From NCBI RefSeq assembly GCF_023055435.1, contig NW_025964112.1:54622001-54686000 (forward strand): a stretch of DNA of 64,000 nucleotides. Reading direction: 5' to 3'. The notes under the pieces are model-generated. The model was not told the origin of the DNA and did not search any database. It saw nothing but the letters and a program-made list of their open reading frames with translations. Positions 1-64,000 of the stretch are shown here, in pieces. The number at the start of each line of letters is the position of its first letter. The stretch's first letter is position 1. This stretch comes from Haliotis rufescens (lineage: Eukaryota). The position numbers were made by a program, and so were the translations under genes.

Positions 1-355
1 ATCATGTGAGGCGTTTCAGGACGAGACATCAAATCTGTTTTCTGTTGTAAAACATAAACATATCTTAATTGTTTTCATAAGTCATCAGGTCCCTTAAAAA
101 AAAATCCCAGACATCTTTTGGATTTTCTTTTGGGGGCCTTTTTGTCAGAGAGTTCCTACTTCTATGAATTGATCAGGTTACCACTAACTATCAAGTCTAG
201 GGAATAATGATGGCAGTCAACTTAATGTTTCGATAATGACAAGCGGCTAAAACTGTACATGGATAGGTCACAGAATGATATTCAATGTCAGGAATGCCAT
301 CAAACAGGACACTTTAGTATTGGGTGGTGTATATGTATCTCTCTATATTTATATA

Positions 356-740
356 TACTGTAAACAGGGATTTTTTTGCGACCATTTTATTATTGCGAGT
401 TTTGCGAACGAGACTCAATCGCAAAAATTAAAAACGCAAAAATAAGTATAAATAATACATACATACTTTATTCATTGCAACACGTCATCAAATGTTGAAA
501 TCATCAACCAGAACCACAAGTTACTCAATAAGTTAAAAACACAAATGAATGCAGAATGGTCACACAAAACATCACAAATGACAGTGTAAACAGACCAACT
601 CAGTCATGACACTGAGTTGAGTCAATTATCGTATTTGATAATCTCAACACGGCAACTCGCAAAAATATCTCGTCGCAGTATTGTCTTTGGTGTGGTATTC
701 GCAATATTTTAACGGCACAGAAATTAAGCTGTTTACAGTA
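356..740. mobile_element. MITE / non-autonomous Tc1-mariner-type DNA element
   Basis: Terminal inverted repeats TACTGTAAACAG (356-367) and CTGTTTACAGTA (729-740), embedded in TA runs (TA target site); internal TCGCAAAAAT subterminal motifs; no ORF. Confidence 0.7.
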
Positions 741-1177
741 TATATATATCTATATATATCCAGTTGTCTCTATTGTAATAGTGTTGTTTTCATGTTATTC
801 TCTGAGATGAGTCAGAGGTGATTAATTTCTGTAAGATGTCATTTTGAGACAGTTTAGAAGATTCAGTTTTCAATGAAGTTAAATAATTGGATCATTTTGA
901 GCTCTGTCATGTTAAATGTTAATGATTCCAGACAAAATTTTACATTAATTTCTGTATTGCCTGATATTTTAGATCTCAGTCTAAAAGTTGAATGAATGAT
1001 GGAGTTTGGTAGACTTCAGCCAGTTTTCTACTGAAACCAAATCCTGATGTACTTCCCTGGTGAACTCTACTGCATCCCTGAGTTTGGTGCTAGTGACACG
1101 GTCTCCCACACCTAATCATGGGAACCCCCTCTCACAGCTTGTTGCCTTGCCTGCATGTTGTTGCTTTGCTTTGCCAG

Positions 1178-1267
1178 ATTGAGAGTAAGAAACTTGAATG
1201 GAAAACGGAATCCCGAGTTGGCTCCTTGGATAATACGAAGCACGTGGCAGGCGGTGGTGATAAAAAG
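1178..1267 (+). CDS. tau: tau/MAP2/MAP4-family gene, internal exon A (one microtubule-binding repeat: IESKKLEWKTESRVGSLDNTKHVAGGGDKK)
   Basis: Polypyrimidine tract + CAG acceptor (ttgctttgccag), 90 nt phase 0-0, AAG|GTGGGA donor; translation matches the tau repeat pattern SK/RxGSxxNxxHxxGGG. Confidence 0.9.
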
Positions 1268-1436
1268 GTGGGAATGTCATGTAGTGCACCTCTAACTTAG
1301 TGACGTAGTCATCAGAACCGAATATAATCTTATTAACAGCATGATGATCATATACTCTTTCCAAAGGCCACTTGATAAGGAGATGTAAGTGCTATGCTTG
1401 TTTTGAGAACTAGGTAGGAAATAATAATGAGTGTTA

Positions 1437-1717
1437 TGAGTGAGTGAGTGAGTTGGGTTTAACGCCACTTTAACAGTATTCCAGTTATATCACGGTGTGT
1501 CAGCTTCAGTGTGGGAGGAAAGCCCGAAGTGACGCAGGTCTGAGATGTTTACCACTTTGGTGAAACCAAAGAGCACGGGTATGGTGTTAACAAACCTAGA
1601 AACATATTGGGTTGAACCGGGATTCGACCAACAATCATAGGTTTCTGGCGTGCCCAAGGGACGCAACTCTGCACAGCGAAACGCTGCGCCCTAGACGACT
1701 GGTCTACCCGTGCCCCC
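1437..1717 (-). mobile_element. SINE family A (tRNA-Leu/Ser-like head, (CACT)n tail)
   Basis: Reverse complement of the ~275-bp element also found at 10101, 20919, 28063, 46031, 48285 and 57726. Confidence 0.85.
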
Positions 1718-2865
1718 TTATGACGAGTGTAAGTCAGGTCAAGTTATAATAGATGAGTATAACAACATTACTTTAGGAATGAGAGAGTTTGGTTTAACAA
1801 AGCAATGTATATCTGGTATATCATGGCATGTATATCTGGTATATCATGGCATGTCAGCTTCACGTTGGAGGAAAGCCCAAAGCGATGCAGATTTTTGATG
1901 TTTTCAACTTTGGTGAAACCCATCAAGCTATTGTCATATAGCTGGGATATTGCTATGCTAAATGTGGCGTTAAACAACAAATAAGCAAACAAAGAGAATA
2001 AGTACCTGTATCATCAATGTATATTTCCTTTCCTCATTGTGACAAATATAAACGTAAGGAAGAAAATTCCTGAAAAACAATAGAACATGTAAAACCTTAC
2101 AGAAAAATACTCATGTTATGATATTCATCCTTGATTATCTCATGTCATGTGTCCAGGTATTTATCAAGGTGAGATAGGAAACTTTTGACCACAGAGGAAT
2201 GATGGTCCATTTTTTGATCCCAAATTAGTGAGCATTTCAAAAGTTTTAATCAGATAAGATGTTTGATTCTTTTAGTTTTGAGACATTACCCACACGCCCC
2301 CTAAACGTAATTGTGAAAATGTTGACATACTCAAAGAGATTTACAGAAGAAAAAACAGAAATTATAGAATCATTGCATCAATTACATCACAACAGAACAT
2401 TTGGAGCAACATCATCACCCTGAGGAAGAACTAGCCTGGTATTTCTTGTCTTTTAACTCATTTTATCTTCGACAGTGATGCTATTTGTTTTCAGGTAAAG
2501 ACAATGTTTTACTTGAACTGTAAGAACCTTGAAAAGATTCAGAAATTCAGATTTTTATCTGTGTTCAAACTTTAGAACAGTTTCTTGATAATGTCCAAGT
2601 ATCAGCAGCATTAGCACTTACATCACTTGGTAGACATGGCCAGGAATCATGTTGTTTATCATCTTCCATTTCCAAACTCATTGAAACAGTTGACTGATAA
2701 CCTACATTCCATAACCACTTACTTTCAATGATATCATTAACCATCAACTCTCATGTGCTGTAGATGTTCATACTAACATAAAAAGACAGAATGTTGTCTC
2801 CATCACAAATCATCAAACATTCCAGCTTGTTGTCATGCTTGCATGGTGGTGCTTTGCTTTGCCAG

Positions 2866-2955
2866 ATTGAGACTAAGAAACTCGATTGGAAAGTGGAGTC
2901 TCGAGTTGGCTCCATGGATAATGCCAAACATGTTGCAGGCGGTGGTGATATAAAG
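2866..2955 (+). CDS. tau: tau-family internal exon B (IETKKLDWKVESRVGSMDNAKHVAGGGDIK)
   Basis: gctttgctttgccag acceptor, 90 nt phase 0-0, AAG|GTGGGA donor; tau repeat motif; near-duplicate of exon A. Confidence 0.9.
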
Positions 2956-3040
2956 GTGGGAGGTTGTGGTCTTGTGTACATGTGTGCCTCCCTACACACA
3001 CAGCCCATGGAACATACACCAGTATTCCGCAATAACAATA

Positions 3041-3252
3041 GAGTTATCTCCCTTCCAATGAACTCTGATTTGAGTTATCTCCCTTCCAATGATCTCTGTT
3101 TTGAGTTATCTCCCTTCCAATGATCTCTGAATTGAGTTATCTCCCTTCCAATGAACTCTGATTTGAGTTATCTCCCTTCCATTGATCTCTGGTTTGAGTT
3201 ATCTCCCATCCAATGATCTCTGATTTGAGGTATTTCCCTTCCAATGAACTCA
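3041..3252. repeat. ~31-bp minisatellite (GAGTTATCTCCCTTCCAATGA[A/T]CTCTGATTT), ~7 copies
   Basis: Directly visible tandem units just downstream of exon B. Confidence 0.9.
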
Positions 3253-5430
3253 GTGTTGAATGCCCGAATTCATTAAAAATTGAACAGAGAGTGCCCAAAG
3301 CATACTGAGTCTTTGATGGCAGTACATGAGTGAAATGAGATGAAATGAGATGAAGATGGTGTACTTTATGGGCAGTGCTGGTGTAGCTTGAGGCGGCATC
3401 CATGTTGTGACAGGCATGATTTGTCAGAATGCCTCTAAGTTGTCTTCTGTTGTTTCAGCGGAGTGTAAGTACCATGAGTGTTTAGATACTCGATATGCTC
3501 TTTTCGAAAAAGGTATCAGGTATTAGTCTTCGAAACTGGATCTATTTTATTAGATCACACAGCACAAAAATTCATCATTTTCTTTCTTTCAGAATAATTG
3601 AAAATGAGCTTTTTGCGTTTATTTTTCCCATGTTAAGATTGAAAGCCACAAATAAGAGTGGAGTTCTGAATCAAAAGTCAGGTCATTTGACAATGCTTAC
3701 CACACTCCAAGAGGGGGAGAAAAGAAGGTAACAGTTTTGTCACCATGGTAACCAACACATCATCATGATTATGTCAACACTTTGTTCTACATGTTTGTAA
3801 CACTGTTATGTTTTTACTTATGATCCATGTGCTAGAGGAGAGTTTATGTCTATTCTTACCTCAGTTGTCATGTGATAGACCCAGTCAGTCTCTGTATCTC
3901 ACCCTTACTTAAACTCTAAACACATCATTTTGCATTTTGCTAAGTCACATTAGATATTCTTTTATTCTTTTATTATTTTTTAAATCATTCAAATTATGAT
4001 CGTTGCAACATATTCATTAACAATAAAATATTAGCTGTTATGTTTAAAAAAAGTTAGGCAAATGAAAAAGGGATAAAAATGAAACTTAGTTCTATTTGGC
4101 ATGGAGTGGTTAATGCTTCCATAAATGCCTAAGGGAGGTAACTCCCTGAGGTTTTATGTAGTCAAGTTAGGCATCCTGGAAGCAGTGTGTTGACACGTTG
4201 CTTGGCCTAGTAGCCAGGCATACGGCCACCTGCCTTCAATGTGAGGGATGGAATCAACTGTGTGCAATAATTCATAAAACTAACCAGAGGTATATAGAAT
4301 TCATTCACCTTGTGAACACGATATATTTCATTAGAAGTTTTACTCTTTAGGAAAATCATTGAAGAATCTGGATGCAAAGACGTAGATTTTTGTCGAGATT
4401 TGACGAATTTCAAACTAAATGGAAGTTAGTAAGCATAAATTATCTGCAGCAAATGTACCAAGCATTATGAGATATGCCTTAAGGGGAACCTTAATTATGT
4501 TGTTTTTTGCTTCTTTATGAACTGTAAGTGAAATATACAACCTGTTATTAGTTTCCAGCATGCATTGGTTTGTTTCATGAAAACATTACATTTCCCTTTC
4601 AAAATGTCACGACTCTTGTCATTACTAATGGATGTAAGCCACCTACCACAGCTTGCATATATGCCTGTACATATAGAGATGGATAGCGATGCAGGTCATT
4701 TTCTAATTTCTCAAATTTTATACTATTTATATTTTTACTGTTTAGTGGTGATATTGAATATGGTAATACAAAAACGTTAGTAGATATGGTAATTTTTATG
4801 TAGAATTAACGTGATGTGTCTTTTTTTCCCAGTTTTTATGATGCTGATATATACCTTCAACTATTTCAATTATAACAATTACGCAATTCTGATTATCAAA
4901 GTTTATTATTATTAGGTAGTATTTATGTTTATACAAACTTTTTTTTATGAGTAATTGCTGTTATTTCTTGAACGTGTATAGATATTTTGTATGTATGGTT
5001 CTCGTTTATTGTGTGACTGCATGTAAAGTGCTTGCTCAGCATCTAATATAGTCTGTGTGGTTACTAACTTTGTGTGAATATCTAATAAAATTCAAATACG
5101 TCTATGGTCCTATAATAAAAATAGAATTCCCTTAGATAACAATGCCAAGCTACAACTGACATTGTCAGATTTGTAATTATTTATATTAATTCAAAAATAT
5201 TTAAATTATTGCAAATAAATTCTGGCTCACTTTTTTTGTATTAAGTTGAAATGTGTAATGCTAACAATAATGCTTTTTCTTTTGGTTTTTGCCAAAATCA
5301 CAAACAAATCTTAAGTCGAATATGTTTTCTGCAACATGTTCCTTTTTCTTGTGAGTAGGATAACACCGAGACAGATTGATATTTCTTCCAATTTTCTTAC
5401 AGTATTTATCTCCCTTTGTTCCAATGCTAG

Positions 5431-5520
5431 ATAGTTTCTGAGAAACTGGATTGGAAAGTCAATTCAGGACTTGGTTACCTGGAAAATGCAAAGCATTCGC
5501 CCGGAGGTCATAAAGTCAAA
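5431..5520 (+). CDS. tau: tau-family internal exon C (IVSEKLDWKVNSGLGYLENAKHSPGGHKVK), divergent repeat
   Basis: ctccctttgttccaatgctag acceptor, exactly 90 nt phase 0-0, AAA|GTAATG donor; KLDWK...NAKHSPGG motif. Not in the ORF track. Confidence 0.85.
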
Positions 5521-6571
5521 GTAATGTTGCATCAGCCATGTTGTATGTATTCACTGCTTTTTGCCTCGTCATGTGCACATTAAATAGCTGTTGCAAGTTG
5601 TCTTACTCGTAATTTTTAAAATTAAATTATTTTGAAAAGACTGTTTTTTTAATATTTTCATCAAACATTTTACAAAAAAAGTTGAAAACATTAATGATTT
5701 TTTTAAGCCTTTTTTTTAATTTGTATTTCTATAAAAATTATCTTTCCTTTTAGAAATAATGAATAAATCATATTGTAGTATAGAGAATAGGTTCCATGAC
5801 TGAGGTGACAAGACATCTATTTAATCCCTGCACTGTATAGAGAGGTATATGGATTAACAAGGTAAGGTTAGAGTACATGAGTGTGGGTGTAAGTGCACGG
5901 GTTTGTGTCCCGTAGTGATGCTAGTAGAAACTGATGATGAGGAATGAAAAACCTGATGTTTGTAACTCCTCCCAAGGATTATGTGAAAACATTTAAAGTG
6001 CTGCAAGTATCTCCGATGTTTTGGCCACTAAAAAGTGATTGGTCAGGAGACAAAGTATATATTTCAAACTAACACTGAGTTATGTGCTTGCAAAAATATA
6101 AATAATGGTATTTGACCAAAAATAATTTAGAAAAAAATATTGAGGAGCATCCTTAATCCTAATCCATCATCATACAGAAAATTAATGAAGAATTTGATGA
6201 CATGACAACATTATTAAAAACAAATTATTCTGAGATTTGCTTCGAGTCTTTTGGTATATTCTGCTTTTCTGTTGTCTTTGCTCATTTTGGCACTATTTCT
6301 AACCTGTTAAAATGGTAAGTGGACTGATTTTATTTGCTTCAAAACATTTGCTGCCTCCATGAAATTTGAAATTGGTGAATTACAAACAAATAACATCCTC
6401 AGTCACCGTAGATGAAGTGCAGCTCATGGACGTGGTGAAGAAAGACAGGAAGGAGTGTATCCTCAGACACTGTCTTGACATGCATGTCTGTGTGGACCAC
6501 GCCCGTCGCTAGGCAACTTGCTCCACCACCTCAATTGGCCTTGTGTAATATCCTTTTCATTTGTTTCATAG

Positions 6572-6661
6572 ATTGTTAACGAGAAAGTAGAATTCAAGGC
6601 CGAGTCGAAGGTGGGGTCGCTGAAGAATGTCAAGCATTCACCAGGAGGAGGCGAGAAAGTG
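6572..6661 (+). CDS. tau: tau-family internal exon D (IVNEKVEFKAESKVGSLKNVKHSPGGGEKV)
   Basis: ccttttcatttgtttcatag acceptor, 90 nt phase 0-0, GTG|GTATGT donor; canonical SKVGS and PGGG motifs. Confidence 0.92.
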
Positions 6662-7261
6662 GTATGTTAACTTCTTTGTGTCAAGGGAGTGTTTGTTTGT
6701 TTGTTTGTTTTGTGTCACACTCAATAATCCTGCTACATCACTGTGTCCTGTGAATAATTTAGTGTCCGCACAAACCAGTGATTAATATTATGAGGAACCT
6801 CACACGCGGTTGGGGTACGATTACAGACAATCATCCAAGTCACGGAACCTGACTACCCAATCACATTTAAGGAAGAGAATTTATGGATGTCAGCTTCTTT
6901 ATGATGAGGAACACAATATTTCAGTGTATCTTGCTATTCCTTCATCCATTCATCTGTAGGAGTAAGCATATACTCCGAAAGGTTGTGTTCCTTATAATAA
7001 AGAAGTTGACATCCATAAATTATTTTCCTTGTAAACGTGTATCACTTCTAAATGCCTTTCAAAGACTCAATCACATTTAGTTGTCTCTTGTTGCAGAGGT
7101 GTAGAGATTATTCATGAATTTACATATTTGATACATGAAGATGCCACAACGTATCGGGTTTGGCAGGTTCAAATATGATGTCATGACATAATCATGCTAT
7201 TACACTTGACGTCATTTTGTAATAATACAGAACATTGTAGCATTTATGCATTGCAAAATAC

Positions 7262-7371
7262 TGAAGATCCGGGGTAGAATAGGTCTTCAGCAACCCATGC
7301 ATGCCGTAACAGGCGACTATGTTTGTCATAAGAGGCGACTCACGGTATGCTACCCTGGATCTTCACAGGTC
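7262..7371. mobile_element. Family D retroposon 5' fragment followed by an inverted second head
   Basis: TGAAGATCCGGGGTAGAATAGGTCTTCAGCAACCC...AAGAGGCGACT on +, then the reverse complement of the same head (TACCCTGGATCTTCACAGGTC). Confidence 0.65.
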
Positions 7372-8394
7372 AGAAACATGTATGCAATTGGTTAGCAAAC
7401 TAAATACCATGGAATCACTGGTAATTTATGTATTATCATAACACACACAATAGTTACTGTTTGATGTTTGATTTTTGAATGTGCCCTGAAGATACATACA
7501 GTCTAGGAATCATCCAACAGATGACATCTTGGTCCTCCAGACAGACAAGGTGTCAATCTGCTGATCAAAGAGTCCATGTCCAGATCCTATTACAGAACCT
7601 CCAAATATATGGGTCCAATATAAACTCTGAAACAGTTTATTTCGAATGTTACGATGTGTGAATGAGTATGGTTGTGCACTGATTTTACTGATATTTCAAC
7701 ACTATACTACAGGGCACACCAGAAATAGGCTTCACACTTTGTACCCATGTGGCAAATCGAATCTTCGGCACAACAAGTGAATGATTTGACCACTAAAAGA
7801 TATGAATAAACGAAACTTGGTATAGATGAGGGTAAATATTTGGACATCGCTTTCGCATATTTTCCACAAGCCCTACAGTGGCATTGATAGGATATTTGAC
7901 ATGATCAAGTCAGCTGTGATCTATGACTATGACTATACAGGAATATCTCCTCTACTTCAAACTGATTCCTATCCAAGCAAACAGCCCTTGATCCACCCTG
8001 CATCAAACATTTATTACAACATAGATTATTTGTCATGTAAATCATCAACCTGGTATTAACGCCTTTGTCTGGATCAGCAAGTCCGGATGCAAACATGGCG
8101 TACCTGATACGCATAACAAGAAAGAAATTTATGGCGCTGGAGAATGTTTCCATGATATTTGCCATGTCCCTACACATGCGAGGGAGAGTATGGATATATT
8201 GTCGGTCATAAACAATACTTGTTGCTCTATCGGGTTGCTATTGGTGCCTACAAGCAAGCGATTCATGTGGAAGTTTCCATGTCAGCCCAAACTGTCACTT
8301 GAACTGAAGTGACAAGTTGAAGAGTATTTATTTATGAATTTATGTCTTTGTGGAAAAAAGGAACCTTTTCAAATTGGTTGGGTCAGTTAGTAAG

Positions 8395-8748
8395 TGAGTG
8401 TGTGCATTAGTGGGTAGGCAGGTGTTTGTGAGTGAGTGAGTGAGTGTTTGGGTGGGTGAGGGAGTGAGTGAGTGTTTGGGTGAGTGAGTGAGTGAATGAG
8501 TGTTGAGGTGGGTGAGTGAGTGTTTAGGTGGGTGAGTGTTTGGGTGGGTGGGTGAGTGAGTGAGTGAGTGTTTTGGTGAGTGAGTGAGTGAGTGTTGAGG
8601 TGGGTGAGTGAGTGTTTGGGTGGGTGAGTGAGTGAGTGTTTTGGTGAGTGAGTGAGTGAGTGAGTGTTTTGGTGGGTGAGTGGGTGAGTGAGTGAGTGTT
8701 TTGGTGGGTGAGTGAGTGAATGAGTGTTTGGGTGAGTGAGTGAGTGGG
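8395..8748. repeat. (GAGT/GGGT)n compound microsatellite, expanded SINE tail
   Basis: Visible tetranucleotide array running into a decayed minus-strand family B SINE body (GGCTTCACACATTTTACCCATGTGGGCAATCGAA). Confidence 0.85.
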
Positions 8749-9516
8749 TTTTTTATACCATTTTTAGAAACAGGCTTCACACATTTTACCCATGTGGGCA
8801 ATCGAAGAGAGATTTAGCATGACAGTTTTTTATGATGAATTTTAAAAAGCTTATGTATCATGAGATTAATATTGCATGATGGTAATTTATTGAGGGTTTT
8901 AGTGAGAATAAATAGGGAGACAACTCATGACATAGGACAGGTGCTTGAAAGAATTACACATGGGGGGGGCAGAACGACACTTAACAGTCATTTACTGTGA
9001 AATTATTGCAATAATTGTATGATTTTCACAACAAGAAAAACACATTGGTGTGTTCATAAGGACATGGACAAGCAGTTATGAAAGAGGGTCTAAATAAATA
9101 TGTTTATTTGGGGACAATAAACGCAATCAGATTAAAAAGTTCAGCCTCTATCATGATAACCATTCCCTTTTGTAGCCGGTTTGTGTTTACCCTATCAGAA
9201 GTCAGTATCTCCTACAGTGTAGTGTGTAGTGGTGTATTGATCAGGTAGTACATTATCCCAATATCTGCCCTAGATGAAACACTGGTGGGCTAATCAGTAT
9301 GCAGGTGCTAACAGGAGCACTATTGACAGGTGTGTTAATTACACCTGACCAAAATAACTGAACCTTATATGTGAAGATAATATTCCTGTAGGTAGATGGT
9401 GCATGGAATACTACTTTCCTGCTCTGAGTATGTAAGTTAAGACATGATAATATAGGTTAAAGCAAAGACGTATATATATACAATACGTCTTTGGTTAAAG
9501 ATTCAAAGATTCAGAT

Positions 9517-9665
9517 TACAGTAAACTACGGTTATAACAAACTCAAAGGGACTACTAATTTTAGTTCGTTATAACCGTACAGCAAATAGTCGGGACCAAA
9601 AAAGTAAGTTCGTTATATCCGTCAGTTCGTTATAAGCGTGTTCCTTATAACCGTAGTTTACTGTA
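9517..9665. mobile_element. pogo/Tigger-type MITE
   Basis: TA-CAGTAAACTACGGTTATAA ... TTATAACCGTAGTTTACTG-TA inverted termini; CAGT ends and TA target duplication. Confidence 0.85.
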
Positions 9666-9935
9666 TTTTGGAGTATTTTTTTTATTTAAGATGTGTTAAA
9701 AATCGTGAGGGCCATAATTCAGTTTAAATTGATTTTGACTTTATGAAGATTTGATATGTAAAGAAATGGAGGGTAATATAGTTGTCTTGGTTTAGGCATA
9801 TGTAATTAGGAGTGAGTGAATGAGGGAGGGCGGAAGGGAGGGAGTATGGTTTTACACTGCTTTTAGAAATATTCTAGAATATCACGGTGGGGGACACCAG
9901 AAATAGGCATCACCTATGAAGTTATGTAGTTAATA

Positions 9936-10066
9936 TATACCACTCAAAAGAAGTTAAGGATCACCTGATTCTTTCATATCACTATAGTTAATCTCTCATG
10001 TCATGACAGATTAACTTTACCATTATGAAAGAATCGGGTGATCCTTAACTTCTTTTGAGTAGTATA
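9936..10066. mobile_element. Fold-back Tc1-type MITE (~130-bp near-perfect hairpin)
   Basis: TATACCACTCAAAAGAAGTTAAGGATCACCTGATTCTTTCATA ... TATGAAAGAATCGGGTGATCCTTAACTTCTTTTGAGTAGTATA. Confidence 0.85.
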
Positions 10067-10100
10067 CATTATAACTAAACTCTCTTGTTCTTCAGTGGAG

Positions 10101-10365
10101 GGGGCACGGGTGGCCCAGTCCTCAAATTTGCCGCGAATTGCGTCCCTTGGCCACGCCAGAAACCTATGAATGTGGGTTTGAATCCCGGTTCACCCCGATT
10201 ATGTTTCTTGGTTTATCAGCACCATACCCGTGCTCGTGGGTTTCACTGAAGTGGTAAACGTCTGAGACCTGCATCACTTCGGGCTTTCCTCCCACATTCA
10301 GCTGACATGCGGTGATATAACTGGAATAATGTTAAAAGCGGCGTTAAACCCAACTCACTCACTCA
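10101..10365 (+). mobile_element. SINE family A, full length
   Basis: GGGGCACGGGTGGCCCAGT head, (CACT)n tail, 11-bp TSD CTTCAGTGGAG (10090-10100 / 10366-10376). Confidence 0.92.
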
Positions 10366-11758
10366 CTTCAGTGGAGATTCAGCATTTAGGGTTACAAGAA
10401 GAAGAATGCATTTGATCATATCTATGCCAATGGTGTATGGTCTCAGATATTATAATTGTTATCCCAGCTTTAGAAGTCTGTACTAAATATGTTAAGCTGA
10501 ATGTATCACGTTTATGGATGTTAACTTCTTTAAATTTAGTAAGCAGTTTTCCATGTAGGTTTTCATACCTTTATTAAATAAATGTCAACTCTTCACAGAA
10601 ACTCATTCACTGAAATGCATTGGTTTGACAGTGAAGATGAAATAATATAAACTGAAATCCCTTGCTTGCTTTGCTTGGCCAAGGTGTATGAATCTCCTTG
10701 TACCAAGTCTCACATGCAGTAACACAGATGCTGGCAACGTCCCGTGCTACACCCATACCTTAACATCCAAAGTACAACCCAGAGAAACTCGAGGAAGAAA
10801 TATTTGAAAACCATGAAATATAGTATGTTTAAAAGAGAAATGTTTTGAAAAACATTTATGTATATATATATAACATGCCAGGCAAAAGAAAGTATACAGC
10901 CATGTCTGACAGTGGATAGAAATGAAAAAACAAGAAATGGTTATTCAATGTATTTCATACGGATGTCATAGTTGTGTTTTAAACCTTTAGTTTGTTAGAT
11001 TTCAGTAACATTGGAATTTCTGTTGTCAAACTCAGTTTTCAAGTGTATAATTTGTTCTATCCAGCAGTTTATATGAAAAATATCCATAATTGTTTAGTGC
11101 ATATGTAATAAATAACAAAATAACAATGTTACTTTGATGTTGAACAAAATCTCTAAAATAATGTCCATAATTGCTTGGTACATACGTACAAATTATAGTC
11201 CTCTATATGTCATGTTAATATCCCTGCCGGTTGCAAGTAAGCATGTATAAAATTCCAATCCTGACTCTTATCACTAATCGGCTTATTAATCAATCTCTGA
11301 TCATTGTGCTCCAGGTGACCTAGCTTGCCTTCAGCAGGTGAAGGACTGTACTTGCTAGCATGCAACTGCAAATGTTTTATTGTAATCTGCAGTCAGATTG
11401 TTATCAAGGAATTAAAGCAGTAAGGCACAAAATCTCTTCCACGACCCACAGAGTCACAGGAGGTCTAATTCTGGCTGAAACATTTGCAGTCAACACTGTA
11501 CAGGGGGTCCAGGGGGTCTTCGGAGTCGCCATTGATGTGATAGGTATTGCAGTACATCTGTCATTAATACATTATATGTTTAGATGACAGTGTTCAGAAT
11601 ACCTGTTTTCCCAATCGTCCGAGATGGGCTGTTTTTGTATTGGACAGTCAATTATTAAAAAAATTATAAGTTTTAAAACATGCACATCCTATGATCTGGC
11701 TGTTTTTTTTATGGATTTATTTGATAAGATAAAGCTTATGACCTTATATCATGTATGT

Positions 11759-12140
11759 GACTGCCTCTGTGGTCTTGGGGATTGAGCATCCGTCCGGAGA
11801 GTGGAAGGTCCGGGGTTTGATCCCCGGCCACGTCCTACCAAAAGACGTTAAAAGATGTACTTGTACTCTGCCTGGTGCTTGGCATTAAGGGATAAAACAA
11901 GGACCGGTCGGCTCGGAGTCAGTATACTGTGTCTGAGTAGGGTATCCATGTTAAACTGCCGTAGTGGGATGACACTATGAAACTGACATTAGAACGAACG
12001 AGTACAAGCAGTCGAACACACACACACATGCCACCACACACAACCATGCCACGTTGCTATATATATACAATAATCTTGAACCTTACGTTAAACCCCATTT
12101 CACCTTAACTGACCCCATCTGACCTGACCGCACCTCACCT
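11759..12140 (+). mobile_element. SINE family C (tRNA-like head, central GTCATACCAAAAGACGTTAAAAGATG-type domain, (CACCT)n tail)
   Basis: A/B-box-like head (GTGGTCTTGGGG...GGTTTGATCCCCGG); homologous copies at 45812, 49160, 53765, 57539 and 41531. End coordinates approximate. Confidence 0.8.
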
Positions 12141-15100
12141 CATGTGGCATTTAGATGATGACCCAAAATCTGGACTGGCAACTATTTAACTAGACTTTGA
12201 CTGGCAATTTATTAGAGTTGCCCATCCGACTGTCTGGCTGGAATTTGTCTGAATTTTAAACACTGGTCTATCATGATATGACAAATGGTTCATTGTTTCA
12301 GTCCTACCACTGATTCGGCCATTTAATAACATTGGTAAACTTGATACAGTAGACACTGAAGAGGAACTCTCTTTGTACAAAATGACAACAATTTGATAGT
12401 TTACCCATTTTTATTCAAATACCGTATTCGACATAAGTGCCCAGGACGCTCTCAAAATTAGAAATAGGGGGCTTTTATTAGAATATTATTTTGGTGAAAA
12501 ACAACAGAGTTGAAAGATCGTAAATTTCGTGACAGCCTGAAATGCATGTTTATATACGACAGATATATTTTTCCAGAATTGAATTTCCCATGATTAAGGA
12601 TGCATATAACACACGTATATAAATAAGAAGTGGCAAAAGTGAAAAAGTTTGAGTTTCAACAACATTTGAACTGTTTGATAACCAATGAACGATCTCTGGA
12701 CATAAATTTTAAGTCATTCTTTATAGTTTTAATAAGTGTCTCCTATATCAATTATCTAAGGTGCTTATTGTGGCTAAGGTGTAGCCACATTGTCGAGACG
12801 ACCAAAGTCCCCCCCCCCCTACACACACACACACAAATCATGTTTCAAGAATAGATGTTAAAGTGATATGAGTGTACGTGTTCCTATCTATTATGTTCTC
12901 TATATATATGGATATTGGAAGTCCCCATGCCCAGCCATAATGGATGAGTTTCGTACGTATAATTGTATCTTGTCTGTCATGGGTCTTATGTCTTATGTGA
13001 CAGTGAAAGCTCTGTGTACACACAGGATAACTTGGCTACCTCTATTCTCAACTTTATAACTGTCAGGTGCTACTCCAGACGGCAATATCACACCTGTTTG
13101 ATCAAAAGGATCTTTACTTTAGTATATATTGAGTCAAAATATATAAGAACAATCTGTTTCATTGGAACTTGAGAACTGACAAGGTTCCTTAATGGGTTTT
13201 TTAAGTCAAAGTCAAACCATTTTGTTTATAGTTTTGCAGGTGATTTTGCACCAAATCTTTTTGTTAAAAAAATGTAGAAAAATGGTGTTTTTGATTGAAA
13301 ACACTTTTGTTGGTATTTTTTACCAATCTTTTTTTCTTCTCCTTCACAAAGTAAACAGATACCCAGTCACAATCAAAGATTCCCATTGACATAATGTAGA
13401 ATTGGGGATAATATTTTTTGTCTGTAAGTGTGTTTTGCCCTAAACAATAATGCTGATGACAATTCTTTTTTGCTCTAAAGAGTTCTTTGAAAATCCTAAA
13501 TAACATGTAATGATTAGTGGATTTAATTTCTTAAAACATACTTTGATAATTATACTTTACGTAGATCCCAGGCTGATAAGCAATCATTCTATGATTAAGA
13601 CCGTATCATGATCCCGTGGGCTGGGACATTAAGCCTCAAGCTACTGCTATTTTGTTCAGTGTTCACTGTGAGACAGCCAATGTATGAAAGACGAGACGTC
13701 ATGATCAAGGTCAGAGATTACGAGAACTACATGTGCAGTCAAGAACGCACGAATCTATCTTCCACTTTCTTAAGATACCAAATTATCAATGATCGTTTCA
13801 TATCTTATGTTGGATCTCCAGGAATTAAATGATCTGAAATGGTTTGCCAGGGAACTAAGTGTAATAGATATGACCTTTAACTTGTGACAGAACCTGGCAT
13901 AGCTTCAACAAAACCTTTCTCACCTTTACACGTATTAATTTACTGGATTTGACCCAGAGACGCTTTTACATATGTGTAGGAACATTGCCCTTTCAATAAA
14001 TGGAGAAAAGAGAAGGCAGAGGTTTGAACATAGGGAGATATAGATATACAAATGTAGACAAGGATATACAAAGGTAGATATACAAAGGTAGATATAGGCA
14101 TGAGGTATTATTTGTATAGTGATTCTCCACACCCGGTAACTGTCAAATAGTTGCCAGTGTCTTGGATACGAAAGAAAGGCTTTGTTGTAAATAAACACTC
14201 TTTTGTTGGCCATTTAATGGAGGCCCTATCTGTCAAGAGGGCAATGTTTGAGTTTGATAGTGAAATCAAAATGCCATTCAACTGAACAAAATAGGTATTA
14301 TATTGAACGACATGATGTATAGGGTGTATATCTCTAATCACTGTTTGCCTTGCTGTAATAGGTTGGCAAATACTCCACTCAGACGGTTAGTGTACCATTT
14401 CTCTGACGTTCACCCCTACTCAATGTGGGTCAGACTCAATTGAAAGTTTTCAGATAAGAGCACTTTAAATGAACTAAGTTTTCTCACAGCTGGATCAGTG
14501 GGTTTTACAAGAAGCGTTACGTAGGGCAGAGATTACTGAAATGGCTCTCTTGTATTTTAATCTTATTGATTATGGGATCTTGTGGAGCCAGAGGAGGAAC
14601 TGAGCCAGAGAGTGACTTAACGACACAGATTTCCCGGATTTGATACATGCTTGGTTGAGCAGGTGATTGGTGAGAGCAGACGCACGGTAGCAGACGTCAG
14701 TTGACCACAGAAGCAGACGTGAGTTGACCATACTAGCAGACGCGGAAGGCTCAGAGACAGTCACACCTTGTTGTGAATGGTGAAGTTAATATTGACATTA
14801 CAGGATCACTGCTAGTCAATCGCTGTTGATTAAATTTTGATGTTGGAGGCCATCTTCAGGACACAGCTCAAAAGGATTTCTCTAGTAGATACATATTGTC
14901 GTCTGTGTGCCATCATGACATGTCGAATAAGTGGATTTTGTCAGGACGTCAATTTTGGTAATTATCTTTGAAGCAGATTTTTTTAAATCAGCCTAGTCTT
15001 AGCGAACATGGGTTTATTTCTCATTGAATTTCCTATTGATTCCTGCATGGGTATCAGTGTCAACATTTGTCAGTTTTCAAGACATACAAGCACGGATGAA

Positions 15101-15250
15101 ACAACATAATGCAAGCATGTCCATACTGTGTCTCTGCAGCAAATAGAGGATGGCGAGGGTTGCTAAAAGTTATGGAGAGCACTTATCACCTGAATACTTC
15201 ATATTCTTGATGCTACTTCTTAAGGGGACATTCTAAGCTGGTGTTTCATC

Positions 15251-16420
15251 ATGACAAAGAGGCCGATACGTGTCATTCCATTGGTCTCTGATTCAGAGAG
15301 CCGGTGGAAGTTTGGCCCTGTTCGGAAGAGTGACTATTTATCACAAGGGAAATCCTCTAAGAATGACACAGTTCCGTATGTGTCTGTCAAGCGACGGAAT
15401 GATGGGAAATATGTTGTGGTAGAGAAATATCCAAGGAAGTTAAAACCAGTGAGTAAGCTGAACTCCCATAATGCACCACTTGCTCACATGGATTATTCGT
15501 CAGAAGTGAAATTCCGATCCATTAAACCAGATTGGAAGTATTCACAACGCCATAGAGTGCTTGGGGACCATGATAACAGCAGTCTCCTGCCTCCCATTGA
15601 CCTAGGGTGGACATCAGATTCTAAGATTGGATCCTGGGAGAACTTTGAGCATACACCTCGAGGAGGTGATAAACAGATTGTCAGTCGTAAACTTAAATGG
15701 GAGGCCAAGGCAAAGATAGGATCCCTGGACAATATTGACTTTGCACAGAGGACAGGAAGAAGTCTTAGTGATCCCACAAGTAGTCGTACACTTGAACCAT
15801 TAGAAAAAACTCCACGAAAGCTCCGTGTCACACCTCGGTATGGAGCTATAGGAGATGCAGGAGCTTTTGGAAACAAACACTACACACCTGGTGGAGCTGA
15901 GGTCGTGCGGCCCTCAGAGAGTTATAATCATATTAAATCAAAAGTTGGATCCTTAGATAATGTTGATCACCAGCCCATGGGAGGGGGTCTGAGAATCCCA
16001 ACATACTCCCAGAACTGGCAAGCAGAGTCCCGAATCAGATCCCTGGAGAACGTGCACCACAGACCAGGAGGCGGGGATGTCATCTTCCTTCAGGAGAAAC
16101 TGCAGTGGAACTCTGGGCCAAAGGTGGGATCTCTGGACAACATCGACCACATCCCTGGTGGAGGCCACAAGAAGATCCTCAACATGAAGCTGAACTGGCT
16201 GTCAGGATCCAAGATTGGATCCTTGCAGAACCTCCATCACGTACCGGGTGGGGGGATGGTGAACATGCCTGACCATCCCCTCCGCTGGAAGGCAAAAGCT
16301 AAGGTGGACAATAAACCAAAGAAGAAGAAAAGGATTTCAGAACTGAATTTGTCATTTGATTCATTAGATTCCTACGAGTGTGAGTATGTTGACATAGTGA
16401 CTGGTAGAGCCACACTGTGA
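15251..16420 (+). CDS. Intronless tau-like microtubule-binding repeat protein (389 aa) nested in the last intron of the tau-family gene
   Basis: Longest non-repetitive ORF in the window. Contains SKIGSWENFEHTPRGG, AKIGSLDNI, NKHYTPGG, SKVGSLDNVDHQPMGGG, SRIRSLENVHHRPGGG, PKVGSLDNIDHIPGGG and SKIGSLQNLHHVPGGG, the last four at 30-aa spacing; in-frame TAA at 15221-15223 upstream of the ATG. Confidence 0.9.
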   Translation: MTKRPIRVIPLVSDSESRWKFGPVRKSDYLSQGKSSKNDTVPYVSVKRRNDGKYVVVEKYPRKLKPVSKLNSHNAPLAHMDYSSEVKFRSIKPDWKYSQRHRVLGDHDNSSLLPPIDLGWTSDSKIGSWENFEHTPRGGDKQIVSRKLKWEAKAKIGSLDNIDFAQRTGRSLSDPTSSRTLEPLEKTPRKLRVTPRYGAIGDAGAFGNKHYTPGGAEVVRPSESYNHIKSKVGSLDNVDHQPMGGGLRIPTYSQNWQAESRIRSLENVHHRPGGGDVIFLQEKLQWNSGPKVGSLDNIDHIPGGGHKKILNMKLNWLSGSKIGSLQNLHHVPGGGMVNMPDHPLRWKAKAKVDNKPKKKKRISELNLSFDSLDSYECEYVDIVTGRATL

Positions 16421-16421
16421 C

Positions 16422-16523
16422 GTGCTTGTTACCACTTTAGGAATGTAGAGTGGTAGTGCATGTTACCACTTTAGGAATGTAGAGTGGTAGTGCTTGTTAC
16501 CACTTTAGGAATGTAGAGTGGCA
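16422..16523 (+). repeat. 34-bp tandem repeat x3, each unit a stem-loop
   Basis: GTGC[T/A]TGTTACCACTTTAGGAATGTAGAGTGG[T/C]A three times, directly after the TGA of the nested ORF. Confidence 0.9.
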
Positions 16524-18262
16524 GTGTAGATACTGTTTACTGTACATGTAACCTCTTCACTAGAATAGATTTCTGTCTTTCTTCTGCAAAAATCACAGAA
16601 CCATTTTATGCTATGAGTAAAGATGCTTTGTTAGTTAATGTGGATGGTTAGACCAAATCAATAACTGATCAATTAGCAAGTCATCTATTACTGGGTGGGG
16701 TGGGGTGGAGGTTTTTGATGAACTACTGCACTGAAAATAATTACCCTCCCCTCATGCTTGTCATATTTGTAGATGACACTACCCATATCCCTGTACATTT
16801 TTTTTTTACCTTCCCTGAAAAGACAAAATGCAAGAGCAGTTTACATTTTTGTATGTAATATCCATTTTCTCATGCCCAAACCCCAAATATGTGTATTATT
16901 TTCTATGACCCTCCCCTAGAAACTGTCATAATCTTGGTGACGCTACCCTTTGACCCACCCCTATAGTAAATGAGACAACTGGTTTTCAAATAGCTTACTT
17001 TTAATGATGTTATTATTATTTTCTCAAAGAAAGTGTAAAAGAAAATTAAAAACAGAACTATTCAGTGTTTGAATTAAGGTAACTTTAGCTTCTATCCTTG
17101 GTATTGTTTCTGCTTTTGCCTAATCTATTGTAAAATATCGTTCAGTGGCGTTTTAGAAGCTGTAGCAATGAAGACAAAAGTTGACTAATGGATTTCAAAT
17201 TCTTTTATTTCTCAATGTGACATTTCGGTAAAAGTGTAGATACCTTTATCAAGCAAGTGAAAGAACAAGTGGTCAGGACATGGTCATATAGCCAAGATCA
17301 CATACACAACACACGATAGAGGTGCATAGTGAGCCTTATAGGGACTGGGCCTGTAACAAGGCTGATGCAGTGTGTTGTTACAGTGTGTGACTCTAGTAGA
17401 CGATGATTGTTCCATGGCAACAGTTAGGTGACTACCCTCTTCATCTGCATCCTCTTGCAACCATCTGGAGGAACATGTATAGCATCCTCCTTTCAGCATG
17501 TATCGGTAGTAATTTAGATATATATCAAAATGAGATCAATATATATGTAAACATTTTCAAGAGAAAAATGGAGAATGAGAATGATCTTTTTGTTATATCC
17601 AATATTTTTTGTACTTAGATGATATAAAACTTCAACGCCAGTGAATAACCAGCCTTGATTATAGGACAAAACATATTTCATTGGGCATAAAAGGCAAAAT
17701 AATTATTTTTTTCAATTTAAAAAATTAAATAAAAAAATATTTTAAATAATAGGCAAAATAGTGGTAAAAATTATTTGAATGCATCACAGAAAATCAGTGA
17801 CACCAGGTGTTCACAAGAAAGGAAGTGCTCAGCTCTTTTTCAGGTCAATGTCATCCCCTCGCCATTCACATCACTGTCATTTACTCTATGCCTGTGACTA
17901 TCTTAGAGACCACTGCTCTCTGCAGAATGTATGCACCAGACATTGAAAGCTCTTGACTTGTGTGAGAAATAGCGAAAAAAAGGAATAGTAAATAATGTCA
18001 TAGCAACTGTTTCAAACTCTTTGTGTGTGCTTTTTTTATAATGATAAGTGCTTATGCTAATGTTCATTTGTCAATAAATGAATGCATAGTTTTACTCTAC
18101 TTTCTCATCTTTCATATTCTGTAGCAGTCCCTGCAAGGATACGAATCCCTGATTCTGTCCGGTTGTCATCCTTAACTTCTCTGCACCATGTAGTCATTCA
18201 GTGTAACTGTAAACATGGACAACTTTGTCACTGTTCACTTTCCTCCAACATCACTACTGACG

Positions 18263-18717
18263 GATAATATAAGGGTAATGTTATTTTTCAGGGCATTATC
18301 ATTTGCAGAAGCTCGAGGTCTTCCATTAACTGCCCGACGAAGGAGGCCAGTTGAAAAGACCGAGGGCTTTTGCAAATGACAATGCCCTGAAAAAGAGCAT
18401 CACTGTTATTATAGCTAAAATGGATGGAATTTGTTATCAAATAAAAAGAAACAACAATATCGTTTTTGAAACATTTACTGCAATCAACACGAATGTCACT
18501 GACCCACTTTTACAAATATGGAAATGTCATAGAACAAACCAGATGACGTCACTATTGAACGTGACGTCACCTATCCCTACCCTATGACATCACCTAACAA
18601 TGGGCATGATAATGGCCCATCGTCAAGCAATATGAGGGCATTATCATTTTACAGTTGCCCACTGATTTTTGATAACATGCAGGTGGTTTAATAATAATTC
18701 TATCCATTTTAGCTATA
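18263..18717. mobile_element. Unclassified non-autonomous DNA element with a long palindromic head and a second inverted-repeat pair
   Basis: Hairpin TTTTTCAGGGCATTATCATTTGCAGAAGC...GCTTTTGCAAATGACAATGCCCTGAAAAA (18284-18394); inverted repeats TATAGCTAAAATGGATGGAATT (18410) / AATTCTATCCATTTTAGCTATA (to 18717). Confidence 0.65.
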
Positions 18718-19653
18718 AAACAAAGATACTGTTAATAACACCAACAGGGTGCATATATATATCATATAGTAACAGGGTGTATGTATCATATATAGCATCA
18801 GGGTGTCTACCAGGGTATATCACATGGGGTTTATCGATCATTACAGTCCAAGAGTATGGTTGCACATTACACTGATTTCTATCGTTGACAGACACACCTG
18901 AAGTGCTGACATCAATAAACATATGAAGTGGTGTTTACCTGTTTCCACCTTGTTGCAACTGAACTCCATGCATAGGTTAATTACAGTTAAGTCAGCTGTC
19001 GGGTACCTGATGCTACACAAGGCGAACTCCTAAAACACTGGTCTTATTAATATGAACTTTATGAAGTTTCATAGTGTCTTCACAGGCTTAGAAATAATAG
19101 TAAACTCCATGGCAAGTCAGGCCATTGTATTACTCTCTTGAATAACATCAAAGTCAATATTGATAAAAGAACAACACTGTCCTATTACCTGCCTGCACCT
19201 GGACTATTAACCTAGGCCCTCCCAGACGTCATACAGTGACTTCTCTTTACACTGGTGCAAGGCTCTTTCATACATGTGCTGCAGTAGTGTTGAATGAACA
19301 CTGACTGTACAATAGTACCTCAGTACAAACAAGTCATGTCATGGCCTACAGTCATGGTGGAGTTGACTCTTTTCTGTTCTACCAAGTTTGGTTATCTCTG
19401 CTGCTGTCAGTGCGACTCAGTATGTGGTTGAAATGCAGTTTGATCCAGACATGAGTTGAGGTGTCAGCACAATACTGATAGGTGCACAAGCAAGTTTGTT
19501 AATGCATTACAGCAATAATGCAACAACAAGATCTAAAGAATCAGCCTCACACATTTGACTCAAATTGTGCCTGTAGACAGAACTAACGTTGAGGGCTTAT
19601 GTTGGTTTTCTAATTGACAAAGGGTGTTATAGCACTGACACACACAAGCACAC

Positions 19654-20755
19654 ACTGTTCAGCTCATGTGGATTGGTGACTGTTCAGCTCATGTGGATTG
19701 GTTGACTGTTCATCTCATGTGGATTGGTTGACTGTGTAGCTGATGTGGATTGGGTGACTGTTCAGATCATGTTGATTGGGTGACTTTTCAGATCATGTAG
19801 ATTGAGTGACTGTTCAGCTCATGTGGATTGAGTGAGTGTTCTGCTCATGTAGATTGGTTGACTGTTCAGCTCATGTGGATTGGGTGACTGTTCAGCTCAT
19901 GTGGATTGGTTGACTTTTCAGCTCATGTGGATTGGTGACTGTTCAGCTCATGTGGATTGGGCAACTGTTAGGCTTATATGGATTGGGTGACTGTTCAACT
20001 CATGTGGATTGGGTGACTGTTCAGCTCATGTGGATTGGGTGACTGGTCAGCTTGTGTGGATTGGGTGACTGTTCAGCTTGTGTGGATTGGGTGACTTTTC
20101 AGCCTGTGTGGATTGGGTGACTGTTCAGCTTGTGTGGATTGGTTGACTGTTCAGCTAATGTGGATTGGGTGACTGTTCAGCTTGTGTGGATTGGTTGACT
20201 GTTCAGCTAATGTGGATTGGGTGACTGTTCAGCTTTTGTGGATTGGGTGACTGTTCATCTTGTGTGGTTTTGGTGACTGTTCAGCTCATGTGGATTGGGT
20301 GACTGTTCATCTTGTGTTGATTGGGTGAATGTTCATCTTGTGTGGATTGGGTGACTGTTCAGATCATGTGGATTGGGTGACTGTTCATCTTGTGTTGATT
20401 GGGTGACTGTTCAGCTTGTGTGGATTGGGTACTGTTCAGCTCATGTGGATTGGGTGACTATTAAGCTTGTGTGGATTGGGTGACTGTTCAGCTCATGTGG
20501 ATTGGTTGACTGTTCAGATCATGTGGATTGGGTGACTGTTCAGATCATGTGAATTGGGTGACTTTTCAGAACATGTGGATTGGGTGACTGTTTAGCTCGT
20601 GGTTTGGGGGACTGTTCAGCCAATGTGGATTGGGTGACTGTTCAGATCATGTAGATTGGGTGACTGTTCAGCTCATATTGATCGGGTGACTGTTCAGCTC
20701 ATGTGGATTGGGCAACTGTTAGGCTTATATGGATTGGGTGACTGTTCAGCCCATG
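19654..20755. repeat. 26-bp minisatellite (GACTGTTCAGCTCATGTGGATTGGGT), ~42 copies
   Basis: Directly visible tandem array inside the last intron. Confidence 0.95.
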
Positions 20756-20918
20756 CAAGCAATCACTGGGTCGACTCATTTATTGTCATAAAGTTTCACC
20801 ATTCATTCAAATATTAATGTAGACAGATGCGATTGAAGACTGAGTGTTAAATAGCCTGCATCCAATGTCATTGGGCTTGCTGATTGAAGATTTTAGATTC
20901 AATTCTTCAAATCAACTC

Positions 20919-21175
20919 GGGGGGACACGGGTGGCCCAGTCGTCTAAGGTGCTGCGATTCGCTGTGCAGAGTTGCGTCCCTTAGGCACACTTGCGTTCGA
21001 ATCCCGGTTCGTCCCGAATATGTTTCTAGGTTTGTCAGCACCATACCCGTGCTTGTAGGTTTCACCGAAGTGGAAAAGGTCTGAGACCTGCATCACTTCG
21101 GGCTTTCCTCCCATATTAAGCTGACACGCCGTGATATAACTGGAATACTGTTAAAATACCAACTCACTCACTCAC
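20919..21175 (+). mobile_element. SINE family A (head with internal deletion)
   Basis: 12-bp TSD TCAAATCAACTC (20907-20918 / 21176-21187); body matches the other copies. Confidence 0.92.
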
Positions 21176-21718
21176 TCAAATCAACTCAGCATTGCCCTGT
21201 TCATGGTTTATATACATGATTTCCTCCATCACCAGTAAATACATAGTCGCTGTCAACAAATAATGCCACGGGCTGCTTTCATTGAGAGGGAAACCAGATT
21301 AAATATTGGCAATATTTCTCATGCTACATGTGCCAAAGCCTTGATGGCATCTACTCTACACATTGCAATATCAGGAAACACTAGGGTTTGCACAAAGTGT
21401 AATCATGCAAGGGGATCCATCATTTGTAAAAGGGAGGGGTCCAAGTTATCAAAATGCCTTTGACACCACTCTGGATCCGCCTATGATTCATGGACTAGGG
21501 TTTATTTTACTTCCACGAGCTTTTCACTGCCTCATTTCATAACCTGAATAAAAGTAGACATGCGTCACTACTACACTGAGTAGAGGCCATATGTATTATG
21601 TATTCATGAGTGATGGAGGAATGTACTGCCCAGGAAAGTACAGGCCCTTGACGTATTGATGATGGACGTTAGACTCTGAAATGCTCAAGTTTCTTAATTA
21701 TTACATTATCACCTGCAG

Positions 21719-21847
21719 ATTGAGACGCAGAAACTGAACTTCAAAGAGACGGCTAAAGCCAGAACAAAACATGGGATGAATGATGACAGTTCCTCACGAC
21801 GCAGTGACAGCGTCACCTCTCAGAGTACAACCGATGGGAGCCAGTGA
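21719..21847 (+). CDS. tau: tau-family terminal coding exon (IETQKLNFKETAKARTKHGMNDDSSSRRSDSVTSQSTTDGSQ*)
   Basis: ttatcacctgcag acceptor, phase 0; start aligns with the human tau R' segment IETHKLTFRENAKAKTDHG; TGA at 21845-21847. Confidence 0.92.
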   Translation: METQKLNFKETAKARTKHGMNDDSSSRRSDSVTSQSTTDGSQ

Positions 21848-24800
21848 AATTCCACCCAGAAGTAACCCAGAATGCACATTTCCGACAAGGAACAAACTGA
21901 TGAAAGCTATGCGTGGGAAGATGAAGCTGTTTGTATTGCCTTGTAGTCTGTAGATGAAGGGAGATAACTCCTAGCAAAAGGGAGATAACTCACCTTAGTT
22001 TTGTGCAAGGGAGAAAATCCCTGTCAAAATACAGGGAGTGGCAAGATGTATTTCGAAAAACGTCAATAATTGCATAATTTTATGTTACTTTGCCACCTGT
22101 ACTTGTCATTGAAATAACTGGTCTTTGTTAAGGATGTTGCAGGACATGAATGACTAATTGGCTGTGTAATTAACCAATTGCTCTTTGTAGTGTGCTAATA
22201 CATGTATAACACAGGCCTTGATACACTCAGAAAAACTGTATCATTGCCAGAATGTTACTTTGAATGTAAATGTTTAGATAACCAGAGCAAGTACATGTCT
22301 TTGCTGAATTTTGTTATACCAGTTTGGTTTGTCGTTCAGAAAACCAGTATGAATATGAAGCTTTATTTCAGCGACTCAGTGCTAATTAATAGATGATTCC
22401 GCCAGCTCATCCGGCTGTCTTCAGCATCTGTCTGCCGCATATGAATGCTACTCTAGTATATATATGATACAATTGTGTATATTTGCTGCATGCATGATCA
22501 GTGTTGAAAGCAATGTTCCGTGAGGGTAGACACGTCCTCAGATTACAACTGTCTCTCGTGTATGTGTGCATGCCAATTCCAGCATAAGGCTATTGTCATG
22601 ATGTGTAATCAAAAGCCTTAAGCCTCAGTCATTTGCTTTATGTATAACCTCACCATAAGATTGTATGATATTGACTTAAGGATATTTCCATCCCATTACC
22701 ACTATTTATTCCATCATGAAGCTTGTAGTCTATAGAGATATATCGAGGTTGCCATCCACTGATCTGATATTCCCAACACTGCTTTACATTATTACATATT
22801 TCAAATAAATAATAAAAAAACAGACTTTGTTCCAAAGATCCATTTATATGTGGAAGATAGCTAATTTTGAAGAAAAGGCTAAAAAAAAGTTGTTGGCCAA
22901 TATCATTAGAAGGTAGACAGTGTACCTGTGATCTTTGTAATTTATGAACTGTGTAACAATTTAAGTTAATGGTTTTATGTTAGGATTATTATTGTTAGTG
23001 TTAATGTTAATTATTCCTGCACCTGTTACTTTGTATGCCACATACACAAATTCCTCTGTATGTAGTCTACGATGCACAATTTGTATGTCAGTAAATGTTA
23101 TGGGTAACATAGGAACACTACATTAAGAAATAAACTATTTTCCATCTTCCTTTTTTGTAACAAAAGTACTTTAATTTCTTTTGTTATATTTATAAAAATG
23201 GTGAATTTTATTACAATTTTCCCTTTTTACCACCATCTCTACAGTAATTTTCAGTCACTGTACAGCTATCAATTAATTACGAGCAACTGAACAAAAGTGT
23301 ATTTTTTTCTACCTCTGTTATGTTTATGCACCCTTGCCAATTTGAAGTATGAAGTAAATGGTCATGTAGCCATGTGTATGTATATTTTCCAGGTGCCTCA
23401 ATCACTCCTACCTGAGCACTGTGTTATGCACTGGTCATGGTAGGCCCTAAGAGTTGGTGAGCGGGTTGTCAGCAGGATTTTCAATGAAATCATAATTCCA
23501 GGGTTAATGAAATACTGCATGGGAAAGGTATCTAAAACATATGGTAGATATATCTCAAAAACTTCTTGAATGGAATGCTCCAAGAAAAAACAAACTGACA
23601 TCACTGGAATCAATTGAGAACTAATCATCTTATTGTAATTGTATGTGCTTGTTTGGCATGCCATGATTCTTCTAAAAGATTTCATTTATTCAACGTTTTA
23701 TGATCGCATAATGTTTCCTTTCCTTGATGTTTTAGTGGACTTACTTATGATGGTAGATACAATGCTTTGAACCACTGCAGATAATAGTAAATAGTGCTTC
23801 TTGTTATTTTAGAGAACTACAATTTTACACTTTAAAACCTTTTAGTATGATACTCTTTTTAGAGATGACTTTTAACTCTTTTGAGCTGTGCAGACATTTT
23901 GTTTGAAGTTTCTATTTTCTTTTCCATTCCTCAAACTTTGGTTTACGGGTTTGAGTTTTTGCTCACAGTATCTGCTTCGCCGTCACAGAATACATAACAT
24001 ACTCCATTCTATCCTTCATGTTCTGCACAAAGGAAGCTAATGCCTTCATTGTCAAAGCCACAGTCATCTCGTTCTGTGGCAGCTGAAAGTAGTTGGTAGG
24101 CAAGCTGTAGCAAATATGCCTGAAATCGTAATGTAACAGTATGAAATGTTGATTTAATAGAAATAAGTTACAGTCTTTCTTCTCTTATTTTTATTGCAAG
24201 TTCGCACCATAATGTGACCCAAATACCAATATTATTGTTTTCTTACCCTATAGGCCTCAATCGCAAAAGGACAACTTTTTTCCAAGTACCATAAACTGTT
24301 AAAAGAGGATGTAAACATAGTAATCCTTTTTCATGATAGAGTTATCTAATGGAAACAATGAATATAACATAAGTGTATTGATAAGTGTGTACACTGAGTT
24401 TTTTATATTTCAATAATTTATGACAAAGTGAAGGAAAATTAGGCATCTTCCTATCAACATTGCATCAACATGCATGTTTAGTAATGCCATTAGTCTTTTG
24501 TATGTCCTTTTCATAACAAATTTCTTTCAAAGTTGCTATTGAGGTAAATGTTTGACATCTTTGTATACCTATACGTCAACAGGTGTTTGTATGTCATCCA
24601 ACTACTGTTTACAGGAATAATGCAGTCTTCCTATGTCATGAGATCAAACCATCTCCAGGTCTCAATATGTTCATGAATATGTTCATAATCTTCAGATCAA
24701 TGCTCTGTTGAGAGACAAATAATGTTCAAAGTGACTTTAGGCCAACTTTATTTACTCACTCTCTTTGAGAGATAAATCAGCATTGTTACATATTGCATAA

Positions 24801-25131
24801 TACTAAAACACCATAATATATTATAACTTTAATTATTTATATTTCAAACCTACAGAGATGTCAGTGCTCAGATATTTTATCATTTCAGGTTATTGTTCTG
24901 TAAACGTTCTCATTCTCTCATTAAGCATCAGTTGTCATGTGTCCTGGCTCTTCAGAATCTAGATTAAGGCTTAGTGTCTTGACAGAGTTACCTCCCCTTT
25001 CCGCTCTGTGATTGGCTGACTATAACCACCCGTTGTGTTGTCCTTGACCTTGTGCTACATGTGTGGTCAGTGTGATGCAAGATGTACACATCCAGCACCC
25101 CTGCATGGGTGCAGCTGTAGCTACACTGGCC

Positions 25132-25180
25132 AATAAACATCATTCTTATCATGCCATGTTGTGTTGTCATTACCGCGAGT
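25132..25180 (+). terminator. Candidate distal polyadenylation site of the tau-family gene
   Basis: AATAAA at 25132-25137 followed by GU-rich TGTTGTGTTGTC. It ends a ~3.3-kb SINE-free, CpG-poor stretch after the stop codon; other AATAAA motifs exist near 22804 and 23129. Confidence 0.4.
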
Positions 25181-25294
25181 CCTAGGGTTGTCTCCCCCTT
25201 TGGGATTCTGGGATAGAATTGGTGCAAATAATCTATACTTGACATAAGTTTGTATTTTGTTATGCTGCAATCAGCAATATTCCAGCAAAATGAA

Positions 25295-25443
25295 GGGACG
25301 GTCGGATAGCTCTTCACGCAAAAGACCCGGGCTCGATTCCCGACATTGGTACAATGTGTGAAGCCCTTTCCTGGTGTCCCCCGCCGTGATAATCCTGGAA
25401 TATTGCTAAAAGCGGCGTAAAACCATACTCACTCACTCACTCA
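25295..25443 (+). mobile_element. SINE family B, internally deleted
   Basis: Matches 48931-49088 (AAGACCCGGGCTCGATTCCCGACAT...GCGGCGTAAAACCATACTCACTCAC). Confidence 0.8.
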
Positions 25444-25532
25444 AGCAAAATCACAGCGGTCTGTAAATGATCGAATCTGGGACCAGACTTTTCGATGATT
25501 TACATCATGGGCATCGATCTACCAATTAGGTA

Positions 25533-25802
25533 GGTTGGTTGGTTGGTTTGTTGTTTAACGCCGCAGTCAGCAATATTCCAGCTATATGACGTTGGTCTGT
25601 AGATAATCGAGTCTGGACCAGACAATCCAGTGATCGACATCATGAGCATCGATCCACGCAATTGGGATCTATGACATGCATCAACCAAGTCAGCGAATCT
25701 GACCACCCGATCCCGTTAGTCGCCTCTTACGACAAGCATAGTCGCCTTTTACGGCAAAGCATGGGTTGCTGAAGACCTATTCTACACTGAATCTTCAGGG
25801 GT
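25533..25802 (-). mobile_element. Family D retroposon (no tRNA head; structured 5' end; (CAAC/CAAA)n tail)
   Basis: Reverse complement of the element at 36022-36345. Confidence 0.85.
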
Positions 25803-26218
25803 ACCTTGATAGTAGACTGAACTTGAAGGGATCGGTGGTCAAGGTCATTGCTCATAATATCAGTCACTGGTTTGTCTGTTCTAGACTTGATTGATACTGA
25901 CTGCTGTGATATGGCCAGAACATTGCTGAAGTGTTGCCTTACTGCATTCTCCAACAGGCCGGAGTTCTGTATTTGACAATTGTGAAGGTCAGAAGACTGT
26001 GGTCAAGTGACAGTCCTGGCATGTTTGTCATTCAATCCGCAGGAATCTGAAGTCTTGATCAGACGTCCAAGGGACGCGACTAAGTACAATGGATTCTGCC
26101 TTAGATGACTGTGCCGCTAGGGTAGTTGCCGACACACCAAGGGTCATTACGTGGGGTAGGACCCGTGAAGATCCGGTGTAGAATAGGTCTTCAGCAACCC
26201 ATGCGACTATGCTTGTCG

Positions 26219-26410
26219 TCTATTTATTTCGGACAAGCCTTTGACCCGGCGTAAATTAGAGGCCCGGCGTCTATTGGAGGCCCGTCTTCTATTAATACCC
26301 CCATTTCACTATGACCACGAATGTCCCGAATCGTCACGAAATGGACTTCTATTTATTTCGGACAAGCCTTTGACCCTGCGTCAATTAGAGGCCCGGCTTC
26401 TATTTTTTTG
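26219..26410. repeat. Direct duplication of ~55 bp with GAGGCCCGGC(G/T)TCTATT subrepeats; probable DNA-transposon fragment adjoining a family D head (26160-26219)
   Basis: CTATTTATTTCGGACAAGCCTTTGACCC...AATTAGAGGCCCGGC occurs twice. Confidence 0.55.
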
Positions 26411-26566
26411 CACTGAACGTCGCCTGCTGAAAAACATTTGTGTTTGTAGGAGGTACCAATGAGCATATAGGGCAAAATTTGAAGAAGCGTCTGTAAAATG
26501 TATATTTAACTTAACGTATCATTGTCATAGACATTTTAACTAAATGCTTGGAACAAAACAAGACCA

Positions 26567-26567
<1 letters not shown>

Positions 26568-26632
<65 letters not shown>
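26568..26632. repeat. (TA)n microsatellite
   Basis: Directly visible. Confidence 0.95.
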
Positions 26633-26634
<2 letters not shown>

Positions 26635-28062
26635 GGACACTTAGTTTTAGATTTCTGAAATATTCGTAAATGAAAACATCGTACGATCCTACGATCATAA
26701 ACGAACGATCGTTAAAAGCTTTCATCATTAAAGAATTATTTTCGCAATTCAAGTTTGTCTCCATTAATGGAAGTGAAATCTAAGAAACCGGGTCACTACT
26801 TACAACATTAAGCCTCGCTCAGTGATTCAGTACGATAATTACATACCTCAGAAGGCTGACGATGAACATTTACTTACTTAATGTAAATGCATGTCTAACC
26901 AACTACTTTACATTAACATAATTATTTAATGGTTAGAATATGTGGTTCAAAACCTACAGCGCAGGCAACATTTTTTCAGAGAAATATCGCATTAGAATGA
27001 AACGCACGTAAAATCACTAACGGTCCTGCAGGGACCCCCAGCACGATAGTAATTGACCTCAATTTCAGAGTAATCATTGATACCTCATTTCTTGCCAATT
27101 CCAACACTATCAAGACAGTCCCCCAAGGGTTTGCCTCATTCAACCTGGCAAATCAAATTTTGTAGAATGTTAATGCATTTAAAGGGTTGTCATAAAAAGA
27201 GCAACGCGCACTATCAGTCTACGTGGCTGCTGTGGAAATTGTCTTCCAATATAAGCGTCGCGGTGTATCTGTAACTTGTTTTATGTAATCAGTGTCAGAA
27301 AAATGGATAATGAGTGATTCGTCCAAAACTTTAAAAAACGTTAAAGCTCTGAAAACAAAATCTCGTATATAAATACGACGAGATGATTGTAATTGTAATT
27401 CTACGTTCATTGGTGATTTCAAAACTGAAAACACATTTCAGATGTTCTTAACTCTGGTTAAACAAGTTAATTTGAGTTCAATGCTGAACTATTATGGTAA
27501 GGCGATGCAAATATCTGTTTTGTATCTGATATGTATTTTCTCTGTTGGTTGATTCTGATGGCGATAGTGTGTAGTGGAAGAAGATTCAGAAGACGGCAAC
27601 CTTTCGTGTGATGCCGACCCTTGATTATTCAATGTATTATTTCTCCATTATATATTCGTATTCACGGGGCTGGGATTTTGTATCGACATTAGATTTTTTT
27701 TCAGCTAGAGCTGCAGAACCAGATATATTTTGTATTTAAGGCTATGAGGCTGATTTTTAAAAAGAAAAGCACCTAGCAATAGTAATACTTGTGGCAGGCA
27801 TTTTTTAAAGGCCTGAAGCATCTTGTTTCTCAACAAATTGCAGGGACAATTTCTTTTTCGATAAAATACCAGCCCCCTCTCCCCACCCACCCTTCCAGAA
27901 TGGTCGGTCCCTTACAATGCATTCTAGAGGAGGGTTGTTGTGGCCAGAATTTTAAATATTGCCACGATGTTGTATCGTCACTTACAGACGTAAAGATTTA
28001 GGGATGCAACTTACCTGACCCACATTCGAATCTCGAGTACGACACATTTACCTCATTCATCA

Positions 28063-28340
28063 GGGGGGCACGGGTGGCCCAGTCGTCTAAGGCGCCGCGA
28101 TTCGCTGTGCAGAGTTGCGTCCCTCGGGCACGCCAGAAACCTATGATTGTGGGTTCGAATCCCGGTTCGCCCCGATTATGTTTCTCGGTTTGTCAGCAAC
28201 ATACCCGTGCTCGTGGCTTTCACCGAAGTGGTAAACGTCTGAGACCTGCATCATTTCGGGCTTTCCTCCCACATCAATCTGACACGCCGTGATATAACTG
28301 TAATACTGTTAAAAGCAACGTTAAACCCAACTCACTCACT
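28063..28340 (+). mobile_element. SINE family A, full length, CpG-intact
   Basis: Head GGGGGCACGGGTGGCCCAGTCGTCTAAGGCGCCG...GGTTCGAATCCCGG; (CACT)n tail. Confidence 0.92.
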
Positions 28341-29254
28341 CATCATCACCATGGTGGAACACGTGTTCCTATTGAAGTCCAAATTATGTTGTGTCTGCGG
28401 TTTGCCAGAAACCTACTACACTTAACTATGATACACAGAAAGCACCACAATACTGCACAGTGAGGGAGTTGTGGTTCTCTAGTAATATATCAGCCATTAT
28501 CGACAAGAACGTAGAACACCTAACAGAGATACACCATCAACATAACATATGCATTATCTGAAACATGCAACCAAATAGCAAACAAACAGGTTCCATTACG
28601 TTACAGCAGGAAATCTGTAAAAACTAATAATCTGGAATAGACAAACCAGGTGTTGATAGTTTAAATTCAACACGTCAAAGTCAGAGTCAGAGAATAATCA
28701 GTCTCGATTATCTGAGATTCCATTCGGCATAAGGGCGAAATAGTGATGCAAATAATGTGAATGGATCACGGAAAATCAGTGATTACACGAGGCGTTCGCG
28801 ACATGGGTAAGCATGTCCCGCTCTTCAGGTAGCACCCGCCACTCAAACAATTTGCATTACAAAGTAACTGTTTGTAGACGGTATGTCAAGTTTGAATTAC
28901 TTTTTCTGCGAGTAAAACTTAGGAGATATGTACGTTTTGCAACACAGTGGGGGCAGATTTATTGTCTCTGCACAAATAGTTTACAGCATCGTTCCAATCG
29001 TCACTGTCTGCCTGGTCCAATCGTCAATGGGGGCCTTTCAATACCACCACACTGAACCTTTATTGTGTCCAACGTATCCTCATACAAGTTCTAGACTATG
29101 AACGCGGGTATTGGGGCTCCAGTTAAGAAAGAAGGATAAAGACAATATTGTTGTTTTCAAGCGAGACCAATTACAACGATAAACAACATTATGTTAAAAG
29201 AAAGTAAGCTGATGATGCTGGGAAACACAAATCGCACCATGATGCAAACGTTGT

Positions 29255-29482
29255 ATGCTGTAAGAGGCGACCATGCTTGTCGTAAGAGACTAACGGGATC
29301 GGGTGGTCAGGCTGGCTGACTTGGCTGATGCATGTCATTGTATTCCAATTGCGTAGATCTATGCTCATGATATCAATCACTGGATTGTCTGGTCCAGACT
29401 CGATAATTTACAAACCGCCGGCATATAGCTGGAATATTGCTGAACGCGGCGTTCAACAACAAACAAACAAACAAACAAACAA
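29255..29482 (+). mobile_element. Family D retroposon, 5'-truncated
   Basis: TAAGAGGCGAC...GCTGGAATATTGCTGAACGCGGCGTTCAACAAC(AAAC)n. Confidence 0.8.
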
Positions 29483-29674
29483 AGCAAATGTTGTAATACG
29501 AAAGAATAATCATTTGGCGAGATATAAACAATGATCAACTCCCTATTGACCAACAAGTGTCAACATCAGACATCCCACACAGCACTAGGGGTAAACTGGG
29601 CGATGTCACAGTTACACTCAGGACGACAGGTGACTTAACATGATCATTACTGTCACTAAATGAAGGTCAGTGCT

Positions 29675-30600
29675 TCATCGAGGCTTGGGACGGTGTATGA
29701 TGTCCTGGTCAAGATGATCCCAGAGATAATCAGTGGGTGACATATCTGTTGCAATGCGATCCCGGTTCGTCCCGATTATGTATCTAGGTTTGTCAGCACC
29801 ATACCCGTGCTCGTGGGTGTCACTGAAGTGGTAAACGTCTGAGACCTGCATCACTTCGAGCTTTCCTCTCACATTCAGCTGATATCAAGCCGTGATATAA
29901 CTGTAATACTGTTAAAAGCGGCGTTAAACCAACTCACTCGCTGTTGCAATGTGGGGCATGGCAGACCATTGAGGTTGTTTGTGGCCAGAAACTGTTGTAA
30001 AGCACGAGCAGTGTGAGGTCTTCCATTGTGGTGCTGATACAAGAGCCCGGAGTTTCGCTGAAATAACGGTAACACGAGGGGGCGTACCACGAGGCCAATG
30101 TAACGCTGGGCATTAAGATTTCCATTAATGACAACCAGTTCTGTCCTCTGTCGGTCACATATCCCACCCCAAACCACAACACAACAACCGCCTAACCGTA
30201 CATTCTCCTGACTACAACAAGGAGCCGTTCTCTCCCCTACACGTCGGCTCTGAACTTCCGCCACCTGTCTCATCAGAAAATAACACTCGTTCTCAGCTAC
30301 GACATTGTGAACGTTGAACTTGGCGTGCCAAACGTAAACGCCGAAGCCGACGTTGCCTCGTCAACGTCATTTCTCTGAAAGGTCGATTGGCCCTGATACC
30401 ATGCTCTTGACGTCAGCGACGTATGGTGTGACGACTGATGACACGCCATAGCGCAGTCAGCGCAGGTGACGTCACAGTGAAGTGCTCCCAAATGGCGGTT
30501 GTGTCTTCCACTTTGTGGCCTGTCTGCATCCTGTAACGCAGTATCAACTTGATGATCGTCGTACAGCGCATGATTCTTGCGACGTGTGCGTCAATGAAAT
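29675..30600 (-). pseudogene. Decayed Tc1/mariner (DD34E-type) transposase, interrupted by a SINE
   Basis: Translated fragments VVVWGGICDRQRTELVVINGNLNAQRY, YQHHNGRPHTARALQQFL and DMSPTDYLWDHL match the Tc1 motifs VWG.I, FQQDNARPHTA and SPDLNPIEHLW. 5' boundary approximate. Confidence 0.85.
29757..29940 (+). mobile_element. SINE family A, 5'-truncated, inserted in the Tc1 transposase
   Basis: 11-bp TSD CTGTTGCAATG (29746-29756 / 29941-29951). Confidence 0.9.
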
Positions 30601-30879
30601 CCGTAACAAATACATGGCAATTGAATAACCATTTCTTGCTTGTTTCATGTTTAGCCACTATCAAACATGGGAGTGTACTTTCTTTTGCCCGGCTCGGCAA
30701 GAGTTCCATTTTGGTTGCTTAATGGATCGTTTAATACAGCTTCGCATGCACTCTCAAACCCAAGACTATGTCTCGGGTCAACCAGCTCCCAGGAGTATGT
30801 GAGAGCAGCGCTGTTGCACATTTGTGCAAATGTCAACCGTTAAACGGTACAAGTAGTGTTGATAGTTGTCTGTGTCGCA

Positions 30880-33480
30880 TTGGCTTATCAACTGTATACT
30901 AAATGTTGACGATGACTGTATACGTATGGCATTTACTTATGAACTGTATACTAAGTGATGACGATGACTGTGTGGCACTGACTTATCAACTGTTTACTAA
31001 TTGGTGACGATGACTGTGTGGCACTGACTTATCAACTGTATACTTAGTGGTGACGATGAGTGTGGCATTGACTTAGCAACTGTATACTAAGTGATGACGA
31101 TGAGTGTGGCACTGACTTATCAACTGTATACTAGTGAGTGAGTATGGTTTTACGCCGCTTTTAGCAATATTCCAGCAATATCACGGCGGGGGACACCAGA
31201 AATGGGCTTCACACATTGTACCCATGTCGGTAATCGAGCCCGGGTCTTCGGCGTGACGAGCGAACGCTTTAACCACTAGGCTACCCGACCGCCCCCAACT
31301 GTATACTAAGTGATGACGATGACTGTGTGGCACTGACATCAACTGTATACTAAGTGGTGACGATGAGTGTGGCACTGACTTATCAACTGTATACTAAGTG
31401 ATGACGATGACTGTGTGGCACTGACTTATCAACTGTATACTAAGTGGTGACGATGAGTGTGGCACTGACTTATCAACTGTATACTAAGTGGTGACGATGA
31501 GTGTGCCATTGACTTATCAACTGCATACTAAGTGATGACGATGAGTGTGGCACTGACTTATCAACTGTATACTAAGTGATGACGATGACTGTGTGGCACT
31601 GACTTATCAACTGTATACTTAGTGATGACGATGAGTGTGGCACTGACTTATCAACTGTATACTAAGTGATGACGATGTGTGTGGCACTGACTTATCAACT
31701 GTATACTGAGTGATGACGATGAGTGTGGCACTGACTTATCAACTATATACTAAGTGGTGACGATGAGTGTGGCACTGACTTATCAACTGTATACTTAGTG
31801 ATGACGATGAGTGTGGCACTGACTTATCAACTGTATACTAAGTGATGACGATGACTGTGTGGCACTGACTTATCAACTGTATACTAAGTTGTGACGATGA
31901 GTGTGGCACTGACTTATCAACTGTATACTAAGTGGTGACGATGAGTGTGCCATTGACTTATCAACTGCATACTAAGTGATGACGATGAGTGTGGCACTGA
32001 CTTATCAACTGTATACTAAGTGATGACGATGAGTGTGCCATTGACTTATCAACTGTATACTAAGTGATGACGATGACTGTGTGGCACTGACATCAACTGT
32101 ATACTTAGTGATGACGATGAGTGTGGCACTGACTTATGAACTGTATACTAAGTGATGACGATGACTGTGTGGCACTGACTTATCAACTGTATACTAAGTG
32201 GTGACGATGAGTGTGGCACTGACTTATCAACTGTATACTAAGTGGTGACGATGAGTGTGCCATTGACTTATCAACTGCATACTAAGTGATGACGATGAGT
32301 GTGGCACTGACTTATGAACTGTATACTGAGTGATGACGATGACTGTGTGGCACTGACTTATCAACTGTATACTAAGTGGTGACGATGAGTGTGGCACTGA
32401 CTTATGAACTGTATACTAAGTGATGACGATGACTGTGTGGCATTGACTTATCAACTGTATACTAAGTGGTGACGATGAGTGTGGCACTGACTTATGAACT
32501 GTATACTAAGTGATGACGATGACTGTGTGGCACTGACTTATCAACTGTATACTGAGTGATGCCGATGACTGTGTGGCACTGACTTATCAACTGTATACTA
32601 AGTGGTGACGATGAGTGTGGCACTGACTTATCAACTGTATACTAAGTGGTGACGATGAGTGTGCCATTGACTTATCAACTGCATACTAAGTGATGACGAT
32701 GAGTGTGGCACTGACTTATCAACTGTATACTGAGTGATGACGATGACTGTGTGGCACTGACTTATCAACTGTATACTAAGTGGTGACGATGAGTGTGGCA
32801 CTGACTTATGAACTGTATACTAAGTGATGACGATGACTGTGTGGCATTGACTTATCAACTGTATACTAAGTGGTGACGATGAGTGTGGCACTGACTTATG
32901 AACTGTATACTAAGTGATGACGATGACTGTGTGGCACTGACTTATCAACTGTATACTGAGTGATGCCGATGACTGTGTGGCACTGACTTATCAACTGTAT
33001 ACTAAGTGATGACGATGACTGTGTGGCACTGACTTATCAACTGTATACTGAGTGATGCCGATGACTGTGTGGCACTGACTTATCAACTGTATACTAAGTG
33101 ATGACGATGACTGTGTGGCACTGACTTATGAACTGTATACTAAATGGTGACGATGACTGTGTGGCACTGACTTATCAACTGTATACTAAGTGATGACGAT
33201 TACCGTGTGGCATTGACTTATCAACTGTATACTTAGTGGTGACGATGAGTTTGGCATTGACTTATCAACTGTATACTAAGTGGTAACGATGAGTATGGCA
33301 CTGACTTATCAACTGTATACTAAGTGGTGACGATGACTGTATGGCACTGACTTATCAACTGTATACTAAGTGGTGACGATGACTGTATGGCATTGACTTA
33401 TCAACTGTATACTAAGTGGTGACGATGACTGTGGCACTGACTTATCAACTGTATACTAAATGGTGACGATGAGTGTGGCA
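30880..33480. repeat. Satellite, 44/46-bp unit (ACTGACTTATCAACTGTATACTAAGTGATGACGATGA[G/CTG]TGTGGC)
   Basis: Directly visible tandem array, >50 units. Confidence 0.95.
31134..31295 (-). mobile_element. SINE family B (tRNA-Asp-like head) inserted into the satellite
   Basis: 13-bp TSD CAACTGTATACTA (31121-31133 / 31296-31308); near-identical to 48931-49088. Confidence 0.93.
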
Positions 33481-34650
33481 TTGACTTATTCACTATTTAC
33501 TAAAAGGTTACGCTGACTCACTGTTTAGGATTGAATTATTTACTATATACTAAAAGGTTACGGTGACTGACTGTGTAGCATTGACTTATTAACTATATAC
33601 TAAAAGGTTACGGTGACTGACTGCGTAGCATTGACTTATTAACTATATTAACTATATACTAAAAGGTTACGCTGACTGACTGTGTAGCATTGACTTATTA
33701 ACTATATACTAAAAGGTTACGCTGACTGACTGTGTAGCATTGACTTATTAACATATACTAAAAGGTTACGGTGACTGACTGTGTAGCATTGACTTATTAA
33801 CTATATACTAAAAGGTTACGGTGACTGACTGTGTAGCATTGACTTATTAACTATATACTAAAAGGTTACGGTGACTGACTGTGTAGCATTGACTTATTAA
33901 CTATATACTAAAAGGTTACGGTGACTGACTGTGTAGCATTGACTTATTAACTATTTACTAAAAGGTTACGGTGACTGACTGTGTAGCATTGACTTATAAA
34001 CATATACTAAAAGGTTACGGTGACTGACTGTGTAGCATTGATTTATTAACTATATTAACTATATGCTAAAAGGTTACGGTGACTGACTGTGTAGCATTGA
34101 CTTATTAACTATATACTAAAAGGCTACGCTGACTGACTGTGTAGTATTGACTTATTAACTATATATTAAAAGGTTACGGTGACTGACTGTGTAGCATTGA
34201 CTTATTAACTAATACTAAAAGGTAACGCTGACTGACTGTGTAGCATTGACTTATTAACTATATACTAAAAGGTTACGGTGACTGACTGTGTAGCATTGAC
34301 TTATTAACTAATACTAAAAGTTTACGGTGACTGACTGTGTAGCATTGACTTATTAACTATATACTAAAAGGTTACGGTGACTGACTGTGTAGCATTGACT
34401 TATTAACTATATTAACTATATACTAAAAGGTTACGGTGACTGACTGTGTAGCATTGACTTATTAACTAATACTAAAAGGTTACGGTGACTGACTGCGTAG
34501 CATTGACTTATTAACTATATACTAAAAGGTTACGCTGACTGACTGTGTAGCATTGACTTATTAACTAATACTAAAAGGTTACGGTGACTGACTGCGTAGC
34601 ATTGACTTATTAACTATATACTAAAAGGTTACGCTGACTGACTGTGTAGT
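33481..34650. repeat. Satellite subfamily, ~50-bp unit (GCATTGACTTATTAACTATATACTAAAAGGTTACGGTGACTGACTGTGTA)
   Basis: Directly visible; homologous to the adjacent 44/46-bp unit. Confidence 0.95.
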
Positions 34651-35199
34651 TTTGATGGTGATGATGACTGAGTGGCATTGACTTATCAATTGTATACCAT
34701 TGTAGAGTGTTGACAAGTAGTCAACACTATATTAATCTTTTTCGTTTTGAGGTAGAGAAATTTTACAATATTTTATTGCTCAAATAGTTTCAACCAGACA
34801 CTGAGAAATTGTTTTTGCGATTCGGATCGTTTTTTTAAAAGAGCGTCAACATTGCCATTTTCATTGCTAATACCCTTTAAACCACACTACATCCCCTCGA
34901 CGCCAAGGTGTGTAGAAGTTTTTATCTCAAACACAAAGGTCTCAAAAGGCATTATTTCACACAGCAAAAATCTATTTTTAAATCCAGATGAAATCTAATT
35001 AGATGCTACTGACGGACAAATCTGAAGAAAACATATATAAATTATATTTTTTTACCTCGGCAATCTTCCATTCCCCAGCGCTGGCATCTTTCAGAAATCA
35101 ACAAGTCGCCGTACGGCTTGTCCCTGAACGACAAGAAATTTATTAGTCGCGAGCTTTCCTCGATTATCCAGGGTATTATATGTTCATTCGATAAAAATA

Positions 35200-35850
35200 C
35201 CCTGGACCCATCGCGACACTTCTATTACAGAATTTATCTTGCTCTTGAGTGTCATAAGACTGAATATCTTTATATAACGTCGTGTCTTTCGTTGGACAAA
35301 GCTTTAGTAGCGAATGCTCACAGAGTATTTATCTTAATAGAATGGAGAAATAATACCCTAGCTAACCGAGGATGGTCACAAATGAGCAATCTTCTTTACT
35401 ATTCCAGAAAGTTGGTACACCTAAGTATCTTTTCCTAAGATTTTTAACTTTTTATGAAAGTCCTGTCGTTCCCCTTAATGCCAAATCGTAAAAGCACTTA
35501 TTCCAGTTGGCGGTGTTCGAAAATGTTGTATCCAAATATTTATACCTGTTTACAACAGACATTTTGATAGCTTTATAACTGCAACAGAGCAATATTGCTA
35601 CTAAGCCTGGAAAGCTTTGAATGCCGTGCCGCAAACAGTAATTGCGCTATCTTGTGGCTTAATTTCTGTCCATCACTTGATTGTCTGGTTTGGTTACATC
35701 CCCCAAGGCAGGCAACAAACAAACATTTTTTATGCAACTTGTATTAGTGGCAGGTGCAACCGGAGGGGCAGGACAAATTCATGCTTATTCTTTTCGCAAA
35801 CACCTGGGGATCTACCTGTATAATTTTCACGAATATTTTCTCGCCAATAT
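35200..35850 (-). pseudogene. Possible highly decayed non-LTR retrotransposon reverse-transcriptase fragment
   Basis: VVNRYKYLDTTFS resembles the YKYLG motif C-terminal to LINE RT; a QLLFA upstream and RYLGV downstream are compatible. Weak. Confidence 0.35.
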
Positions 35851-36021
35851 TTCTTGATCGTTTTTCTTTACTTATCAGCAGCAGAATCTCTTGACGTGTA
35901 CACAGAATTTCAAGATTAACATCACTGGATTTTCTGGTCCATCATTTGATTGCCTGGTTTTCAGGAAGCTTCTCCTCCGTACTGTAGACACAGAAGTTGT
36001 TGTATCCACAGCTAGACATCA

Positions 36022-36345
36022 GACCCCTGAACATCCGGGGTGGAAGAAGCCTTCAGCAACCCATGCTAGCCGACTATGTTTGTCGTAAGAGGCGACTAAC
36101 GGGATCGGGTGGTCAGTCTCGGTTGATTATTGCACTTATATAGCGACGTGCAGGCGCGCGCGTGCGTGCGTGCGTGTGTGTGTGTGTGTGCGTGTGCGTG
36201 CGCGTGTGGCTGCTTGTACGTGAATTGATGCTCATGATGTCAATCACTGGACTGTCTGGTCCAGACGCGTTTGTTTACAGACCGTCATCATGTAGCTTGA
36301 ATATTGCTGAGTGCGGCGTTAATCAACAAACAAACAAACAAAAAT
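36022..36345 (+). mobile_element. Family D retroposon, full length, with an inverted family C fragment inside
   Basis: 12-bp TSD AGCTAGACATCA (36010-36021 / 36346-36357) fixes the 5' end at GACCC; (CAAA)n tail. Confidence 0.88.
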
Positions 36346-37328
36346 AGCTAGACATCACAGAGTTGCCCGTGGCTTTTGGAAACTAGCAGACATTTCCGGT
36401 ACGTACCTGCCCATGTGATTGCTGCATCACTTCGTCCAAACAAGTCAAAGGCATTAAGGTTGTTGTTTTTATGACAGGAACAGCAGTCTAGACAATATTG
36501 ACGGTCATTGATAGTATCATGAAAAACTCTCCTGGTTAGGGTTAGGGTTAGAGTTTTATGGATAAGAACTTACATATTTTTTTTGTTACGATGTTTAAGG
36601 GCTACCTCTTGCTCCTTCATCATAAGGTAATGAGAGGACAAGAAGTAGCCCTGAAACATTGTACAAAGAACATCTATAACCGAGGAACAATTAAAGCAAA
36701 TTGTTTGCTACAGAAAAAAATAAATATACTAGTACTTGAAATGAACAAACACACCAGAGTTTAACTGAAGATGAAACCCTAGGTAAATATAAATTTATAA
36801 CATCACCATGTAACGTATGGTTGATATACAACGGTGTTTATGATTATATGTTCAGACTAATTTCGAATTAAATTATGGGATTCTCCCCAAGGGGAGATAA
36901 TATCGTATCATGCATGCTGTTGACCGGGGTGGTATCATGTGCTTCGTTATGCAGGTTCATGCTATGAAATCATAAATTGAAGATAGTGATATTATTATAT
37001 CATATTCATATATTGTTAAATAATTGACTGAAGGTCAATAAAAGCAAGGTAAAACCTCAGAGTATACTTTAATGATCTGTTTAACTTTTTGGTAAAACGA
37101 TTTCAGATTATTCAAACGACTGCTATGGCCACACGGACATGTCAAGTGTATTGAAAAGAGAACCCATGTCCTACATGTAAATATGGCAGTACTGATTGTT
37201 GTAGGTGTATATGTAATAATTATTAGTGGCAATTGATGTCTGAAACGCTCGTAAAATGTGGAGTACTGTAGTGGCAAGGAAGTGGGATTAGAGTTACATC
37301 CCCTGATTGTTTACAAACAACTTGATAA

Positions 37329-37415
37329 GACAAGATAGACACAATTTTATGGATAACAACTTCTTTAATACAGTATTAAAGAAGTTGTTATCCATAAAAT
37401 TGTGTCTATCTTGTC
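37329..37415. repeat. Perfect 87-bp palindrome (43-bp arms, 1-nt spacer)
   Basis: GACAAGATAGACACAATTTTATGGATAACAACTTCTTTAATAC-A-GTATTAAAGAAGTTGTTATCCATAAAATTGTGTCTATCTTGTC. Confidence 0.95.
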
Positions 37416-38629
37416 ATCCGCCAACTTCTAAGTAATGCCTATCAAACAAGTTAACTTGATAAGACTTGATCGTTTGAAGAGTTTTGGGATAGAAGTTTCT
37501 CGAAGGCTGTCTATACCTATATAATAGCGACACGACTCGAGGCGTATTACGACCTGACTCGCTTCTCATCTACTTGCCAAGTCCGAACCGGATACCTGAC
37601 CAAACGATTTCTGCCAGCTCCCAACACTACTCCGGATTCTCTTTCTGCTATTAATTACTACTGCCTTATACTTGACCCATTGTATTGCCTTTTATGATTG
37701 TAAACCTAATTGTGTGTCTCAATTCAATTTGTTAATTATTCATTGATCGTTTGTAGTCATTCGTGATTTCACAATTTAGTTGAGGTTAACCCTTACGTTT
37801 CAATTTGGAAATCATCATGTAACATCATGTGTTAATAAAGACGGCACAGGGGGCCTTTCACTCACTTAACCAATGTTATAGACTTGATCATGCCAAACAC
37901 CCTCAACTTTCCTGGAAGAACTTGCCATTTGAACATCAGTACTTTCAAAGTTATCGTGTATTTCAAAATTGAATTTCCAGCGGACCAAAAACGAACCTTA
38001 TCTTACATTGTCCTGTAAGAATACACAATATTCTCCGTTTGTGCCAGTAGCTACAACCCGTTGGTTTTGCTATTTTATCTTCACGTCAATCAAGACACTT
38101 TGATTTAACTTCCACAGCCAGCATAGAAGGAATTCAAGTGAATCATAAAAAATTACAACATGTAAATTCAATCGGTTGTTCATTACCCTCTGCTTGAACC
38201 ATGACACCGGTTCCGTACATGGAATCATGTCCCGATTCGTCGTCAGTGGCGAAAGGCGGGAAACCGAGATGCTTAGCTTGAAGTAACGATCTGACGTGAT
38301 ACAGTCTACTCCCTATCAAAACTGGACGATGCACGTGGCACCACAATCAGTTATCTGCTGCCGATGCAATCAGGCCGACGCAGACTATTTCCGGTTATAG
38401 ATTGAGGCCAGAAGCGCGGGAAACAGTGTCGTCTGTCCCTGAAGTACCTGATACACAGCCATTGGCTTTTTCTTAGGGTGTATGCTACATCTATTTACAT
38501 AGAGCATTATCTCTAAACGTGAAGTACTTATTTGTAAGATAAAAGGTATATTTTTAGTTTAAGGATGCATCTTTGCCTAATATAATTGTTTCCCAGCTCC
38601 CACAATTGCTTTGTGAAATATTCAATATA

Positions 38630-38862
38630 TGTTTGTTTGATGTTTAACGACGTACTCAGCAATATTCAAGCATTATGACGGCGGTCTGTAAATAATCGAG
38701 TCTGGACCGGACAATCCAGTGATTGACGTCATGGACATCGATCTACGTAATTTGGACACGATGACACGCATAAACCGAGCCTGACCTTCCGACCCCGTTA
38801 GTCGCCTCTTGCGACAAGCTTGGGTTGCCAAAGACCCACTCTAACCCGGATCTTCACGGGTC
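38630..38862 (-). mobile_element. Family D retroposon, full length, single-hairpin variant
   Basis: Minus strand begins GACCCGTGAAGATCCGGGTTAGAGTGGGTCTTTGGCAACCCAAGCTTGTCGCAAGAGGCGACTAACGGGGTC. Confidence 0.85.
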
Positions 38863-40782
38863 TAAGTATATGCATAAATGAAGTCTTCATTTTATTTTTG
38901 AAAATATACTGCTTAAATGAGATTATAAGTTTATAGTTATGTGTAGAGCCGGAATAGCTTCGTATGCCCTAATCAAATTCACATGAAGTATGTGTAGACC
39001 CTCTAATAATGTTATACAAGTGTCTCACACAGCAACACGATGTACTTTGGACCATGGCTGCCAATGAGACCTTGGTCCAGTGTCTTATGAATAAGTGTCC
39101 ACACCAGTGATAATTGGAATCGGATATGAAGACGATAAAGAAAATCCAATGTCTGAGGGAAGTGATCGTTAATATAATTGTTATCAGTTTTAGCAATGTA
39201 CAAGATGTGATCCCATAGTCCATAGCCTATCTGATAGTCCTCCTTTAGCTGGCGTCTTTCCTGGGCAGGGCTTCCTACTGGAATAGTTTCCGATACATTG
39301 TAGACAACACTAGATGGTGTAATACCGACTGATACATCATTACTGTTTCGGGATGTAAATAGACCAGAAGGACATCTGGAGGAGGAGGTGGGGATAATAG
39401 GAATCAGACAGAAATGAGTTACAAAATAGCCAGAGTTTCAAACACTAAAACCTACTGTTGATGCATTTATATTGATCGAAATCCAAGTCAATTATTTCTG
39501 AATCAGAAATAAGTCACCCAGTACTGGTACTGAAAAAACATTGCATCGGGTCGTATGTTCTGAATGGATGCTCAATAGTTGCTCAAAACTTTATCTCAGT
39601 CATCAAAATTGATTTGCGGTCCTCAACTTATTCATATGAAAGACAGTGGGTTCACCAAGGAGGAATGGTAGACAATTAAGTCTTTGATTTAAATGAAGGG
39701 TGAAAGTAAAAATCAAAATCTTGTGTCAGGAACTACATCGATATTACGACTATATAATCCTGACCAAGTCCGTGCCTTATGTAGCAATCTTAAGCGCGCA
39801 CTCAGTCCGCAGATGACGCCTGCGCCAAGATGGCGACTGGTGGCAGACGACAATGGTGCAGAGGAAATGGCGGGAAGGAATCGATACCGAGACGAGAGGT
39901 TGATGGCTGTGCTCACTCACAGTTAACCGCCTAAGGTCACACAAACAGCGTTCTTTGAAAGTTTTAATGATCTCTCTCCACAATATTGGACTAGTGCTCG
40001 TCATCTGAGGATTACAGTCAAGTGTTGTGCCCGAGCTATTGTGACTACATCTCAGGTAGGTGACTTTCACAAATTATGTTTTGCACATAGAGATAGTCGC
40101 TTGAAGTTGACTCTCGTTCAGCGCTCTCCCACTAACACAGTCAAGGCAGTCAGGCTGTGATTAAAACTGGAGAAGTTTATACACTACATGTCTACAAATA
40201 AACTAACGTGTAACTAGAACTGTGTAACATGAATAATAACGTATTTCAAAATGTCGGATAAAAGAAGTTGATTATTGTTCTACACGAGAATGAATGAATG
40301 AATGAATGAATGAAAGAATGAATGGCACTACAGCTTCCTCACTTATAATGTAATCTGATCTCGAATATGCTGTACAGTAAATAGGTATTTCATTAAGCAT
40401 TCTAATGTCAAACAAGATACACTTTTCAAGAAAACAGGAAACACGGAAGTGTTGTTTATAACTACATGTCGGGGAGAATATCTGAGGTTGACAAGTCTAA
40501 GCAACACAAATACATAATTTCCTTACAAAGAATCTGGTGTTACCTCGACATCCGCAGTTCTGACGGTGCATACTCTTCCCTTTGAAACTGACAGAAAGTT
40601 GAAGTGCGATATTTACTTGCTTATTAATGTGACCATTTCATGAATTTTCGAAATGGACTCAGAACTTTTATTTCAGTATGAAGTAAATTGATATAAATGC
40701 AGGAGTATATTCCTAAATGTAGCGACAACGCAACTTATATTGATATATTTTGTTGTAATGTATTATTTATACCACTATTTTA

Positions 40783-40837
<55 letters not shown>

Positions 40838-40858
40838 TCTTCTACTACTTCTACTACT
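40783..40858. repeat. (CTA)n microsatellite
   Basis: Directly visible; source of the poly-Val pseudo-ORF. Confidence 0.95.
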
Positions 40859-41530
40859 TGCACTTCACAAACGTAGACAGAAACTAAGCAGGTATTACCC
40901 ATGAATTGAAGGTTGTTTTTCTGCACATAAATGTGTCTAGCTAAATTAAATGTACAAGTCTTTCCCATCTGTATCTATTATAACGCGGAAAAGCCAATAA
41001 TCTATCATGTGTCAGTGGAGGTAAGTACAAGGAATCTGCCTAATGATTTCTGACATCCAGGGAAGCCATTTCTGGGTGACAAAGGAATCCACGTTGCGCA
41101 ATAGTTGAATCAATTGCATTTCAACAGAGCCAGTTTTAGATGTTCAGATGACTGGTTTTCGTGCTGCTTTATTGGTCACAGTAGATCTGAGTCATCACAT
41201 ATTATAAACTATTTAAACCAGTCTGTATAAAGTAGCAAAAACCTTGTGCGTTACTGGAGATTTATTTGAGTCTGCAGCCGAAAGCCCACATACTTCGCTC
41301 CTTGCCAGGATAGATGCGCAGGTAAGATATATGTGTTATGACAAGCGTATCTAACAAGACAGATAGTGACAAAGGTTGAAACGCATCTCTTTTCCTCACT
41401 TAAGGACAAAGGGATCAAATTTCGAAAACATTGGAATAATACAAGAGACGAGAAATGTCAGTATTATGTTTCATAATTACTGTACTGTTAAACCATGAAT
41501 GTTGCTTCTAATTGAGTCATGACTAGAATA

Positions 41531-41869
41531 GGTGAGGTGAGGTGAAATTGGGTGTAACGTCGCGTCCAAGATTATTGCACTTATATAGCGACCTGCATGC
41601 ACGTGTATGTGTGTGTGTGGCTGCTTGTACTAGTCCGGACTGATGCCGATTTATAGTGGCGGTCTGTAAATAATCGAGTCTGGACCAGACAATCCAGATT
41701 GACATCATGAGCATTGATCCTCGCAATTGGGATAAATGACATGCTTCAACCAAGTCAGCGAGCCTGACCACCCGATCCCGTTAGTCGCCTCTTACGACAA
41801 GCACAGATGCCTTTTATACCAGGCATGGGTTGCTGAAGATCCGGATCCGGATCCGGATCTTCACGGGTC
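41531..41869 (-). mobile_element. Chimeric element: family D 5' part joined to a family C 3' part
   Basis: 41655-41869 matches family D; 41531-41650 matches the family C end (GTCGCTATATAAGTGCAATAATCTTGGACGCGACGTT...(CACCT)n). Confidence 0.75.
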
Positions 41870-44800
41870 CTGACACATGTGTGTTCTGTACACAAGTAAC
41901 GGCAAATGTTTAATTACTTACTTAATAATTCCTTTTTCCGATGTACATCAGTTTGAACGAGCAACAAATGCTCAGGTGTAAGTTTACCATTTTGCCCGTG
42001 TAGTTATAACAACGACAGCCCCGATATGGGTTTTCTGTGTTCACAGTTTTAATAATAATTTAATTTTAATGATAATGTTAATATGTGTGCAGCACTGTTC
42101 CTTCTCTTTTGTCTGTCTCTGTCCATCCTCGGCATGTAGAAAAGCCCTGGCCGTTATCAACATTTTGTTGTGAATTAGCAGATGAAGCTGATTGAGATAG
42201 ATAAAGGGGTGTTCTTTTTTTGTTTCTTTTAATAACCTAGGATTGTCATTTTAGAGTGCGAGCGTGAATTAATTGCGATCTAAGGTACGGGGAAAGTTGT
42301 CACTGTGGAAAAAGGAAATCCTTCTTACATATTCTTTCATCAGATCCCTGCAATAATTCTACAATGTAATAAAGTCTACGTTTGAATTAATGAAACAATA
42401 AAAGAATAACATAAAACATTCCACGAAGCTTGCCGGATCGTGAGACGATTTTAGTTGGGTCTTTACCAAGAAAGAATTCGTGAAGATCTTCAGCAAGTAT
42501 CCAAGCCAAAGGCAACCATTGTTTTAAAACCCAAACCTTTTATTACGTCGAACAAAATGGAAGCGTAATGAAAACCAATTGCAACTTCTTTGAAGAGCCA
42601 TCTCAAACCGTCACGATAAATTTAATCTGTCGTCGACGCAACCCTTTGTCACATTTTGGAACTGTCCATATGTTCGCCTGTCCACAAATATATGAATCTC
42701 CATACATCACAGTGTACATGCCATAACCTGTTCTCATCCTTTTGTGTCTGAAACAATATTCATGTCATTGGCAACTCAAAAAAAGTACTAGAATTTATTC
42801 TTTACTAAGAAAGTGTTATCCCAAATATAACATTCGTTACATTTGACCACTTTCTTAAAGGCATTGTATATTCCATGTTTCATGTACCACTCACTCCACG
42901 GTACAATGTGACTCGTTTAGTATCAAATGTGTTAATGCTTAATTCTTAATACAATATTCATAAAATGATATTTGCTAATGCCTGCTACCTACAGAACCTA
43001 TAGCTGGATCCCGGTTAAGGGACACCACATTTCCCAAGCCTATCTTCCCGTATGCAGTGATGTATCATGACACGAGAGCTAGATGCAAATATGATGGCAA
43101 ATATACTACCGCCATGTTTCATTCAGAGACATCGTAATTTGATAAGTCCTTGTCAAGATGAAACGAAACCGGAAATAGACACTGTGCTAGAGCACTGTCT
43201 CCTATAACACGCGGGAACATCACACGCCAGTCACAGTTGGTGGCGAGTTGTTCTGATGCCCAGGATAAAAACCCATTAATCAAGTAAACGCATTTGTATA
43301 TTTGAAAATGTCACACATCTGATCTGGTTTTGCTCAAACTATTCACTAATAGTTTTGTGGATATGACTAAACACGATAAGAACGAGACCTATTATAGACT
43401 GAATTTTCCTGGGTTAAAATCATTATGATGACGTCGTGCTATTGTTGTTACAGGTATCCTAGGTATCATGAATGCACTGGTCATTCTGAACATGCAGTTT
43501 AACAAGTAAAACAGACGCATCCGTTGGTCATTATGCACTGAAATTATAGAGGAAGTATACATCAACCATAGCATGGTTTCTGGCAGAGAAATCATTCAAA
43601 GCTTCGGGGCTCGTTGATTCTCCTCCCGGAATTGACAAATTCAAGTGATTTCCCCATAAGTAATATCAGAATCGTGATCTCCAAGATACTGTTCACTTCC
43701 TAATATTATGAAAGCTGAAAGATTTATTTTTTGTGTAATCACCACCATATATGAATTCATTGAGACTCCAGAGGAGGAAAAGGTCCATGGCTCTCATACT
43801 ATTTGTAAGACTTTACTCTTGCTGGTCAGGAGGTTGCATTGGTGACCTGGTTGTTAGTGTTGCATCGTAGATGGGGGCTCATGCTATCGGCCACCAGTCC
43901 GTCTGACCCAGACTCTATTTACAGACCCCTATGGTATAGCTGGTGTATTTCTAACTGATACGTTTAACAACTTAATTTTCTTTCCCGCCTTTCATTCCAA
44001 GAAATGTAAATACAATATGAAATGATTGTCATCGAGATCGACCAATGTGTAAAGAACGTTATCGGAACGTTCCAGCATTAAGGGCGTTTACCTTTACGGT
44101 ATCTTTACGTTTCGTAAAATGAACCACTTATCTCGCGACAGTGTATTCCCAGCGGGTTAATAAAACTGAAGCATTTTGTCTGATGAGATACAGCACGTCT
44201 TTACGGCTCCTCGTTTACGACATACAGTCTACTCGCAAAGAATACCGTCGACCACGCACTAAGGTTTCAATGAGATAGATCATCGGCGTTTTTCCTGCCT
44301 TGATGCATGTTTTCAAAGTTAGTGTTACAAGTGCGACGAAAACACTAATTATACTCCATCATGATGTTGAAATTGCAATACTTTTCTTGTTAAGAAGAAT
44401 AAAATACAAGATAGCATTAGTTGTATTTTCTCTCAGAACACCATAGGCCCATCACATGCAGCAATATTTTATTAGGTATAAATATACATATATACACCAG
44501 TCTATATACAGAATTTTCCTCCTAAAGGTGTCTCGCGACAATCTCATTTAAAAGAAACCAGGATATCACCTCACCCAATGTAATACCGAGAATTGTGCTG
44601 CAGGGATAAAGCATTTTGTTTTTTTATGACGCGAACCAATCTCACATTGTGTTGGATTCGGGCACAGAAATATAAATCTCTAGTAAGTCCTTTATATGAA
44701 GCAATACGCTGTCCAATCGGATATGTTCGTGTTTATAACGGAGCTTAAACGGTTCGCTTGAATTTATTATTGCTTAAAAATGATAATGTACATCTGATGA

Positions 44801-45811
44801 TATAATAGAGAGTATTTTATTGATTTTTCATTCTTTATTTACGTAAGGAGCTGTAAGGTGTCAGTTATGGCAAGTTGATACAGCACATACACATCTACAG
44901 GTACTAGTATATGGTTAATATATCAGCATTCATGAACGAGTGTTGAGCAGGGTTACAACGTTCAATGCCCCAGTAAAACCTTCAAAAGGTTTTATTGTAG
45001 ATGTGTGGTGGACATTTCCAAATTTAATGCATGTGTGACAAAAATGATGTCCGATTCCCTATTTTGACTTGAACCATATGTTCGAGTGTTTTTTTTAGGT
45101 AAACCCTTAACTTGCCTTTGCATGTGTTTGTTACGAGTGCCACCGCTGGGGCAGGATGCCTCACCTTTCGGCGAACACCTGGTATCGAAACTATTTGACA
45201 ATGATTCTTAAACACAGCTTATAATATAGTTTTAATCGTACCATAAATTCTGCTTTTAGCAGAGGTTTCTTATTATTATGAAAATGGTTTTTGAATCTTT
45301 TATTTATACCTATATGTGATAAAAATACATGCATCTAATGTGTGTCTTTTAATTAGCAGTTCATCCATTGGCAGAATCAAATATTTATCGTGACCCAGCT
45401 TGCTATCTGTCAATGCAAGTCTTCCAAATCCTTTGATCATTTGGTGATTAGGCCAATTAAAGTTATTAATTAACCGGCATCGCAGTTAAAGCGGAAAAAA
45501 CCTAGTTATTGTTTGATCTTTAGAGCTTCATCTATTGGAAGGAACTAAATCATTCCTTGCCCCCAGGATAATGTTGTGTCTCCGTGTCGTAGTATTATTT
45601 GTCAATGTTTCAGTTGCTGCTGCGCCAATAAGCTCATTACAGGGAGTCTCTGAAATGTCACGGGCTAATACATGAATGAAAGAGGGACTGAGACAGCCAT
45701 AGCATTGATTAACCACTGATTTAATTGCACATCCGAATCTGCAGAAATACTCTTTGTTTGTGTGTCAGAAAACAAGAACGTTTTTTTCAGTGCATTGGGA
45801 CGTCCGTACAG

Positions 45812-46405
45812 GTACGTGGGATGATATGGGGTTTAACGTCACGTTCAAAATGGTTGCGCTAAAGTGGCGACTTTCATGCACGTGTGTGAAGCTGCTTGTA
45901 CTCGCCCGGACTAATGCCGGTTTTATGGCGCTAGTCCACTGAGATACAATACCGCCGTTTAGCATGGATACCCCACTCACACAGAGTATACTGACTCCGA
46001 GTCAACCAGTCCATGTTTATACCCTAAACGGGGGCACGAGTGGCCCAGTCGTCTAAGGCGCCGCGATTCGCTGTGCAGAGTTGCGACCCTTAGGCACGCC
46101 AGAAACCTATGATTGTGGGTTGGAATCCCGGTTCGCCCCGATTATGTTTCTAGGTTTGTCAGCACCATACCCGTGCTCGTGGGTTTCACCAAAGTGGTAA
46201 ACGTCTGAGACTCGCGTCATTTCCGGCTTTCCTCCCACTTTAAGCTGACACGCCGTGATATAACTGGAAGACTGTTAAAGCAGCGTTAAACCCAACTCAC
46301 TCACTCACCTATACCCTAAACGCCGAACGTAAGCAGGGTAACAACAGGTACCATCTTTCAACGTCTTCTGGTATGACACGGCCAGGGTGATCGAACCACC
46401 GACCT
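45812..46405 (-). mobile_element. SINE family C interrupted by a family A copy
   Basis: Family C sequence on both sides of the insertion (GAGTATACTGACTCCGAG; TCTGGTATGACACGGCC). Ends approximate. Confidence 0.8.
46031..46309 (+). mobile_element. SINE family A nested in family C
   Basis: 13-bp TSD TATACCCTAAACG (46018-46030 / 46310-46322). Confidence 0.92.
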
Positions 46406-46749
46406 ATGCTATCAAAGACGAGAAGGTTATGAAACTGCAATATATTAAATGTCATGTGATGTAATCTCTGCCTTGTGGGTGTATGATATATATATATATG
46501 TGCATCTCTCTTTATGTGTCATTTCATTCAGGAGTATGTAACATACGTAAGTGGTCAGGGCAATGAATAACATTACATTCGCCACGGAACATAAATAACT
46601 AGCCAACACTTACTGTCAAACACTACCGAACAGGACATTGTAGTTCTTTGTCCTAAGATATCTTTGGACAGATACGTGTCCAACTAATGATAAAATGTCG
46701 AGATTTTAGTTTAATTCTCCAGCTGGCAGTCTGTAAATAAATCGCGAGC

Positions 46750-47060
46750 CTCGGCCAGGCCGACCAGTGGTTTAGTGTGAGTTTCTAGGGCTTCGGCCTG
46801 CCCCACACATAACACATGTGGTGTCCCTTTAGGGAAGTGACTTTGTTCACAATATGTATCTGTTCACCCAGCAATGAATGGGTACCCGATAGGATGAGAT
46901 GGCAGTGTGACTGCTAACCGTCTAGTGCCGCACGGGCAGCTTGTGTTGTATAGCTCCAAGGGAGCTGAGAATGAAAATCGGATACACACAGATCCGTTCA
47001 CCATGGTGATAATAACGGAGTTCCATGAGCATTTACTTGGTGAATAGAATTTGTCGCATT
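46750..47060 (+). mobile_element. Old SINE with a CORE/Nin-like central domain
   Basis: GTGTCCCTTTAGGGAAGTGACTTTGTTC...TCTGTTCACCCAGCAATGAATGGGTACC, shared with 51950-52025. Boundaries approximate. Confidence 0.55.
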
Positions 47061-47479
47061 GTAAATGGACTTGTGTTCGCCGATTGTTCATTTCGTACAA
47101 TAACGATTCACATGAAGCTGATTCGCCGACAGTCTTGACAAATATGTGACATTCTGTGGATGACTCATTGCGAGCACCACTTGTGTATCACACGTAGCGA
47201 ACCGCTGTCGATGGTGCGATGCTAGAAGTGCGCCTTGCCGTGAATTCTCAAAGGACCTTAAGCAGGGTTAAACAAATACCATTGCCTTAGATCCTTTAAC
47301 TCTTTGTTTGAACGTGGCAAGTCACACAAACCAATGTGTATAGCGCAGTAGTAATTACCTAATCGGATAACACTGTCTCGATATTGTTGTCTCTGTTCTA
47401 ATGGGCTTATTTAAAGTGTGTGGTTTGTGGGCTGAGCGATGCAGGTCGTCAATACCGTCATATCTGTGTCTGTGGGTTC

Positions 47480-47561
47480 CTCTCTACCCCTTGTGTGAAA
47501 CTGACAATATTGCTGGCGGATATTCTCTCCCTCATACTACCAACCATCACACACACATACA

Positions 47562-47593
<32 letters not shown>

Positions 47594-47790
47594 CACACAC
47601 AAACACAAACACACACAAAAATACACACACCAATGAAACTGACAATGTTGCTCGTCGGTATTCTCTAACTTATGCCCCCACCATCCATGTGTCTACCCTC
47701 CTCTACTTCTGATGTGACACTGACAATGTTGCTCATCGGTATTCTCTACATTATACCCCACCACCCATGTGTCTATCCCTCTCTACCCCA
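47480..47790. repeat. Degenerate ~82-bp tandem repeat (x3) with internal (CACG)n/(CA)n microsatellite
   Basis: ACTGACAAT[A/G]TTGCT...TATTCTCT occurs three times. Confidence 0.7.
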
Positions 47791-48284
47791 TGGGTAAACT
47801 CCCTTTACGAGTGGCTCTACCCACACGCGATGCTGCGATGTCGTATAGTTAAATGTGTCGATGGACTTTCAGAGACAAACGATGATGCTGTATTGGCTTT
47901 AAGTGGCTCTTTCATCTTCTGCGTGTTATATTCATCAAGGGGGAAGGGATAAGAATAAGGACAAAGGATGTCAACGAGACAGTATCCCTCTCACTGCCTG
48001 GTTACACGGACAGGTAGACATATGAACCAACAACCTCAGGCAATGTGAGCAGAGCTGTACAGATCTAACACAAAATAGGCAACATTTCTGGCATGCTACA
48101 ATAGACCTGTGACAGAGAAAGGAACAGTACTTAGGATCATGTTTCACATTGTACAGAGCTATTAAGATCTTGATTTGTATTCTACAGAGCTTTACCAGTA
48201 CTGGGGACACTTCTTTAGGCCATGGTTCTCTTTGTGTAGATCTAAAGGGAGAGAGTAGGTGACACTTGTCTTGTTTATGTCTAG

Positions 48285-48558
48285 TGAGTGAGTGAGTGAG
48301 TGAGTTAGGTTTAACACCGCTTTTAACAGTATTCCAGTTATATCACGGCGTGACAGCTTAATGTGGGAGGAAAGCCCGAAGTGACGTTTACCACTTCGGT
48401 GAAACCCACGAGCACGGGTATGGTGCTGACAAACCTAGAAACATAATCGGGGCGAACCGGGATTCGAACCCACAATCATAGGTTTCTGGCGTGTTCAAGG
48501 GACGCAACTCTGCACAGCGAATCGCGGCGCCATAGACGACTGGGCCACCCGTGCCCCC
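48285..48558 (-). mobile_element. SINE family A
   Basis: 12-bp TSD GTTTATGTCTAG (48273-48284 / 48559-48570). Confidence 0.92.
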
Positions 48559-48930
48559 GTTTATGTCTAGAGTTGTATTTTGCGGCTCTGTATCGGAAGG
48601 GGATCGGGGGTTGGAGGGAAGGGGGGCACGCCAAAAATCCAGGTTCGATCCCTCTTGGGTAGAGACGTGTTAAGCGTTCTCTGTTGTTTCACGCAATATT
48701 CCAGCTATATGACGACGGCCTGTATTTATCGAGTCCGGTCGATCCACGCAATTGGGATACGATGACATGCTATCTACCAAGTCACCAAGCCTGACCACCA
48801 GGTCATTTTGGTCGTCTCTTATGACAAGCATAAGTTGCTGGGACCTATAATCTTACCCGGAATAACGAGTAAAGTGACATGGAACAAAGTACGGAATCCG
48901 GCCCTGCTTGTGTCTATCACTGTGCCAACT

Positions 48931-49088
48931 GGGGCGGTCGGGTAGCCTAGTGGTTAAAGCGTTCGCTCGTCACGCCGAAGACCAGGGTTCGATTCCCGAC
49001 ATGGGTACAATGCGTGAAGCCCATCTCTGGTGTCCCCCGCCGTGATATTGCTGGAATATTGCTAAAAGCGGCGTAAAACTAAACTCAC
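48931..49088 (+). mobile_element. SINE family B, full length (tRNA-Asp(GTC)-like head)
   Basis: TAGCCTAGTGGTTAAAGCGTTCGCTCGTCACGCCGAAGACCAGGGTTCGATTCCC resembles eukaryotic tRNA-Asp (..GTCACGCGGGAGACCGGGGTTCGATTCCCC); 14-bp TSD TCACTGTGCCAACT. Confidence 0.93.
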
Positions 49089-49159
49089 TCACTGTGCCAA
49101 CTTCAGTCGCAGTATAGCAGGAATTCGATGCGGCATGGCGCCCATTGACCTATATTACC

Positions 49160-49435
49160 GGCACTTATATAGTGACGTGCATGCACGTGCATGTGATTAC
49201 TTGTACTAGTCCGGACTTTACAGTGCTCTCCCACTGAGGTTACCATGCGGCAGTTTAACATGAACGTCCAACTCAGACAAATAATACTGACTCCGAGCCG
49301 TTAATGCCGAGCGCCAGGCGGGGTAACAACAAGTGCCATTTTTTAAAGGTATTTTGGTATAACGTTGCCGGGGATCGAGCCCCTGACCTTCCACTCTCCG
49401 ACTGACGCTCTATCCACTACACAACGGAGGTTGTT
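49160..49435 (-). mobile_element. SINE family C
   Basis: Reverse complement matches 11759-12140 (CCGGGGATCGAGCCCCTGACCTTCCACTCTCCG). Ends approximate. Confidence 0.78.
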
Positions 49436-49865
49436 ACTCGCAGTAGAGACAAGCCCCGATTATTATTCTTGGTCTGTTGAAAGTGGTTGTCGTTAAAAAC
49501 CTCCGTCATTTGGCCTTTCTTTCGATATTAGGCTCAGAAGCTTTGTTCTGGCTGACATTTAGTTCATCAGTGTTCATTTTACCTAATGATGCAACTGATA
49601 TACTCTACCAAAAAAACCCGCAAAAGTAGTAAAATCGTAAATATATGACAAAGTGTTGCCTACGTCCATACAAAATTATTACCTATATAGTGAATTGGTC
49701 ATTTCTGCATGGATTGGGATTGCTTTGCGTGGAAAGAATGAGGTACTGCCGAAAGTTTGTGAAAAGATAGAAAAATGGCAAAACCACAACCACGTGAGAG
49801 CATGGCGCCGAAACACGCCAACATGACATACATTTGCAACATAATAACTTTGGGTTTTCATTTGC

Positions 49866-50819
49866 ATGCCATAACAATCCTACAGCAAGTGAACAGCGAT
49901 ACATGCCACGACTGACACAGTAGAATCATCTTCAGCTGCAGCAAGGTTTTTCCCCGCACCATTACAACACTGGAACCGTTATCAGACACACGGGACAACA
50001 CGTGACCTTCCTAGATCCGGTCACCACGTATTATTACTAGAGCTCAAGACAGATTCATACGGCACCACCACGGCCACCTCTACAGCTACGGCAATACCAG
50101 GATTGCGTAGAATATCAGCCCAGACAGTGAGGATACGTTGACGCGCTGAATGTATTTCGACGGACCTGCATCGTCGGTGGCGACGTCAATGGTGTCAAGG
50201 TCACAGAGTATGGCCACAACTGCGATAGAGTTTGGTGTTTGGTGTTTGGTTTAGTGATGAGTCACTGTTTATACTTCGCTGTGCGGATAGAAGACGTCGC
50301 GTTTACAGCCGTCTCGGGGAAGGTCATGCACTGGAAACTGTATACAGGAAGTGGACAGATTTGATGGTGGTTGTGTGATGATGTGGGTGGCCATCTCCTG
50401 CACTGGTAGAACAGACTTGGTGCAAGTTCTTAGGAATTAACGGGACAACGTTACACGGATGAGGTTCTTTTGCCACACTTCCTTCCCATCATGCAACAAA
50501 CGAACGTCATTTTGCAACAGGACAACGCCTGACCTCACACCGCAAGACTGACAACAACCTTGTTCATGACTTACAACATCCAGGTCCTGCCATGGCCCTC
50601 CAGGTCTCCAGATTGAAACCCAAATGAACATTTATGGGGTGCACTGGATCAACGACTGCGAGAACGTCGGAAACAACCAAAGAACTCCGACAGTTGGCAC
50701 AAGCAATGCAGGCAGAGTGGTTGAACATTCCCCAGGCAACCATTCGGGATCAATTTGCTTTCCTATAACGACGATGCAAGTCAGTTTTGGACTCCATTGG
50801 TAGCCAGACAAGATATTGA
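49866..50819 (+). pseudogene. Decayed, near full-length Tc1/mariner transposase
   Basis: Fragments WNRYQTHGTTRDLPRSG, AQDRFIR, WFSDES, VMMWVAIS, LQQDNA*PHTAR, PWPSRSPD*NPNEHLW and terminal GSQTRY*; many stops and frameshifts. Confidence 0.9.
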
Positions 50820-51842
50820 GAACAGATGACCTTCATCTTGAAAATCTACTGTTGGCGTGGTCAATGACAAGGATTTTTGCCAATTTTGAACAATCGACTA
50901 CCATCTGTTGAACATGCATATGATACATAAAGTATTCATCAAAAATCACTTTTTGCAGAATATATGAACATAGCTCTCGCTAATTACTTGTCATGGCTCA
51001 TCTGATCTGGTTTTTATCAACTGTGTTCAAACCGAATCGTGTTCTCTTCTAGATGGTTTCGTTCTGTGAGTAGTTCAACCTCTCTTACAGGCTATACTGT
51101 TCGATCGTTGTGATATCATTGATATACACCTGGGTAGATATCAATCTGGAATACTGACGAGTGTAAAGAATACCTGTCACAAGATCAGCGTGTGCATTGA
51201 TACGCAATCGAAAGAAACCTACAGTCTTAAGAAGCCGAATGGTAACAATACACTTTCATTGCAAGAAAGGCAGGATCATTAAAAAAACTGTGACGGATAA
51301 TCAATGGGGCTTTATAGATTTCCGTCAAGCGTTATGACAAAATCGACTCAAAAAAGAACGTGACCGAATAGGTATGGCATTATTGATTTGATGTATGGAG
51401 TAAGTGAGTGAGTGAGTTGTTTTTGTTATATCAAGGAACACTCAGACTTCATCACTCTTATGAAAGCCATCTGAACAGGGAATTGACCAACATAACAAGG
51501 ATTGGCGTAATTTCAAGCGGATCCTTGCACATAAAAAGGACGAAACTCTGCATACTTTAATTACGCCGCGTTGACCACAGTGCGCCTTGGACCAATACGT
51601 CCAATACAATTTACAATGAAACCTAGTTTATCTTCCAGACCCTAAAGAATAAATAAGAAAGCAAATCAAACCCAAGGCTTGAACATATTGATAAATATAG
51701 ACTGGCCTCAGCTCCTGAAATTTAGTATTGTTCTGGGATCCAATGTTGTTTTAGTTTTCATTTTGTAGATGTAAACCTTAAACCTAAACATTAGCCTCAA
51801 TCAAACCCGTTAGTCTTCGTTGGACTGGACAATTCAATACAC

Positions 51843-52640
51843 GTGGTCCTGTTTACAGCGCACAGGACACAAATCAGGTAAAGGTGAAGCAATGTTGGTC
51901 GCGGAGAGTAGTTGGATGGGTGACCACATTCGGCACCGTGGCTCCTGAGATGTGTTCCTTTGGAAAGTAACTTTGTTCGAAAAATGCCTCTGTTCACCCA
52001 GCAGTGAATTGGTACTTGGTACCCAGCGACTTCTCTCAGGAAGCGCTGCCTTGTCGCACCCACCCAGAATGTTTCGGAGAATGTGGAGACTCCCCAACAC
52101 TGCAGCCTTCTGCATTACCCAGATTGTCAGAAGGGCTGTGTTCCAGCAGGGAATGGGTACTAGGTACCCAGCCAATGGGACTTCTTCTCAGGAAGCCCTG
52201 CCTAGTCAAACCCACCCAGAATTTTTCGGAGAATGTGAAGACTCCCCAACACAGCAGCCTCCCTGTCAGCAACCCCGGGTACTCTCCCAAGGTCAGTCAA
52301 CGGATTTGGGAGGTACCAAACCTAAGGCACCGAGAACAATGTAGATTCGGACAACTTGGTACTTGGGATGCATGCGAACATTTCATAAGCGAAGTCCGAA
52401 TATTTGTCATGTTATTTTCCTGAATCTCGTCAATCATATTAGTTTCAACAGCCACAGCGAATTCAATTATATAAATGATTTCATTGGGTTTATCAAAACA
52501 GGATCAGGTTTGTTGGCCTGGATACCTCTGAGCTGTAGATGGGCATATTCCAAAGGGTAATAAAAAAAATAAAAATAATAATAATAATAATATTAATAAT
52601 TATAATAATAATAATAATAATAATTATTATTATTATCATT
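51843..52640 (+). mobile_element. Old SINE-like element with a 5S rRNA-derived segment, CORE/Nin-like domain, internal ~115-bp duplication and (AAT)n tail
   Basis: AAGCAATGTTGGTCGCGGAGAGTAGTTGGATGGGTGACC (51887-51925) resembles 5S rRNA (AAGCAACGTCG...TTAGTACTTGGATGGGTGACC); direct repeats at ~52000-52110 and ~52144-52260. 3' boundary uncertain. Confidence 0.55.
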
Positions 52641-53764
52641 ACTTGGTTATATTGATTTAATAGTTAATCTAGATATGTGTCAATCCGGACGATTTCACAG
52701 GGAGTACACGTGTCCGGAGTATAGATGTACTTTAGTGTTGGCTTAGAAGATACCTCCGCGTGTATATGTGAGTATGTGCGGACAAATGGATCCATTTCGC
52801 GTGTGCGTGTCGGCGCAGCCTGGCTGGACGTCATTTATAACCTACCAGTATCGGATCTGCACTTGGGACGAGAATACCTTCAGTGAGAGACACTAATTTG
52901 TTCTTCGAAAGGCACGTTGAAATAATTAAGAAACACAATCGAATAGTTTGGTTCAAACACTAGCTCCTGTCTGTACTGGCGGACTCATCCCTTCCCAGCC
53001 TCCGCTGCACACCGTTGATGCTTCGGACTTGTCCCGCTCGCCAAGCTCTCCACATGTACCCACTGGCATGTCTTGCACGTTCATCCTCAGTAATGCCACA
53101 GGCTTGGGAGACAGACAGAAATTACTGAACATACTTGCAGCGACTACCAATACTCTTCTGTAGGGGAGGTATGGACTTAGACTTGCATAAGTCTCTAAGG
53201 AAATAATTTTTAGTTTAAATCATATTTCCTACCTTATGTAAATAATAACAAGTTGTCCCTGTAAGAGACTGAAGTCCTTCTACTGTCCACATATCTAGAC
53301 TTGCCTATTAGGAGGACAGAATTACTACATATCCATGGACTTTTCTCTCAGTACAGCCTTGGAGCAAGGCTAGTGTAGACCGATAAACAGCATGTAGGAA
53401 CAGGAGTAGGGGGAACGGAGGTGAAGGGAGAGGCGTGGAAGGGTGTAGGTAGCAGCTAGGGACAGGGGTAGGGGTACGGGTAGGGTGTGTCTGTAAACTA
53501 ATAGATTGTGTCGTAGATTGATAGGTTGCAGCTGGTGCGGGGATGGGGTTGGTGATGGTGGTGGCTATGTCAGGGGTAATCGTTTCCATTTGTCAACTTG
53601 TCACATAGGAGAAGAAAGAAATTATTCTCCACACATTCGCAGAAATGAAAAAAAGATCATAGCCCCGTCAGTGGATGCCTGTCGGCACCACATTGGTGAA
53701 GATGTAGAGAGCCGTGTTTTTTTCGACTACTGTCGAGTTCAATTACAAGATAATAAGGGATTAA

Positions 53765-54270
53765 AAGAGGGAGTGGTCGGGTCGGAGTCAGTATAATGTG
53801 TCTAAGAGGAGTATCCTTGTTAAACTGCGGCATTGTATCTCAAGATAGTTTCACAGTAGAATAGGTCTACAGCAAGCCATGCTTGCCGTAAAAGGCGACT
53901 ATGCTTGTCGTATGAGACGACTAACGGGATCGTGTGGGCAGGCTCGCTGACTTGGTTGATGCATGTCATCATATCTCATGGGCGTGGATCGATGCTCATG
54001 ATGTCAATCACTAGATTGTCTGGTCCAGACTCGATTATTTTTAAGACCGCCATCATATAGCTGGAATATTGTTGAGAGCGGCGTTAAACAAGAAACAAAC
54101 AAACAAACAAATATTGTATCTCATTGTATAGCTATAAAACTTCATTACCCAGTCTAGAAATAGCAGCCAGACACACGTGCATGCACGTCGCTATATAAGT
54201 ACAATTATCTTGAACGCGACGTTAAACCCAATTCTCCTCTCCTCACCTCACCTCACCTCACCTCACCTAA
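53765..54270 (+). mobile_element. 5'-truncated family C SINE containing a family D insertion (53843-54112)
   Basis: TSD ATTGTATCTCA (53832-53842 / 54113-54123) flanks the D copy; the family C end carries a (CACCT)n tail. Confidence 0.82.
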
Positions 54271-55986
54271 CCCATACTAGCTCCAGATGACGATGGCGCG
54301 GAAGACTTTGTATGTCCTAACTTGCTAAACTCTTGACGTCTGGAAAGGGCGATGATGTACGGCCAGCTGTGATTACCCCATTACGAGAGCAAACAACCAC
54401 GTGGTTAGATATGATTAACGGATGCCTCTCTTGAGGCTGGTGCTGATTGCCGAGTGATATATGAAGTACTTGTTGACAGCCCAACACTGCCGATATGGTC
54501 ATGTTTGTACAGACAGTGGAAGCTGATCTGTAGGGCAATAAGACACGACGGAAGGGTCTCGCATTTCCAAAAATTAATTGTCTATCATGACAGTGTAAAC
54601 GTTGGAGGATCATGTGACGCAATATTATCTTATGTAATTGGTTGCATTTTCATGTTATGATTGATTATGAAGTTCGCGGGATGAAGGCAAATTACTTCTC
54701 ATTAAAGCTACGATTTCATTATGAATGTTTGGAGATTTGGGTATGATAATTGTAATTCTAAAGTAACGCCACAGTAAAAGTTTCAAATCGTTTTATGGTA
54801 GACATGTGGAGGACATTTCCAAATATGGCCCCTCTGTGACAAAATGATGCCCAGTGCAAATCCCGTGACCATATGTTCCCGTGTTTATTTCAGATGAACA
54901 ATTGACGAGTGTCATCTTTTCGCAAACACTTGGTAACATCACTTTTGGGTAATCATTCCTAGACACAAGCTCATGATATAGTCGGAATCATAAAGTCGAC
55001 GATATCTTAGGGATATCAAAATGTTTTGTCGGTTTCTCCTCAAAAGTTCTAGGCAATGGGTTTCGCATGCCTTCGTGGATGGAAATAGAAGACAAGCATG
55101 ATAGCGCTGATCCATGGATAGTAACTACTGATTTTTCCATCTGATAGTCTGAAAAAACCCTCCAACTGCCATTCTTGTTCGTTGTGATCTGGAAACCACC
55201 ACCAACCTACACGTCTTCAAGCGTATGTTGTCCTGGTGAAAATGTCCTCTTGTAAAGCCTCAAGGCCTCTTACATTATCGAGCGATCCATTATCGGAATA
55301 CGACTCTCGTAGGTTATTTTGTTAATGTTGATATCTTCCACTTTCTTTAAGTAATTGATTTTCGAGCTCTTAATGTTATTTGCAGTAGATAGCCAAATGT
55401 AGTTGACATCTGTTTTAATGTCAACATGGCTAAAAACAGTATTAATTCGTTATACAACATGGATAGCACTGGAAGATGAGCTCACGGAACAAGCACACAT
55501 CTATCCTAAAATAATACCCTTAGTACTGCGTAACAACCACCCACCCTATTCCCCTCACCTCAAATCCACTCGCTCCATACCAAACCCATCCCTTCCCATT
55601 ACACCCGTCTTTAAAGCATTAGTCATTCACATGTAAGTGCCTTGCTCCAGAACCGGTTGACGCAATTGTATTTGCAATTCCCTTGTTTGTTGTGGTTGTG
55701 GTTGATGATGGTACGATTGACGAGGCATCAGCTTGAGATTACAGCCATCTACGTCGGCCTCATCACGCAATGATACCTTCAGCATGGTACTTTCTGACTT
55801 AAATGAAAGCCCAGTGTCGTGCATGCTCTCATTCTCTTCTGCAACGCGGACTATAATGGAAACAGAACGACGGTGTATGTAAAAGAATTCAATAAGGTTC
55901 TCGTAATGAGGGACCCGTTATCTTATACATTTAGATTTACCTATTTATGACTCAGCTGCTACCAAACGCATTTGTAACTTTAAAAT

Positions 55987-56133
55987 GGGTTGAGTAGCCT
56001 AGTGGTTAAAGGGTATGCTCGTCTCGCCGAAGGACCGAGTTCGAGTCCTTACATATGTTAGACCAGTTTCTGGTTCCCCCGCCGTGATATTACTGGAACA
56101 TTGCGTAAAGTGGCGTACATCTAACTCACTCAC
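55987..56133 (+). mobile_element. SINE family B, diverged
   Basis: GTAGCCTAGTGGTTAAAG...CCCCCGCCGTGATATTACTGGAA...ACTCACTCACT. Confidence 0.75.
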
Positions 56134-57538
56134 TTTGCAAACAAGCAGTGGTTGTATGCCGTGAGCTTCATATTTCATTCTAACAGGGGCGTCGCCTAAC
56201 TGACTGCGGTATGCTAGAAGAGACCCACGATATATAGATTTCACCTCCTGTATTCTTTACACACAGCGTTTCGAGGCTACTTCTTGCCCCTTCGTCATGT
56301 GGAATGACTGCAGCATACTCCCCTTTAAGTGCTTTCTCTGACATGGCAGTAGTTTAGAGCGTACATGTCATGTAACCTTCGATATAGCATTATCCCACAC
56401 CACCATTTACCACACAGAACATGGCCGTTAGTGTTGCTCGAAGAAGGTCATCACACTATACGCTGCTGCCGTTGTCGTCGTTGACGGCGAGCGTAATTTC
56501 CGATCTTCTGTAAGGTCTCGACTTTTGAAGTGACTTGCGAATTCTGTTTTCGCATCAGTAAACCTGGTCTTTTAGACTGCCGCCTATTGCACTCGACAAG
56601 AAGATTCAATCAGATTTCTAAAAACTTTTGCAATAAAAACGCTCTGTAAAGATATGTGATCAGACGTGTTTCACTCCCGAGCTCATGTGTTGAATGTATG
56701 AAAGCGAGGGGAGTAAAAATATCTTTCCCATTAGAGAACTGTTCCGAAGTCAGGAAGATTTATAAAGAATGTTCATCACTGTTGATTAAGTTCATTTCAT
56801 CTTATTGAGGTTGAAAAAAAGAAAAAAAGTCTAAAAATGGGCTAAAAGACTTCTGACATAATTGAAGTTGGGTATTATTTGACAAAAGTGTGTTTCTTGT
56901 AAAGCAAAAGATTTGTTAGGGTATAATGAAATAAAACGACAGTGCCTAGTCTTTCTAGTCCTGAACCAAAATGTTGTAATTGGGGAAAATTCACTTTTAA
57001 TAATGTTATAAAAGCTTCAGTTGACATGCTGTCATATACGATTCAAAGGTTGTCGGTATTACATCGATCCCAGCGATGATAAAACCTGCGATTTATAAAA
57101 ACCTCGACCTGGCGAGAGAGGGAAGTGAATTTTTAACTGTGATAAGGAAAAGCCAATTACAACTGTCAGGGAAGAAAACTCACATTGCCTTCAAGGAGAA
57201 CTGCGTATTTACTGGCGCACATTTCAATCACACGTATTAACAATGTTTTTGAAACTTCTCACTATTTATTTCCAGTCGAGGAACCCTGTCAAGTCAGCTG
57301 TATTCTAACTAGAAACATGCTTCTACTGCCATCAGTCGAAATCGTTCTACTATCAACATTAACGTGCTGATTTGGGACAAGGTCACGTGATCATTACAAT
57401 TATGAGCTATGCTCTGAATTTATAATGGCTATTGTAAATACATAAATGGCGCCCTAAGCACTCGACTTAAAATGGTTTGTGAATCCTATACTCTATATAT
57501 TTTGGATATGTCCTTTACAGAAAATAAGTGTTATTAGT

Positions 57539-57710
57539 GACCGCCTCCGTGGTCAAGTAGGTAGAGGTCTGCTCGGGGAGCGGAAGGTCGGTAATTTTAT
57601 TCCCGGCCGTGTCATGCCAAAATACGTTAAAAGATGACACTTGACATCCTCGGCATTAAGGGGATAATACAAGGACTGACCAGCCCAAAGTCAGTATACT
57701 GTGTCTAAGT
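57539..57710 (+). mobile_element. SINE family C, 3'-truncated
   Basis: GACCGCCTCCGTGGTCAAGTAGGTAGAG...CCCGGCCGTGTCATGCCAAAATACGTTAAAAGATG. Confidence 0.78.
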
Positions 57711-57725
57711 ATTCTTTTCTTCTTT

Positions 57726-58000
57726 GGGCACGGGTGGCCCAGTCGTCTAAGGCGCCGCGACTCGCTGTGTAGAGTTGCGTCCCTTAGGTACGCCAGAACC
57801 CTGATTGTGGTTTCGAATCCCGTTTCGCCCAAATTATGTTTCTTGGTTTGTCAGCACCATATCCGTGCTCGTGGGTTTCACCGAAGTGGTAAACGTCTGA
57901 GACACATCACTTCGGGCTTTCCTCCTACATTAAGCTGACACGCCGTGATATAACTGGAATACTGTTAAAAGCGGCGTTAAACCCAACTCACTCACTCACT
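57726..58000 (+). mobile_element. SINE family A
   Basis: Matches the family consensus over its full length. Confidence 0.9.
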
Positions 58001-58397
58001 CTTCTTCTTCTTAGTAGTAGTAGTAGTGGTATATGCAGTATATGTAGCAGTGGATAGCAGTGTTAGAAAAAGCGAGTGATTGAAGGAAAGGGATTCTAAA
58101 AATAAATACAGGAAAATATCATTCTCTGGCCATGCTAGATATTATGAAAAATAACGTGTGGGTAAAATACAACGTGTATGTTTTGACGCGCTGATTAAAA
58201 TAAACTCCGTCTCAAAGAAACCTTCTCCAAATTTGGTAGCTCATGGGGATGAATGAAGACAAAATGCAGGTGTTCTCCTACCCGTATCGACATACGCTGA
58301 AATGTATTCCACTTCGCCCCTCTTTAAGCAGGGTTTAAATTGAATAACACATACCTGTAAACATCATTGCGAGTATTGTCACTACTGTGACAAGTTA

Positions 58398-58808
58398 GTG
58401 AGTGAGTGAGTTGGGTTTGACGCCGCTTTGAACATTATTCTATTTATATCAAGTGTGTCGGCTTAATGTTGTGAGGAAAACACAAAGTGATGCTGATCTC
58501 AGAGTTCACCACTTTGATGAAACTCACGAGTACTGGTTTGCAGCTGACAAATCTAGAAACTCGAACCGAAAAACACAGGTTTCTGACGCGACTAAGGAGC
58601 ATAACTATAACAGCAAACTTAGGCGTCTCAGAATATTGCGTTTCTCGTGTCCCTCCCACTGTAGTGAGTGAGTATTGTTTTTCGCCGCTTTTAGCAATAT
58701 TCCAGCAATATCACGGCGGGGGACAATGGACTTCACGCATTGTACCCATGTGGGAAATCGAAATTCGGCGTGAAGAGCGAACAATTTAACCACTTGGCTA
58801 ACCCCCGC
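58398..58808 (-). mobile_element. Decayed family A (58398-~58650) and family B (58663-58808) SINEs in tandem
   Basis: GTGAGTGAG tails followed by recognisable but diverged bodies. Confidence 0.7.
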
Positions 58809-61036
58809 CAAGTCCCCAAACCCTCCTACTGCATCGGTTAAGGCACACTGCTATGTTTGGCTATTCGCAGACATATGTATTTTTCTGAGATCAGTCCAAG
58901 ATCGCTAAAGAACAATGACGTCATGTTGATGCACGGTCATCAAAAGCCCGTTTATTATTTATGTTTTAATGTTTCTGTTTACGAACTTAACCTTTGGGAA
59001 GTGTTCTCCGTTTGTAGGTAACATCCACCATAGACATAAAATGAACCCCATTTCTCTGAACATGCGCCACTGGCACTCTTAGATCTCTGACTTACAAGTA
59101 CAACGTCATGCTTTGTTGGTCTCATTACGGGCACTCAATATGACGTCGCGTGAGACGGAACAATATCCCCCAGTCTTTATCATTCAGTGTTCGTCATTTG
59201 ATGATTGCAACACTCACTACATCGATCGTTAATAGCTAACAAATTCCCTGTGATCAGTTTGGATTGAAATGAGATTATCTGTATCAATCCGGTTGTAATT
59301 ACGAACGCGGATCGATCAAGGTGGAAAGCAATCGAGTTTTGCAAAGTCGTTTTATTTAATCAGGAGTTCAAATGACTGAGTTTTATTGCAACCCACTCGT
59401 AGTAAATTCGCTCTTTATTCAATACTTGTCATGTTCAATGTCTAAATTCAACAAGCACCTGCATGGAAGACTGGCCGAATGCTTAAACACATACCACAAG
59501 GGATTATCAGCCATAAAACAACTTTTGTAATGATTCATAAAACCAAATTAAAAAGAGCAAATTGTACAATAAAATTGACACTATTTGAATATTAGATCAA
59601 GCTGAAAATATCAATGACATGGTATCAGATTCTTTTCATCTAGAAAGTCATGTTGTATCTTGCTTGTAATCTAATGTCTCATTATCGAATTAGAGGGAAG
59701 TAGCCTCTTCAGATTGGTTGGAAACGAGAACATTATTCCAGTTACGTTATGACCTATATCTACAACCTTATCCTCATTTAGCATGGCGAGTTCCTAAACA
59801 ACTTCTTTTCGCGGGGTCGGGCGTGGCGCTTTGGTGTGGGGATGAGGTAAGCATCGAGCGATACCCACGATGGCTTGAAGATGTAAATAAAAACGACAAA
59901 ACCATTTCTATATTCATCAGAAATCTCTGCCAAAGATTTTACGCGAAACACATTTCCAAGAACCATTGAGAATAAAACTGACAAAACCCTTTTGATATTC
60001 ATATGATATTGTCGACTGTACGATTCCGACTATAACATGAGTTTGCTTTTATTCATCACTGTAAAAAGTGATGACACCAGGTGTTCGCGAAAAGGTGAGC
60101 GTAAGTAACGCGTGACCTCCTACCTCACAATTGATTTCCTTTTCTAAATACGATACCAGTGTTACAACTATCTATTATATATGTATGTAGGAGAACCCCG
60201 TGACGCTAAAATTACACGATAACGTAAGTCTCGGTTTGGGAAAAAGCCGCGCGTGGAATGAACCTTTGATGACTACCTCTAATACACGCAACAAGCTTGT
60301 TTAGTCATTAAATGTGTAAGACAATTTTAATTTTCAAAATGTTTCATTGTTAATATTTTATCCATATTAAGATATGAGCGAACAGCAAACCCATCACTCA
60401 ACGACACCGTTGTATTTTGATCACGTGGTTACTGTCCAATTAATGACTGTCGATTCTTCCCCCGGATTGTAACCACGTGATTAAAACTCAATGATGATGT
60501 TTATCGCTAGCAAAATTGATATTTCTTGAAAAGCGAACTTTGCAACTGTCATTACTGTAAGTTATATTCCTGGAATGGCTTAAGCTTGTTTTCAATTTAT
60601 AAGTATCAGCACACATGCAGCTATCTTCGTTAAGTAATGATCTATTTTTAAGTGACGAGGACCATAGTTGCGTTTTTCCAAATTGAAATTCAGAATCTGC
60701 ATGAACCATGAGCAAATTATCATGGTCTCCTTTGGACAAACTAGTGTATTATTGGCAGATGGAGAACGTTCTTATATCATGAATTAGTCCATTAGCTGTC
60801 TTTCTTAACAAAATGAGCATGTTTTCAGAATGACCTTTACGATAAATTATCTTGAAAATAACATGATCATTCCCTTATATTTTGGCCATGGAGCAATTGT
60901 TGACACGTTATTTACCAGATAACGGCAAAGATCAACGTGTAATATGATTAATAAGGAGCAAAAGAGAAAATAAACAAACAAACAAACAAACAAACAAATA
61001 AATAAATAAGTTTTTTCCAGCGAACTTTTATGATGT

Positions 61037-61067
<31 letters not shown>

Positions 61068-62044
61068 GATGATGATGATGATACCCTCTTTCATGATGTT
61101 GGTATAGTACCTTAACTAGGCCACGCTTTATGGTAGAGAGTTGTTTCATGTCGATAAAGCTATGATGTTTGGTGTGGAAACATTGACGTCAGTGAGAAAG
61201 TGCATTAGATACAGTTCATAAACTGGTCAGGAGTCAATCAGTATTTCCCCGTAAACATTACCGTAAAGTAGTAAATATGTCAGCCCTATTATCTGACCGG
61301 TACCCCACTGGGCGGTGTGTTACCGAAATAGTCCAACACGTTCGTGTGCGTGTTAAAATCATACACCGAGACCGTATCACAAAACAGTCAACAACAAATA
61401 ATGCCTCCGCCTTGTAAATAGTTCCCGATCATTGTGAGTGGTAACGTGAACGATCGATAAGCCAATCAAACAGCTGACATTAGGAGGCAATAAGTTCGCC
61501 GTCTTTGTCAATTAATGGAAGCATCGTGCCTCAGGCTTATCAAAGACAATGAAATTTAGAAAATCAATTGCCGAGGGGAAGTAGATTTTAAGAGAGGACG
61601 ACTGCGATAAAGCAGCGTTTGGTACCGTCATGACGGAGCTGCAGGGATACGAGATACGACCAATTACATGGAGAAAAGCATTGCAATTCCATTTCTTATA
61701 AACAAATTTATCTCATGCAAATTTCGATCTTAACTCATTACAACTTGTGAAAAATATTGCCTGACGTTTGTTTAATAGGATGAAATTGTAATTCTTAAAA
61801 ATAATAAATAATGAAAACAGTACATGAAGAAAACATAAGAAGATTGCTATGTAAACTGGTCAAGTAGTCTCGTGGTGTCCCTGATTTCTTTAGGTAGAAT
61901 TTATCTTTTAATATATAATCGAATTGTACCCATATAATTTTTATTTTCAGGTAAACGAAAAACTTATTATATAGACTTGTAAAGGATTGCAAACTTGCTT
62001 GTGAGTTTTCGGATATTTCATTTTCAGGGTATGAATGATAGATC

Positions 62045-64000
62045 TCTGGTTGTGCACCGTCACCTGCAATGCCGGTGTACCAGTATGTGTCGATGTCTCT
62101 CTGGTTGTACACCGTCACCTGCAATGCCGGTGTACCAGTATGTGTCGATGTCTCTCTGGTTGTACATCATCACCTGCAATGCTGGTGTACCAGTATGTGT
62201 CGATGTCTCTCTGGTTGTACATCATCACCTGCAATGCCGGTGTACCAGTATGTGTCGATGTCTCTCTGGTTGTACATCATCACCTGCAATGCTGGTGTAC
62301 CAGTATGTGTCGATGTCTCTCTGGTTGTACATCATCACCTGCAATGCCGGTGTACCAGTATGTGTCGATGTCTCTCTGGTTGTACATCATCACCTGCAAT
62401 GCTAGTGTACCAGTATGTGTCGATGTCTCTCTGGTTGTACATCATCACCTGCAATGCTGGTGTACCAGTATGTGTCGATGTCTCTCTGGTTGTACATCAT
62501 CACCTGCAATGCTGGTGTACCAGTATGTGTCGATGTCTCTCTGGTTGTACATCATCACCTGCAATGCTGGTGTACCAGTATGTGTCGATGTCTCTCTGGT
62601 TGTACATCATCACCTGCAATGCTGGTGTACCAGTATGTGTCGATGTCTCTCTGGTTGTACATCATCACCTGCAATGCCGGTGTACCAGTATGTGTCGATG
62701 TCTCTCTGGTTGTACATCATCACCTGCAATGCTGGTGTACCAGTATGTGTCGATGTCTCTCTGGTTGTACATCATCACCTGCAATGCTGGTTTACCAGTA
62801 TGTGTCGATCTCTCTCTGGTTGTACACCGTCACTTGCAATGCCGGTGTACCAGTATGTGTTGATGTCTCTCTGGTTGTACACCATCACCTGCAATGCTGG
62901 TGTACCAGTATGTGTCGATCTCTCTCTGGTTGTACACCATCACCTGCAATGCTGGTGTACCAGTATGTGTCGATGTCTCTCTGGTTGTACATCATCACCT
63001 GCAAAGCTGGTGTACCAGTATGTGTCGATGTCTCTCTGATTGTACATCATCACCTGCAATGCTGGTGTACCAGTATGTGACGATGTCTCTCTGGTTGTAC
63101 ACCATCACCTGCACAACCGGCCCACGAGTATGTGTCGATGTCTCTCTGGTTGTACACCATCACCTGCACAACCGGCCCACGAGTATGTGTCGATGTCTCT
63201 CTGGTTGTACATCATCACCTGCAATGCCGGTGTACCAGTATGTGTCGATGTCTCTCTGGTTGTACACCATCACCTGCACAACCGGCCCACGAGTATGTGT
63301 CGATGTCTCTCTGGTTGTACACCATCACCTGCACAACCGGCCCACGAGTATGTGTCGATGTCTCTCTGGTTGTACATCATCACCTGCCTATGCTGGTGTA
63401 CCAGTATGTGTTGATGTCTCTCTGGTAGTACATCATCACCTGCAATGCTGGTGTGCCAGTATGTGTTGATGTCTATCTGGTTGTACATCATCACCTGCAC
63501 AACCGGCCCACGAGTATGTGTTGATGTCTCTCTGGTTGTACACCATCACCTGCACAACCGGCCCACGAGTATGTGTCGATGTCTCTCTGGTTGTACATCA
63601 TCACCTGCACAACCGGCCCACGAGTATGTGTCAATGTCTCTCTGGTTGAACATCATCACCTGCACAACCGGCCCACGAGTATGTGTCGATGTCTATCTGG
63701 TTGTACATCATCACCTGCACAACCGGCCCACGAGTATGTGTCGATGTCTATCTGGTTGTACATCATCACCTGCACAACCGGCCCACGAGTATGTGTCGAT
63801 GTCTATCTGGTTGTACACCATCACCTGCAATGCCGGTGTGCCAGTATGTGTCGATGTCTATCTGGTTGTACATCATCACCTGCACAACCGGCCCACGAGT
63901 ATGTGTCGATGTCTATCTGGTTGTACATCATCACCTGCACAACCGGCCCACGAGTATGTGTCGATGTCTATCTGGTTGTACATCATCACCTGCAATGCCG
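62045..64000. repeat. 55-bp satellite (TGTCGATGTCTCTCTGGTTGTACATCATCACCTGCAATGCTGGTGTACCAGTATG), ~35 copies, runs off the window end
   Basis: Directly visible; a second variant (..CACAACCGGCCCACGAGTATG) appears from ~63110; the 55-aa periodicity of the ORFs in all three + frames confirms the 55-bp unit. Confidence 0.95.

What the first reader, a model, noticed from the sequence alone, without database searches (positions are those of the whole stretch)
15251..16420. A second, intronless tau-like gene nested sense-strand inside the last intron of the tau gene
Seen: the host encodes each repeat on its own 90-nt exon, with an intron after GG-x-x-x and before I. This 389-codon ORF, lying between host exon D (ends 6661) and the terminal exon (starts 21719), runs through about 7 homologous repeats with no introns at those positions. 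It has its own ATG with an in-frame stop 30 nt upstream. The two AGs between that stop and the ATG (15223-24, 15236-37) are not in the host's phase 0, so a direct in-frame splice from exon D to the ORF start is not evident. Its repeats carry the same KLxW signature as host exons A-C but are strongly diverged, and the frame is intact, which argues for long-term selection. It has a novel basic N-terminus and a different C-terminus. Known: nested genes in tau introns exist (human saitohin in MAPT), but saitohin is unrelated to tau. Inference: an old processed copy of tau, or of a paralog, that landed inside the parent locus and now forms a tau-within-tau unit that may share regulation or compete with host splicing and polyadenylation.
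Basis: partly seen in the sequence, partly recalled or inferred. Interest (0 to 1): 0.9.

Follow-up and report, generated by a model that had tools for sequence, protein, structure and literature searches.

The report
Intronless tau-like gene inside tau gene
Red abalone carries a second, short, intron-free tau-like microtubule-protein gene inside the last intron of its ordinary many-exon tau/MAP2-type gene; the short gene is an old paralog kept across snails and bivalves, annotated automatically but apparently never studied.

Summary
Window 15251-16420 (+) is an intact 389-codon ORF with six Pfam tau/MAP tubulin-binding repeats (E 1.8e-47) and a tau-like R' pseudo-repeat.

The window is Haliotis rufescens. 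All 11 RefSeq isoforms of the host gene LOC124115086 join exon 6572-6661 directly to the terminal exon 21719-21847. The ORF therefore lies, sense strand, in the 15,057-nt last intron, and no host isoform contains it. These are the only tau-repeat sequences found in the 1.33-Gb genome.

It is not a recent retrocopy. Proteins of about the same length, with the same N-terminal module, occur across snails and bivalves. They form one clade (100/100) apart from canonical tau/MAP2/MAP4 proteins. RefSeq lists it as a separate gene in three other abalones.

The coding sequence is also uninterrupted in a Mya-like bivalve contig. Linkage or nesting with the host is indicated in Batillaria, Nucella, Mizuhopecten, Dreissena and one unidentified contig, but not in Pecten maximus.

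Origin by retroposition is plausible but unproven.

Verdict: a real, conserved, nested paralog; a new variant of a known family; moderate interest.

The parts
15251..16420 (+). Coding sequence of the nested intronless tau-like gene ('T1' family), 389 codons plus stop. Layout: basic N-terminal module with a predicted beta-hairpin (residues 44-58), repeats R1-R2, a spacer holding a degenerate repeat, repeats R3-R6, an R'-like pseudo-repeat, and a short conserved C-terminal tail.
15221..15223 (+). In-frame TAA 30 nt upstream of the ATG. It blocks read-in from any upstream exon in this frame.
   Evidence: (read directly)
15118..15139 (+). Acceptor-like site (pyrimidine-rich tract ending in CAG; an exon would start at 15140). 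It could serve a 5'-UTR intron of the nested gene. If used by host exon 6572-6661, it would give a host protein ending after 8 codons. Not shown to be used.
16422..16526 (+). 34-nt tandem repeat, 3.1 copies, directly after the stop codon (presumed 3' UTR).
17045..17050 (+). ATTAAA within an A-rich stretch. It is the only poly(A)-signal-like hexamer between the stop codon and 17700, so it is the candidate 3' end. Not shown to be used.
6572..6661 (+). Last tubulin-binding-repeat exon of host gene LOC124115086 (90 nt, AG/GT flanks, phase 0).
6662..21718 (+). Last intron of the host gene (15,057 nt), which contains the nested gene.
21719..21847 (+). Terminal coding exon of the host (R' pseudo-repeat and C-terminus, with stop). 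It is homologous to the exon encoding the R' pseudo-repeat and C-terminus of vertebrate tau.
1178..1267 (+). Host repeat exon, identical in protein to the copy about 1.4 kb upstream of the window start.
2866..2955 (+). Host repeat exon.

Best explanation
The ORF is the whole coding sequence of a functional, separately annotated gene in Haliotis rufescens. The gene belongs to a distinct, mollusc-wide paralog family (here called T1) of the tau/MAP2/MAP4 family.

The protein is basic (pI 9.9) and predicted to be intrinsically disordered. It has a conserved N-terminal module containing one short beta-hairpin. It carries six tau-type tubulin-binding repeats, five of them with KXGS motifs, and ends in an R'-like pseudo-repeat. 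By homology with tau on microtubules, it most likely binds along microtubule protofilaments through these repeats. KXGS phosphorylation probably regulates it. Both of these functional points are inferred, not shown.

The gene lies in the sense direction inside the 15-kb last intron of the canonical multi-exon tau/MAP2/MAP4 homolog, LOC124115086. It most likely arose before gastropods and bivalves diverged, from a spliced tau-type message (retroposition) or by complete intron loss. It has stayed linked to, and in several lineages nested in, the parent gene.

It is probably transcribed from its own intronic promoter and ends near 17.06 kb (inferred). Because host transcription must read through it, expression of the two genes may interfere with each other (speculative).
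For: The ORF is intact and PF00418 scores 159 bits in 6 stretches.

It matches solved tau chains, including microtubule-bound tau 6CVN/6CVJ, over residues 218-354. It is collinear with vertebrate tau through to R'.

The window is H. rufescens. Eleven RefSeq host isoforms all splice 6661 to 21719, and none holds ORF sequence.

A 389-aa protein is annotated as a separate gene in H. cracherodii (1 residue different), H. rubra and H. asinina.

Same-architecture proteins of about 360-520 aa occur in Patella, Lottia, Batillaria, Nucella, Elysia, Pecten, Mizuhopecten, Pinctada, Saccostrea, Crassostrea, Mya and Dreissena, with many invariant columns.

In the tree, T1 (31 rows) separates from canonical proteins (42 rows) at 100/100. 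Inside T1 the bivalves are monophyletic (99/95) and the snail groups are recovered, which is the pattern of vertical descent.

The coding sequence is also uninterrupted in a Mya-like bivalve genomic contig, L014.

PF00418 occurs nowhere else in the 1.33-Gb genome.

Linkage or nesting elsewhere:
- Batillaria: the gene model runs from the T1 ortholog into the host-type terminal exon.
- Mizuhopecten: host LOC110460313 and T1 LOC110460314 lie on one 1.43-Mb scaffold.
- Nucella: consecutive locus tags ACOMHN_016955 and ACOMHN_016956.
- H. cracherodii, H. rubra and Dreissena: same scaffold.
- L017: host repeat exon, then an intronless tau-like ORF, then the host terminal exon, all on one strand.

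Small contig sets of the same species, guessed to be RNA, hold 66-79% of the words of 14600-17600 in two studies.
Against: There is no direct transcript evidence.

The promoter, the transcription start and the poly(A) site are all inferred.

No retroposition hallmarks remain: there is no poly(A) relic.

In Pecten maximus, T1 and the host are recorded on different scaffolds, so linkage is not universal.

No dN/dS could be computed, because no second Haliotis coding DNA was reachable.

Microtubule binding is inferred from homology only.
Confidence: 0.75

Rival explanations
1. The ORF is not an independent transcription unit. It is carried on transcripts that start at the host promoter, as an alternative last exon. 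For example, host exon 6572-6661 could splice to the acceptor-like site at 15139/15140. That would give a host protein truncated after 8 codons, with the T1 ORF as a downstream cistron. Alternatively, splicing could go to an acceptor inside the ORF.
For: The ORF is on the same strand as the host. An acceptor-like site at 15140 lies 111 nt upstream of the ATG. One automated Batillaria model links T1 sequence to a host exon. No transcript data were obtainable.
Against: In-frame stops lie between every upstream acceptor-like site and the ATG. None of the 11 RefSeq host isoforms includes ORF sequence. RefSeq models the ORF as its own 389-aa gene in three abalones. The N-terminal module and the start region are conserved as the start of a protein of about 360-410 aa across molluscs. 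In Pecten maximus, T1 is recorded on a different scaffold from the host, so it can be expressed without the host.
Confidence: 0.12
2. This rival concerns origin only. The intronless family arose by DNA-level duplication of the repeat region inside the locus, followed by complete intron loss, not by retroposition of a spliced mRNA.
For: The copy sits inside the parent locus, as local duplication would predict. The host shows ongoing tandem exon duplication. In bivalves, intronless tau-like genes lie in tandem (L014, L016). No poly(A) tail relic or target-site duplication is seen.
Against: Every repeat-boundary intron is absent at once, and the copy runs collinearly through to the R' segment, which the host encodes on a separate exon 15 kb away. 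That is the signature of a spliced template. After more than 500 million years (dated from general knowledge), loss of retroposition hallmarks is expected.
Confidence: 0.3
3. The ORF is a non-functional processed pseudogene whose frame is open by chance.
For: It has no introns, lies in an intron, and no transcript evidence was obtained here.
Against: The frame is open over 389 codons. Length and architecture are conserved across gastropods and bivalves, with invariant repeat-core residues. The phylogeny follows the species tree. Identity is 88-100% among four abalone species, with no frame disruption in any of them.
Confidence: 0.02

Closest known systems
Tau/MAP2/MAP4 family (Pfam PF00418), including invertebrate homologs such as C. 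elegans PTL-1
   Same: Tandem tubulin-binding repeats of 30-31 residues with KXGS and PGGG cores, a terminal R' pseudo-repeat, basic charge and predicted disorder. The ORF matches solved tau chains, including tau on microtubules.
   Different: It has no projection domain or proline-rich region like the host's. It has its own N-terminal hairpin module, six repeats plus a degenerate one split by a spacer, and a coding sequence with no introns, where the family norm is one repeat per exon. It forms a clade apart from all canonical members sampled. PTL-1 is described as the sole family member in C. elegans (PMC4046136), whereas molluscs have at least two kinds.
Host gene LOC124115086 of Haliotis rufescens (canonical tau/MAP2/MAP4 homolog, isoforms of 721-1619 aa)
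   Same: Same repeat family, same strand and same locus. Both have W in the KLxW position of several repeats.
   Different: The host has one 90-nt exon per repeat, alternative inclusion in 30-residue steps, a long N-terminal region, and an R' exon 15 kb downstream. The nested gene is a single coding exon of 389 codons.
Saitohin (STH) in an intron of human MAPT
   Same: An intronless ORF nested in the sense direction in an intron of a tau gene.
   Different: Saitohin is unrelated in sequence to tau and is evolutionarily young. This gene is a tau paralog conserved across molluscan classes.
H13/Mcts2 host/nested retrogene pair in mouse (PMC13309782)
   Same: An intronless retrogene-like gene inside a host intron. 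In that system, transcription of the nested gene causes premature intronic polyadenylation of the host. It is a concrete model for how this pair could interact.
   Different: Mcts2 is unrelated to its host H13, and the pair is imprinted and mammalian. Here the nested gene is a paralog of its host, and no interaction has been shown.

Membership tests
Tau/MAP2/MAP4 family (PF00418) | Tandem tubulin-binding repeats scoring above Pfam's gathering threshold | tested here: met
   159.4 bits against a cut-off of 27, in 6 stretches.
Tau/MAP2/MAP4 family (PF00418) | Repeat domain ends in an R'-type pseudo-repeat collinear with tau | tested here: met
   BLASTP against Anolis tau aligns ORF residues 124-353 through to the AKAK[VT]D segment. 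phmmer matches microtubule-bound tau 6CVN over 218-354.
Tau/MAP2/MAP4 family (PF00418) | KXGS and PGGG motifs in the repeat cores | tested here: met
   Five KXGS motifs, at residues 125, 155, 231, 291 and 321. PGGG or near-variants are visible in the repeats.
Tau/MAP2/MAP4 family (PF00418) | N-terminal projection and proline-rich region homologous to canonical members | tested here: not met
   No BLASTP hit between ORF residues 1-122 and host isoform X1. Pfam finds nothing apart from PF00418. The N-terminal module is specific to the T1 family.
Tau/MAP2/MAP4 family (PF00418) | Gene structure with one repeat per exon | tested here: not met
   The frame is uninterrupted across all repeats. The host keeps the exon-per-repeat structure.
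Tau/MAP2/MAP4 family (PF00418) | Binds and stabilises microtubules | not testable with these tools
   Needs a biochemical assay. Complex prediction offers no eukaryotic tubulin reference.
Processed retrogene | Lacks all parental introns and is collinear with the spliced parental message | tested here: met
   R3-R6 are spaced exactly 90 nt apart and are followed by an R' segment, with no introns.
Processed retrogene | Poly(A) tract relic and flanking target-site duplication | tested here: not met
   No run of 7 or more A between 16421 and 17700, only an A-rich patch at about 17025-17058. A target-site duplication was not searched for. Loss is expected at this age, so this does not exclude retroposition.
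Nested (host/nested) gene pair | The nested gene lies wholly within one intron of the host | tested here: met
   The coding sequence 15251-16420 lies inside intron 6662-21718, as defined by 11 RefSeq isoforms. The extent of the UTRs is unknown.
Nested (host/nested) gene pair | The nested gene has its own promoter and transcript | not testable with these tools
The only indirect support is separate RefSeq models in three abalones and word shares in runs guessed to be RNA.

The most novel reading that the evidence does not exclude
A paralog-in-parent unit more than 500 million years old. An intronless tau-like gene has been kept in the sense direction inside the last intron of the canonical tau/MAP2/MAP4 gene since before gastropods and bivalves split. 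The two genes would be expressed in a mutually exclusive way, because nested transcription and polyadenylation cut off the host before its R'/C-terminal exon. A cell would then choose between a long canonical MAP and a short T1 MAP at a single locus. Bivalves would have expanded the intronless side into further families.
Probability: 0.2. Interest if true: 0.7.

Novelty: new variant of a known kind. Interest (0 to 1): 0.5.

Why it matters
Tau-family biology outside vertebrates is usually framed around a single tau/MAP2/MAP4 homolog. PTL-1, for example, is described as the sole homolog in C. elegans (PMC4046136). The one evolutionary survey found here mentions mollusc MAPs only in passing (PMC4815063).

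These data show that molluscs, which include classic neurobiology models, carry a second conserved tau-like protein with its own architecture. The canonical gene is 721-1619 aa and alternatively spliced; this one is 389 aa and has no introns in its coding sequence. Bivalves carry further intronless kinds.

The gene is nested in the sense direction inside its own parent. That gives a natural system for asking how a host and a nested paralog share or compete for transcription, splicing and 3'-end formation. It also gives a compact natural tau-repeat protein for comparative microtubule-binding work.

The gene is already in automated annotations, so the novelty lies in recognising the family, its age and its genomic arrangement, not in finding an unannotated ORF.

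Tried and rejected
- **The look-up of encoding contigs:** Gene structures and neighbourhoods of orthologs in other molluscs could not be read directly.
- **Read laying:** After that, no letters of 17709-17747 were sent to any search tool. Later scans stopped at 17700, and those places were masked with N in the local BLAST database.
- **The look-up of sequencing runs:** no holder is on record as RNA. The small contig sets are only guessed to be RNA.
- **N-terminal-only homolog search:** found only the H. asinina ortholog, because the word index is insensitive. It is uninformative about the family's range.
- **Protein atlas on residues 1-118:** best scores were 0.79, below the useful level. It returned only PF00418 clusters.
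- **AlphaFold2:** mean pLDDT 45.6, so the protein is predicted to be disordered. No fold search was run, because it would be meaningless.
- **Search with the L017 nested ORF:** no close ortholog, so the organism and family of that ORF remain unknown.
- **Paper searches:** searches on accessions and topic found no description of this family or arrangement.
- **dN/dS:** not computed, because no coding DNA of a second Haliotis species was reachable.
- **Joined host model:** I built no joined host coding model myself. Host structure was taken from public RefSeq proteins returned by the searches, mapped exon by exon.
- **Rejected, chance ORF or pseudogene:** ruled out.
- **Rejected, in-frame alternative host exon:** stops and phases exclude it, and no host isoform holds ORF sequence.
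- **Rejected, 'QIE...' after the acceptor-like site at 15140 as a relic of a host exon:** only three residues match, so it is treated as chance.

Full report
**1. The observation**

The window holds an ATG-initiated open frame at 15251-16420 on the + strand, 389 codons long. Apart from frames created by a minisatellite at about 62-63.5 kb, it is the only ORF of that size in the 64 kb. Pfam's tau/MAP tubulin-binding repeat (PF00418) matches it at E 1.8e-47. The score is 159 bits against a curated cut-off of 27, in six stretches.

An in-frame TAA lies at 15221-15223. The two AG dinucleotides between it and the ATG would start an exon at 15225 or 15238, and neither is in phase with the host's phase-0 donors.

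Repeats R3-R6 start exactly 90 nt apart and are uninterrupted.

**2. What the host is, and whether the ORF is truly nested**

A profile search returned a 1589-aa protein, P0130, that maps at about 92-100% identity per exon to the window and the DNA upstream. It is isoform X3 of LOC124115086 of Haliotis rufescens, recorded on a contig of 65,595,138 nt. That is the length of the window's own contig, so the window is red abalone.

The gene has eleven RefSeq isoforms: 1469-1619 aa in steps of 30 residues, plus one of 721 aa named 'microtubule-associated protein tau-like'. The H. cracherodii ortholog is also on record. The four H. rufescens isoforms and the H. cracherodii ortholog that were mapped all join exon 6572-6661 directly to 21719-21844. 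All eleven isoforms end with that exon's peptide, and none contains ORF sequence.

The terminal exon starts after a 'cacctgcag' acceptor. It encodes the R' pseudo-repeat, which vertebrate tau encodes in its R'/C-terminal exon. The ORF therefore sits on the sense strand inside the 15,057-nt last intron, 6662-21718.

The structure comes from public proteins mapped exon by exon.

A whole-genome scan with PF00418 found matches only at C334:54616630-54638255. That interval covers the host's repeat exons plus the ORF. The ORF protein has no second copy in the genome.

**3. What the ORF is**

It is not private to this genome. Proteins of 389 aa named 'microtubule-associated protein tau-like' are annotated as separate genes in three other abalones:
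- H. cracherodii: one residue different.
- H. rubra: 89% identical.
- H. asinina: 88% identical.

Proteins of about 360-520 aa with the same layout occur in many molluscs:
- Gastropods: Patella, Lottia, Batillaria, Nucella, Elysia, Pomacea.
- Bivalves: Pecten, Mizuhopecten, Ylistrum, Pinctada, Saccostrea, Crassostrea gigas (K1QMM2), Mya, Dreissena.

They share these features:
- an N-terminal module (consensus PYVSVKQRKNGQYVVVE, then SEVKFRS-KP-WK, then LPPIDLGW);
- two repeats;
- a spacer with SDP...PRYGA...HYTPGG;
- four more repeats;
- an R'-like end (L-[RK]-W-K-A-x-[AS]-K-V-D).

I call this family T1.

A maximum-likelihood tree was built on the last four repeats plus R' (73 rows). It separates T1 (31 rows) from canonical tau/MAP2/MAP4 proteins (42 rows) at 100/100. 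The canonical group includes the abalone, Gigantopelta and Dreissena hosts, Lingula, a sea urchin and vertebrates. Inside T1 the bivalves are monophyletic (99/95), and patellogastropods, abalones, heterobranchs and caenogastropods are recovered.

Caveats on this tree:
- Rows were anchored on group-specific R' motifs, which helps the split.
- Left out: one mis-anchored row (P0049), P0083, P0172, redundant host isoforms (P0292-P0294, P0304, P0306, P0308-P0311), rows more than 90% identical to a kept row, and every protein lacking either anchor (for example the fungal and 'type 2' proteins).
- The tree is unrooted. It cannot say whether T1 branched off inside molluscs and then evolved fast, or is older.

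The pattern shows vertical inheritance since at least the gastropod-bivalve ancestor. That, together with the invariant repeat cores, rules out a pseudogene.

**4. The protein**

It is basic (pI 9.9) and has five KXGS motifs. It aligns collinearly with vertebrate tau through to R'. The 'HYTPGGAEV' segment of the spacer aligns to a tau repeat end, so it is a degenerate seventh repeat. The ORF matches solved tau chains, including microtubule-bound tau 6CVN/6CVJ, over residues 218-354.

AlphaFold2 run with the family alignment gives a disordered model (mean pLDDT 45.6). One beta-hairpin is predicted at residues 44-58, in the conserved N-terminal motif. The N-terminal 122 residues have no similarity to the host protein.

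The likely function is binding along microtubules through the repeats, as for tau. This is inferred from homology, not shown.

**5. Intronless state and nesting elsewhere**

Intronless state:
- Metagenome contig L014 (7.4 kb) encodes a protein 74% identical to Mya arenaria T1. It carries T1 as one uninterrupted frame.
- On the same contig, 3.2 kb downstream on the same strand, is a second intronless tau-like gene of a different kind, with about 11 repeats ('type 2').
- Contig L016 carries two tandem type-2 genes.

Linkage or nesting:
- **Batillaria:** the model KAK7476997.1 runs from the T1 ortholog, through what reads like a translated polypyrimidine tract plus CAG, into a host-type terminal exon (IETQKLEFRETAKPKTD). 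That exon therefore lies just downstream on the same strand.
- **Mizuhopecten:** host LOC110460313 and T1 LOC110460314 share one 1.43-Mb scaffold and have consecutive gene numbers.
- **Nucella:** host ACOMHN_016955 and a T1-like gene ACOMHN_016956 are consecutive on one scaffold.
- **H. cracherodii, H. rubra and Dreissena:** host and T1 share a scaffold.
- **Contig L017 (8.7 kb, organism unknown):** its host-type exon is 87% identical to scallop hosts. On one strand it shows a host repeat exon with AG/GT flanks, a 523-codon intronless tau-like ORF, and a host terminal exon. This is the same layout as the window, although that ORF has no close ortholog.

Against universality: Pecten maximus T1 and its host are recorded on different scaffolds.

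**6. Transcription**

This is the weak point.

What remains is indirect:
- Seven small contig sets of the same species, from two studies, hold 66-79% of the sampled words of 14600-17600. Three small sets of a second species hold as much as that species' genome-sized sets do. None is on record as RNA.
- Cluster records show a 3,195-nt Logan contig encoding a 99%-identical protein.
- Hundreds of Logan contigs encode the oyster ortholog.
- RefSeq models the gene separately in three abalones.

On the sequence itself:
- The only poly(A)-signal-like hexamer between the stop and 17700 is ATTAAA at 17045, in an A-rich patch.
- An acceptor-like site lies at 15139/15140. If the host used it, the host frame would stop after eight codons.
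- Nothing shows that either site is used.

**7. Origin**

All repeat-boundary introns are absent, and the copy is collinear through R', which the host encodes on an exon 15 kb away. Both fit a spliced template, that is, retroposition. No poly(A) relic survives, as expected at this age. Local duplication with intron loss cannot be excluded, especially as the host locus duplicates exons in tandem.

**8. Comparison and novelty**

The protein meets the sequence-defined features of the tau/MAP2/MAP4 family. It fails two family norms: a canonical N-terminal region and one repeat per exon.

As a genomic arrangement it resembles saitohin in MAPT, but saitohin is unrelated to tau. It also resembles nested retrogenes such as Mcts2 in H13, where nested transcription causes premature host polyadenylation (PMC13309782). 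Here, however, the nested gene is a paralog of its host.

Paper searches found no description of this family or arrangement. The evolutionary survey PMC4815063 mentions mollusc MAPs only in passing.

Because automated annotation already lists the gene, I rate it a new variant of a known kind, of moderate interest.

Noticed in passing
window 5431-5520 (+): A 90-nt tau-repeat exon copy with canonical AG/GT flanks and no stop codon, but degenerate core motifs (G-Y-L-E-N, G-G-H-K). It is in none of the 11 RefSeq host isoforms. It is either an unannotated alternative exon or a decaying duplicate.
   Followed up: partly
window 3632-3727 (+): A tau-repeat exon copy with an in-frame TAA and no AG directly before the I-E start. 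It looks like a dead duplicate exon of the host.
   Followed up: partly
G000:C334:54616630-54628661 (window about -5371 to 6661): The host has about 10-11 repeat exons, several nearly or fully identical in protein (for example the exon about 1.4 kb before the window start and the one at 1178-1267). RefSeq isoforms differ in 30-residue steps. This points to recent tandem exon duplication combined with alternative inclusion.
   Followed up: partly
L014:5845-7203 and L016:2653-4065, 8516-9865: A second kind of intronless tau-like gene ('type 2', about 9-11 repeats, C-terminus ending ...AQTVP or ...PQTIP) lies in tandem with T1 or with itself on bivalve-like metagenome contigs. No such gene exists in the abalone genome (PF00418 scan).
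   Followed up: partly
L017:619-714, 3406-4974, 7027-7098: A contig of unknown origin with the same layout as the window: host-type repeat exon, an intronless 523-codon tau-like ORF, then the host-type terminal exon, all on one strand. A partial duplicate of the terminal exon's start lies at 6983-7012.
   Followed up: partly
L015:1-2709: An open frame of at least 903 codons made almost entirely of tau-type repeats, on a 3.9-kb metagenome contig. Such giant intronless repeat proteins may be common in marine invertebrates.
   Followed up: no
protein hits P0041, P0051, P0063, P0067, P0089, P0091, P0132: Fungal proteins (Glomeromycota, Mucoromycota, chytrids) with 4-8 PF00418 repeats rank among the closest non-mollusc hits. 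One chytrid protein also carries ankyrin repeats.
   Followed up: no
window residues 128-133 of the ORF (15632-15649): In the north-east Pacific abalones (the window and H. cracherodii), the first repeat core reads GSWENF, where H. rubra and H. asinina have GSLDNI. This is a lineage-specific change in an otherwise invariant core.
   Followed up: no
window 62000-63500 (+): A minisatellite whose units give long spurious ORFs in several frames (up to 334 aa), with strong AT skew.
   Followed up: no
window 8340-8801 (-) and 8001-10000: A low-complexity repeat that reads as T-H-S-L/P units on the minus strand. GC skew is 0.37 in this 2-kb bin.
   Followed up: no
window 29875-30273 (-): A 132-aa ORF that looks by eye like a fragment of a Tc1/mariner-type transposase. 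Not tested.
   Followed up: no
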